Below are positions 1 through 40,263 of a stretch of DNA of 40,263 bases, one piece after another; positions within the stretch are counted from its first letter, which is position 1; each line of letters begins with the position of its first letter. A model generated the notes under the pieces. The model was given only the letters and a program-made list of their open reading frames with translations, searched no databases and had not been told where the DNA came from. The translations under genes were made by a program, and so were the position numbers. The stretch comes from Candidatus Ventrenecus avicola (lineage in GTDB: Bacteria > Bacillota_I > Bacilli_A > RF39 > UBA660). Location: the NCBI GenBank assembly GCA_018711945.1, contig DVHP01000100.1, positions 1 to 40,263 on the forward strand, in the 5' to 3' direction.

Positions 1-13
1 GCACGAAAAGATA

Positions 14-33
14 CCCCGTAGCTTGCTGCGGGG
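14..33 (-). other. GC-rich hairpin (CCCCG-N10-CGGGG) at the window edge; possible intrinsic terminator for the minus-strand gene pair 165-1357
   Basis: The G/C stem stands out in AT-rich DNA. On the minus strand it is followed by TATCTTTTC. Only one copy is visible. Confidence 0.3.
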
Positions 34-164
34 AGTTTCATTCATAAAATATTTAGTAATAAAACTATTGAATCAATTCAAGATGATTATATTTGGAATA
101 AAGAAAATGATAAAGGTAAAGAAAAAGATGATTACGAAATTGAAATGTAATCATCTTTTTATCA

Positions 165-746
165 TTATTTTCTTTTTAAAGTATATGGTTTACCCTTTAC
201 TTCAATAAAGAAAGAACTAGTTAAATCTTCACTTTCTTCTTGATGAATGTGTGCATTTTCATATGATTGAATAATTGATTCATCATCTACATCTACTAGA
301 ACAGTTCTTTGTGTTAATTGTGGTTCTTCTTCTGGTGTAAAATATCTTACCCTAGCATTAGATTCATTATAAAGAGTTGTTAAATTGTCAAAATGTATAA
401 TTTTATTTCTTTTTAAATCTTCAAACTTAGCACTACCTATATCATAAACATCATCGCCAATCATTGTTAAAATTGCTAAATGTCTTACTTGCGCTAAACT
501 ATACATAACTCTCATTAAATCAGGAGCAAAACCTTTTAAACGTTCATCTGTTTCAACTTTCTTAAATAAATCTTCAACTTCATCTTTATTATCGCCATAA
601 ATAGTTTTATCTCTTCTTGAAATTTCTTCATATTCTTCATCAGTTAAAAGTTCTTGTCTATTTTCTATTATTGCTAAATAAAATTCGTTTAATTTCTTTG
701 ATAAAAGGATTTGATCTAATTCTTCTTGTGAATACTTTTTAGTCAT
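165..746 (-). CDS. hypothetical protein (acidic, 193 aa)
   Basis: Long ORF ending 2 nt after the stop of the upstream ORF (749), so it is operon-like. No motif recognised. Confidence 0.7.
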   Translation of the reverse strand: MTKKYSQEELDQILLSKKLNEFYLAIIENRQELLTDEEYEEISRRDKTIYGDNKDEVEDLFKKVETDERLKGFAPDLMRVMYSLAQVRHLAILTMIGDDVYDIGSAKFEDLKRNKIIHFDNLTTLYNESNARVRYFTPEEEPQLTQRTVLVDVDDESIIQSYENAHIHQEESEDLTSSFFIEVKGKPYTLKRK

Positions 747-748
747 AT

Positions 749-1357
749 TTATACATCCTTTCTTACTTTCTTTAATCGTTGTCCTTTTTCGCTTTCAATT
801 TCTTTTTTAGGACTATAACTAATCACAAAATTAGTTGCTGTGTCATCTCTATACATAGCAGGAGCATATCTATCTACAGTAGTATCTATTTCACATTTAA
901 CATTATTTTTTTCAAACTGTTCTAATAATTTTGCTAAACTTAAATATAAGTAACCATAGTTATAAATTGTTTCTGATTGAGCAAAACCAACAAAAAATTC
1001 TCTTTGTTCAGTGCTTTTTACATATCTATATACCGCAACAATTCTTTCCTTATTATTCATTATAAAATCAATTGGATTACCCATATCATTTGGTAAATCA
1101 TCAAAATCTCCACAAAAAATTAAATTAAATTTTAAATATTTATTTACTTCTTTATCATTATAATTAGCATTTGAAATTAAATTAACAATTTCTTTTTCAG
1201 CAAATTTTTTTGTATTTTCGTCCATACTCTCATATAATTCCAATGCTTCATAACTACCAACTAATGTTGCACCACCCTGAATAGTTCTAGGTGAGATAAA
1301 CAAATAGTTTTTCTCTTTACTTTCTTCTATAAATTTTGCTTTTTCTTCTAAAGTCAT
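749..1357 (-). CDS. hypothetical protein (about 202 aa)
   Basis: Track ORF 749-1411 trimmed to the ATG at 1357 (MTLEEKAK...), which is preceded by GGAGG (plus-strand cctcc at 1363-1367). Confidence 0.7.
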   Translation of the reverse strand: MTLEEKAKFIEESKEKNYLFISPRTIQGGATLVGSYEALELYESMDENTKKFAEKEIVNLISNANYNDKEVNKYLKFNLIFCGDFDDLPNDMGNPIDFIMNNKERIVAVYRYVKSTEQREFFVGFAQSETIYNYGYLYLSLAKLLEQFEKNNVKCEIDTTVDRYAPAMYRDDTATNFVISYSPKKEIESEKGQRLKKVRKDV

Positions 1358-1422
1358 ACAAACCTCCCTAAAAACTACAAATAGTATAACATATTTTAAA
1401 TTATTTTCCAACCGATGTTAAT

Positions 1423-2977
1423 GTTTTAACAGGTCAAAAACATGAAAAAAAAGAAAACAGTTTATAAACCAGTATAATTGAAGGGATTATAGTCATATTT
1501 TAAAGAAAAAAACGATGTAATTTTGTGCATGAATCTTGCCAAAATATCTAAAATGTATATTTTATGTGATAAAATGATTGATTTGAACTCTTATTTTAAG
1601 TACTATTGATAATAGGAGTGATAAGAAATGATAGCAAAAAGAACAGTAAGAAAAACTATAAAAAAAGAAAATATTTCTATAGAAGATATCTCAAAAGAAA
1701 GTATTGATAACTTGATAGAACAAATTAACAAACAAATTGATGATCCTCGTCAAAAAAAGAAAAAAACATATAAAATATGGGACATCGTAATCACTGTATT
1801 TTTAGCTGTAATAGCTAATTGTAACGATTGGGATGATATTGTTGTGTTTGCTAAAAGCAATTATAAATTCTTGAGAAAATATTTAAAAATGACAGGTGGT
1901 ATTCCCTGTTCAAAAACCTATGAAAGAATCATTTCTTGTATAGATTCCTCTCAGTTAGAATCCATCTGTCTATTTTTCTTAACAGATATTATTGGGATCA
2001 AAAAGAAAAAAATGAGAGATATCATTAATATAGATGGTAAGGTGGATAAAAGTAGTTCCTATTTAAAATTAAATGAAAACGGAGACGTAGAAGCCGTAAA
2101 ATCTTTAAATGTTTTAAATGCATATTCTAATCAATATGGCATATGTTTGGCTAGCGAAAAAATAGAAGATAAAACAAACGAAATTACTGCTTTTCCTACC
2201 ATAATAGACCGCCTTAATATCCGTAATAAAATCATAACGGTAGATGCTATAAATACTCAAAAAGAAAATTGCACGATCGTAAAAAAGAAACGTGGAGACT
2301 ATTGTTTTGCTGTGAAAGAAAATCAACCGAATCTACATCGAGATATCGTAGATTACTTTGATGAAGAGACTTTAAAAGAACTATCAAAACATTCTGAAAA
2401 TTACAAGAAAACGATTGAAACAAGAGGAAATGAAACCATTATTTATGAATGTTATCAAACTACGGATGTGGACTGGTATTTTGAAAAGAAATTATGGACA
2501 GGATTAAAATCTATCGGGGTCATCAAAAAGATTTTTGATAATCCATACAACAAAAACAAACAGACAGAATATAGATACTACATAAGTAGTTTACCATTAG
2601 ATGTGAATCTATTTTATAATTGTATAAGATGTCATTGGTCCGTAGAAAACAAGTTACATTGGCACTTAGATTTCACTTTTAAACAAGATGACAATACTAC
2701 TGTGGATAAAGAAGCTTTACTAGGATTACAAATTATTAAGAAAATGGCTTTAGGTATATTAAATCCTATTAAAACGAAGCAAAAAATAAGTATGAACAAA
2801 TTAAGATTACAGATTTCTTTTCATGTCGAAAGTGAGATCGCTAAAATCTTTCAATTTTACGCAAGATAAGGTCTCAAAACAGCTTCGTTTTTTTCATAAT
2901 AAAATGCCGATAATCCCTTTTTAAATAAGGTATTTATCAGCATTTATAAATTCTTTCGTGTCTTTAACCTGATAAAC
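1423..2977 (+). mobile_element. ISAs1-family insertion sequence; boundaries tentative
   Basis: A single transposase ORF is flanked by colinear imperfect inverted segments. Pairs are gttttaacaggtcaaaaac (1423-1441) vs rc of gtctttaacctgataaac (2960-2977), aagggattat (1481-1490) vs its rc at 2910-2919, and gaaaaaaacga (1505-1515) vs its rc at 2894-2904. No clear target-site duplication was seen. Confidence 0.5.
1628..2869 (+). CDS. ISAs1-family (H-repeat-associated) DDE transposase
   Basis: 413-aa ORF with the family-typical C-terminal signature HWSVENKLHWHLDFTFKQDDN. An RBS aggag lies upstream of the ATG. Confidence 0.9.
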   Translation: MIAKRTVRKTIKKENISIEDISKESIDNLIEQINKQIDDPRQKKKKTYKIWDIVITVFLAVIANCNDWDDIVVFAKSNYKFLRKYLKMTGGIPCSKTYERIISCIDSSQLESICLFFLTDIIGIKKKKMRDIINIDGKVDKSSSYLKLNENGDVEAVKSLNVLNAYSNQYGICLASEKIEDKTNEITAFPTIIDRLNIRNKIITVDAINTQKENCTIVKKKRGDYCFAVKENQPNLHRDIVDYFDEETLKELSKHSENYKKTIETRGNETIIYECYQTTDVDWYFEKKLWTGLKSIGVIKKIFDNPYNKNKQTEYRYYISSLPLDVNLFYNCIRCHWSVENKLHWHLDFTFKQDDNTTVDKEALLGLQIIKKMALGILNPIKTKQKISMNKLRLQISFHVESEIAKIFQFYAR

Positions 2978-3699
2978 CATTTCATACAAAAAATTCATGT
3001 TAAATATTCCATAAATATTAAAATCATGGTATATTATTAATAGCAACGGAAGATTATATGTACTCTTTCGTTATTGGAAAATAGTTGTAGATAACTACGA
3101 CACTCGCTCCAAATGAGTTTTACAGTCTATTATGGTCTGTTTTTTTCTTTTTTCACGTGGTCAGATGTGTAAGGAGATAGATCTGTTTTAATTTTTTGAA
3201 ATATTTCTTCTAGTCTATACCACTTAACTTGTATGCAATTTGTTCTAAATTAATTCAACAAGCTATTATGGTCTTCTTTTATGTAATTAGATGTTGAGGT
3301 TTTAATAATCATTCAGTAAAAGATTACCAGTTGACTTTAAAAGATTATCAAAAATTTTATTTTGAGGTATTAGATGATATTAATACTAGAAGAAATAATG
3401 CGTTAAAATGTAAAAATATTTGTGCTGATTTAATTGATAAAGTAGAACATTCAGAGTTCTTTAATGTGAAAATTAGTCGAGAGGAAATATTAAAAGAAAT
3501 GAAAAATACTTTAATAAAAAAATCGCTGTTTTTTATAGATTAAACTAACGATTTTTTTGTTTTTATTACGAAGTTTTGAAAATATATAATTTTGTTTGCT
3601 ACTGCTTGCCAAATTATGAATAAAGGATTTCAAAAGGTAGTTCACATTGTACACCGTTATTGGCTTCGCCAATATCGTAGTCTGTTACTACAATGTCCA

Positions 3700-4317
3700 T
3701 CATGCATTATGTGGTTGAAGAGCTCTAATTAGTCTTTGTTCCAACGCAGGTCTAACATAAGCTTCTTCAAGTTGCAAAATGCTTTCTTTATACCTTTGAT
3801 AAGCTACAGCATATTCGCTTTTTTCAATAGCTTTTACACATACAGCAATTACATGATAATAGATTTTATCATAAATTTCGTTGCTATTTGGTAATAAATC
3901 TATTTCGTTAACAATTAAAGGTGCCGTTTCGTAATAATGTGCAATATCTTCTTCTGAAACGAAATTATCTCTAAACCATCTTAGTAATTGCAATTCATAA
4001 CATTTGTCATTAAATTGTTGTGCAAAATGTTGCATACATGCACTAGTTAAATAGCAGCCACCATTATTTTGAACTTCACCAGTAGTTGGATTTCCACTAC
4101 TATTACTTTCTGATCTTCCGGAATTTGAATCTCTTCCTAAATCATGGTCATTTTTGTCATTCCAATGATAATGCCCGTGACCTCCATCATCATTCTCTGG
4201 GTATTGATTTACACTCTTACTCTTTTCATAACTTGTATAAATTAGATTATCGCTATCAGGATTATCCATGTCATAGCTCGCATAACCCCAATCTCTTCCG
4301 CTTCCACCTTTACTCAT
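3700..4317 (-). CDS. hypothetical protein: low-complexity His/Gly/Asp/Asn/Ser-rich N-terminal half plus a conserved Cys-containing C-terminal domain
   Basis: N-terminal half contains GGHGHYHWNDKNDHDLGRDSNSGRSESNSSGN. It is followed by GGCYLTSACM...CYELQLLRWFRDNFV...YYETAPLIV. The ATG overlaps the upstream ORF by 8 nt. Confidence 0.75.
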   Translation of the reverse strand: MSKGGSGRDWGYASYDMDNPDSDNLIYTSYEKSKSVNQYPENDDGGHGHYHWNDKNDHDLGRDSNSGRSESNSSGNPTTGEVQNNGGCYLTSACMQHFAQQFNDKCYELQLLRWFRDNFVSEEDIAHYYETAPLIVNEIDLLPNSNEIYDKIYYHVIAVCVKAIEKSEYAVAYQRYKESILQLEEAYVRPALEQRLIRALQPHNA

Positions 4318-4627
4318 TGATATCCTCCTTCTTTAACTTTTTCCATATATAATTAATATCTCCATCATCATAGAAAATAAAATGTTCTTTACCTATTTTA
4401 TTCACAATTTTTTTAAAATTTTCTTGGATAATTTTAGCTTCTTGAATTTGTTTTTCTAAAGTCAAATTTTTTCTTGTTTTTCTGAATATATTCAACTTTC
4501 CCCATGTCGTCATTAATAAATCTAGTTCATTGCCTGTATCTAATTCATAATCTTCTAAAGCTAATTGATATCTCAAATTTTGTTTCATCAGTTCCTGAAG
4601 TATTTTTTCTTGATTTTTTTGTTTCAT
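4310..4627 (-). CDS. hypothetical protein (105 aa), first gene of the 4627-3614 operon
   Basis: ORF with GAGG upstream of the ATG. Its 3' end overlaps the next gene. Confidence 0.65.
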   Translation of the reverse strand: MKQKNQEKILQELMKQNLRYQLALEDYELDTGNELDLLMTTWGKLNIFRKTRKNLTLEKQIQEAKIIQENFKKIVNKIGKEHFIFYDDGDINYIWKKLKKEDINE

Positions 4628-4693
4628 GTTTCCTCGCTTTCTTGAAAACTATTTTTTGCTTTTTTTTCTATATGAATACGCCTCCTTTAAATA

Positions 4694-4743
4694 GAAAAAG
4701 CAGTGACAAAAAAACTAATTATTATTTTGCCACTGCTTTTTTA
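4694..4743 (-). terminator. intrinsic terminator (bidirectional-looking) after the YcxB-like gene
   Basis: agcagtg (4699-4705) pairs with cactgct (4731-4737), extended by aaaa/tttt. An A-run precedes the hairpin and a T-run follows it. Confidence 0.6.
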
Positions 4744-4897
4744 GTTGTATTTGAAGAGCGAAAATGGTTGATATTATCAAAAATGATTATTAGATATTTC
4801 CTTTTTTGCATAAAATAATTTCTCCCTTCAAATTACTATAATCATAATATTGTATATTAGAAAAAAAGTCAATAATTGATATTGATGTTGTTAGTTC

Positions 4898-5431
4898 TTA
4901 GTTAAAATAGTATTTGTTTGAGTTGTCAGTGAGTAGATGTAATTTATCGTATTTTTTTAATGCTTTTAAAGTTTCTTCTTTGGAATGTATTTCTATAAAG
5001 ATTGCCGAATGAGAAAAATTCTTTGGTAATACACTGATGGTATTTTTGTTGATAATAATGTGTTCTATGGCATCCCAATATAATTTTGTGGATGTCATAT
5101 TTTTGTGTGTATTTTCTATTCCAGTTTCATCAATTTTGATGATAGAGTTTTGTTGTTTCATGTATTCTCTTAATTTGTATTTTGCCTCTACTAGTAAATA
5201 GATATAGATAATGAGTAGGAGAAAAGCTACGACTGAAATGGCATATAGTTTAGGAATAAATAAGAAGGATATAAATAGTATGAAAATAAGTATTAAATAT
5301 AAATTAAATACTTTTGTTAGAGAATGTACTTTGGTTTTAGGATTTTTTTTGAATATGTAATAATTGCTTGATATATACATGATTTCTTCATAATATTTTT
5401 GATTTTTTTCTTCTTGGCTTTTAAATGTCAT
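4898..5431 (-). CDS. YcxB-like membrane protein (two TM helices plus a C-terminal soluble domain)
   Basis: Hydrophobic stretches LYLILIFILFISFLFIP and ISVVAFLLLIIYIYLL are followed by a roughly 90-aa soluble tail. The family call is from remembered architecture. Confidence 0.55.
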   Translation of the reverse strand: MTFKSQEEKNQKYYEEIMYISSNYYIFKKNPKTKVHSLTKVFNLYLILIFILFISFLFIPKLYAISVVAFLLLIIYIYLLVEAKYKLREYMKQQNSIIKIDETGIENTHKNMTSTKLYWDAIEHIIINKNTISVLPKNFSHSAIFIEIHSKEETLKALKKYDKLHLLTDNSNKYYFN

Positions 5432-5537
5432 TTTATCACATCCTATTCTTTCTAATTATATCATAATCCATAATTTTTGTTTTGCGTTTTTCTATTATTC
5501 CTTTGTTTTTATGTTATTATATTAGTGGTGACTATCT

Positions 5538-6332
5538 ATGAATATTTATAAAGGATTGAATGATATTACTAATTATATTGATGATCATTTGGAAGAAAAG
5601 ATTGATTATACTATTCTTGCTCGCTTTTTAGGAGTAAATGTATACACAATGCAAAGGCTTTTTTCGCTGATGACAGGACTTTCTGTAACTGATTATATTC
5701 GTAAAAGAAGATTGTCTAATGCTGGATATGACTTATATGAAAAGAATGAAAGGATTATTGATATTGCTTTGAAGTATCAATATGAAAATGCGACTTCTTT
5801 TTCTCGTGCCTTTTTTAAATTTCATGGAATTAAACCAAGTTTAGTGAATAAGGAGACGAAACTTAAAAATTTTCCTAGAATTGTTTTTCCTGAAGAGGTT
5901 CATTTGGTTACCGAACTTGATTATGAAATTGTTAGTTTAGACGCTATGAAATTGTATGGCGTTTTTACGAAAACCAGTAATAGTACTATTATGAGGGATG
6001 CTCCTATCTTTTTTTCAAAGACTGAAACAAAGTATTTTAGGAAATGTGGTAGCATACTTTATGGAATGATTACTTATGACACTTTACGGGCTGAGTCACA
6101 ACGGTATTATTGTTTGTATGATAAGAAATTATCTTCTTTTGAAGAAATAGATATTCCTCAAAGTAAATGGCTTTGTTTTCGGATATTTTCGCAGGATCCT
6201 TTAGAGATTCAAGAAATGTCTCAACGGTTTTATAAAGAATTTTTGCCTTCTTGTAAATTTGATTTGAGGGAATTACCGGAATTAGAATATTATCATGATG
6301 ATGTTACGGATTTTTTAGTTGCGATTTATTAA
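5538..6332 (+). CDS. AraC-family transcriptional regulator with GyrI-like (Rob/AraC_E_bind) effector domain
   Basis: N-terminal double HTH (TMQRLFSLMTGLSVTDYIRKRRLSNAGYDL; NATSFSRAFFKFHGIKPS) plus a roughly 150-aa C-terminal domain. Confidence 0.85.
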   Translation: MNIYKGLNDITNYIDDHLEEKIDYTILARFLGVNVYTMQRLFSLMTGLSVTDYIRKRRLSNAGYDLYEKNERIIDIALKYQYENATSFSRAFFKFHGIKPSLVNKETKLKNFPRIVFPEEVHLVTELDYEIVSLDAMKLYGVFTKTSNSTIMRDAPIFFSKTETKYFRKCGSILYGMITYDTLRAESQRYYCLYDKKLSSFEEIDIPQSKWLCFRIFSQDPLEIQEMSQRFYKEFLPSCKFDLRELPELEYYHDDVTDFLVAIY

Positions 6333-6349
6333 CTGACAAAATTTGTTAT
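6286..6349. repeat. direct repeat copy 1 (last 15 codons, stop and 17 nt of the AraC-like gene)
   Basis: Manual alignment to 7055-7118 at a constant offset of 769 bp gives 64 bp with 3 mismatches. Confidence 0.9.
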
Positions 6350-6469
6350 GAAGTTTTGTTGGCACCAGAAGAGTGGTGTGGCTATCATTTTTATGATAAA
6401 GAATGAGCAAAATTATTGATTTATTTAGAAACAAGTCTATAATGTAAGACAAGAAGAGGAGATTTGTTA

Positions 6470-6820
6470 ATGAGTGAAACTTTTAATGTAGAAAATCCAA
6501 CAAAAGAAAATATTGACTTTGCCTTTAAAAATTTAATATTTTATGTTACAGCTTCCATTCAATTAGATGTTTACAAAGAACAAAAAAAGAATTTTGAAAA
6601 AGTATTAGCTGAAATTAATATGATTTTAGCAACATATGTGAATATTGAAAGTCTAGTATCTATAGAAGAAGAAAAATTGCAAAATATAAAATTTGATTTA
6701 ATTGATTTAGATACGGAAACAAAATCTTTAAAATCTTATTTTGCGGAATGGTCTTTGTTGTGGTTCGAAGCAATTATTTCTTTAAGAATGTCAGAAATTA
6801 AAGCTAATAATGGCGGATAG
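6470..6820 (+). CDS. hypothetical protein (116 aa) inside the repeat-bounded segment
   Basis: ATG at 6470 lies 8 nt after GGAG. No motif recognised. Confidence 0.55.
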   Translation: MSETFNVENPTKENIDFAFKNLIFYVTASIQLDVYKEQKKNFEKVLAEINMILATYVNIESLVSIEEEKLQNIKFDLIDLDTETKSLKSYFAEWSLLWFEAIISLRMSEIKANNGG

Positions 6821-7054
6821 ATAAGTATGGGAATTACGTTAAAGGGGTTATTATAAAGATTATTAATGGATTGATTTGTAAAAACTTTAAAATTTAAAAC
6901 TAATAATTAGTAAAAGTGAATCATTCTATAAATTTTAATGAAAAATTAGAATTTAAGATGTTTTTTTTGCTTCCTAACAAAGAATTGAAAGTAATAAATT
7001 AAGGATTTATAATTTTATAAGTGAGCAAATGGATTCACATAAAATAGATAATAA

Positions 7055-7118
7055 AATATTATCATGATGATGTTACGGATTTTTTAGCTGCGGTTTATTA
7101 ACTGACAAAATGTGTTAT
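7055..7118. repeat. direct repeat copy 2 (orphan 3' end of an AraC-like gene, ...YYHDDVTDFLAAVY*)
   Basis: See copy 1. It retains the reading frame and a TAA at 7099-7101. Confidence 0.9.
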
Positions 7119-7137
7119 AAAAAAGTCAGTTTTTTTC
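7101..7137 (+). terminator. intrinsic terminator, probably the original terminator of the AraC-like gene
   Basis: actgac (7101-7106) pairs with gtcagt (7125-7130) and is followed by T7. This arm is missing after repeat copy 1. Confidence 0.5.
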
Positions 7138-7174
7138 TTTTGTTTTTTCTTATAATGATTATGAGGTTTTGGAT

Positions 7175-9022
7175 ATGAAGTTTTGTTCTGAAATATTTTT
7201 TTCTAAGAAATTTGTGACATCAGAAGAATGGGAGGAGTTTATTCAAGCTATTTCTTTTTATAATGGTATTTTTCGAAAATGGAAGTTATGGGTGATGTTA
7301 GAGCAAAATCAACTAAGGTATTTTGTTCAAACCCGTCGTTTTTTACCAGTTACACTTCATTCTCTTAAAGCTTTTGTTTTAAAAAGTACTTCTATGTTTC
7401 CTTTAAAATATTATGAGCATACATGGATTGGTAAGTTAAAATCAGGTAATAATATTATTGATTTAATACAATCTTGTGAATCGTTTCATAAAGGAAAATT
7501 TTGTTATTTGGAATTTATTTTTCAAAAAATAAATCAAGGAAAAGTGTTTAGTAGTGCTTATTATTATTTAGAAAAACATCAATTGGTTCATCGCTATAAA
7601 ATTCTTTTTCGAGCTCCTGCTGATATTTTAGCTGTAGATTACACTAAAAATCCATTTTTCTGTTTAAAAGGAATTCCTAAGTATTTAGAAATGAAAGAGT
7701 CTTTGAATTTGCTACAAAATAGTAGTCAAAATGCTCTTATTAAAATAGATCCATTTCCTTATCGATCAAATAATTTATATTTTGGCCAGTCTTCTTTTTC
7801 ATTCGATAAGCATTCTTTGGTTTTGGGGTCTTCGGGATGTGGAAAATCTAAATTTATTAGTTTATATATCAAAAATATTTTAGAAAATTCTGAACTTTCT
7901 AGAAAATATAAATTTGTTGTGATTGATCCTCATGCGTCTTTAGAAAGAGATATTGGGGGGCTTGGAAGAACGATTGATTTTTTAAGTATTCAATCAAGTA
8001 TTCGTTTATTTACATCATATGGTGGAGATATTCTTGCTGATACAGAACTTATGTTAGATTTCATGCGTTCTTTGTTGACAGATCAGTTTTGTTCTAAATT
8101 AGAAAGAGTGTTAAGAAATGCTATTTATTTGCTTTTTAAAAATCAATCCTTTTGTTTTCAAAATTTAAAGAAGCTTCTTTTGGACTTAGAATATCGTAAT
8201 CAGTTGATACAACTGCAAAAAGCTGATTTACCAAGCAGTGTGTTAGATTTTTTTCTTACAGAGTTTCAGGAAATCAAGTCTCAATCTTATGGCGAAGCTA
8301 TTTCACCCATTATTGGTTTTTTGGATGAGCTTCTTTTAGTGCCGGCTTTTTCTTACGAAGGAAAACAAGATAGTTTAGAAGTTACAATAGAGAAAGAGTC
8401 ATTGACGTTGTTTTCTCTTAATCGAATGAAATTAGGAAGGCATGTAACTAAAACGATTGCAGGACTCATTATGAATCAATTATTTCAGTTGATTCAGCAA
8501 AAGTTTCTATCACAACACATTGTTTTTATTGTAGATGAAGTTTCTGTCATTGAAATGCCCGTTCTTTCTAAATTTTTGTCAGAGGCTCGTAAGTATGGTG
8601 TATCTTTAATTTTAGCTGGTCAATATTTTAATCAAATTTCTAAAGAATTAAAGGAATCTATTTTGGCAAATGTGGTAAATTATTATTTATTTCGGTTATC
8701 GCGTGTTGATGCGAATGAAATTGTTGATTCTTTAGGAATGAAAATACCTGTGGATGATTCTAGAGAAAAAAAGATCGAGATACTTACAGGACTTAAAAAT
8801 AGGGAATGTATCGTGAGGATAGAAGATCAAGGAAAGCTTATTTCTCCTTTTAAGGGGATTACTTTGGATTATACTAGTGTTCCTAGAAAAATGGAAAAAA
8901 TAGATCAACCTATTGTTTCTTTTCCTTCGTCTAAAAATTCTATTACAACATTTCAGATTGGGAAAACGGTATCTTTGCATGATATTTTAGTATCTAATTC
9001 TACAAGTAGAAAAGAGGTGTAG
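7175..9022 (+). CDS. HerA/FtsK-superfamily (DUF87-like) P-loop ATPase with an unassigned roughly 210-aa N-terminal domain
   Basis: Walker A LGSSGCGKSKF, Walker B IVFIVDEVS, and ARKYGVSLILAGQ. Start moved to the ATG at 7175 (GAGG 8 nt upstream) rather than the TTG at 7169. Confidence 0.8.
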   Translation: MKFCSEIFFSKKFVTSEEWEEFIQAISFYNGIFRKWKLWVMLEQNQLRYFVQTRRFLPVTLHSLKAFVLKSTSMFPLKYYEHTWIGKLKSGNNIIDLIQSCESFHKGKFCYLEFIFQKINQGKVFSSAYYYLEKHQLVHRYKILFRAPADILAVDYTKNPFFCLKGIPKYLEMKESLNLLQNSSQNALIKIDPFPYRSNNLYFGQSSFSFDKHSLVLGSSGCGKSKFISLYIKNILENSELSRKYKFVVIDPHASLERDIGGLGRTIDFLSIQSSIRLFTSYGGDILADTELMLDFMRSLLTDQFCSKLERVLRNAIYLLFKNQSFCFQNLKKLLLDLEYRNQLIQLQKADLPSSVLDFFLTEFQEIKSQSYGEAISPIIGFLDELLLVPAFSYEGKQDSLEVTIEKESLTLFSLNRMKLGRHVTKTIAGLIMNQLFQLIQQKFLSQHIVFIVDEVSVIEMPVLSKFLSEARKYGVSLILAGQYFNQISKELKESILANVVNYYLFRLSRVDANEIVDSLGMKIPVDDSREKKIEILTGLKNRECIVRIEDQGKLISPFKGITLDYTSVPRKMEKIDQPIVSFPSSKNSITTFQIGKTVSLHDILVSNSTSRKEV

Positions 9023-9024
9023 TT

Positions 9025-9723
9025 ATGAATGATACTGTTGCATTAGAAATTGTTGATAAAATATTTCAAAGTGTTTTTGGTTGCAATAATATTTTTTCGC
9101 TTGATGTTTTATTAGAGAAGTTTGCTTTTGATATTAAGCTTCCGAAAAAGGTTATTGACTCGACAACAAATGAAGTTACTTGGGCAGATTCTATCCATAA
9201 TGAGAGATTTATTACAAATAGTAATATGGAAAAACGAGATCAAAGTGTAGGATGGATGTTACCTAAAAGAGAAATTCATACTTTAGAAGAGTTAATTAGT
9301 ATATGGAACACAGTTAATTATACAACAACTGAAAGAGTATATGACTCTCTAGGTGTAATAAAAAGTGATACGATATACCGCTGTGTGAATGTTTATCAAT
9401 CTAGTGATTGTAGGGACTCTAAGAATATTATTTATTGTGATTCTTGTGGTGACTCGGAATATTTGTTTGCTTCTCAACGCTCGGGAAATTGTAACTATTG
9501 CATAAGAACTGATGATTCTAGGGACTGTAGTAATAGCTATAATGTGATTTGTTCTAATAAAATTAGTCATTCTTTTTTTATTCAAGATTGTTCTGATTTG
9601 TATGAATGTATGTTTTGTTCTCATATTTCTTCTAAACGTTTTTGTATCGCAAATATGCAGTTTGAAGAAGAGGAATACTATGTAATAAAAAAAGCAATTA
9701 TTGAATGGATTTTCACTTCTTAA
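9025..9723 (+). CDS. Cys-rich repeat protein (232 aa), unknown function
   Basis: Starts 2 nt after the ATPase stop. The C-terminal 110 aa carry about 17 Cys in degenerate 12-15-aa repeats (CRDSKNIIYCDSCGDSEYLFASQRSGNCNYCIRTDDSRDCSNSYNVICSN...CSDLYECMFCSH). Confidence 0.75.
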   Translation: MNDTVALEIVDKIFQSVFGCNNIFSLDVLLEKFAFDIKLPKKVIDSTTNEVTWADSIHNERFITNSNMEKRDQSVGWMLPKREIHTLEELISIWNTVNYTTTERVYDSLGVIKSDTIYRCVNVYQSSDCRDSKNIIYCDSCGDSEYLFASQRSGNCNYCIRTDDSRDCSNSYNVICSNKISHSFFIQDCSDLYECMFCSHISSKRFCIANMQFEEEEYYVIKKAIIEWIFTS

Positions 9724-9871
9724 TTGATTAGTTTATTATTGCTATTTTTTTTATTTTCTTTTAGAATAATTGATGTAGGGAAAAAGAAGTAGTATAAATC
9801 TTTCAACTTATGGATATTTTTACAAGAAATGGTATCTATCATAAAATTAAAGAATTTTTGATTTATAAGGG

Positions 9872-10795
9872 GTGAAGATAAGTATGAAGGAGTTGAGTTT
9901 TAGTTTTTTAGAAGAAGCTTTGGTTCAAAGTTATTCTAAAGATCTTTGTTATTCTAAAGTTGGAAGTTTATGGAAAAGAGAAAATCCATATATAGGAATG
10001 TGTGCGATTACGGCTTTGATTGTTCAAGATTACTTTGGAGGAGATATTGCTAAAATTAAAGTGGATGGTATTAGTCATTATTTTAATTTTATTCAAGATC
10101 AAGTTGTAGATTTTACTGTTAAGCAATTTTCAAAAGTAATTTTTTATCATGACTATAGAATTGTAGATAGAAAGGATATTTTAACAGAAGATACTAGAAA
10201 ACGTTATGAATTATTAAAGAAGAAAGTTGTAACTTTTTTATTACAGAATGTTGATAAAAGTGTTTATAAGTGTGCTTTGTGTCATGGATTGGTAGAAAAA
10301 TTTCCTAATACAAATACTGTGTTTTTAGGTAGTAATAATGATATTGTGTTAGTAGGGGAAGCTCCGGCTAATAACGGTTGGCGTAAGAGTCATTTGTTGT
10401 GGCGTGATGAGTCAGGGAAAATGCTTCTTAGTGGGGTAGTATTGCAGAAGCTTTTTGATATTATTGATAAAAATATTTTGGAAACGACTTTTTTGGAGGC
10501 TGTGAAATGTTATCCTTTGGATAGAAAACATTTGAAAGTTTGTTCCCTTCATTGTAAACAATTTATGATGGCTCAGTTAGAGATTTTAAATCCTAAACTT
10601 ATTATTACTTTGGGAGAATTTCCTACTAGAACTTTGCTAGATGTTCCGTTTCAAAGGTTTTCTTCTGTTGTTGGGAATGTCTATGAGATAGGGAAGTATC
10701 GAGTGTTACCAATTTATCATCCTAGTCCTATTTCTCCAAAAAGTTATAAAGGGAATGAGCCTATTTTTGAAAAAATAAAGAATGAATTATTATGA
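9872..10795 (+). CDS. fusion of a YunG-like N-terminal domain with a UDG-superfamily (family 4-like) glycosylase domain
   Basis: C-terminal half has LVGEAPANNGW (motif A), EAVKCYP and PIYHPSPISP (motif B). N-terminal half has WKRENPYIGMCAITALIVQDYFGGDI...HYFN. The start could instead be the ATG at 9884. Confidence 0.8.
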   Translation: MKISMKELSFSFLEEALVQSYSKDLCYSKVGSLWKRENPYIGMCAITALIVQDYFGGDIAKIKVDGISHYFNFIQDQVVDFTVKQFSKVIFYHDYRIVDRKDILTEDTRKRYELLKKKVVTFLLQNVDKSVYKCALCHGLVEKFPNTNTVFLGSNNDIVLVGEAPANNGWRKSHLLWRDESGKMLLSGVVLQKLFDIIDKNILETTFLEAVKCYPLDRKHLKVCSLHCKQFMMAQLEILNPKLIITLGEFPTRTLLDVPFQRFSSVVGNVYEIGKYRVLPIYHPSPISPKSYKGNEPIFEKIKNELL

Positions 10796-10799
10796 AAAG

Positions 10800-10825
10800 A
10801 TCCTATTGTTTGATAGGATTTTTTT
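10800..10825 (+). terminator. intrinsic terminator after the YunG-UDG gene
   Basis: atcctat-tgtttg-ataggat followed by T6. Confidence 0.75.
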
Positions 10826-11339
10826 CGATATTAAAGTAGTAAATATTTTCTGTTAGAGTTTGATTTGGAAGAGTAAATGGTCTTGTACCTACTAGGTTTC
10901 CACCGAGATGTTTGTAGAATTTATTGGCGTTGGTATTTTCTTCTAAGCAGGAGATTATCATAGTTTTAAAGTTCATCTTTTGTAACTCTTGAACTGCTTT
11001 GTTAAACTATATTTTTCCGTAACCTTGATGTTTTACTTTTTCTAATAAGTAGATTGCTTTTATTTCTCCTATATTTGGAAAGTTTTCATCTACAGAAGTT
11101 CCTATGGATAGATTTCCTACAGGTTTGTTATTTACTTTTAATAGAAATCGTTTTTTGGTTTTATTTTGAAGTTGTGCTTTTTGTTTTTCTACAGATTTTT
11201 GAATTTCTTCTTCTGTATTGATTAAGTCTAGAAATTCGTCATTTACAATTCCTTTATATGTTTCTTTCCAAGCAAATGCATTTGTACGAACATATTCTTC
11301 TATATTATTTTCGTTTAGTGTTTCAATGTTATAATTCAT
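10803..11339 (-). pseudogene. GNAT N-acetyltransferase interrupted by an in-frame TAG
   Basis: The frame reads ...KHQGYGKI*FNKAVQELQKMNFKTMIISCLEENTNANKFYKHLGGNLVG... The stop at 11007-11009 falls inside the acetyl-CoA-binding Q/RxxGxG motif. The same frame continues to the TAG at 10803-10805. Confidence 0.8.
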
Positions 11340-11352
11340 TTTTTCCTCCTTT

Positions 11353-12482
11353 TTAATAGTAATTGTTAGTATTTTCTTTGGTTGTTTTGTCTATTATGAT
11401 TAATGGAATATAGATTTCGTCTTTTGTATAACCTGCATGAAGTGAATAGAGTTCTGCGTCGCCATCTGTTAGTATGGCTTTATTTGTCTTGGCAATTGAT
11501 AGATAATCTCCCAAAGCATTTTTGAAGAGAGGATTTTCTATCCCGTCACCAAATAGTTTACTGCTTATTACTTCTTCTTTAGAATATAGGTCAAAGTCGT
11601 TTTTAAATGTTTCTTTAAATTTTTTTTCAAATTCTTTTTGCAACTCTTTTTTGACTTTGAAAGATGTCGCGCGTGGTTCGATAGAAGTAGTTCTTTCTAG
11701 CATATTTAGTAGTTCTGGGTAGTCTTTTAAATAAAGGTTTTCTGTTTTAATGTGTCCATGGTCGGCAACAATAAAAATTATAGTATCATCTAGTTTTTTG
11801 GAAAGTTCTTCTATTTTGTTGTTTCTTGTTTTTATGAGTTCTTTGGCTTCTTTACTATCAGGCCCTAGGTCATGCATTGTGTGATCTGGTTCTTCATCAT
11901 ACGCATAAATGTATTTTTTCCTTCTTTTTGGCATTTCTTTTCAATGATGGAAATCATCTCATCTAAGTCTTTGTATTTTGTATCTTTAAATGGAAATAAA
12001 GATATAGCATGGTATTTGTTTTGTTCATTTATTTCATCAACAATTGTTTTAGGACTTAAATACTTTTTTTGTACTTTAGGATATTTTGTACTAGTTTTTC
12101 CTGTTTCTTTATTTATGCTTGTGTATAATTCTACGGTTTCATCAATGGGACTTACATACATATTCCAACCAAGATAACCATGTTCTATAGGATTTAGTCC
12201 TGTTTGCATAGAGGTTGTCGCTGCGGTTGTTGTAGCTGGAAATACTGTAGTTATTTCTTAGTATTTGTGTTTTATTAAAAAGTCATCTTTTGATAAAGTG
12301 CGTTCTAATATTCTGGAACCCATACCATCAAATAGTATGACCACTACATTTTTTGGCTGTTTTTCTTCTAATAATTTATCTATGTAATCTAGTGTATCGT
12401 GTTTATAGTCTAATTCAAAATATTTTCTTATGGAACACGCTAAATTTGTTAGGCATTCGTTATAATTATTTTTTACTAACAT
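11353..12482 (-). pseudogene. alkaline-phosphatase-superfamily (nucleotide pyrophosphatase/phosphodiesterase-like) gene with an in-frame TAA and a frameshift
   Basis: Three track ORFs form one gene. ...DFLIKHKY*EITTVFPATTTAATTSMQTGLNPIEHGYLGW has an in-frame TAA at 12258-12260. ...KCQKEGK/KYIYAYDEEPDHTMHDLGP needs a frame change in the T6 run at 11914-11919. The metal-site motif VADHGH is present. Confidence 0.8.
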
Positions 12483-12828
12483 ACTCTTTCCTTTCTAGTT
12501 CTACTCTGATTCCTAATACTCCATATTTTTCTTGTTTTTCTGTTGGATAAAATTGCTCTAATTCTTTTTTTAATGTTTCTTTTGTGATGCTTTTATCTGC
12601 TAAAATAGAAATATCAAAATCTTGAAATAATTCTTCAAAGTTTTCATATCTTAATAATCCGATAATTTTAGCTTGAAAGCTTTCTTTTAAATCTGGTTCT
12701 TTTAAAAAGGTAATTGTTTCTCCGAGATTTAGGTTTTTTCTTTTTTCGTCATATACTCTAATTTCTATTCTTTTTGTACCATGTAACATGTAGTTATAAT
12801 AATTTGGTTGTAATTTCATAGTCGTCAT
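12466..12828 (-). CDS. ASCH (PUA-like) domain protein
   Basis: MKLQPNYYNYMLHGTKRIEIRVYDEKRKNLNLGETITF is a typical ASCH N-terminus. The gene overlaps the downstream pseudogene start by 17 nt. Confidence 0.75.
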   Translation of the reverse strand: MTTMKLQPNYYNYMLHGTKRIEIRVYDEKRKNLNLGETITFLKEPDLKESFQAKIIGLLRYENFEELFQDFDISILADKSITKETLKKELEQFYPTEKQEKYGVLGIRVELERKEYVSKK

Positions 12829-12842
12829 TTTTTTCCTTCTTT

Positions 12843-13733
12843 CTATTTTATTTTTTTTCTTTCACAATGTTTGTAATATTCTTCTACAGTGATATTTGAT
12901 TTTGGTTTTTTATATTCATATAAACATAAGTTGTTTTTGTTATAGTTGTTTTTTAATTCATCAAGAATAAATTTTTCTTTTACATCTAATAGTAGTTCTT
13001 CTAATGATGAGTATTCATGTATTCCTTTCCATTTCTCCCATGCATGTTCAAACCAGTAGTATTTGTTGTCTTTTTGATAGGTTAGAAATGTATGGGTTGG
13101 ACATTTGTCGTTATCATAATGGACGATGAAATAAGTTTTTATATTTTGATATCCTTTAAAATAGTATCTTTCTAATTCTACTTGATCCCAACATGCTCCA
13201 ATTTTATTTTCTATAATTTCTTTTGGAGATTGTAATCTGTATTTTTTAGAGAATGTTTCATCAATTGTTAAGTGTTTCTTTTTTTCGTCATCTACCCATC
13301 CATATTCTATTTGTTCTAAAAACGTCATAATTTCTTTTTCGGTATAGTAGTTCCATATACTGAGTGAGCCTGTTGCTTTTATAGGAAGTATTGGGGTAAT
13401 ATTATCTAATATCCATGCATATCGTCCTTCCCTGTAATCCCCACAGATGTATTCTTGATGATTCTTTTCCTTCATATTCTCTACATATTCTTTTGTCATA
13501 TAAATACAATCTACTAGGTTACATTTGCAGATAATGTTTCCAAAATTTAAAGGAGTGTTTTCTATTAAAGTAAAAAGTTCGGTATTGTCTTTCCAATTTT
13601 TTGGCATTTTTGTGGAGCTTGCATGGATATAAAGCTCTCCTCGGTAATCCGTTTTCCAACTTCTGGTTTCAATCCACTTTTTCTTTTCTTTAATTAACGT
13701 TGCATATGGCTCTGTGAGACTTAGTACTTTCAT
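12843..13733 (-). CDS. ASCH domain fused to a transglutaminase/papain-like Cys-His domain
   Basis: N-terminus MKVLSLTEPYATLIKEKKKWIETRSWKTDYRGELYIHAS is paralogous to 20714-21124. The C-terminus has IGACWDQVELERYYF...PTHTFLTY...YWFEHAW. Confidence 0.7.
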   Translation of the reverse strand: MKVLSLTEPYATLIKEKKKWIETRSWKTDYRGELYIHASSTKMPKNWKDNTELFTLIENTPLNFGNIICKCNLVDCIYMTKEYVENMKEKNHQEYICGDYREGRYAWILDNITPILPIKATGSLSIWNYYTEKEIMTFLEQIEYGWVDDEKKKHLTIDETFSKKYRLQSPKEIIENKIGACWDQVELERYYFKGYQNIKTYFIVHYDNDKCPTHTFLTYQKDNKYYWFEHAWEKWKGIHEYSSLEELLLDVKEKFILDELKNNYNKNNLCLYEYKKPKSNITVEEYYKHCERKKIK

Positions 13734-13785
13734 AAAATCACCATAATTTTATTATACATGATTTTTTTTATTTATAAAGTCTCTG

Positions 13786-14505
13786 TTACCAGTTATGTGA
13801 GGAATAAATGACTTCGTTTGTTTTTTGGTTGATGGCTCCTAGTAAAAATATTCCATGATTGCAGTAGCCTGAATTGTCACATTCTCCATCGATAAGATAA
13901 ATTATAAAGTCGTTAATATTTGAGGTTGTTAAGGAATTAAATATATTTTGGTCTAGTAGTCCATTATTTTCGGTATATTCGTTTAGAGTACCTATCCAGA
14001 TTGCTTTTTCTTTTAAAGTGCTTTCTAAATCTTTTAAATGTGTTGCTTGGTAGTAGAGTTCTATTATGGATGCTCCTTGTAAAAAGCCTGGGTTATACTC
14101 AAATTTTATATTCGTGGCATCTTCTGGTATTTCTTTTGGAAAAACTTCTAAAAGGTAGTCGTCTGAAACATAGTGAGAATAGTATTTTGGATTTGTTATT
14201 GGATGTGTTGCTGTAAGACCAGCCGTGATAAAAATGGCGAAGAAAAGATAAAAGGGTAGAGCAAGCGTTAGTAAAACGTTTAGTATGAATGTTATGTCTT
14301 TGATATATTGTTTATGATCTAGTTTATATCTTAGTATTGTTACTAGTAAAAATAGTAGACAGGGAAAGATTCCTATGAAAATGATTAATAAGCGTAAGTA
14401 CCAAGGAATTCCTATTCCGGTGCATAAAAACGGAATGCTTATCATAAAGCATAAGATTGTTAGGATGAAGGAGTATTTACTTTTTAAAAACAATTTCTTT
14501 AGCAT
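13786..14505 (-). CDS. membrane protein (3-4 TM) with a C-terminal extracytoplasmic domain
   Basis: Hydrophobic N-terminal 110 aa. No enzyme motif recognised. Confidence 0.65.
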   Translation of the reverse strand: MLKKLFLKSKYSFILTILCFMISIPFLCTGIGIPWYLRLLIIFIGIFPCLLFLLVTILRYKLDHKQYIKDITFILNVLLTLALPFYLFFAIFITAGLTATHPITNPKYYSHYVSDDYLLEVFPKEIPEDATNIKFEYNPGFLQGASIIELYYQATHLKDLESTLKEKAIWIGTLNEYTENNGLLDQNIFNSLTTSNINDFIIYLIDGECDNSGYCNHGIFLLGAINQKTNEVIYSSHNW

Positions 14506-14602
14506 GATAACCTCTTTTATATTTTTATTATATCATGGTTTTGGAAGTTACAGTTGCTTTCTTTTTGTTTTCTCGTTACAATAGATGTCAAACGGAGGCA
14601 TT

Positions 14603-15025
14603 ATGAAATATAAGAAGTTGATTTTTGACTTAGATGGGACATTAGTTAGTGATAGAGAGTCCATGAAATATGCTTTTTGTTGCGTATTAAAAGAATTAGG
14701 AATTGCACCTTCTATGGATTTGGCTTTGGAATGGTTAAAGTTTGATGATGCTTATTGGCATGAAATTGAAAGCGGAAGAACCGTATTTCCAGAATATGTG
14801 CAAACAAAGGAAGATAGAAGAGTTTATGCTCAGGCGATGAGATTTGTTTTATTTTTTGAAAGTTTTCCTATATCTTTTGAACAAGCCATTCATTTCAATG
14901 ATGTTTATTGTGAAAATTTAGGAATGAATATTGTACCGATTTTAGGAGCAGAAGAGTTACTTTGTTTTTTAACAGAAAACTATGAAATTTATATTGCAAC
15001 AAATGGCCCTAGAAGGTCAGCTTAA
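14603..15025 (+). pseudogene. HAD-superfamily hydrolase, C-terminally truncated
   Basis: Motif I is LIFDLDGTLVSD and motif II region is YIATNGP. The ORF then stops, and HAD motifs III/IV are absent from all frames downstream. GGAGG precedes the ATG at 14603. Confidence 0.6.
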
Positions 15026-15047
15026 AAAAAATAGAGAGGTTGTGTTT

Positions 15048-15992
15048 ATGAATTCTTTTGTATATCGTTTTTACATGCGAGATGAAATGATTCCAAAAAC
15101 GGTTATTTTTGCTTCGGCATTTGGTTTGGTGATTGACTCTTTTAAAACAGCGAATGAACAAGGGAATTTCCCTTATCGTATTCGTTTTTATCATGGGAAT
15201 AATATTGTTGGATATATGGATTGTCAATGCGATGATTTTTCATATTTTAATGTAGGCAAAAAATATCCCTTTGTTTTATTTACGCCGGTTGGGAATATTA
15301 CTGGGTATTATTCTAGTTATAGTCACGAAAACTCTTTTATTTATCAATTAGATCTTTACCACCCAGAAGAAGTGGATATCGTTAGTGGCCATTTTCATAT
15401 TGCTCGCAAGAAATCGTTAGCTTTTTTTGAAGATGAAGAAGTTAATTATTCTATTGGTACATATGCTAATGCATTTAAAAATGGAGAAAGAGTAGTTGAT
15501 TTGTCTACTAATTACTGTGTTAGTCAACAAGCACTTTCTATAAGAGATTATCGTAGCTCTGAAGAAATTACATATGGATATTATGGGAATTTTTATATTT
15601 ATCATAGGAAGATAGAAAATCGTGAAGAGAAAATTTTATCAAAGATAGCAATCTCTAACCAAAGATATCCTGATTGTGATGGCTCATTTACTTTTGTTGA
15701 TACTAATAAAGGGTATTCTATTCACAATATGCGTGATAAGAAAGGAAATATTTTATTTGACGTTATTCATGCGGAAATTAAGAAACATGATCCTTGTTTT
15801 TTTGAAACTTTGAATCGTGTAAGAGATGCTGTTACTTTTCCTGTTTATGGTGGAAATATTTCTTTATATGATCGTTTTATTCATTTATCTTTTGAAAATA
15901 ATGAGGAACTTTTTTCTATTTTCCAGGATTGTGAAGTAAAAGCATTGAAAAAAGAAAATCTGCTTGTTCGTAAGTATCAAAATAAGAAATAA
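15048..15992 (+). CDS. hypothetical protein (314 aa)
   Basis: Track ORF 14982-15992 trimmed to the ATG at 15048, 8 nt after GAGAGG. No motif recognised. Confidence 0.65.
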   Translation: MNSFVYRFYMRDEMIPKTVIFASAFGLVIDSFKTANEQGNFPYRIRFYHGNNIVGYMDCQCDDFSYFNVGKKYPFVLFTPVGNITGYYSSYSHENSFIYQLDLYHPEEVDIVSGHFHIARKKSLAFFEDEEVNYSIGTYANAFKNGERVVDLSTNYCVSQQALSIRDYRSSEEITYGYYGNFYIYHRKIENREEKILSKIAISNQRYPDCDGSFTFVDTNKGYSIHNMRDKKGNILFDVIHAEIKKHDPCFFETLNRVRDAVTFPVYGGNISLYDRFIHLSFENNEELFSIFQDCEVKALKKENLLVRKYQNKK

Positions 15993-16003
15993 ATTATTTA
16001 TAC

Positions 16004-16030
16004 ATAAAAAAAGAAAACTTATAGGTTTTC
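16004..16030 (-). terminator. intrinsic terminator at the end of the pnkp-glycosylase operon
   Basis: On the minus strand gaaaac-ctataa-gttttc is followed by T7. The hairpin includes the stop codon. Confidence 0.6.
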
Positions 16031-16738
16031 CCAAATTCTTTGGTATTGTTTTAGTTGTATTTCTCCTTTTATTTGAGCAGTTGGATGGTATAGTGGAATG
16101 ATGATAACATTTTGTAAAGCTATTATTGGAGGAGTTTCTATTGTTTTGGATAAGTTTTTTTCTATTTTAAAATGATAAATTTCTGATAATGATAAAAGAG
16201 GGTAGTAACCTAGTGTTATAATGATTTTCGGATTTACTATTTCTATTTGTTTTTTTAAAAAACAAGAACAATTTTTTGTTGATTTGTTTAAATCAATATT
16301 GTTGCCACGATAAGTTGTACCGGTTCTTGCACACATAATTGCGTTGGTGATGAATAGAGAATTTAATATAGTTTCATCTATTTTTATATTGTAAGCCTTA
16401 GCAGAAAGAATTAGATATTTTGTTAGCATCTTTTTGGTTAAGCTAGGTTCAGTGTCTATTAAATTTTGCCAGTGTTTTTCTGTGGGATTTTTTTGATATT
16501 CCGTGTGTAATTTTTGCATGTCTATATATGGGCCCCAATCTTGCCCAATGACAAAAATTTTTGCATCTAGTCTGTGAAACCAATCGGTCCACATAGAGGG
16601 AATAGCTTGGCAAAACTCTTGGCTTTTGTAAATGTTTATTAAAGAGCAATCCGTGCCATTTTTCTTTTTTAAAGACAGACATTTTTGACAGGAAGATAAC
16701 TCTTTTAGCAAATGTTTAAATTTTTCTTCTTTGCTCAT
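16019..16738 (-). CDS. UDG-superfamily DNA glycosylase-like protein
   Basis: FVIGQDWGPY (motif A-like), FITNAIMCAR and PLYHPTAQ (motif B-like). The ATG at 16738 overlaps the upstream TGA (ATGA at 16735-16738), and AGGAGAG lies upstream. Confidence 0.75.
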   Translation of the reverse strand: MSKEEKFKHLLKELSSCQKCLSLKKKNGTDCSLINIYKSQEFCQAIPSMWTDWFHRLDAKIFVIGQDWGPYIDMQKLHTEYQKNPTEKHWQNLIDTEPSLTKKMLTKYLILSAKAYNIKIDETILNSLFITNAIMCARTGTTYRGNNIDLNKSTKNCSCFLKKQIEIVNPKIIITLGYYPLLSLSEIYHFKIEKNLSKTIETPPIIALQNVIIIPLYHPTAQIKGEIQLKQYQRIWENL

Positions 16739-18414
16739 ATTCTCTCCTTTTTTTTGCAATTTTTTCGCAGTGGACATGTGGCACATTTCTTTTTTCCACA
16801 AAAACTATTTCCGACTTCCCATAAGTATTTGTCAACTTCACTAGGTGTTAGATTTAATTGCTTTCCTGCTTTTATCCATGTGGAAGATAACTCGTGCAAT
16901 TTCTTTTTTGTGGGCTTATTTGTATCAATGATATTATTTAAATAACTAATTTCAATATCATGCCGGTCTAATGGGATAAAACTCATTTCATTATCTGAAA
17001 TTTTACATACTTTGGAGTCTATAATAACTCTGATTAAAAGTCCTCCTGTTTTTTGACCAAAACAATGGAATGATTGAATGAAAAAGTAGAGTTCTTCAAA
17101 CGAATTTAAAGTACTTATTTTATATATTAAGCTGTCAAACTTCGATAATTCTTCGGATAACTTTATCCACTTTTTGGTGGCAATATTTGGATAACGTGGA
17201 TGAATGTTTTGACATAGTAGTATTTTTAAATTATTTTCTTTTTTTTGAAAATTTTTTACAACATAATTTGGTTGGAATAGTTCTGGATGATGTAAGTATG
17301 CTTGTATCATATTTTTATGATAAGTTTCCGAACGCATTCCATAATTTAAAAGACAAGAAAAAAACATATAGGTAATCCATTCATTTGTTTTTGGAAGTAT
17401 TGTATTAGGATAACCTACATTAGCTATTTTTTGTGAGTAATTTATAAAATAGTTCTGCAATGTTTTTAAGCATAATACTGCTTTTTTATAATTTGAGACT
17501 GTGTTCATATTAAAATACGTTCTTTGTAAATCGTTGATGACTCCATTAATTAAATTTAAATCTGATGGAATAATCCAATTTACATTAGCTAATTTAAATA
17601 ACACTAAAGGAATGATAGCCCCACTTCTTGCACCATCCATCCATTTTGGATTTCCAGGCATTAATTTGTATAACTCCTCTAAAGAAATATCGTAGAATAC
17701 TTTTTCTGTTCCTTTTATATAGTCTTCTAAACTTAGCATGTATTTATGTATGTTATCGTGAAATAATGTGTTTTCTATTAAGTTAAATCCTGTTAGTAAT
17801 TCGAAACGTTCTTCGCCACCTGTAAATATTGCACAGTCATAATCGGTATCTAAGTTTAAAGAGGCACATTTTTCTTTAATGAAGTTTTCCATTTCTTCTA
17901 TAGTATTGCCACTGTAGGGATTGTTTACTTTGTCAAAATTATTTAGTAAGTCTGCAACTCCAAGCTTTAAGTTTTTGGTATCGGTAATTTTATTTTGATA
18001 AAATGTTACTAATTCTGTTGTTTTCCCACCCATATTAATAATTAATACTTTTTTTCCATTGTAATCGTTATCCATTGCTTTTCCTAAATAGTAGTTTTCA
18101 ATACCGTGAGAAATAATATTAAAATGTAAGTCAAATTTATCATTAAATAGTTTTACTAGTTCTTGTTTTTTGGAAAGAGTAAGTTCTCTAAATATTCCAG
18201 TTACATAGATATGAGTATTTTCGTATTTTAAATTGTACGTTTCTTTTAAATGTGTAAAGTAATCACATAATTCTTGCAAGTTTTCTTCACTGATGCCTTT
18301 TTCTTTGTCAAAATTATTTTTAAAATAAATAGAATGTTCTTCTAATAATGTTAGTTCTTTGTCGTATTCATAAACTTTAATTGTTGATGAACCTAAATCA
18401 ATATAGTATTCCAT
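16735..18414 (-). CDS. fusion of a Ppx/GppA-like ASKHA phosphohydrolase domain with an EndoIII-like HhH-GPD glycosylase domain carrying a Cys cluster
   Basis: N-terminus: YYIDLGSSTIKVY, IYVTGIFRE, LIINMGGKTTELV. C-terminus: HCFGQKTGGLLIRV (HhH with Lys), IPLDRHDIEIS (catalytic Asp position), FCGKKKCATCPLRKNC (C-x4-C-x2-C-x5-C). ATG at 18414 lies 8 nt after GGAG. Confidence 0.7.
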   Translation of the reverse strand: MEYYIDLGSSTIKVYEYDKELTLLEEHSIYFKNNFDKEKGISEENLQELCDYFTHLKETYNLKYENTHIYVTGIFRELTLSKKQELVKLFNDKFDLHFNIISHGIENYYLGKAMDNDYNGKKVLIINMGGKTTELVTFYQNKITDTKNLKLGVADLLNNFDKVNNPYSGNTIEEMENFIKEKCASLNLDTDYDCAIFTGGEERFELLTGFNLIENTLFHDNIHKYMLSLEDYIKGTEKVFYDISLEELYKLMPGNPKWMDGARSGAIIPLVLFKLANVNWIIPSDLNLINGVINDLQRTYFNMNTVSNYKKAVLCLKTLQNYFINYSQKIANVGYPNTILPKTNEWITYMFFSCLLNYGMRSETYHKNMIQAYLHHPELFQPNYVVKNFQKKENNLKILLCQNIHPRYPNIATKKWIKLSEELSKFDSLIYKISTLNSFEELYFFIQSFHCFGQKTGGLLIRVIIDSKVCKISDNEMSFIPLDRHDIEISYLNNIIDTNKPTKKKLHELSSTWIKAGKQLNLTPSEVDKYLWEVGNSFCGKKKCATCPLRKNCKKKERI

Positions 18415-18460
18415 AATAATCACTCCTAGTATTGTAACGCATTTCTATTTTTTTGAATAG

Positions 18461-20644
18461 TTATTTTTTTATTTGCTCTTTTAGAAAGTTTTTTCTTACT
18501 TCGATGATGTTTATGTTTGTAATGTCTGTGTCTTTGTTTTGATATGTTTCTTTTAAGTAAGTCATGAAGTTTTTTTCTAAAGCGTTTTCGTCTTTGATTT
18601 TAAATTTATTTGTTGTTAAAGCAGTTTCCATTTTTGCTCTTAGATATTTCCATGTGTCATAGTAATGTGTTTTTGTTTTTAACATAGTAAAGTTACTATC
18701 TTCTATTACAAAGCCTTCTATGTTGTTGTTTTTCCATTGATAATTTTCTTGAGTAGTTTCTTTTAAAATATCTTCTAATTCTTCATATGTTTTTGCTATG
18801 TAAGCTAATTCTTTTATTTTGATATTATTTTCTGTAGCAAACTTTTGTAGTTCTTCGTAAGGTAACTTGGAAAAATCTGGTGTATTGTGAATAAAATCTA
18901 GTAATATGATGTCTGGTTCTTGATATTCAATAATGTGTGGGTCGTTTAAAGGGTCTATGACTTCAAATACCGCGGTTAGATTTTCTTTTGCTAGTTTTTG
19001 TTTCAGTTTCTTTATCTTTGTTGGTGTTAATTTGTTATAAAATATAGTTTTAAAGTATTCTATATAATTTCCTGTATTTACCTTTTTTGAAGCAAAGAAA
19101 AATTCGTCATTCCAAACAGATAGAATTCCTAAGAAACCATTGTATTTTAAGTAGAAATGAGCAGGGAATATCATACTTTTTTTAAGGTTTTCTAATTTTG
19201 TTTCAGGACGTTCTTCAATTTTAAAGAATTTGTTATAGCTACGGGCTACGATGTGATATTTTGCAGTGTCAATAAATAAGCCTCTTGCTTGGGTGGTTAT
19301 GTTGTTCCATATTTTATTATAAAAGGCCTCTTTTGAAAAATTAAATGATGAAAGATTTTTTTCTAGTTCTTTTTCAAAAATATATTTGTTTTTTCTTAAG
19401 TCTTCTACTAAATTATATGTTGCTGTTTCTGTGATTAAATTTGGATTATAGTTATTATTTTTTATTTCTGTGTATTTTTGACTATCATTTTTTGTCAATG
19501 TTAAAACACGTAGATGACCACCATGTTCGATGTCCCCTTCGAGGTTTATAGAATAAATATATGTGTTGTATGGTAACTTTAAGTGGTTTCTATGACCATG
19601 AATTTGGTAAGTTTTTTCTTTTTGGCTCTTCATATATTCGTTATAAATTTTATCGATGTCAACATCATATTTGTCTATCCCGTATATGAATGTGTTGGTG
19701 CTATAAAAGTCTAGAGGTTTTTCTGGGATATAGGGAATTCCGCCATGAGTAATGAGATAATTTTTCCCATTAAAAGTAATGTAAGCAAGTTGGGATAGTT
19801 TTTTGATAAAACCACGTATTTCACTTTTTTTGAGTTTTTTTTGTTCAAATTCTTCAATTGTATTTTTGATATCATAATCCATTTTAAATTCATCATCACA
19901 GGCGTATTTGTATAATTTATCTTCATGATTTCCAACAAGAAATATCATATTTTTGTGTTCCATCAATTCTTTTAAATACTTAAAAGTATGGTAATTTTCG
20001 ATACCACGGTCAAAGTAATCTCCTACGAAAATGTAGAAATCTTGAGGTATTACTGGATATTTATTGAAGTACGTTTTTAAGGCAGTGTAAGAGCCATGAA
20101 TATCGCCTATAATATGAATGTTTTCATAGTTATTTAAATCTCTAGGAGTGGTTTTTGTGATAGTTTCGAAATCTTCTGGTTTAATGATGCGAAAAGAAGA
20201 GGGGATTTTTTCTTTTTTGAAAGCGGTGTATACTCTTTCGATACTTGAAGGTGGAACAATCCGAAAATCTTCTCTTTGTAAATTTCTTTTTAATACTTCT
20301 TCTTTTGGAATATCTGTAAAATCTAAGACATAGGTGTGGTAACGATATTTTTCAGCGAGCTTTTTGTATACTTTAAAAGACTCATCGACATAAGCATGAA
20401 CTGCATCGATGATCGTGAATTCTCCTTTTTTCATTCTTTCTTCTAATAACTGATATAGCAAATCCCAAACTTTTTTGTTATTATATTGTGGAATTGTTTC
20501 AGTGTAGTTAATTGTTAATTCTGGTGATGAAAACATCAGTCTTATCGTATCGGAACTTAGTGTAAATCTTTCTAGGTGATGTTCTTTAATAAAAGTGGTT
20601 TTTCCACATCCCATGGCTCCTCTTAAAATAATTAGTTTTCGCAT
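18461..20644 (-). CDS. pnkp: polynucleotide kinase-phosphatase-ligase (bacterial Pnkp architecture)
   Basis: Kinase P-loop LRGAMGCGKTTF. Metallophosphoesterase GDIHG, GDYFDRG, GNHE, THGG, HGHRN. Ligase-like KYNG (motif I), FEVIDP, EGFVIED, MLKTKT. ATG at 20644. Confidence 0.85.
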   Translation of the reverse strand: MRKLIILRGAMGCGKTTFIKEHHLERFTLSSDTIRLMFSSPELTINYTETIPQYNNKKVWDLLYQLLEERMKKGEFTIIDAVHAYVDESFKVYKKLAEKYRYHTYVLDFTDIPKEEVLKRNLQREDFRIVPPSSIERVYTAFKKEKIPSSFRIIKPEDFETITKTTPRDLNNYENIHIIGDIHGSYTALKTYFNKYPVIPQDFYIFVGDYFDRGIENYHTFKYLKELMEHKNMIFLVGNHEDKLYKYACDDEFKMDYDIKNTIEEFEQKKLKKSEIRGFIKKLSQLAYITFNGKNYLITHGGIPYIPEKPLDFYSTNTFIYGIDKYDVDIDKIYNEYMKSQKEKTYQIHGHRNHLKLPYNTYIYSINLEGDIEHGGHLRVLTLTKNDSQKYTEIKNNNYNPNLITETATYNLVEDLRKNKYIFEKELEKNLSSFNFSKEAFYNKIWNNITTQARGLFIDTAKYHIVARSYNKFFKIEERPETKLENLKKSMIFPAHFYLKYNGFLGILSVWNDEFFFASKKVNTGNYIEYFKTIFYNKLTPTKIKKLKQKLAKENLTAVFEVIDPLNDPHIIEYQEPDIILLDFIHNTPDFSKLPYEELQKFATENNIKIKELAYIAKTYEELEDILKETTQENYQWKNNNIEGFVIEDSNFTMLKTKTHYYDTWKYLRAKMETALTTNKFKIKDENALEKNFMTYLKETYQNKDTDITNINIIEVRKNFLKEQIKK

Positions 20645-20675
20645 AGCAATCACTTCCGTTTCATTGGATTTATTG

Positions 20676-20712
20676 TAACGAAAAAATGAAGAACCCTCAA
20701 GTGTTTCTTCAT
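20676..20712 (-). terminator. hairpin plus T-run between the ASCH gene and pnkp (terminator or attenuator)
   Basis: atgaagaa (20686-20693) pairs with ttcttcat (20705-20712). On the minus strand it is followed by TTTTTTCGTT. Confidence 0.5.
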
Positions 20713-20713
20713 T

Positions 20714-21124
20714 TTATAAAGATGTTTTTATTTTAATCTTGTCATTATAGTTCCATAATCCTAATTGGCCATTGATGTAGATAAGCTCGATGGTCTGGAT
20801 ATTTTCTAATTTAAATCCATAATAATTATTTTCTTTATTATTTATTTGATTTTCATAAACGATAGACTTTTTCTTTTTTAGCATAGTTTTTGCTTCTTCG
20901 TTTATTTTTATGCAATCTGTTAAGTCTGCGATACCTAGAATGCAACCGGTAGGATATTCTAAATGAAATTGTTCATATTTTTTTGTGGCGTTTTTGTCTA
21001 TTCCTTTACCTGCATGAATTAGTATTGGGCCACGATAGTTTGTCTTCCATGTGCGAAATTCATATTCTTTTAATCCTGCGATGATTAAAGAGGCAAAGGG
21101 TTGCTTGATTGTTATTACTTTCAT
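20714..21124 (-). CDS. ASCH (PUA-like) domain protein
   Basis: MKVITIKQPFASLIIAGLKEYEFRTWKTNYRGPILIHAG is an ASCH N-terminus. Confidence 0.75.
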   Translation of the reverse strand: MKVITIKQPFASLIIAGLKEYEFRTWKTNYRGPILIHAGKGIDKNATKKYEQFHLEYPTGCILGIADLTDCIKINEEAKTMLKKKKSIVYENQINNKENNYYGFKLENIQTIELIYINGQLGLWNYNDKIKIKTSL

Positions 21125-21235
21125 AGTATCACTTTCTTTTATATTTTGCTTTATTTTTCATTGATTTGTTAATTACATCTTTAATCCTTATTATCTTCCT
21201 TTTATTGGTTTTACTATTTATAGTATTAATATAAA

Positions 21236-21317
21236 AGCAATCCACCTAACTCAGCAATGATTTAGGTGGAACCAATTCGGCAACACTCAACATGCGAAAA
21301 TTAAGTGTTCCTTTTTT
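21236..21317 (+). ncRNA. candidate small RNA (or the two-hairpin 3' UTR of the minus-strand ccdA-like gene)
   Basis: TTGGTT-16 nt-TAATAT (21205-21232). Then hairpin ccacctaa/ttaggtgg (21242-21269). Then aacactcaa/ttaagtgtt (21282-21309) followed by T6. There is no plus-strand ORF nearby. Confidence 0.25.
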
Positions 21318-21376
21318 ATTTTATTCAAGGTGTCCTTGATATATTCATAGTATCATAAGATGTGCTTTTTTTCAAG

Positions 21377-22567
21377 TTATTCTTCTGTGTATTCTTTGAT
21401 ATAGTTTTCTAAATCTTCGTGGCTTACTGCACCTGGTATTTTTATTTTTACTTCGTTGTTATCAATAATAAATGTATTTGGGAATGATGATATTCCATAT
21501 TTTTTGAAGTATTCTTTAGACTCGTCAATTAATACAGGGAAACTGTAGTTATTTTCTTCAATATACTTTTTAATTTCTTCGGTGCTTGAGTTACTTAATT
21601 CAGGACTTATTAAAGTGAGTAAAATAACATCGTCTTGATAGGTATTATATATTTTTTCGATATCTTTTAATTCTTCTTTACAAATTGTACAAGACATAGA
21701 CCAGAAATTTAAGATGACTGTTTTGTCTTTGTAATCTTCTAAAGTATAAGTGTTACCAAAAATATCTTTTAAGGTAAAAGCGGGTGGAGTTGTAAGATTG
21801 ACTGACTCAATGGTTGAAGAACAATTTGACATTCCGTTTTCATCAATTGTACAACTAGAAATTTCTTTTTCAGGGATAGCTTTTATTCCATTATATATTA
21901 GTATTCCACCAATGATTATTAATAAAGCACCGCCTACTTTGATTAAGTTAGATAGAGCTTTTTGATGTTTTTTTAATAAGTTTAGAGCTTCATTTGTAAA
22001 TAATCCAAGAATTAGAAAAGGAATGATAAACCCTAATGCGTACAAGAAGACATATAAGTTACCGATTATCATACTTTCAACGCTTCCAGCCATCATAAGA
22101 ACAGATGAGAGGGCAGGACCAACGCATGGTGTCCATGCAAAACTAAATAAAAATCCTAATAGAAAAGCAAAGAATGGGTTTATTTTTTTGATGTTTAAGT
22201 TTACATTCATTTTTCTTTCTTTTTGTAAGAATTTTATTTTAATGAGCCCCATTTGAAAAAATCCTAAAATGATGATAATGATACCACATATGATTAATAA
22301 GATATGTTTGATATTTTGAAAGAATAGTCCTAATGCAGTAAAAGATAATCCTAGAATAAAGAAAGATGCAGATATTCCAAGGATAAAGAAAAATGTATGA
22401 AAGAGAGTAGTGCTTCTTTTATAGTATATAGTGCCATCTTTGTTTACCTTTTTTGCACTTCCTGCTAAATAACTCATATATAAAGGTAGGATTGGGATAA
22501 TGCATGGTGAAAAAAATGAAATAATTCCTTCTAAAAATACTGTAATAAATTGAAAACTTTCTAACAT
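21377..22567 (-). CDS. CcdA/DsbD-type membrane domain fused to a TlpA/ResA-like thioredoxin domain
   Basis: Six or more TM helices with FFSPCIIPILPLY and TPCVGP, plus a C-terminal WSMSCTICKEE (CxxC). GGAGG RBS. Confidence 0.85.
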   Translation of the reverse strand: MLESFQFITVFLEGIISFFSPCIIPILPLYMSYLAGSAKKVNKDGTIYYKRSTTLFHTFFFILGISASFFILGLSFTALGLFFQNIKHILLIICGIIIIILGFFQMGLIKIKFLQKERKMNVNLNIKKINPFFAFLLGFLFSFAWTPCVGPALSSVLMMAGSVESMIIGNLYVFLYALGFIIPFLILGLFTNEALNLLKKHQKALSNLIKVGGALLIIIGGILIYNGIKAIPEKEISSCTIDENGMSNCSSTIESVNLTTPPAFTLKDIFGNTYTLEDYKDKTVILNFWSMSCTICKEELKDIEKIYNTYQDDVILLTLISPELSNSSTEEIKKYIEENNYSFPVLIDESKEYFKKYGISSFPNTFIIDNNEVKIKIPGAVSHEDLENYIKEYTEE

Positions 22568-22709
22568 TAATGTACCTCCTAATGCCTAGGGTATTTTATC
22601 AAACTTTTTAATATTTGAAAAGATGTTATTTTAAAGATTAAGTTTACAGAGCTTGCAAGTCTTTTTTTTAATTGATATAATCTTTGGGTATGGAAAGTAG
22701 GATTTAAAT

Positions 22710-24830
22710 ATGAATAATAAAGAAGTTTTAGCAAAAAATTTAGGAATTAAAGTGTCGCAGGTAGAGGCTGTTTTATCTTTACTTAGTGAAGGTGCTACCA
22801 TTCCCTTTATTGCACGTTATAGGAAGGAAGCTACGGGTTCTTTGGATGAGGAAGTCATTCGATCTATTGAAAAAGAGTATACTTATTTAGAGAATTTGTT
22901 AAAAAGAAAAGAAGATGTCATTCGGTTGATTGAAGAAAAGGATATGATGACGGATGAGTTGAGGGCTTCTATTCTTGCTTGTGAGAAGCTTTCTGATGTC
23001 GAAGATTTGTATCGACCATTTAAAGAAAAGAAGAAAACAAAGGCTAGTGAAGCAATTAAAATGGGACTAGAGCCACTCGCTAAGAAAATGATGAGTTTTC
23101 CTACGAATGGTAGTATGGAGGTTTTGGCAAGTGGTTTTTCTTGTGACGTAGAAAAAGCGATTGAAGGAGCAAAATACATTATTGCAGAATGGATTAGTGA
23201 TAATGCTTATTATCGTAAATATATTAAAAGAGAGATATGGAACCATGGTTTTTTCACGAGTAAAATCAAGAAAAATGCGGTAGATGAAAAGCATGTTTAT
23301 CAAATGTATTATGATTTTAGTGAAGCAATTCGGTATGCGAAACATTATAGGGTTTTGGCAATGAACCGTGGAGAAAAGGAAGGAATTTTATCGGTTTCTT
23401 TGGATTTTGATAAAGAGCATATTTTAGAATATTTGGAAAGTAAGATGATTAAAAATCCTAATTCTTTTGTTTGTAATGATGTTGTTGACGCAATTAAGGA
23501 CTCTTTAAAAAGACTTATTTATCCTAGTGTTGAAAGAGAAATCCGAGCTGATTTAACGGAGAATGCAGAAAATAAAGCAATTTTGACTTTTCAAGATAAT
23601 TTGGAACATTTACTTATGACAAAGCCTGTTAAAGATAAGGTGGTTCTTGGTTTTGACCCAGCATTTCGTACGGGATGTAAGCTTGCTGTGTTAAATCCAT
23701 ATGGAAATGTGTTAGAAATTGCTACGATTTATCCACATGAACCTAAGAATGAAAAAGAAAAGAGTAAAGAAGTGTTAAAATCTTTGATAGAGAAGTATGG
23801 AGTACAAATTATCGCGATTGGTAATGGAACTGCTTCTCGGGAGAGTGAAGCTTTTGTAGCTGATGCGATTAGTGGAACTCCTGTGTTATATAATTTAGTT
23901 AGTGAAGCAGGAGCAAGTGTTTATTCGGCAAGTCCATTGGCTATTAAAGAATTTCCTGATTTAACGGTAGAAAAAAGAAGTGCGATTTCGATTGGTCGAA
24001 GAGTTCAAGATCCTTTATCAGAACTTGTAAAAATTGATCCGAAAAGTATTGGCGTTGGCGAGTATCAACACGATGTGAACCAGAAAGAATTAGCTGAAGC
24101 TTTAGGATTTACTGTTTCTAAAATTGTCAATGAAATTGGTGTCAATATTAATACAGCAAGTAGTAGTATTTTAAGTTATATTTCAGGACTTACTAAAAAA
24201 ACGATTGATAGTATTTTGAAATTCCGGGAGAAAAAGCCTTTTGTTTCTCGGGAAGAAGTAAAGAGTTTAGCCGGATTTAGTGATAAAGTGTATGAACAAT
24301 CTATTGGATTTTTGAGAATTGTGGATGGAGAAAATCCTTTGGATAAGACAAGAATTCACCCCGAAAGTTATGCACTTGCTGCTGCTTTATTAGGGGAGTT
24401 AAATTTAGATATTCATGATTTAGGAAGTGAAAAGTTTACATCTGTTTTAAGTCAAGTAGATGTTTCTGATATGTCAAAGAAACTTGCTACGGATGTTTAT
24501 ACTTTACAAGATATTATTGATGAGTTAAATCATCCGGGACAAGATTATCGTGATAAGTTAGATGATATTGTTTTAAAGAGCGATGTTTTAACCATTGATG
24601 ATTTAAAACTTGGTATGGAATTAAAAGGTACGGTTCGTAATGTGACAAGTTTTGGAGCTTTTGTTGACATAGGATTGCATGATGATGGACTTGTTCATAT
24701 TTCTAAAATGAGTAAACAATATGTCAAGAACCCAAACGATGTTGTCAGTGTTGGAGATATTGTTACAGTTTATGTTTGTGGAATTGATAAAGAGAAAGAA
24801 AAAGTACAGTTATCGATGGTAAAAGAATAA
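22710..24830 (+). CDS. tex: Tex-like transcription accessory protein (YqgF/HhH/S1 domains)
   Basis: 706 aa. N-terminus has IPFIARYRKEATGSLDE, and the C-terminal S1 domain has GTVRNVTSFGAFVDIGLHDDGLVHISKMS. Confidence 0.9.
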   Translation: MNNKEVLAKNLGIKVSQVEAVLSLLSEGATIPFIARYRKEATGSLDEEVIRSIEKEYTYLENLLKRKEDVIRLIEEKDMMTDELRASILACEKLSDVEDLYRPFKEKKKTKASEAIKMGLEPLAKKMMSFPTNGSMEVLASGFSCDVEKAIEGAKYIIAEWISDNAYYRKYIKREIWNHGFFTSKIKKNAVDEKHVYQMYYDFSEAIRYAKHYRVLAMNRGEKEGILSVSLDFDKEHILEYLESKMIKNPNSFVCNDVVDAIKDSLKRLIYPSVEREIRADLTENAENKAILTFQDNLEHLLMTKPVKDKVVLGFDPAFRTGCKLAVLNPYGNVLEIATIYPHEPKNEKEKSKEVLKSLIEKYGVQIIAIGNGTASRESEAFVADAISGTPVLYNLVSEAGASVYSASPLAIKEFPDLTVEKRSAISIGRRVQDPLSELVKIDPKSIGVGEYQHDVNQKELAEALGFTVSKIVNEIGVNINTASSSILSYISGLTKKTIDSILKFREKKPFVSREEVKSLAGFSDKVYEQSIGFLRIVDGENPLDKTRIHPESYALAAALLGELNLDIHDLGSEKFTSVLSQVDVSDMSKKLATDVYTLQDIIDELNHPGQDYRDKLDDIVLKSDVLTIDDLKLGMELKGTVRNVTSFGAFVDIGLHDDGLVHISKMSKQYVKNPNDVVSVGDIVTVYVCGIDKEKEKVQLSMVKE

Positions 24831-24833
24831 AAA

Positions 24834-24871
24834 AGGCACTGGCTTTTAAAAATTCAGTGCTTTTTTCTTTT
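24834..24871 (+). terminator. intrinsic terminator after tex
   Basis: ggcactg...cagtgc followed by TTTTTTCTTTT. Confidence 0.75.
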
Positions 24872-24964
24872 GAAATATTGTTTTATCTCTTAATGGGACG
24901 GTTACTTTACCTTTTATTTTTCTAAAAAAAAGGGTATAATAAATGAATAAGTGGAGGTGGCATT

Positions 24965-26779
24965 ATGTGCGGGATTGCTGGTTTTGTAGGCAAAGAGAAA
25001 AATATGAAGAAAACACTTAAAAATATGACTGATCGAATTAAACATAGAGGGCCAGATGCCGAAGGGTTTTTTGTTCGAGGAAATGTTGCTTTGGGTCAAA
25101 GAAGACTTTCCATTATCGATATTTCTGGTGGTAAACAACCAATGTTTAGTAAAGATGAAAATTTGGTGGTTGTCTTTAATGGTGAGATTTATAATTATAA
25201 AGAATTAAAAAGTGAACTTAAAGATTATCCTTGGCAAACAAATAGTGATACGGAAGTATTACTTGCCGGGTATGAAAAATGGGGTCGTGATTTACCAAAG
25301 CATTTAAGAGGAATGTTTGCTTTTGCTTTATACGATATTAAAAATAAAACGCTTTTCTGTGCAAGGGACCCTTTTGGTATTAAACCTTTCTATTATTATC
25401 AAAATGATGGAACTTTTTTGTTTGCATCTGAAATTAAAGCGTTTTTAGACCATCCTAAGTTTGAGAAGAAGTTTAATGAGTCTATTTTATCGGCTTATTT
25501 GTCTTTTAGTTTTACGCCAACGACAGAAACGTTTTTTGAAGGCGTGAGGCGACTTGATGCAGGACATTCTTTAACACTTCAAGATGGAGAAGTTACGCTT
25601 GAGCGTTATTATGAGTTAAAGTTTCCAATTGAACATAAGGAATATAAGAAGGTTGTTAAAGATATTTCTAATGTTATGCAAGATAGTGTAGAACATCATA
25701 TGATTAGTGATGTAGAAGTTGGTTCTTTCTTATCAAGTGGGATTGACTCTTCTTATTTGGTATCTTTAGCAAAACCAGATAAAACTTATACGGTTGGGTA
25801 TGATATTCCGCGTTATAATGAAACTCTTTATGCTGAGGATTTGGCAAGTAAGTTAGGAATTAAGAATGTTAGTAAGAAAATTACGAAAGAAGAGTACATG
25901 AAAATTTTGGATAAGATCATGTATCATATGGATGAACCTGCTAGTGATCCGGCCATCGTGGCTCTTTACTTTGTGGCAAATTTAGCAAGTAAGGATGTCA
26001 AGGTTGTGTTGTCTGGAGAAGGTGCAGATGAGTTCTTCGGTGGATATAATTATTATCGTGAAGAAGTAGATTATTCTTTTTATAATAAGATACCGTTTTT
26101 TATTCGTCATGCGATTTCAAAAGTGTGTTCTTTATTACCACCTGTTCGAGGCATTAACTTTTTAGTTCGTCGTGGGGAAAGACTTGAAGATAGTTATATT
26201 GGTGTTAATAAGGTATGGACAGAGAAAGAAGTGAAAAAGTTATTAAAAGTTCCGGTAACTATTCAAAATAAAGAGATTACAAAGCCTGTTTTTGAAGAAT
26301 TCCAGGGTCAAAGTAATATTGTAAAAATGCAAGCCATCGATATTAATTTTTGGCTTATGAAGGATATTTTACAGAAAGCAGACCGTATGACTATGGCTAA
26401 TTCTTTGGAAGGAAGAGTGCCATTTGTGGATAAAGAAGTCTTTTCTGTAGCGTCTTCGTTACCTCTTGATTATAAAGTGACTAAGGAGAATACAAAAGTT
26501 GCTTTAAGAGAAGCTGCGAAGAAAGTTATTCCTAATGAGTCTTATAAAAAGAAAAAATTAGGATTTCCAGTTCCAATTCGTGATTGGATGAAGGAAGAAG
26601 ATGTTTACTTGGAAATTCAAAAAACGTTTTTAAGTAAACCAGCACAGAAATATTTTAATACAAAGATGCTTTTAAAAATGCTTGAGGACCATAAGAATGG
26701 GAAGAAAGATAATTATCGTAAAGTATGGAATGTTTATTGTTTTTTAAAATGGTATCAAGTATTCTTTGTGAAAATGTAG
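24965..26779 (+). CDS. asnB: asparagine synthase (glutamine-hydrolysing)
   Basis: N-terminal MCGIAGF nucleophile and PP-loop LSSGIDSS. 604 aa with a GGAGG RBS. Confidence 0.9.
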   Translation: MCGIAGFVGKEKNMKKTLKNMTDRIKHRGPDAEGFFVRGNVALGQRRLSIIDISGGKQPMFSKDENLVVVFNGEIYNYKELKSELKDYPWQTNSDTEVLLAGYEKWGRDLPKHLRGMFAFALYDIKNKTLFCARDPFGIKPFYYYQNDGTFLFASEIKAFLDHPKFEKKFNESILSAYLSFSFTPTTETFFEGVRRLDAGHSLTLQDGEVTLERYYELKFPIEHKEYKKVVKDISNVMQDSVEHHMISDVEVGSFLSSGIDSSYLVSLAKPDKTYTVGYDIPRYNETLYAEDLASKLGIKNVSKKITKEEYMKILDKIMYHMDEPASDPAIVALYFVANLASKDVKVVLSGEGADEFFGGYNYYREEVDYSFYNKIPFFIRHAISKVCSLLPPVRGINFLVRRGERLEDSYIGVNKVWTEKEVKKLLKVPVTIQNKEITKPVFEEFQGQSNIVKMQAIDINFWLMKDILQKADRMTMANSLEGRVPFVDKEVFSVASSLPLDYKVTKENTKVALREAAKKVIPNESYKKKKLGFPVPIRDWMKEEDVYLEIQKTFLSKPAQKYFNTKMLLKMLEDHKNGKKDNYRKVWNVYCFLKWYQVFFVKM

Positions 26780-26849
26780 GAAATATAGTCTCTCATGATT
26801 ATATTTTCATTTTTTTCTTTACGTGAAATAAAATAGAAAGAGGGATGTT

Positions 26850-27452
26850 ATGAAGAAAAATTTACTTGTGGTAGGGTTTGTTATTTGTTTTGTTTGTTTC
26901 TTGGTTCTTGCCATTTTGGTTACGATGGGAAGTACTACACCTTTTGATACTTTTGTGTATCAAGGAATTCAAACTATTCGTATTCCTGAATTTTGGAAAT
27001 TTATTACTCATATAGGAAGTTTTGAAGTTATTGTTTTGTTTCTTGTTTTTATTGCTATTTTCTGGCGTCAGAAAAGAAATAGTCTTTTTTTGATACTTTG
27101 TATGGTGATGGAGGCAGCTTTGAATTTTGGATTAAAGTTTATTTTTCAAAGACCACGACCTAGTGTGTTACATCTTGTAGAAGAAAGTGGATATTCTTTT
27201 CCAAGTGGACATGCGATGACTATTACGACATTTGGGCTTCTTCTTATTTTTTTCTTATGGCAAAGTAAGCTTAGTAAGAGTAAGAAAATACTTGGAAGTA
27301 TCTTCCTTGGTCTTTTAATTCTTTTGGTTTGTTTGAGCCGAGTATATCTAGGAGTTCATTATGCCAGTGATATTTTGGCTGGTTTCTTATTAGGAAGTGC
27401 CTTTTCTTTGTTTTGTTGTTATTTTTATTTTCATCAAAAAAAGTTGTCTTAA
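26850..27452 (+). CDS. PAP2-family phosphatase (BcrC/undecaprenyl-diphosphatase-like)
   Basis: KFIFQRPRP, SFPSGHAM, SRVYLGVHYASD. Confidence 0.85.
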   Translation: MKKNLLVVGFVICFVCFLVLAILVTMGSTTPFDTFVYQGIQTIRIPEFWKFITHIGSFEVIVLFLVFIAIFWRQKRNSLFLILCMVMEAALNFGLKFIFQRPRPSVLHLVEESGYSFPSGHAMTITTFGLLLIFFLWQSKLSKSKKILGSIFLGLLILLVCLSRVYLGVHYASDILAGFLLGSAFSLFCCYFYFHQKKLS

Positions 27453-28126
27453 CGTTGACAACTTTCTTTTTTTGTTTTCTTTTTCTTTGTTTTGTTCCAT
27501 GTTTGTATTTTTAAGTGGGGGAAAGCATCCATAATTCTTTTTTCTAAACGCATTTTAGAAGTTTGAATTTGTTTTTTGACTAGTTTTTTAATTCTTTCTG
27601 TATCATCTCTTGGGATTATTTGTTTTTGTTCGATATTCTTGCATAAGTTTTTGAATGTATTCATCATTTTAAAGGAAATAATCGTGTCAATGAGTAACCC
27701 AATTACTAATATACTTGCTAAGACGATAGTAAATGTTTCATTCCAAGAATTGAAAAGATTTAGGAAAAATGGATTTGCTGCATACATTAGAAACATTCCA
27801 AATATTCCGAATGGAACCATGGTTTCTAAACAGATACGACCATTAATGTTGAATTTTTTGTTTGAATAATCCCACCATCTAGTATGGAACAATTTTTCTA
27901 AATAGAAACTTGTGAAATATTCCAAAATAGAACAGAGTAGAATAATCATGATAAATAGAACAAGTGGATCATTTAGATATTTTTGTAGTAAAAGTTGCAT
28001 TAATAGGGCTCCCCATCCATAGATAGGGCAATAAGGCCCGATTAAGAAGCCACGATTGATGAATTTATGGTCACTTATTAATTTACAAATTACTTCTAAA
28101 CACCATCCTAAAAAGGAATAAGTCAT
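27449..28126 (-). CDS. PF06541/DUF1113-type membrane protein ('putative ABC-transporter type IV')
   Basis: FLGWCLEV...RGFLIGPYCPIYGWGA. Multi-pass membrane protein. Confidence 0.7.
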   Translation of the reverse strand: MTYSFLGWCLEVICKLISDHKFINRGFLIGPYCPIYGWGALLMQLLLQKYLNDPLVLFIMIILLCSILEYFTSFYLEKLFHTRWWDYSNKKFNINGRICLETMVPFGIFGMFLMYAANPFFLNLFNSWNETFTIVLASILVIGLLIDTIISFKMMNTFKNLCKNIEQKQIIPRDDTERIKKLVKKQIQTSKMRLEKRIMDAFPHLKIQTWNKTKKKKTKKESCQR

Positions 28127-28180
28127 AAATAATAAACAATATACTGCTACTACATGTATTATATTTCTTCACCCATTCTT

Positions 28181-28209
28181 ATTATAGAATCTTGTCAACA
28201 TCTTGTCAA
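28181..28209 (-). promoter_or_regulatory. consensus sigma-A-type promoter for 27449-28126
   Basis: On the minus strand, TTGACA (28209-28204), a 17-nt spacer, then TATAAT (28186-28181). Confidence 0.65.
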
Positions 28210-28277
28210 CAGACTATCTTTTGATGATTTTTTTTGCTTGTTTCTTGTATAATAAATATAGAAAGGCAGGTTATAAT

Positions 28278-28703
28278 ATGGGTAAAAAAGGAAAAACTGT
28301 TGCAGCAATCCTTGGAGGAGCAGCGATTGGAGCAGGATTAGGAATTTTATTTGCTCCGAAAAGTGGAAAGGAAACACGTGCTGAATTAAAAGCAAAAATG
28401 GATGATTTAATTAGCAAAGCTAAAGAAATTGATATGGATGATGTCAGAGCATATGTTGTGCAAAAGACAGAAGAAATTGAAGCTGCTTTAAAAGATTTAG
28501 ATAAAGAAAAGGTTCTTAAAATTGCTAAGAAAAAAGCAAAAGACATTCAAAAAGCAGCGACTGATTTAGTGAACTATGTCAAAGAAAAGGGAGAACCAGT
28601 TTTAACGGATGCGGCTGAAGCTGTTCGTTTAAAAGCTATTGATGTTACAAAGAACGTATTAGAAAAATTAGAAAACCCAAAAACTGCAACAAAGGAAGCT
28701 TAA
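28278..28703 (+). CDS. YtxH-like protein
   Basis: MGKKGKTVAAILGGAAIGAGLGILFAPKSGKETRAELK. Track ORF trimmed to the ATG at 28278. Confidence 0.8.
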   Translation: MGKKGKTVAAILGGAAIGAGLGILFAPKSGKETRAELKAKMDDLISKAKEIDMDDVRAYVVQKTEEIEAALKDLDKEKVLKIAKKKAKDIQKAATDLVNYVKEKGEPVLTDAAEAVRLKAIDVTKNVLEKLENPKTATKEA

Positions 28704-28729
28704 AGATCTTTCAAAGAGGTCTTTTTTTC
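28704..28729 (+). terminator. intrinsic terminator after the ytxH-like gene
   Basis: agatct-ttcaaag-agaggtct (includes one G-U pair) followed by T7. Confidence 0.6.
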
Positions 28730-28744
28730 TTTTTTTAGAGAAAT

Positions 28745-28773
28745 TTGCAAATAGAAAACATTTGTGGTATAAT
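28745..28773 (+). promoter_or_regulatory. sigma-A-type promoter of the alarmone synthetase gene
   Basis: TTGCAA (28745-28750), a 17-nt spacer ending in TGG, then TATAAT (28768-28773). Confidence 0.65.
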
Positions 28774-28782
28774 TTTTTTATG

Positions 28783-28811
28783 AAGTGGTACGTTTGTATT
28801 ACTTTTTTTTC
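28783..28811 (+). promoter_or_regulatory. terminator-like hairpin in the 5' leader (possible attenuator)
   Basis: aagtggta-cgtttg-tattactt (8 bp, two G-U pairs) followed by T6, located between the promoter and the RBS AAAGGAG. Confidence 0.35.
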
Positions 28812-28825
28812 TTAAAGGAGCGATT

Positions 28826-29455
28826 TTGTTAAATATGAATTTAACTCAGTATTATAAATATGAGTACGCAAAGGATATGCTTGAAAGTGAGTTGCGTATT
28901 TTAATCAAGGAATTTGAAAGAAAGCATGGTTATACACCAGTAGAACATTTAAAGTCAAGAATGAAATCTAGTGAAAGCATTTCTCGTAAATTAATAAAAA
29001 AAGGATATGAAGTTACTGAGAAAAATGCTTATAAATATATTGACGATATTGTGGGGGTTCGAATTGTTGTGTCTTTTTTAAGTGATGTGTATGACGTTGT
29101 TTCTTTAATTGCAAGTTCTACTAATTTGCTTGTTAAGGAAAGAAAGGATTATATTCGAAGTCCAAAGTCTTCGGGGTATTCTAGTTATCATTTAAAGGTT
29201 TTAGTGCCTGTTTATTTACAAGATTATGTGGAATATGTACCAGCGGAAATTCAAGTCAGAACTGTTGCGATGGATTTCTGGGCTAGTTTGGACCATAAAA
29301 TTCGTTATAAATTCCAAGAGGAAATTCCTTCTGAAGTGCAAGCAAATATGCAAGATTATGCATTGGATATTCAGGAACTTGACCGTAAAATGTATGAGAT
29401 TAATAAAATTATGAGTAAGTATGAGAAAGATTTGAATGAAAAAGAAAATCATTAG
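28826..29455 (+). CDS. small alarmone synthetase (RelP/RelQ-type GTP pyrophosphokinase)
   Basis: DIVGVRIVVSF, SGYSSYHL, EIQVRTVAMDFWASLDHKIRYK. The TTG at 28826 is 5 nt after GGAG; an alternative ATG is at 28835. Confidence 0.85.
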   Translation: MLNMNLTQYYKYEYAKDMLESELRILIKEFERKHGYTPVEHLKSRMKSSESISRKLIKKGYEVTEKNAYKYIDDIVGVRIVVSFLSDVYDVVSLIASSTNLLVKERKDYIRSPKSSGYSSYHLKVLVPVYLQDYVEYVPAEIQVRTVAMDFWASLDHKIRYKFQEEIPSEVQANMQDYALDIQELDRKMYEINKIMSKYEKDLNEKENH

Positions 29456-29469
29456 AAAAGGGTAGTATT

Positions 29470-30495
29470 ATGAGGCAACAAGATATAGAAAACCTTGTTT
29501 TGTGGTATCAAAAAAATAAACGAGATTTGCCATGGAGACATACGAAAGATGCTTATAAAATTTGGATTTCTGAAATTATGTTACAGCAAACGAGGGTCGA
29601 AGCAGTGAAGCGTTATTATGAAGTATTTCTTAAATCTTTGCCTACTGTGTATGACTTGGCTCAAGTTAGTGATGATGAACTATTGAAGCTTTGGGAAGGG
29701 CTAGGGTACTATAGTCGGGCTCGTAATTTGAAGAAATGTGCGAGTGAGTTAGTTCGAAGTTATCAAGGGGTTCTTCCTGATGATGAAAAGGAACTTCTTT
29801 CGTTGCCTGGTATTGGGGAATATACGGCAGGAGCGATTTTGTCGATTGCTTATTTAAAACCTGTTCCAGCGATTGACGGGAATGTCATGCGTGTGTTATC
29901 GCGGGTTTATGAAGATGAGAGGGATATGTTAAGTTCGCAAGTTCGTAAGGAATATAGTGAAATTTTGAGAAAATTTATCAAAAAGTATCCTCCAAATGAT
30001 TTTACACAGAGTTTTATAGAACTTGGGGCGGTGGTTTGTGTGCCGAATGGAACTCCTTTATGTGAAGAATGTCCTCTTAAAAGGTGTTGCAAGGCTCATC
30101 GTCATCATAAGGAACTTCTTTATCCACTGAAAAGTGTGAAGAAACCACGGAGAATAATTTCAAAAACTGTTTTTGTTTTTGAGTATTGCGGACGTTATTC
30201 TATTTTGAAAAAAGAGGAAGGATTACTTTCTGGTACGTATGAATTTCCTAATGTTGATGAAAAAATGTGTCAAGATGATGTCAAAAAGTATTTGGCTCAA
30301 CAAGAGTGTTCTTTTTCTAAAATTGTATTTCTTGGTGAATTTAAACATATTTTTTCTCATTTGGAATGGCATATGAATGCTTATGTTATCTCTCTTCAAA
30401 AGCCTTTTAAGGATTATTTATATGTTGGATTAGAAGAAATAAAGATGAATTATTCTATTCCATCTGCTTTTCAGAAAATCTTAGAGAAAATCTAG
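29470..30495 (+). CDS. mutY: A/G-specific adenine DNA glycosylase
   Basis: LPWRHTKDAYKIWISEIMLQQTRV, HhH LPGIGEYTAGAILSIAY, 4Fe-4S loop CVPNGTPLCEECPLKRCC, and a C-terminal Nudix-like domain. Confidence 0.9.
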   Translation: MRQQDIENLVLWYQKNKRDLPWRHTKDAYKIWISEIMLQQTRVEAVKRYYEVFLKSLPTVYDLAQVSDDELLKLWEGLGYYSRARNLKKCASELVRSYQGVLPDDEKELLSLPGIGEYTAGAILSIAYLKPVPAIDGNVMRVLSRVYEDERDMLSSQVRKEYSEILRKFIKKYPPNDFTQSFIELGAVVCVPNGTPLCEECPLKRCCKAHRHHKELLYPLKSVKKPRRIISKTVFVFEYCGRYSILKKEEGLLSGTYEFPNVDEKMCQDDVKKYLAQQECSFSKIVFLGEFKHIFSHLEWHMNAYVISLQKPFKDYLYVGLEEIKMNYSIPSAFQKILEKI

Positions 30496-30546
30496 TAAAG
30501 AATAGATTTTTTTGGTATACTTTTGTACATGTAAAGGAATGATGTT

Positions 30547-31173
30547 ATGCAGGCTTGGATTATTGAAATTATGAACCAATTTGGTTATTTGGGAATTTTT
30601 TTGTTGATTGCTATTGAAAATATATTTCCACCAATTCCATCTGAAGTAATTTTACTCTTCGGTGGATTTATGTCTACTTATACTAATATGCATATTGTAG
30701 GAATTATTATTGCTTCAACTTTAGGGTCTCTTGTTGGGGCTTATGCTTTGTATTTTATTGGTAAAATTTTTAACAAGGAACGTTTAAAGAAAATTGTTCG
30801 TGGTAAAATTGGTAAAGTTCTAAGGCTCAAGGAAAAAGATATTGATATGGCGGACGAATGGTTTGATAAAAAGGGAAATAAAACAGTATTTTTTTGCCGG
30901 TTTATTCCAATTGTTCGTAGTTTGATTTCTATTCCTGCTGGTATGAGTGAAATGCCTCTTGGGAAGTTTACTTTGTATACGGTGGTAGGATCTCTTATTT
31001 GGAATACGGTTTTATCGATTGCAGGTCAAACAGTTGGTGCAAATTGGGAATCGATACTAGCTATTTTTGAACAATATTCTCATATTGCTGCGATTGTACT
31101 TGTTATTCTTGGTGTTGGTGCGATCGTATGGTTTTATAGTAAGAAAAGAACGAAAAAGTCAAAAACAAAATAG
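30547..31173 (+). CDS. DedA-family membrane protein
   Basis: ENIFPPIPSEVILLFGG and FCRFIPIVRSLISIPAG. Confidence 0.85.
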   Translation: MQAWIIEIMNQFGYLGIFLLIAIENIFPPIPSEVILLFGGFMSTYTNMHIVGIIIASTLGSLVGAYALYFIGKIFNKERLKKIVRGKIGKVLRLKEKDIDMADEWFDKKGNKTVFFCRFIPIVRSLISIPAGMSEMPLGKFTLYTVVGSLIWNTVLSIAGQTVGANWESILAIFEQYSHIAAIVLVILGVGAIVWFYSKKRTKKSKTK

Positions 31174-31185
31174 GAAAGTGAAATC

Positions 31186-31848
31186 CTATTTTTTTAATGT
31201 GTTTTTGTGATTGATTTCTTCGCAGATTGTTGGCAGTAGATTTTCTTGTACGTCTTTTTTATCTAATATGTTTAATAAAAATTCTTGACCGTATTTTTGT
31301 AATAAGTAAGTTACTAAAGTTCTGTAAGTATTGTAACCAACTTTTTGATTTGTGATATCTTCTATATTGCAAGTTGTTTCTAATGGTAAATGATCGTATT
31401 GATGGGTTATAGTCGTAGCAAGTCCTTCAATAAACCAAAGAGTACTTCCTTCTGTTAAAGGCATATTAATTTTTATTCGATGCAAAAAATGGGCGTATTC
31501 ATGAAGCAGGCGAAGCATTAGTTTTTCTAAATTGTCATTTTCATGGCCAGTCCCTTTTTTCTGCTCTTTTAAATTTAGAGCTCGAATAGTATTTATACCA
31601 TGAATTCTTTTAAAAAATGCCACGATATAAGAAGATGAACCTATATTATATATTATACAGTCATTTCTAAATTGATTATAGTTATTATAAAGAATGATTT
31701 GAGGCTTGTCTTTGGTATCTAGATTTTCCAATTTAAAAAAGTTTGTTAGTTCGGGAATCCGTTCTGTTAAAAAATTTATTATTTCTGGAATGTAATCTAA
31801 ATCATCTTTGGTATAGTAGATATCAAAATTTTTAGAATAGAAAGTCAT
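31186..31848 (-). CDS. putative zinc metallopeptidase-like protein (HExxH)
   Basis: LLHEYAHFLHR. Start set at the ATG at 31848 (MTFYSKNF...). Confidence 0.55.
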   Translation of the reverse strand: MTFYSKNFDIYYTKDDLDYIPEIINFLTERIPELTNFFKLENLDTKDKPQIILYNNYNQFRNDCIIYNIGSSSYIVAFFKRIHGINTIRALNLKEQKKGTGHENDNLEKLMLRLLHEYAHFLHRIKINMPLTEGSTLWFIEGLATTITHQYDHLPLETTCNIEDITNQKVGYNTYRTLVTYLLQKYGQEFLLNILDKKDVQENLLPTICEEINHKNTLKK

Positions 31849-31954
31849 ATTGTTCACACCTTTTCTATATTGTAGCAAAATTTTTTGTAAATTCGTATTT
31901 TTCTAGCTATTTCTATGTAAATAGAGTAAAATTTATTTATGTGAAGGAGTTGTT

Positions 31955-32365
31955 ATGAAAAAAGTTGTTATTGCCGGAAGTGCTAAATTACAAGAAAAAA
32001 TAAATGGTTGGAAAAATTACTTTGAACATAAAGGTTTTGAAGTTTTAGATTATCCTGTGGCAATTGATGAACAGTATTTTATGGAAATATATCCAGGGGT
32101 TCATAAAAAATTTTTTGAAAATATTATGAAAACCGATTATTTGTTTGTCATGAATGAAGATAAGAATTCCATCAAAGGATATATTGGAGCTGAGACTTTT
32201 GCAGAAATGTGCTTTGCTGTGATACAGAAATTGCTTTATGATAAGCCTATTGTAGTAGTACTTTATCAAAAACCTTCTGAAAGTGTATTTTCTTATGATG
32301 AAGTTTGTTTATGGCATAGTCTTGGGTGGATATCTTTTTTAGAGGAGGTAGAGCATGAATTATAG
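31955..32365 (+). CDS. nucleoside 2-deoxyribosyltransferase-like (NDT/Rcl fold) protein
   Basis: MKKVVIAGSAK... and IGAETFAEMCFAV (Glu in the expected catalytic position). The call is by pattern only. Confidence 0.5.
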   Translation: MKKVVIAGSAKLQEKINGWKNYFEHKGFEVLDYPVAIDEQYFMEIYPGVHKKFFENIMKTDYLFVMNEDKNSIKGYIGAETFAEMCFAVIQKLLYDKPIVVVLYQKPSESVFSYDEVCLWHSLGWISFLEEVEHEL

Positions 32366-32918
32366 AAAAGAAATAGAACAGTATGTTCCTTTTAATGAAC
32401 AAGAGGTTTGTGATAAAGAGCAATTTTTAAAATTTATAGATACTTTTGATGATGTATTAACTAGGGATAATATTTTTGGACATCTTACTGCTTCTGCTTT
32501 TGTTGTAAATAAAGAAAGAAATAAGATGTTAGTTGTTTATCATATTATTAATGATGGCTGGATTTATCCTGGAGGACACGTGGATGGTGAGACAGATTTT
32601 TTAAGTGTTGCTGTCCGAGAAGTTAAAGAAGAAACTGGGTTAGAGGTTCGAGTATTAAATCCTTCTATTTTTTCTTTTTCTTCTGCTCCTGTAAAAGGGC
32701 ATGTTAAAAGGGGAAAATATGTTTCAGCTCATTTGCATTTTGATATTATTTATTTGATGGAAGCAGATGATACTTTGCCTTTAAAATATCGTGAAGATGA
32801 ATCGAATGGTGTTAAATGGGTAACGTTTGATGAGGCAACAGATAAAAGCATGTGTGATTTTATAAGACCTATTCATAAAAAGTTAATTCAGAAGCTTCAA
32901 GAAAATGATTATTTATAG
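32355..32918 (+). CDS. Nudix hydrolase
   Basis: Nudix box GGHVDGETDFLSVAVREVKEETGLEV. Overlaps the upstream gene by 11 nt. Confidence 0.85.
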   Translation: MNYRKEIEQYVPFNEQEVCDKEQFLKFIDTFDDVLTRDNIFGHLTASAFVVNKERNKMLVVYHIINDGWIYPGGHVDGETDFLSVAVREVKEETGLEVRVLNPSIFSFSSAPVKGHVKRGKYVSAHLHFDIIYLMEADDTLPLKYREDESNGVKWVTFDEATDKSMCDFIRPIHKKLIQKLQENDYL

Positions 32919-32928
32919 GAGTAGTTAT

Positions 32929-33558
32929 ATGGAAAATAAAATACAAAATATTATGCAATTTTATACTATGTGTGTAAAACTTAAAAATACTATTCGAACT
33001 GGACCTTTGGTTTGGAATATAAAAAGAGAACGTGTAGAAAGTGTCGCGGAACACATTTATGGAACTCAAATGCTTGCGATTGCTATTTATTATCAGTTTT
33101 CTTATTCGTTGGATTTGAAAAGAATAATTTTTATGTTAGCTATTCATGAGTTGGAAGAAATTTTAATTGGAGATTATGCTTTTTATCAAATTTCTAGGGA
33201 AGAAAAATTAATACAAGGAAAAGATGCTGTAGAACATATTTTAAAAGATTTTGTTGATAAAGAAGAAATTGTAAATCTTTTAGATGAGTTCAATGAACGG
33301 GTAACAAAAGAGGCTAAGTTTGCTCATCGTTGTGATAAATTGGAATGTGATTTGCAAATTAAGTTGTATGAACAAGAAGGTTGTTTTGATTTGATGCATC
33401 AAGAGAATAATCCTCTTATAAATGACTTTTATGTAAAAGGATTATTAGAGAGTGAGAAAAGTTTAGCAAATGCTTGGATAGAATTTGATAGAAAAGAGTA
33501 TGAGGAAGATCCTAATTTTCTTGTGATTATTGATTATTTAAAGAAACATGAAATATAA
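32929..33558 (+). CDS. HD-domain phosphohydrolase (YfbR-like 5'-nucleotidase family), with HE in place of HD
   Basis: VAEHIYG, LAIHELEEILIGDY, AHRCDKLECDLQ. ATG at 32929 lies 7 nt after AGGAG. Confidence 0.7.
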   Translation: MENKIQNIMQFYTMCVKLKNTIRTGPLVWNIKRERVESVAEHIYGTQMLAIAIYYQFSYSLDLKRIIFMLAIHELEEILIGDYAFYQISREEKLIQGKDAVEHILKDFVDKEEIVNLLDEFNERVTKEAKFAHRCDKLECDLQIKLYEQEGCFDLMHQENNPLINDFYVKGLLESEKSLANAWIEFDRKEYEEDPNFLVIIDYLKKHEI

Positions 33559-33640
33559 ATTGTTTAAGATAAGGTTGTAGCATATAAATATGAATGCTAG
33601 GAGCTTTTTGTAATCTTTTATAGGATAAAAAAATTTTGTT

Positions 33641-33669
33641 TAAAAAAAGTACCCTAGAGAATGGGTACT
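33641..33669 (-). terminator. intrinsic terminator after 33668-34150
   Basis: agtaccc/gggtact stem. On the minus strand it is followed by T7. Confidence 0.7.
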
Positions 33670-34150
33670 AAAATTTGGCTTCATATATATTGGAGCTTTT
33701 CTTTTTTACTAAATTTAACATAACACTTGGTATTTTTTCTTCTTTTTGGGTACGGTCTATGTCCCTTTCTTCTGCTTGGTATGATATTCCATTGTAATGT
33801 ATGTTGTATAAAATATTTAAATAATCATAAGAAGATGTTAGTCTGGCAGCGATTTGTTTTCTTAATGGAGAAACATTTGATGGCAGAAAAAGAATTCCTG
33901 TTCGAAAAGAAGAATTTTGTTTAGATGTATCCATAAAAACGATGTTTCCTTCTAGTGCTATTTTAATGGATATTAAATTTCTGCTATTTTGATACAAATC
34001 TTTTACAGTTACTGTTTCAAACTTTTTTTGTGATAAATATTTTTCCCAGTATTCTAGATGATTTTGATAATTAGGATTTTGGGGTATGATGTCAATGGCT
34101 TTGATTAAAGGTTTTGTATTGTGAATTATAAAAATTTTAATGTCGGCCAT
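33668..34150 (-). CDS. hypothetical protein (160 aa), distant paralogue of the upstream gene
   Basis: Shares ...LEGNIVFMDTS...GILFLPSNVS..Q with EGDIIFNNTTT...GQLLIPETPTESQ of 34137-34700. Confidence 0.65.
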   Translation of the reverse strand: MADIKIFIIHNTKPLIKAIDIIPQNPNYQNHLEYWEKYLSQKKFETVTVKDLYQNSRNLISIKIALEGNIVFMDTSKQNSSFRTGILFLPSNVSPLRKQIAARLTSSYDYLNILYNIHYNGISYQAEERDIDRTQKEEKIPSVMLNLVKKKSSNIYEAKF

Positions 34151-34700
34151 ATTCCTGTCTTCTGTCTAAAAAGTTTTTTACTGCAACTGCTCCATTTTCA
34201 AAGTAGGTGACTTTGATATTTTTTTCTAAATCTTGATATTCTTTTACTTCAATTGTTTTAAAATAATTGATATAAGCATCTAATACTTTTAATGCTTCAA
34301 TTTGTGATTCTGTTGGGGTTTCTGGAATTAGCAATTGTCCATGAATTCCATGTAAAAAGAATGTTGGTCCCTCATATGTAGTGGTGTTGTTAAAGATAAT
34401 ATCGCCTTCTTTTAAAAAATCGTAAATTGGTGCGAAGATATTTCCTTGTAATACTTTTTCTTTTAAATCTGTTCTGTCAGGAAAAAAGTTTTCTATTAAT
34501 TTTGCAATATATTGGCGATGTTCCATACATTTTTCCTCTTTGCCAAAGATAGAAATCATTTTTTCGTCGTTGCTTAAATCAGAATATAAGATGGTTCCAT
34601 CTGGACGAATTAGAACAAATTTTGGGTGAGTTTTTCGGTTTTCGGTGGTCCCTATTTCTTTTGTGTAATCATTTTGATTCATAAAATCTATCATTTGCAT
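34137..34700 (-). CDS. hypothetical protein (187 aa)
   Basis: ORF with a GGAGG-type RBS (aggtaat). Overlaps the downstream gene by 14 nt. Confidence 0.65.
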   Translation of the reverse strand: MQMIDFMNQNDYTKEIGTTENRKTHPKFVLIRPDGTILYSDLSNDEKMISIFGKEEKCMEHRQYIAKLIENFFPDRTDLKEKVLQGNIFAPIYDFLKEGDIIFNNTTTYEGPTFFLHGIHGQLLIPETPTESQIEALKVLDAYINYFKTIEVKEYQDLEKNIKVTYFENGAVAVKNFLDRRQEYGRH

Positions 34701-34958
34701 AAAATTACCTCCATTTGTTGATATTATAGCATTTATTTTTTTGATATGAAATACCTTGTTTGTTTTATGATAAATTTTATTTTAACTACTTTTATTGACT
34801 TAGTTAAATATAGTTTAGAGATAATTCTAACCTATTTTAAGTAATAAATTGTATTTTTGTATACAGTATAGTTATTATTGATGGCGGTTAATTAAATGCG
34901 ATTTCTTCTTTGAAGCTTTTAAATTTTGTAGCACATTTCTGTGCATTTGATTAAACCA

Positions 34959-35414
34959 TTAAATTTTTATTGTGCCATCTTTTATTTTATCTATTATAGC
35001 TTTGGCTCTAGATTCCATATTTGGTAAATCGTTAAGTGAAAAAAACTTTAATTCTTTACTTTCGTTATCTGATACTTTAATAGTACCAGTGTAATTTAAT
35101 ACTTTAAATAAAACTATGACGGTACACATTTTATCTCCATTAGGATATTCAAAATAATACTCTTTTCCAGATAATACATCAACAAGTTCTAAATTTTCTG
35201 CAGTAATACCAGCTTCTTCTTTTAATTCTCTTATAGCAGTATCTCTAATGTTTTCATATAATTCCATAGAGCCACCTGGAATACCCCAAGTATTTGTATC
35301 ACTTCTTAAATTCAATAACAATTCATTTTTGCTATTAAATACTAGTGTAGTTGCACCAAGACCTATAAGCGGATTATGCCCAACATATTTTCTTAAATTC
35401 ATAATATATCCCAT
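34959..35414 (-). CDS. Nudix hydrolase
   Basis: Nudix box GGSMELYENIRDTAIRELKEEAGIT. Confidence 0.85.
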   Translation of the reverse strand: MGYIMNLRKYVGHNPLIGLGATTLVFNSKNELLLNLRSDTNTWGIPGGSMELYENIRDTAIRELKEEAGITAENLELVDVLSGKEYYFEYPNGDKMCTVIVLFKVLNYTGTIKVSDNESKELKFFSLNDLPNMESRAKAIIDKIKDGTIKI

Positions 35415-35447
35415 TTTTTAACCTCACTTTCATTACTAATATTGTAG

Positions 35448-35532
35448 CATATCTAGGTATTTATTTGAAACAAGGTATACTTATCTTTATTGAATTTACT
35501 TTGTTTTTTGTTAGGTATTTTATTAATTTTTT
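35448..35532. repeat. 85-bp promoter-module repeat, copy 1 (upstream of the Nudix gene)
   Basis: Aligns without gaps to 37225-37310 with about 11 mismatches. An extended -10 (TGCTACAAT) lies just downstream of the repeat edge on the minus strand (plus-strand 35439-35447). Confidence 0.8.
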
Positions 35533-35551
35533 CCCTCCTTCTTTTTAGGCA

Positions 35552-35575
35552 ACAAAAAAGAGCAATTTCTTACTC
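35552..35575 (-). terminator. intrinsic terminator after the QNG1-like gene
   Basis: On the minus strand gagtaa-gaaa-ttgctc is followed by T6. Confidence 0.6.
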
Positions 35576-35593
35576 AATTGAAAATACATCAAA

Positions 35594-36526
35594 TTAATAA
35601 TTTGTACATCTAGTTAAATGATATGGTTTTAAAGTAAGGTTTTTATTTTTCTTTTGCATAAATAAATAATCATTAATATCAATGCTATTATATTTATGAT
35701 TCAACTTTTGATTAATCATATCTATTACAGTAAGCATATTTGCACGAATTTCAACTTCGTACATTGAATTAGCAGGAATTTCAATTTGATTATCAACTAT
35801 TTTTGATAATTCATCATCATAATTTAATATTCCTATTCCTCTCAAAATCTGAGGTATTTTATAATCAGCACAACCTACTAAATGTGTGTAATCAACTTCG
35901 GTTTTTTCTTTTTGTTCTCTGATATGTAAAATATCTGAGGTTAATAATTGTGCTAACTTATAAAAATATATTGTTTGATTATTATAAGTTCTTTCATCTT
36001 TAAAGCTAGGGAAATATTTTATAATTGTTTCAAATAATTCTGCATCTGAAGTAATATGCTTTGTATATTGATAAAAGTTTCCTTGCATTTTTTCATTTAC
36101 AATAGTACTTATTTCTTTTATTATTTTAAATCTTTCTTCTAATAAGGGAATTTCTATATTTCCCTTTAAAATATTAGAAAAACATTCTTGACTAACATTT
36201 GAAAAATCAGTAGTTTTTGATTTCTTAACGTACTTTAATAAAGCATATAATAAAGCAATTGAACCATCTAATTTATCAGAATCTGTTTCTATAGACCATT
36301 TAGGGCTTCCCCAAAAAGAGAAATCAATTGATTCATAAATTAATAAAAAATTAATAATTGTTTCAACCGGTAATTCTAATAATCCAAATGGAGATGATGA
36401 AAGCCAGTGTTCCATTTTTATATTTTCAATTTTTTCTATAAATTGATTTAATTTTTCTTCATTTATAGACACATACTTTGAATTTTTTGATACATATTTA
36501 CAGCTTTCTATTATATTTTCTAACAT
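35594..36526 (-). CDS. queuosine-salvage family protein (DUF2419/QNG1-like)
   Basis: 310 aa. IYESIDFSFWGSPKW...DGSIALLYALLK matches the remembered DUF2419 core. Confidence 0.65.
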   Translation of the reverse strand: MLENIIESCKYVSKNSKYVSINEEKLNQFIEKIENIKMEHWLSSSPFGLLELPVETIINFLLIYESIDFSFWGSPKWSIETDSDKLDGSIALLYALLKYVKKSKTTDFSNVSQECFSNILKGNIEIPLLEERFKIIKEISTIVNEKMQGNFYQYTKHITSDAELFETIIKYFPSFKDERTYNNQTIYFYKLAQLLTSDILHIREQKEKTEVDYTHLVGCADYKIPQILRGIGILNYDDELSKIVDNQIEIPANSMYEVEIRANMLTVIDMINQKLNHKYNSIDINDYLFMQKKNKNLTLKPYHLTRCTNY

Positions 36527-36547
36527 AAATAATTAACACTCCTTACA

Positions 36548-37195
36548 TTATTTTTTTCTTGTTATTTTATTATCGGCATAGAATTTATATACAGGACTTC
36601 CATACATTCTTCTAAAACGTTTTTCAATAAAATCTATATTTTCCCCATATCTACTTGCTTTTTGTTGCCAGTATTTTTTATATCTCTCTGGACTATATTC
36701 ATCCTTTTTAAAATAATTTTTTTGATAATATAATGAAAAGAAAAGATCTGTTAAATCTAAATCTACTAAAGTATCAATTCCATTTTCTAAACAACATTCT
36801 GCAACACGTTTTACACAATCACTAAAGTGAAAGCCTCCAATCACAATTTTATCTACAAAACCAAGTTGATTAATTAAGTATTGTTCATTCGGATATTTTA
36901 TATCCTTATCTTCTTTTTCAGTTCCATCTTCATTATATCCACTAGCTTCTTTAAAGATAATATCAGTATATATAATTCTATCGTTTGGCATAGGGTTAAT
37001 TCCAAACATTTCTTTATCAGGGTACAAGACATATACTATTTGATAACCTTGTTTTCTATATCTTTCATTTATACATTCATTAAGAATATCAAAAGGTTTT
37101 TCTCTTTTCATTTCTTCATAAAATTCATTTGGAAATAAGAAAACTTTATTAAATTCTTGTATGGGATATAAATATAAAAAGATTTTATTTTCCAC
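36548..37195 (-). CDS. hypothetical protein, possibly a divergent isochorismatase/cysteine-hydrolase fold
   Basis: KIVIGGFHFSDCVKRVAE resembles the Cys motif. The N-terminal catalytic Asp position is not conserved (LYPIQEF). GTG start lies 8 nt after GGAG. Confidence 0.4.
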   Translation of the reverse strand: MENKIFLYLYPIQEFNKVFLFPNEFYEEMKREKPFDILNECINERYRKQGYQIVYVLYPDKEMFGINPMPNDRIIYTDIIFKEASGYNEDGTEKEDKDIKYPNEQYLINQLGFVDKIVIGGFHFSDCVKRVAECCLENGIDTLVDLDLTDLFFSLYYQKNYFKKDEYSPERYKKYWQQKASRYGENIDFIEKRFRRMYGSPVYKFYADNKITRKK

Positions 37196-37224
37196 ATTAT
37201 CATCTCCAATTGATATAATTTTAC

Positions 37225-37310
37225 CATATCTAGGTATTTACTTGAAGTAAAGTATATTTATCTTTATTAAATTTACTTTATTTTTTATTAGATATCTTAT
37301 TAATTTTTTT
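37225..37310. repeat. 85-bp promoter-module repeat, copy 2 (upstream of 36548-37195)
   Basis: See copy 1. An extended -10 (TGGTAAAAT) lies just downstream of the repeat edge on the minus strand (plus-strand 37216-37224). Confidence 0.8.
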
Positions 37311-37413
37311 TAAACACATAAAGGAAATTCTAATTGTTCTATGGTTATTTTCATTTAAGTAAACCTCCTTTCAAACATGAAAAAAAACCATATCAACGAG
37401 TGATATAGGATAT

Positions 37414-37445
37414 TTTTATAAAATAAAACTCACACGAGGTGTGAG
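37414..37445 (-). terminator. intrinsic terminator after the AlbA_2 gene
   Basis: ctcacac-gag-gtgtgag. On the minus strand it is followed by TTTTATTTT. Confidence 0.7.
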
Positions 37446-37456
37446 TAATTCTCTCA

Positions 37457-37502
37457 ATGGAGCGAATGACGTAGTTATTTACAACTTTTCATTTCTCAAT
37501 GA
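37457..37502. repeat. degenerate direct repeat A flanking the AlbA_2 gene
   Basis: atggagcga...agttatttacaacttttc resembles 38991-39036, roughly 70% identical by eye. Confidence 0.5.
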
Positions 37503-37529
37503 TTTTGTATATAAAAAATCAATCCAATA

Positions 37530-38837
37530 TTATCTTAACACATAATAGGTGTTTTTACCAGTATTTTCTTTTTTTATTATATTTTTTTTCAGCAGTTCAT
37601 CAAGAATTTGATATGCTCTTGTTTTAGAAATGCTTAATAATTTTTCTGCTTCATTTCTATTAATTTTATTATATTCTTTTAAGTAATTAATAATTATATC
37701 TGTTTGTGACAAACTTGGAGAAATAATATTTGATCTATTCGAAGCTTCTACGTAATTCATATTTGGAAGTATGATAGAGAATGTATTTTCAGTTGCATCA
37801 AAAATTGGCTTTTTATCGTATTGGGCGTAACTATCTATGATTCTTCCGATACCAGTTCCAAATGATTCAACATATCCAAATCTATAAAATATATTTGCTA
37901 AATTTGGATTTCTAGATAAGGATACACCTTTAAATATTTCTTTCATAGTTATTCCGTCTATTAATCCACCCATAGAAAGTATTTCAAATTTATCATCATA
38001 AAGTGTTACCATTATGCTACTGTCAAAATAATAGCTTCTATGTATTACAGCATTTAATAAGGCTTCTCTTAATGAATACTCTGGATAATCTCTTGTGTCA
38101 ATTCTTTTTAAACCAATGATTTTACCACTGATTTTATTAAATAATTCAAAATATTCAAATATGTCATCAACTTGTTTTAAAATTGAACCAGTGAATTCTT
38201 TTCTGTCACGGAATTCTATTTTATTCGTCCCATTAAATATTGCACATTTTATGGTATAAGGACATTGATCAGATAATAGCAATCCTAAATTTGTATATTT
38301 ATTTTTATCATTAATAATATTTAGTAATTTGTACTTGTTTTCATCAAATGTTAAATGATTATCTTTAAATTTTTTTTCTAAATAATCAAAAGTTAAATCT
38401 TGTTTTCTAGAAATCATTTCTTCAAATCTTAATGAAGCATGTTCAAATATCATTTTTCTTATCATTTCATCAGATGCTGAAATAGAAGAAGCTCCATGTC
38501 TTAAATATACGCCACTTGGTTTTAGACCTTTATCAGCCAAATAATAAGGTTTATTAGGACCACTTTGAATTTCAATAATAATTATGTCTTTATCATCAAG
38601 CTTTTCAGTTTTAATTTGTGTATATTCTATTAATGATGGTTTAATGCCTTCATTAATCATTCCAGTTAATGACTGCAATGTATCATCTATATTATTCACT
38701 CCAAGAATGGTGTTTTTATCATCTATACCGATATAGATTTTGCCACCATTAGTATTTGCAAAAGCAATAATTTCCTTTTTAATATCTTTTGTTAATATAC
38801 TTTTTAATTCACAATATTCATTTTCAATTAGTTTCAT
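37530..38837 (-). CDS. AlbA_2 (Schlafen-type) domain, HATPase_c_4-like domain and C-terminal wHTH protein (often annotated 'RecG-like' or 'transcriptional regulator')
   Basis: ENEYCELKS...IIAFANTNGGKIYIGIDD, and a C-terminal ...AEKLLSISKTRAYQILDELLKKNII. ATG at 38837. Confidence 0.75.
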   Translation of the reverse strand: MKLIENEYCELKSILTKDIKKEIIAFANTNGGKIYIGIDDKNTILGVNNIDDTLQSLTGMINEGIKPSLIEYTQIKTEKLDDKDIIIIEIQSGPNKPYYLADKGLKPSGVYLRHGASSISASDEMIRKMIFEHASLRFEEMISRKQDLTFDYLEKKFKDNHLTFDENKYKLLNIINDKNKYTNLGLLLSDQCPYTIKCAIFNGTNKIEFRDRKEFTGSILKQVDDIFEYFELFNKISGKIIGLKRIDTRDYPEYSLREALLNAVIHRSYYFDSSIMVTLYDDKFEILSMGGLIDGITMKEIFKGVSLSRNPNLANIFYRFGYVESFGTGIGRIIDSYAQYDKKPIFDATENTFSIILPNMNYVEASNRSNIISPSLSQTDIIINYLKEYNKINRNEAEKLLSISKTRAYQILDELLKKNIIKKENTGKNTYYVLR

Positions 38838-38882
38838 CAGTATCACCCAATAATATTATATATAGTTATAAAAATATTTCAA

Positions 38883-38917
38883 CACTTTTCGTTCACTTTT
38901 CGTTCACTTTTCGTTCA
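38883..38917. repeat. three perfect tandem 11-bp repeats (cacttttcgtt) abutting the -35 of the AlbA_2 gene promoter
   Basis: cacttttcgtt occurs three times. On the minus strand the array runs directly into TTGAAA-16 nt-TATAAT. Confidence 0.9.
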
Positions 38918-38952
38918 TTACAAATTTTTGAAAATTTTAAATTATTTTATAA

Positions 38953-38978
38953 AGAAAAAATCGAACTAAAAAGTTCGA
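38953..38978 (-). terminator. orphan minus-strand terminator
   Basis: tcgaac-taaaaa-gttcga is preceded on the plus strand by an A-run, which is a T-run on the minus strand. Confidence 0.5.
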
Positions 38979-38990
38979 CAGTTATATCTT

Positions 38991-39036
38991 ATGGAGCGAT
39001 TGGTTAAGTTATTTTCAACTTTTCCATCACAATTGA
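38991..39036. repeat. degenerate direct repeat B
   Basis: See repeat A. Like A, it sits about 12 nt upstream (minus-strand sense) of a terminator hairpin. Confidence 0.5.
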
Positions 39037-39153
39037 GAATTAATACATACTAGTATCAATTTCTATATACATATTAACACAAATTATTAATATTTCCAAT
39101 ACAAATGCCAAAATTTGTAAAATTAATGGTATAATTAATATGGAGTGATTATA

Positions 39154-40263
<1,110 letters not shown>

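Follow-up and report, generated by a model that had tools for sequence, protein, structure and literature searches.

The window, a stretch of 40,263 nucleotides from the Candidatus Ventrenecus avicola contig DVHP01000100.1, contains at 16019-21124 a cluster of four ORFs (Table 1), and their positions bear out the claim of an earlier note that all four are co-directional on the minus strand. Within the cluster, the genes are separated by gaps of about 46 and 69 nt, with one overlap. A terminator scan found no strong terminator from the ligase gene to the UDG gene, and the four genes are probably co-transcribed in the window species. Upstream of the ligase gene, the hairpin and T-run that the earlier note had proposed as a possible terminator are present but weak: a 72-nt fold of the region has an energy of -12.6 kcal/mol (z = -1.64), the element is not among the calls of the terminator scan, and the hairpin overlaps a promoter-like site (TTGAGG-17-TACAAT, 20700-20672). 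We consider this element to be weakly terminator-like.

Table 1. Features of the four-gene cluster, in the direction of transcription. Residue numbers of the heal-and-seal enzyme refer to the 730-aa ORF counted from GTG 20653.
Feature	Position	Strand	Evidence
ASCH-domain protein, 136 aa	20714..21124	-	PF04266, E 5e-8
AU-rich 10-bp hairpin followed by U6 run, between ASCH and ligase genes	~20676..20712	-	Sequence and fold
Trifunctional RNA heal-and-seal enzyme (predicted)	18461..20644	-	Pfam AAA_33, Metallophos, RNA_lig_T4_1
P-loop polynucleotide 5'-kinase domain	residues 4-170, 20644-20144	-	AAA_33
Dinuclear metallophosphoesterase domain	residues 171-440, 20143-19334	-	Metallophos
Rnl1/Trl1-type ATP-dependent RNA ligase domain	residues 441-730, 19333-18461	-	RNA_lig_T4_1
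Ppx/GppA-like ASKHA phosphohydrolase	17527..18414	-	PF02541, 29.5 bits (cut-off 27)
CAA (Gln) codon joining Ppx and HhH in frame	17524..17526	-	TAA (stop) in sister strains
Divergent HhH-GPD DNA glycosylase/lyase-like protein, 257 aa from ATG 17508	16735..17508	-	AF2 model and Foldseek
UDG-superfamily protein, family-4-like clade, 239 aa	16019..16738	-	PF03167, 40.6 bits (cut-off 24.3)

The heal-and-seal enzyme likely starts at ATG 20644, because its homologs begin at residue 4. The earlier note had described it as a complete three-domain Pnkp, and all of the motifs it listed (GAMGCGKTT, GDIHG, GDYFDRG, GNHE, GHRN, KYNG, EGFV, and LKTK) are present in the 730-aa translation. This description stands for the kinase and the phosphoesterase but not for the ligase, which is of the Rnl1/Trl1 type rather than Rnl4 (RNA ligase classification following PMC6379707): the ligase domain matches PF09511 with 148 bits, while the NCBIfam Pnkp model TIGR04075, whose cut-off is 750 bits, scores 98.8 bits and aligns to residues 5-306 only. 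Sequence searches of the PDB matched the protein to the CthPnk kinase and to the Trl1 ligase domain (E 4e-11), the best solved structure for the ligase. Judged by its sequence, the protein is not a Hen1-dependent Pnkp and should need no Hen1. The absence of Hen1 is expected since the ligase is not of the Hen1-activated Rnl4 type, so the premise that Hen1 is missing was wrong. The accompanying observation that no methyltransferase-like ORF lies nearby agrees with our Pfam scan, which found no methyltransferase domain in 43 window ORFs (outside the scan were six ORFs of 100-160 aa, two ORFs that overlap scanned genes out of frame, and ORFs below 100 aa except 12258-12482).

Among characterized RNA repair systems, three come closest to this enzyme. 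Like Pnkp-Hen1 of Clostridium thermocellum, it has an N-terminal P-loop kinase and a central lambda-phosphatase-like phosphoesterase, homologous and in the same order; unlike Pnkp, whose Rnl4 adenylyltransferase needs the Hen1 N-terminal domain, it carries its Rnl1/Trl1-type ligase with no hen1 among the Pfam-scanned window ORFs and no recurrent Hen1-like neighbor in 164 ligase-family loci. With T4 Pnkp and Rnl1 it shares 5'-kinase, 2',3'/3'-phosphate removal, and ATP-dependent sealing, as well as a PF09511 ligase, but it places the three predicted activities in one polypeptide and has a dinuclear metallophosphoesterase where T4 has a HAD/DxDxT phosphatase domain. Past its nucleotidyltransferase core, the ligase continues for only ~65 residues, whereas the tRNA-specificity domain of T4 Rnl1 is considerably longer. 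Fungal and plant Trl1 (Rnl6 ligase-kinase-CPD) is likewise a trifunctional heal-and-seal enzyme but has the reverse domain order and a 2H cyclic phosphodiesterase. Since the window enzyme has a metallophosphoesterase instead, its product should carry a 2'-OH and not a 2'-PO4, and the RxxR 2'-phosphate site that follows motif V in Trl1 is not evident in its ligase.

Phages, as in the case of T4, and bacteria encode the ligase family in large numbers, with 946 clusters at E <= 1e-30, at least 452 matches in IMG/VR, and 172 records in cultured phages, several of them annotated as "RNA ligase" or "tRNA ligase"; SPbeta-like and Twort-like phages commonly encode it. Members sometimes adjoin tRNA-repair genes: recurrent neighbors at 84 ligase-family loci are RlaP (8/84), a known RNA-repair associate (PMC12776372), PemK/MazF (8/84), Thg1-like proteins (7/84), and the CCA-adding enzyme (5/84). 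Across 28 diverse homologs, none of the catalytic residues in the three domains varies, and these residues and the functions of relatives suggest that the 727/730-aa protein carries out RNA repair on its own, with tRNA as its probable substrate, and is in effect T4 Pnkp and Rnl1 in a single chain with CthPnkp-type healing domains. The kinase would phosphorylate 5'-OH ends, the lambda-phosphatase-type metallophosphoesterase would remove 2',3'-cyclic or 3'-phosphates, and the ligase would seal the break using ATP.

The ORF that follows had been described as a Ppx/GppA-EndoIII-like fusion, which it appears to be only by virtue of one base. In two strains 96-97% identical to the window (contigs L002 and L003), the position 17526-17524 is TAA, leaving two genes of 296 and 257 aa (junction ...GVINDL* RKFFN MNTVS..., compared with ...GVINDLQRTYFNMNTVS... 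in the window), and all other relatives also have two genes. The Ppx/GppA-like relatives are encoded by a separate gene in every case (~296-314 aa, mostly stand-alone at ~310 aa), some fused to Nuc_deoxyrib_tr or NUDIX domains and none extending into the HhH part. The "fusion" is thus a stop-to-Gln read-through restricted to the window strain, joining the next gene to what is otherwise a stand-alone phosphohydrolase. Its ATG is preceded by GGAG, its best-matching PDB entry is GppA (6pc0, E 1.8e-4), and homologs at 56-78% identity lie in unrelated gene contexts.

The C-terminal part of this ORF, beginning at its own ATG, has no significant Pfam match, yet structure prediction upholds the HhH-GPD fold that had been proposed for it. 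Foldseek searches with the AF2 model (pLDDT 89) returned Ogg2, MutY, EndoIII, AGOG, and Qng1 with probability 1.0 and TM of 0.5-0.68; the best E-values belong to the DNA glycosylases Ogg2 and MutY, at only 2.5e-3, and the highest query-normalized TM (0.62) to Qng1/DUF2419. The catalytic-type residues also conform to the claim of a Lys-containing enzyme: the HhH motif GQKTGG contains a Lys, an Asp follows ~28 residues further on, both are invariant in the family, and both align with those of MjaOgg (3fhf). The protein also has the motif P-x-DRHD. Among 26 relatives, nine match AGOG, at best with E 0.001. A C-terminal Cys4 motif resembles the iron-sulfur loop of EndoIII and MutY, but its spacing is C-x4-C-x2-C-x5-C, where EndoIII has C-x6-C-x2-C-x5-C. 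The protein is nearer to Ogg2/AGOG than to EndoIII despite this motif, with sequence similarity to all of these enzymes being marginal. A canonical MutY lies elsewhere in the window (29470-30495), which makes the HhH-GPD protein an extra glycosylase.

The UDG fold assigned in the earlier note to the last protein is likewise confirmed, by its Pfam score, by a PDB match to a family-4 UDG (4zbx, E 8.9e-5), and by Foldseek, which gave UDG-superfamily proteins only among the matches listed for a low-confidence model (pLDDT 60). The protein has an N-terminal C-x2-C, motif A GQDWGP, ITNAIMCAR, and motif B YHPTAQ, and family-4-like DNA-glycosylase motifs are conserved throughout its clade. Its ATG does overlap the TGA of the HhH gene (ATGA, 16738-16735) and is preceded by the ribosome-binding site AAGGAGAG, suggesting that the two genes are translationally coupled in the window. 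Elsewhere, a UDG-like gene occurs in 15 of 77 HhH loci (adjacent in six); when only the 37 loci that extend 5 kb or more to each side are counted, 11 have it. One protein (P0022) fuses HhH and UDG. The ASCH gene, placed correctly by the earlier note, is a frequent third neighbor of the HhH-GPD family, with ASCH136-like genes in 8/77 loci and adjacent in five.

The linkage among the four genes has a much narrower distribution. We surveyed neighborhoods found by pattern-seeded searches within 8-10 kb (6 kb for viral loci). Three independent metagenome contigs (L002-L004) show the same gene order as the window; their DNA is just 3-4% diverged from it, their ligase protein is 98% identical, and a frameshift splits their ASCH gene. 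The next ligase clade, at 69-70% identity, has other neighbors; the ligase gene was found within 10 kb of the HhH family in 0/77 loci, and HhH, UDG, Ppx, or ASCH homologs near the ligase family in 0/164 (0/84 metagenome and related, 0/80 viral). The ligase gene beside the glycosylase pair is confined to one species among the lineages examined. The cluster is therefore probably a set of independent accessory genes juxtaposed in one species and not one pathway, although its likely co-transcription, which can reflect shared function, counts against this reading.

A less likely but possible reading is that the HhH-GPD, UDG-like, and ASCH proteins provide anti-phage base-excision defense: a hypermodified phage base would be excised and the HhH lyase would turn abasic sites into strand breaks, with the RNA-repair enzyme a separate anti-ribotoxin conflict gene in the same island. 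Anti-phage DNA glycosylase systems (Brig1, Brig2, and Brig3-BapA) are the known analogs. The precedent is Brig3, a UDG-superfamily 5hmC glycosylase encoded in one operon with its ASCH-fold partner BapA, which gives defense (PMC13160076). The likeness is by gene content, both types of gene recurring here around the HhH gene, and by setting; the present gene set differs in adding a putative HhH-GPD glycosylase/lyase, sometimes fused to UDG. Gene context lends some support to the conflict system suggested earlier, as the PADLOC candidate families PDC-S05 (RhuM) and PDC-S13 or PDC-S04 (Fic) lie within 10 kb in 25/77 HhH loci, but PADLOC gave no significant match for the four proteins (weak matches only for ASCH), PDC-S families are candidates only, and RhuM, Fic, and Bro-N are markers of mobile elements in general as well. 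The highly variable HhH neighborhoods, a serine recombinase in 10/77 loci, a patchy distribution with several MAGs carrying more than one locus and five or six copies that look split or decayed, and the presence of MutY in the organism all fit defense. Many neighbors, however, look like housecleaning enzymes (NUDIX, HAD, GNAT, a small methyltransferase, deoxyribosyltransferase-like), and no clear defense system adjoins the cluster in the window.

Such neighbors recommend another explanation, which we think improbable: that the island salvages free modified nucleotides, the HhH protein resembling the Qng1 queuosine-salvage glycosidase, the ASCH protein resembling N4-acetylcytidine amidohydrolases, and the Ppx-like, NUDIX, and HAD proteins acting as phosphatases. 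The top query-normalized TM of Qng1, the Ppx-like fusions, histidine-phosphatase-like and 5'(3')-deoxyribonucleotidase-like neighbors (both assigned by eye), and hosts that are gut Bacilli with small genomes are consistent with salvage. So is the ASCH-domain protein EOLA1, for which deacetylation of free ac4C in a salvage role has been reported in a preprint (10.64898/2026.08.01.741249). Against it, the HhH family retains a DNA-glycosylase/lyase signature in its Lys, Asp, and EndoIII-type Cys4 loop, the UDG clade retains its glycosylase motifs, and the best Foldseek E-values are those of DNA glycosylases.

Least probable by far is the proposal of the earlier note that the four genes form one self-contained excise/heal/seal pathway on DNA or RNA, with glycosylases replacing Hen1 as the partner of Pnkp; the tight co-directional spacing in the window and three contigs, the lack of a strong internal terminator, and the three intact catalytic centers of the repair enzyme speak for it, but the model is largely refuted by the non-conserved linkage, including in the nearest ligase clade, an outcome that the earlier note had itself named as refuting, and is also at odds with a ligase type for which Hen1 was never expected and with tRNA-repair genes as the informative ligase-family neighbors where present. 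Nor does the chemistry close. After cleavage by an HhH-GPD beta-lyase, a one-nucleotide gap is bordered by a 3'-unsaturated aldehyde and a 5'-phosphate. Its repair takes a polymerase together with an AP endonuclease or 3'-phosphodiesterase; a 5'-kinase and an RNA ligase are not the enzymes required. With a 5'-phosphate already in place, the kinase would have no task. The gap could not be sealed without a polymerase, and the Pnkp-type phosphoesterase is not known to remove the aldehyde block.

With the cluster read as juxtaposed accessory genes, only the translationally coupled HhH-GPD and UDG-like genes, in many cases accompanied by an ASCH gene, stand out as a conserved functional unit, and the pair represents new putative glycosylases. 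Most likely, the UDG-like enzyme would flip a base that is uracil-like or a modified pyrimidine out of DNA and excise it, and the HhH-GPD enzyme would excise a second class of base or cut the resulting abasic site by beta-elimination through a Lys Schiff base and the Asp, with the ASCH protein perhaps binding or pre-processing the modified base. For this pair, we slightly favor a role in accessory repair or surveillance over one in attack on modified foreign DNA.

Most of what the earlier note had read directly from the sequence was correct. The ORFs at 16019-21124 bear out four co-directional genes, all on the minus strand, every sequence motif that had been quoted is found in the ORFs of the window, and the last two genes do overlap at an ATGA that a good ribosome-binding site precedes. 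A hairpin and U-run had been proposed 3' of the ASCH gene as a possible break in cotranscription; the element exists but is AU-rich and weak, the G+C content of the window is approximately 28%, and a terminator scan called no intrinsic terminator inside the cluster. A Pfam scan of 43 window ORFs found no methyltransferase domain, in agreement with the claim that no methyltransferase-like ORF lies nearby. The central interpretation, in which a Pnkp enzyme lacking Hen1 was re-partnered with glycosylases to excise, heal and seal without outside help, is not supported. Such a partnership would have meant a new repair logic.

Genes of the 16019-21124 cluster and other annotated features of the window
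Feature	Coordinates	Strand	Basis or remark
DDE transposase	1628-2869	+	
HerA/TraG-like ATPase	7169-9022	+	weak PADLOC mad8 and HerA matches
YunG-UDG fusion, 307 aa, second UDG-superfamily protein	9872-10795	+	N-terminal YunG domain
Two further ASCH-domain proteins	12466-12828, 12843-13733	-	one with weak sub-threshold transglutaminase-like (DUF553) match
UDG-superfamily protein	within 16019-21124	-	PF03167
562-aa ORF	within 16019-21124	-	Ppx/GppA-like N-terminal half
730-aa protein	within 16019-21124	-	AAA_33 kinase, Metallophos and RNA_lig_T4_1 domains
ASCH protein	20714-21124	-	PF04266
MutY, canonical (HhH-GPD + NUDIX_4)	29470-30495	+	domain content
NUDIX protein, then HD_3 5'-nucleotidase-like protein	32355-33558	+	domain content
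Q_salvage (Qng1/DUF2419) queuosine-salvage protein	35594-36526	-	domain content
Schlafen AlbA_2 + HATPase_c_4 protein	37530-38846	-	weak pAgo-associated matches

The 730-aa protein had been called a complete three-domain Pnkp, a description that stands for its kinase and phosphoesterase but not for its ligase, which is of the Rnl1/Trl1 type by Pfam, NCBIfam and PDB comparison. The protein begins with a P-loop polynucleotide 5'-kinase (AAA_33, E 9e-14; E ~4e-7 against the CthPnk kinase structures 4gp7 and 4jst), followed by a central dinuclear metallophosphoesterase of the 2',3'-phosphatase type (Metallophos, E 5e-17). Its ligase domain aligns to the full RNA_lig_T4_1 model (PF09511, positions 1-227) with 148 bits against a cut-off of 28.3, contains motifs I (the KxxG lysine), IV (EGFV) and V (KxK) together with an Rnl1-like N sub-domain, and finds its best PDB relatives in fungal Trl1-LIG. 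A diverse 28-sequence alignment shows invariant residues in all three domains: the P-loop Gly and Lys, Asp35 and Arg38 of the kinase, the GDxHG, GDxxDRG, GNHE and GHRN motifs of the phosphoesterase, and K503, G506, E646, G647, K659 and K661 of the ligase. At E <= 0.01 Pfam gave no Pnkp-ligase family, and the NCBIfam Pnkp equivalog TIGR04075 scored 98.8 bits against a cut-off of 750, covering residues 5-306 only. About 65 residues lie C-terminal to the nucleotidyltransferase core, with no detectable similarity to the tRNA-binding domain of Rnl1 or the RxxR domain of Rnl6.

The kinase and phosphoesterase halves are thus like those of Clostridium thermocellum Pnkp, whereas the ligase half is not. 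Compared with the Pnkp-Hen1 system, the protein lacks the Rnl4-type adenylyltransferase that the N-terminal domain of Hen1 completes, and no adjacent hen1 2'-O-methyltransferase gene was found among the 43 window ORFs scanned. In the Shuman classification, Rnl4 is the Hen1-completed ligase of Pnkp, and Rnl1 and Rnl6 are separate clades (PMC6379707). Because the ligase is of the Rnl1/Trl1 type rather than Rnl4, the absence of hen1 is expected, and what had been read as a missing partner is no anomaly.

This ligase family is large and widespread in phages. A full scan of 1.84 billion representatives recovered 946 clusters at E <= 1e-30, and most of the 150 listed are full-length three-domain proteins with 33-65% identity. 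Among cultured phages, 172 records contain a member (Bacillus SPbeta-like, Staphylococcus Twort/K-like, Lactobacillus and others), with 'RNA ligase' or 'tRNA ligase' as the annotation in several, and at least 452 matches were found in IMG/VR. The informative neighbours of the family are tRNA/RNA-repair and toxin genes: among 84 loci, we found RlaP in 8, PemK/MazF in 8, Thg1-like proteins in 7 and the CCA-adding enzyme in 5, RlaP being a recognised associate of RNA ligases (PMC12776372). Among the most recurrent neighbour clusters listed for the 84 metagenome and related loci and 80 viral loci, the only methyltransferase-like ones were Dam and a second cluster that resembles Dcm by eye; none was Hen1-like. 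In a large clade of viral contigs from IMG/VR, mostly of ~75-140 kb (L175-L216 and others), a PemK/MazF-like endoribonuclease gene lies ~1 kb upstream of the RNA-repair gene in 41 of the 80 viral loci, which could represent a toxin plus repair pairing.

The best-supported reading of the large protein, based on its conserved catalytic residues, family context and phage distribution, is that of a putative autonomous RNA heal-and-seal enzyme, and the same evidence suggests that it probably counters tRNA-cleaving toxins. The kinase would act on 5'-OH ends and the metallophosphoesterase on 2',3'-cyclic or 3'-phosphate ends, after which the Rnl1-type ligase would seal the break. A full-text literature search found no biochemical study of a single-chain kinase/phosphoesterase/Rnl1-type ligase.

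A conserved linkage of Pnkp and glycosylases, the lack of which the earlier note had named as refuting its reading, was absent in both directions. A scan for the HhH family (the 257-aa C-terminal part of the 562-aa ORF) with one genome per species gave 78 loci, in 77 of which a follow-up search located the HhH ORF, and none of the 77 has the RNA-repair ligase gene within 10 kb. Similarly, no ASCH, Ppx, HhH or UDG homologue was found near the ligase gene in any of 164 ligase-family loci (80 metagenome, 80 viral and four Onthocola-type), searched over 6-10 kb depending on the locus set. The nearest other ligase clade, from Candidatus Onthocola and relatives (69-70% identity), is flanked by a 230-aa protein and a DUF3800 protein, with no Ppx, HhH or UDG genes beside the ligase gene, and Ppx-like homologues with 56-78% identity are found in unrelated contexts. 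The single phage homologue of the UDG clade, spr_108 of SPR, has no ligase gene within 12 kb and so provides no independent instance of the linkage. The proposed module also fails on chemistry. Beta-elimination leaves a one-nucleotide gap bordered by a 3'-unsaturated aldehyde and a 5'-phosphate. The kinase would be idle, the 3' block would need the Xth/Nfo-type enzymes that normally remove it, and the gap would need a polymerase before ligation.

The 'Ppx/GppA-EndoIII-like fusion' is a single ORF only in the window. Three metagenome contigs (L002-L004) encode a ligase protein with 98% identity to that of the window. Those of them that reach this far, L002 (96-97% DNA identity to the window) and L003, have separate Ppx-like (296 aa) and HhH (257 aa) genes, and the CAA at 17526-17524 in the window is TAA in the aligned sister contigs. 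The Ppx relatives found all end short of the HhH part; the majority stand alone at ~310 aa, and some have other fused domains. HhH relatives are likewise stand-alone (~250 aa), save three fusion proteins. Judging from these alignments, either a single base change lets this strain read through the stop or the apparent fusion is a sequencing error; we rejected a functional Ppx-HhH fusion as a general feature because the genes are separate in all relatives and a stop lies at the join in sister strains. The Ppx/GppA-like part likely has an ASKHA fold (PF02541 29.5 bits against 27, a marginal match; TIGR03706 47 against 307; PDB GppA E 1.8e-4). Among relatives of this part (P0027-P0029, P0045 and P0019-P0021), fusions recur with nucleoside 2-deoxyribosyltransferase, NUDIX or peptide deformylase domains, and others, equal in size but lacking a recorded fused domain, originate in Parcubacteria and DPANN archaea. 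This pattern favours a role directed at nucleotides over polyphosphate hydrolysis.

Both glycosylase fold assignments held up. The 257 C-terminal residues have no Pfam match, and an AF2 model built with 25 homologues (pLDDT 89, pTM 0.84) predicts a two-domain all-helical fold with a helix-hairpin-helix. The top 40 Foldseek matches (probability 0.5-1.0) are all HhH-GPD-fold enzymes and, save Qng1, DNA glycosylases; they include Ogg2 of M. jannaschii and T. maritima, MutY, EndoIII-3, AGOG and MagIII. Across 26 HhH sequences, GQKTGG with Lys153 and P-x-D181-R-H-D184 are invariant, and a profile search aligns these Lys and Asp motifs with GIGYK and IDRH of MjaOgg 3fhf. A DKYLW motif is invariant or nearly so, and in a C-x4-C-x2-C-x5-C motif three Cys are invariant and the fourth is present in at least 90% of sequences. 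Together they make up the sequence signature expected of a bifunctional glycosylase/AP-lyase that carries an EndoIII-like Fe-S loop. The AGOG and Ogg2 profiles (PF09171, PF22175) do not match the window protein; among its 26 relatives, AGOG matches nine (best E 0.001) and Ogg-HhH two (best E 8.5e-4). No HhH-family match was found in a pattern-seeded scan of IMG/VR or by tblastn against cultured phages, and the family is therefore probably not phage-borne. At 14 loci (for example, L049 at 9204-9983), the HhH gene is directly preceded, on its own strand, by the gene for an unannotated 260-aa helical protein. Its G-T-K and P-D-T-H motifs look HhH-GPD-like, and its candidacy as a second HhH-GPD protein was unsupported (hhalign probability 0.6%).

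The UDG-like protein matches PF03167 with 40.6 bits against a gathering score of 24.3, and its PDB matches are family-4 UDGs. All 50 Foldseek matches reported are UDG-superfamily structures, which is weak support given a poor model (pLDDT 60, built on an alignment of two sequences). These results place it in the superfamily, whose alpha/beta fold bears motifs A and B. Family 4 and UdgX are its nearest relatives, and it failed the thresholds of the family-4 models (TIGR00758 31.3 against 125.3; NF040953 38 against 250), with partial matches at residues 147-252. Motif A is an invariant GQDWGP in this clade; that of family 4 is GE(A/G)PG.

The pairing of the HhH and UDG-like genes is real: their translation is coupled in the window, they are fused in protein P0022, and they are recurrently adjacent. 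Of the 77 HhH loci, 15 contain a UDG-like gene, which is adjacent in 6, and 11 of the 37 loci with at least 5 kb on both flanks contain one. Genes resembling the 136-aa ASCH protein of the window are found in 8 of the 77 loci (adjacent in 5), and Ppx-like genes in 4. We favour as best supported a two-enzyme DNA base-excision unit, independent of the RNA-repair enzyme, in which the UDG-like enzyme would excise uracil-like or modified pyrimidines and the HhH enzyme would remove another base class or nick the abasic site through its Lys.

HhH neighbourhoods are otherwise highly variable. One group of neighbours consists of small enzymes of housecleaning type (NUDIX, HAD, GNAT and deoxyribosyltransferase-like proteins, and a small SAM methyltransferase in 20 loci), and a second of RhuM, Fic, a PDC-S13 family of Bro-N-like appearance and a serine recombinase. 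Three families of the second group, together present in 25 of the 77 loci, match PADLOC candidate defence families. Two or more HhH loci come from each of several MAGs, and 5 or 6 copies appear split or decayed. The remaining HhH fusions are P0030, with a region containing HD-like motifs (by eye), and P0024. In P0024 (587 aa) the HhH-GPD domain is fused to the 239-aa membrane protein encoded in the window at 13786-14505 (minus strand), a fusion also seen at locus L060, suggesting a functional link between the two.

The surrounding island contains further genes of this kind. With its MutY, YunG-UDG fusion and Qng1-type protein, the organism is rich in base and nucleotide enzymes, and the two further ASCH genes bring the island total to three. 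Compared with the window, L002 has a 334-aa gene in place of the 120-aa ASCH gene, and its region matching the YunG-UDG gene carries two called genes (192 and 233 aa). A frameshift splits the ASCH gene of the cluster in L002-L004 (L002 ~3928-4367), where it is called as 112 aa; the window copy is intact. Decay is also apparent in the window itself, where, relative to L002, three ORFs (11353-12482, minus strand) take the place of one 376-aa Phosphodiest gene and a HAD hydrolase is truncated by a ~290-bp deletion (14585-15025, plus strand). The transposase, HerA/TraG-like and Schlafen genes are hints that mobile or conflict-related DNA lies to either side.

An alternative is that the HhH-GPD glycosylase/lyase, the GQDWGP-type UDG and ASCH proteins, including the HhH-UDG fusion, form a new system by which gut Bacilli use base excision against phages. 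Among known systems, Brig3-BapA, in which a UDG-superfamily 5hmC glycosylase and an ASCH-fold glucosyl hydrolase provide phage defence (PMC13160076), comes closest to the co-occurrence of UDG and ASCH genes at HhH loci. In such a 'glycosylase-lyase restriction' variant, one enzyme would remove a modified phage base and the lyase would then break the strand at the abasic sites. A defence role would fit the distribution of HhH loci, which is patchy, multi-copy, decay-prone and island-associated, but many of the neighbours are housecleaning enzymes, and none of the four cluster proteins has a significant match in PADLOC 2.0 (2023), a release that predates Brig/BapA. We consider defence possible but rather unlikely. 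If modified phage DNA were the target, glycosylase-based immunity would extend to Gram-positive gut bacteria, with an added lyase step.

The residual interest lies in two unannotated, genetically coupled glycosylase families that are also coupled to ASCH proteins. The single-chain kinase/phosphoesterase/Rnl1-type ligase is among the commonest RNA-repair architectures in Firmicutes phages and gut metagenomes; it is easily mistaken for a Hen1-dependent Pnkp, and is abundant and apparently unstudied.

Follow-up and report, generated by a model that had tools for sequence, protein, structure and literature searches.

The window analyzed here, a stretch of 40,263 nucleotides from contig DVHP01000100.1 of Candidatus Ventrenecus avicola (assembly GCA_018711945.1), carries on its minus strand a single unbroken reading frame, which runs from an ATG at 18414 to the stop at 16735 and encodes 559 aa (Table 1). 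A preliminary description of this DNA, made by eye, had reported an ORF with the same coordinates, and all the motifs quoted there were found, namely DLGSSTIK (aa 6 to 13), TGIFRE (aa 72 to 77), NMGGKTTEL (aa 127 to 135), FGQKTGG (aa 452 to 458), PLDRHD (aa 481 to 486), and the C-terminal cluster of four cysteines. The ORF listing itself gives 16735..18423 with a GTG start; the ATG at 18414 is the likelier true start, since an AGGAG Shine-Dalgarno sequence lies 8 nt upstream of it. Homologues are numerous for each half (best E values of 1e-154 for the N-terminal half and 1e-83 for the C-terminal half), and an ORF of 559 codons in DNA of 29% G+C with so many homologues for each half is therefore not a product of chance.

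TABLE 1 Features of the fused ORF and of the gene downstream (positions in the window)
Feature	Positions	Strand	Basis or remark
Ppx/GppA-like ASKHA module, aa 1-296	17527..18414	-	Pfam, PDB sequence search, AlphaFold and Foldseek
Phosphate-2 motif NMGGKTTEL, aa 127-135	18010..18036	-	Asn127 at the metal-binding Asp position of Ppx/GppA enzymes
Joint codon CAA (Gln297), former stop codon	17524..17526	-	TAA in sibling strains (plus strand, 17526 G>A)
Five-codon linker RTYFN, former intergenic spacer	17509..17523	-	No Shine-Dalgarno sequence
HhH-GPD-fold, four-Cys glycosylase-like module (X family), aa 303-559 and stop	16735..17508	-	AlphaFold, Foldseek
Helix-hairpin-helix FGQKTGGLLIR with candidate Schiff-base Lys455	17029..17061	-	Aligned with Lys of EndoIII GVGRKTAN (K120) and MjOgg GIGYKEA
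IPLDRHDIE with candidate catalytic Asp483	16951..16977	-	Aligned with EndoIII VDTHI (D138) and MjOgg IDRHI
C539-x4-C544-x2-C547-x5-C553, predicted [4Fe-4S] cluster loop	16756..16800	-	Aligned with the EndoIII cysteines
UDG-superfamily (family-4-like) gene, downstream	16019..16738	-	Pfam UDG, E 3.5e-10; PDB family-4 UDG 4zbx, E 9e-5

The N-terminal half matches Pfam entry PF02541 with 29.5 bits, above the gathering score of 27, over aa 34 to 296 of the 562-aa translation that begins at the GTG (approximately aa 31 to 293 in the ATG-start numbering). It also matches TIGR03706 (E value of 1.7e-12), with a score of 47 bits that lies far below the equivalog cutoff of 307, and a sequence search of the PDB retrieved GppA from H. 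pylori (E value of 1.8e-4). The AlphaFold model of this half has a pLDDT of 94.3, and the top 38 Foldseek matches in the PDB were all Ppx/GppA proteins (E values of 1.5e-19 to 2e-11), followed by NTPDases. PF02541 and the Foldseek ranking thus bear out the earlier assignment of this half to Ppx/GppA.

Ppx/GppA proteins (A. aeolicus 1t6c, H. pylori 6pc0, short two-domain forms) share with the N-terminal half the two-domain ASKHA fold (TM of 0.66 to 0.76), the DxGSxxxK motif of phosphate-1, a Glu that follows the third strand, and the Glu of GG..TE, but where they have the phosphate-2 Asp the N-terminal half has an Asn, which is invariant, and it carries no HD or C-terminal domain. HMMER alignments to 6pc0 and 2j4r place N127 opposite the Asp in the DIGGGSTE or DQGGGSTE motif and E134 opposite the Glu altered by mutation in 6pc1. 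N127, G129, G130, and E134 are invariant in 22 members of the Ppx-like family. The set of catalytic and metal residues is incomplete, with D6, E106, and E134 conserved and the phosphate-2 Asp replaced across the subfamily by the invariant Asn127. In the explanation that we find best, this module would be a divergent ASKHA phosphohydrolase, and the chemistry of the Asn-variant subfamily may differ from that of exopolyphosphatases.

The relatives of the N-terminal half are standalone proteins of about 300 to 317 aa, the closest of which (67 to 78% identity) have about 314 aa and end in ...LINGVINDLK*. Elsewhere, members of the Ppx-like family are fused to PF05014 (nucleoside deoxyribosyltransferase-like), NUDIX, or PF01327 domains, the PF05014 fusions being found in CPR and DPANN organisms. 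The Asn-variant family has thus been joined independently to PF05014, to the HhH-GPD-fold module (X) of the present ORF, and to NUDIX elsewhere, and its interest lies in the combination of an invariant Asn at the metal site with repeated fusion to nucleotide-handling domains.

The C-terminal half belongs to a family of at least 387 members (387 homologues at an E value of ≤1e-3), which bears no Pfam or NCBI name and occurs mostly in animal-gut Bacilli, with a few members in archaea. Almost all X relatives are standalone proteins of about 250 aa, and the 120 homologues listed have 246 to 275 aa and no Pfam domain except AGOG (PF09171) on two of them. The AlphaFold model of the C-terminal half has a pLDDT of 88.9 and a pTM of 0.83. 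Its top 36 Foldseek matches in the PDB were all HhH-GPD proteins (TM up to 0.61 on the query and 0.72 on the target), and the matches include MjOgg, EndoIII, MutY, AGOG, Mag, and QNG1; the E values are only about 1e-3 to 1e-2, yet the top matches share one fold. This result upholds the EndoIII-like glycosylase fold proposed in the preliminary description.

The fold of X is the same as that of endonuclease III and MutY (1orn, with TM of 0.61/0.72; 4unf; MutY entries), and hhalign placed K455 and D483 opposite K120 and D138 of E. coli EndoIII (Nth) and the four cysteines opposite C187, C194, C197, and C203, the first Cys spacing containing a gap of 2 residues. The Lys and Asp said earlier to be kept, as well as the shortened Cys cluster, are borne out, although the alignments of the Lys and Asp motifs to EndoIII and MjOgg carry little statistical weight (E values of 0.04 to 0.09). 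X differs from endonuclease III in several respects: the cluster reads C-x4-C-x2-C-x5-C instead of the canonical C-x6-C-x2-C-x5-C, about 10 extra residues, with a nearly invariant Cys among them, lie between the Lys and the Asp, and an extra N-terminal region bears an invariant FYSCLLDYGMRS motif. Unlike endonuclease III and MutY, X is not matched by the Pfam HhH-GPD entry (PF00730), either in the window protein or in any of 32 X members. The Pfam matches in these 32 members were limited to weak ones to AGOG, Ogg-HhH, and EndIII_4Fe-2S (PF09171 in 12/32 and PF22175 in 3/32), the Cys loop region weakly matched PF10576 and the MutY Fe-S region, and known glycosylases are weakly linked to X by sequence (E values of 0.03 to 0.09). 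The best matches to X in both sequence and structure are Ogg2/AGOG enzymes (MjOgg 3fhf/3knt, TM1821, and Pa-AGOG), which rank first in Foldseek, match the X profile in the PDB with an E value of 0.037, and align with X at the catalytic Lys and Asp; in contrast to X, they lack the Cys cluster, and the identity is only about 16%.

Within the family, GQKTGGLL-R is invariant in the 32 X members, the P, D, R, H, D, and E of IPLDRHDIE are invariant in the family alignment, and three of the cluster cysteines are invariant while the fourth is present in at least 90% of members. We infer that X serves base-excision repair as a DNA glycosylase that contains a [4Fe-4S] cluster and has AP-lyase activity, acting most likely on an oxidized or otherwise altered base. 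The C-terminal half defines a sizeable HhH-GPD family that has an unusual C-x4-C-x2-C-x5-C cluster and lies in a variable gene island.

We then looked into the joint between the two halves, where the sequence reads ...gat tta CAA aga acg tat ttt aat ATG aac... In the TAA allele, position 297 translates as a stop and the locus consists of two genes, with 15 nt between the TAA and the ATG. The joint alleles were read from low-depth Logan contigs (2.4 to 27×), which are assembled sequences rather than raw reads. TAA was found in a 683-nt contig of X9 that crosses the joint (17194-17876) and in 229-nt contigs of X2/X3 that also cross it, and CAA was found in a 378-nt contig of X5 that crosses the joint (17242-17619), in a haplotype that differs at 17407 and 17422, and in a 751-nt contig of X1 that ends at 17528 and has zero mismatches. 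The TAA contigs come from other metagenomes and the CAA contigs from two further runs. Because contigs that span the joint independently carry TAA or CAA, the fusion is real and segregating: it is a genuine stop-loss polymorphism rather than a fault of assembly. The preliminary description had allowed that the ORF might be two genes joined by a sequencing error; two genes are indeed joined, but the change that joins them is a genuine single-nucleotide polymorphism found in independent runs. The fused and the two-gene alleles coexist in nature and offer a clean natural example of the onset of a gene fusion. TAA likewise occupies the joint codon in many near-identical alleles of Ppx, which are followed by another downstream gene. 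Several low-depth contigs end at 17522-17528, a few bases from the joint; this is accounted for only in part by a branched assembly graph, the many Ppx alleles having the segment 17527-17577 in common.

A search for the same architecture elsewhere returned no protein with both halves, either in a word search of 5.8 billion clustered sequences, where query coverage did not exceed 66%, or among the best 150 of 373 matches from an exhaustive HMMER search of 1.84 billion representatives. Each of these 150 matches covers either residues 1 to ∼300 or residues ∼307 to 558; a two-domain relative would outscore all single-domain matches and would therefore stand among them. The Ppx-glycosylase fusion is not a conserved architecture. 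A literature search for a described Ppx-glycosylase fusion or for an HhH-GPD family with a C-x4-C cluster found nothing relevant.

Evaluation of the gene neighborhood showed that the ATG of the UDG-like gene overlaps the TGA of the fused ORF (ATGA) and that an AAGGAGA Shine-Dalgarno sequence lies upstream of it. Of 78 genome loci of X, 18 have a UDG-like gene no more than 10 kb from X, 11 have an ASCH gene nearby, and 13 have a member of the H260 family nearby; in one protein (P0022), X and the UDG-like domain are fused. Only 6 of the 78 loci have a Ppx-like gene within 10 kb, in both gene orders, and UDG-like, ASCH, EEP nuclease, NUDIX, and a second HhH-GPD-like family are all commoner partners. 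One locus (L063) reads Ppx, H260, EEP nuclease, NUDIX, X, ASCH, UDG, with the ASCH gene immediately ahead of the UDG-like gene and overlapping it; in another (L058) X comes before Ppx, opposite to the order in the window. X and its UDG-like, ASCH, second HhH-GPD-like, EEP, and NUDIX partners form a base-excision gene island, the content of which varies from genome to genome. Unrelated neighbors surround the standalone Ppx genes that are closest to the one in the window (L001 and L002). Ppx and X may nevertheless have some functional link, as the two lie near each other in six loci and in both orders.

The window holds three ASCH genes and two UDG-superfamily genes, flanked by housekeeping genes (Tex, asparagine synthase, and a thiol-disulfide protein). 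A promoter and terminator scan found no terminators in 15800-21500 and fewer promoter-like sites there than in shuffled sequence, and a megablast search of 16000-21200 against phage genomes gave no match. An RNA-repair operon, with the glycosylase acting on RNA, was suggested by an upstream gene for a 730-aa kinase-phosphatase-Rnl1 ligase and was rejected, the ligase being near X in 0/78 loci.

We consider it probable that the ORF is a recent, strain-level fusion of two normally separate neighbors, the halves of which act as their standalone homologues do. A T-to-C change would have converted the TAA stop of the Ppx/GppA-family gene into CAA (Gln297), so that ribosomes would continue across the 15-nt former spacer, read as RTYFN, into the ATG of the X gene. 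In the TAA allele, translation of X probably depends on that of Ppx, since no Shine-Dalgarno sequence precedes the ATG of X. In the fused allele, the two modules would probably be tethered by a short flexible linker, and, provided that the fusion yields a stable, active protein, each would do what its standalone homologue does, with no need for a new combined activity. The X module would work alongside the product of the downstream UDG-like gene, to which it is translationally coupled. The locus is then a cautionary case for the mining of domain architectures, as what looks like a striking two-activity protein is a one-base stop-loss allele.

The alternatives concern mainly what the two halves do. 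X, the UDG-like genes, and the ASCH genes could constitute an anti-phage system, in which hypermodified bases of phage DNA would be cut out by the glycosylases and the modification stripped or read by the ASCH proteins. Brig3, a UDG-superfamily 5hmC glycosylase, and BapA, an ASCH-fold deglucosylase, are encoded in one operon that has been published as a defense against T-even phages (PMC13160076), and UDG-superfamily and ASCH genes are likewise clustered with X, in the window and in L063, where they overlap. The several ASCH and UDG-superfamily genes of the window and the variable island content also fit this reading, and the substrate of the X family could be either an oxidized base or a phage-type modified base. 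However, the likeness to Brig3-BapA lies in the types of the neighboring genes and not in the fused ORF, there is no defense-island context here, and the flanking genes are of the housekeeping type. PADLOC gave no significant match for any of the proteins, with none at all for the fused ORF or the UDG-like protein and only marginal ones (E values of 8e-4 to 7e-3) for two of the three ASCH proteins and a Pnkp-type ligase protein. The EEP nuclease and NUDIX partners moreover suit classical base-excision repair and the GO system, and we regard a defense function as unlikely.

The preliminary description had seen in the ORF a combination of two activities, the Ppx/GppA half of which could sense or hydrolyze a nucleotide signal ((p)ppGpp, polyP, or NTP) or process a 5'-triphosphate end. 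In an integrated bifunctional enzyme of this kind, the Ppx/GppA half would thereby control or feed the glycosylase half. The occurrence of Ppx-like and X genes side by side in both orders (window and L058) and in the L063 island, the independent fusions of the Ppx-like family to nucleotide-handling domains, and the probable translation of X via Ppx in the TAA allele are consistent with such a link. Against it, none of the other sequences searched contains the fusion, which is polymorphic within one species, the Ppx-like gene is absent within 10 kb of X in 72 of the 78 loci, and the closest standalone Ppx genes occur in unrelated contexts. A designed two-activity protein is thus unsupported, since no other protein with both halves was found and sibling strains with TAA encode two proteins, and we think an integrated enzyme quite improbable. 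Neither sensing of (p)ppGpp by the Ppx half on behalf of the glycosylase nor its processing of 5'-triphosphate ends gained support from this analysis. It is just as doubtful that the Asn-variant Ppx-like family is a dedicated partner of base-removing enzymes and that the fusion reflects selection welding two steps together; if it were so, its joining to N-glycosidase-type modules could point to an undescribed two-step sanitation or salvage route, which would link the removal of phosphate from a (modified) nucleotide or a 5'-phosphorylated nucleic-acid end to excision of the base.

Still fainter is the prospect that the C-terminal half, rather than being a DNA glycosylase, is an HhH-GPD-fold N-glycosidase of nucleotides or nucleosides (QNG1/DUF2419-like) that serves base or nucleoside salvage together with the Ppx-like phosphatase. 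Foldseek also matches QNG1 structures (TM of 0.58 to 0.61), CPR and DPANN organisms have Ppx-like proteins joined to N-glycosidase domains of the nucleoside deoxyribosyltransferase-like type, and a preprint reports that the ASCH-domain protein EOLA1 deacetylates free N4-acetylcytidine in nucleotide salvage. The QNG1 matches, with an E value of 0.3, nonetheless rank below about 27 matches to DNA glycosylases, X keeps the DNA-binding HhH hairpin, the lyase Lys, and the EndoIII-like Cys cluster loop, and its partners include an EEP nuclease of the AP-endonuclease type.

An artifact of sequencing or assembly, through a wrong base call within the stop codon or a chimera formed at the conserved 3' end of Ppx, is scarcely credible. 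In its favor, the joint differs from a stop codon by a single base, many contigs from metagenomes of mixed strains end at 17522-17528, and the Ppx 3' end (17527-17577) is common to many alleles and repeat-like, with depth peaks of up to 244×. Yet the joint is spanned in samples of different studies (X5 with CAA; X9 and X2/X3 with TAA) and CAA occurs on two haplotypes, that of the window and X1 and that of X5, so the adjacency is real and the C has been seen repeatedly. The host of the fused allele is a chicken-gut species, in which some strains have the fusion.

The fusion of the Ppx-like half with the X half lies in a single open frame on the minus strand, listed as 16735 to 18423 with a GTG start. 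An AGGAG Shine-Dalgarno sequence stands 8 nt upstream of an ATG at 18414, and the gene is therefore likely the ATG-started frame 16735-18414 (559 aa), in agreement with the preliminary description, whose quoted motifs were all found at their places. At a local G+C content of 29%, chance does not account for a frame of 559 codons. Most other public metagenome runs (X2, X5, X6, X9, X12, X14) carry a 3-base insertion after 18426 (TAG on the plus strand), immediately ahead of the Shine-Dalgarno sequence and the start of the Ppx gene; this insertion is absent from the window allele.

We then analyzed the two halves separately. The N-terminal half (aa 1 to 296) had been assigned to Ppx/GppA, and it indeed matched Pfam Ppx-GppA (29.5 bits; gathering score, 27) and, in PDB sequence searches, the H. 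pylori and Aquifex Ppx/GppA and no others. Its AlphaFold model, built from 22 relatives (pLDDT 94.3), agreed: the best 38 PDB fold matches are all Ppx/GppA (E-values down to 1.5e-19, TM 0.66 to 0.76), with NTPDases ranking next. The match to TIGR03706 is full length (E 1.7e-12) and far under the equivalog cut-off. Residues D6, G8, S9, K13, T72, G73, R76, E106, G129, G130, E134, and G199-G200-E201 are invariant in the Ppx-like alignment, as is Asn127, whereas Ppx/GppA enzymes have the phosphate-2 Asp at this position. Judged by this invariant residue, the Ppx half belongs to a distinct Ppx/GppA subfamily, for which polyP or pppGpp should not be presumed as the substrate. In CPR bacteria and DPANN archaea, members of the subfamily carry a nucleoside 2-deoxyribosyltransferase-like domain (PF05014) fused C-terminally; other fusions have NUDIX or peptide deformylase (PF01327) N-terminally and, once, DUF362. 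Database proteins P0019, P0020, P0027-P0029, P0059, and P0062 (alignment A2) are family members noted beside these fusions.

We consider the more lasting finding to be the uncharacterised HhH-GPD/4-Cys family of the C-terminal half (X family) with its base-excision island, and the second to be the Asn-variant Ppx-like subfamily, repeatedly fused to nucleotide-handling domains. The X half (aa 303 to 559) has no Pfam match and, in NCBIfam, nothing except a marginal MutY match over the Cys region. A separate search gave 387 relatives; the 120 listed have 246 to 275 aa, are nameless or "hypothetical," and come mostly from gut Bacilli MAGs. A genome scan yielded 78 loci, with one Micrarchaeota and one Thorarchaeota MAG among them. 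Invariant features (alignment of 32 sequences) are FYSCLLDYGMRS, HPRYP, GQKTGGLL-R, IP-DRHD-E, DKYLW, and C-x4-C-x2-CPL-x4-C. For the AlphaFold model (pLDDT 88.9, pTM 0.83), Foldseek E-values were modest, 2.5e-3 and upward, yet every one of the top 36 PDB matches is an HhH-GPD protein, including MjOgg, the D. radiodurans and B. stearothermophilus EndoIII, MutY/MUTYH, TM1821, AGOG, Mag1/Mag2/MagIII, and QNG1. The family profile matched MjOgg at E 0.037, an alignment in which the Lys and Asp are paired. With hhalign, the match to E. coli Nth (E 0.088) is weak taken alone; it pairs GVGRKTAN (K120) with GQKTGG, IAVDTHI (D138) with IPLDRHD, and C187, C194, C197, and C203 with the four Cys of X, leaving a 2-residue gap in the first spacing. 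The by-eye EndoIII alignment of the preliminary description was thus reproduced by tools. Together, conserved residues and predicted fold place the X module among the HhH-GPD proteins, with catalytic and cluster residues resembling those of EndoIII, but outside every curated family.

Features of the window and of two related genome loci (L063 and L055)
Feature	Location	Positions	Strand	Remarks
ORF with weak HerA/TraG/TrwB/VirD4-type coupling-protein ATPase matches	window	7169-9022	+	~8 kb from cluster
Second UDG-superfamily gene	window	9872-10795	+	fused to YunG domain
ASCH genes	window	12466-12828, 12843-13733, 20714-21124	-	one with transglutaminase-like C-terminal part
239-aa membrane ORF	window	13786-14505	-	end ...GYCNHG...; homologue of P0024 C-terminal domain
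146-aa ORF	window	14585-15025	+	match to N-terminal part of HAD hydrolases only
336-aa ORF	window	14982-15992	+	no family match; start overlapped by 146-aa ORF
730-aa kinase + metallophosphatase + Rnl1-type RNA ligase	window	18461-20653	-	46 nt upstream of fusion ORF
H260	L063	5478-6260	+	directly after Ppx-like gene; 12 other loci, e.g., L010, L012, L025, L042, L044, L067
P0024	L055	10001-11755		one Bacilli MAG; X module without three of four cluster Cys

Four minus-strand genes, encoding an ASCH protein, the 730-aa ligase, the fusion, and a UDG-superfamily protein, are arranged head to tail, and no terminator-like site was found between them. The ATG of the UDG-like gene overlaps the TGA of the fusion ORF (ATGA, 16735-16738), its Shine-Dalgarno sequence (AAGGAGA) lying within the upstream coding sequence. 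The 730-aa protein contains P-loop polynucleotide-kinase-like (AAA_33), calcineurin-like phosphoesterase, and T4 Rnl1-type ligase (PF09511, E 4e-43) domains, and its likeness to bacterial Pnkp (TIGR04075) is confined to the first 306 residues; the whole resembles a "heal and seal" enzyme that would repair RNA as one protein. Across the 78 genome loci, we found within 10 kb of X a UDG-like gene in 18 cases (often directly adjoining), a gene of the unannotated 260-aa family H260 in 13, an ASCH gene in 11, a Ppx-like gene in 6 (in reversed order, X then Ppx, in L058), and an RNA ligase gene in none. H260, which is directly beside X in many genomes, has no Pfam match and shows weak similarity to X (hhalign E 7e-4 over 184 columns, DTH opposite DRH); possibly it represents another divergent group of HhH-GPD proteins. 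The fullest island, L063, comprises Ppx, H260, EEP nuclease, NUDIX, X, ASCH, UDG-like, and methyltransferase genes.

With three ASCH and two UDG-superfamily genes, the window holds an unusual concentration of base-reading and base-excising modules, flanked by housekeeping genes (Tex, asparagine synthase, and a DsbD/thioredoxin-like protein). The pairing of UDG-superfamily and ASCH proteins is exactly the design of Brig3-BapA, which combines a UDG-superfamily glycosylase and an ASCH-fold hydrolase (PMC13160076), and the island might accordingly target modified phage DNA; however, PADLOC models gave nothing significant and there is no defence-island context here, which makes this reading unlikely. 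Phage genomes gave no match to the cluster region. Given the coupling-protein ATPase matches, part of the region might be of mobile-element origin. The 146- and 336-aa ORFs may represent a truncated or frameshifted HAD gene.

We also searched for the fusion itself. When 5.8 billion clusters were searched by word index, the best matches spanned ~53% of the query, and the closest (67 to 78% identity) are standalone ~314-aa proteins ending in ...LINGVINDLK*. An exhaustive HMMER search against 1.84 billion representatives gave 373 matches, and none of the best 150 contains both halves, each covering residues 1 to ~300 or ~307 to 558. The Ppx-X fusion is not a conserved architecture. The initial interpretation is partly supported: its domain calls stand, but a truly integrated bifunctional enzyme, as first proposed, is unsupported and quite improbable. 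The X module forms one chain with a UDG-like protein in P0022 (501 aa; locus L003), is joined to an HD-like domain in P0030, and, in P0024, to a membrane region and a domain like the 239-aa window ORF. The membrane region of P0024 is multi-pass, and its C-terminal domain is 37% identical to the window ORF. Ppx, X, and UDG-like modules thus occur in several fusion states.

Residue conservation and context suggest how the X module may work. It would probably hold a [4Fe-4S] cluster via C539, C544, C547, and C553, engage DNA through the HhH hairpin, and flip the damaged base, D483 and K455 serving base excision and beta-lyase chemistry as in EndoIII, Ogg2, and AGOG. As substrate, we would first consider an oxidised or deaminated base, since 8-oxoG enzymes give the best matches and X is partnered by a MutT-like NUDIX, an Xth-like EEP nuclease, and the UDG-like protein. 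A QNG1-like nucleotide glycosidase role for the X half, the weakest rival, seems very unlikely. The Ppx-like module would be a phosphohydrolase-type ASKHA enzyme.

The DNA at the joint reads ...gat tta CAA aga acg tat ttt aat ATG aac..., so that five codons separate Gln297 from a Met matching the start of standalone X proteins. This region is present in public metagenome runs, most of which come from chicken gut; there, alleles were taken from Logan contigs of low depth, not from reads. A 683-nt contig of run X9 (17194-17876) extends across both genes with five differences from the window, among them 17526 G>A, which changes CAA to TAA on the coding strand; a 229-nt contig in X2 and X3 spans the joint with the same TAA. 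In X5, a 378-nt contig (17242-17619) spans the joint with CAA (G at 17526), its sole differences from the window being at 17407 and 17422, both synonymous, and a 751-nt contig of X1 is the same as the window through 17528. Many further runs contain near-identical Ppx alleles with TAA at the joint codon and then another downstream gene (RBS GGGGGA, then ATG AAT AAA), diverging from 17522. From these contigs, TAA is the ancestral state, the Ppx-to-X adjacency is real in several samples, and fusion through CAA is a genuine variant, found on two haplotypes and in at least two studies. The possibility raised at the outset, that a sequencing error had joined two genes, was thus borne out for the two genes but not for the error, and, with contigs spanning the joint, an artefact (base-calling error or chimeric join) is extremely unlikely. 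The domain fusion described as unusual is the product of a stop codon lost by one base change, at strain level, between two ordinary neighbouring genes. Several contigs from mixed samples stop within a few bases of the joint, for which our tentative explanation is that the assembly graph branches in the 17527-17577 segment, which is highly shared.

X lacks a Shine-Dalgarno sequence in the TAA allele and begins 15 nt past the stop, with 12 nt between stop and ATG, and its translation would therefore probably be coupled to that of Ppx; the CAA allele would yield Ppx and X as one chain. In the AlphaFold models, the C-terminal helix of the Ppx half stops at residue 296 and the first helix of X begins ~7 residues into X, which predicts roughly a dozen unstructured residues between the modules, a connector compatible with independent folding of both.
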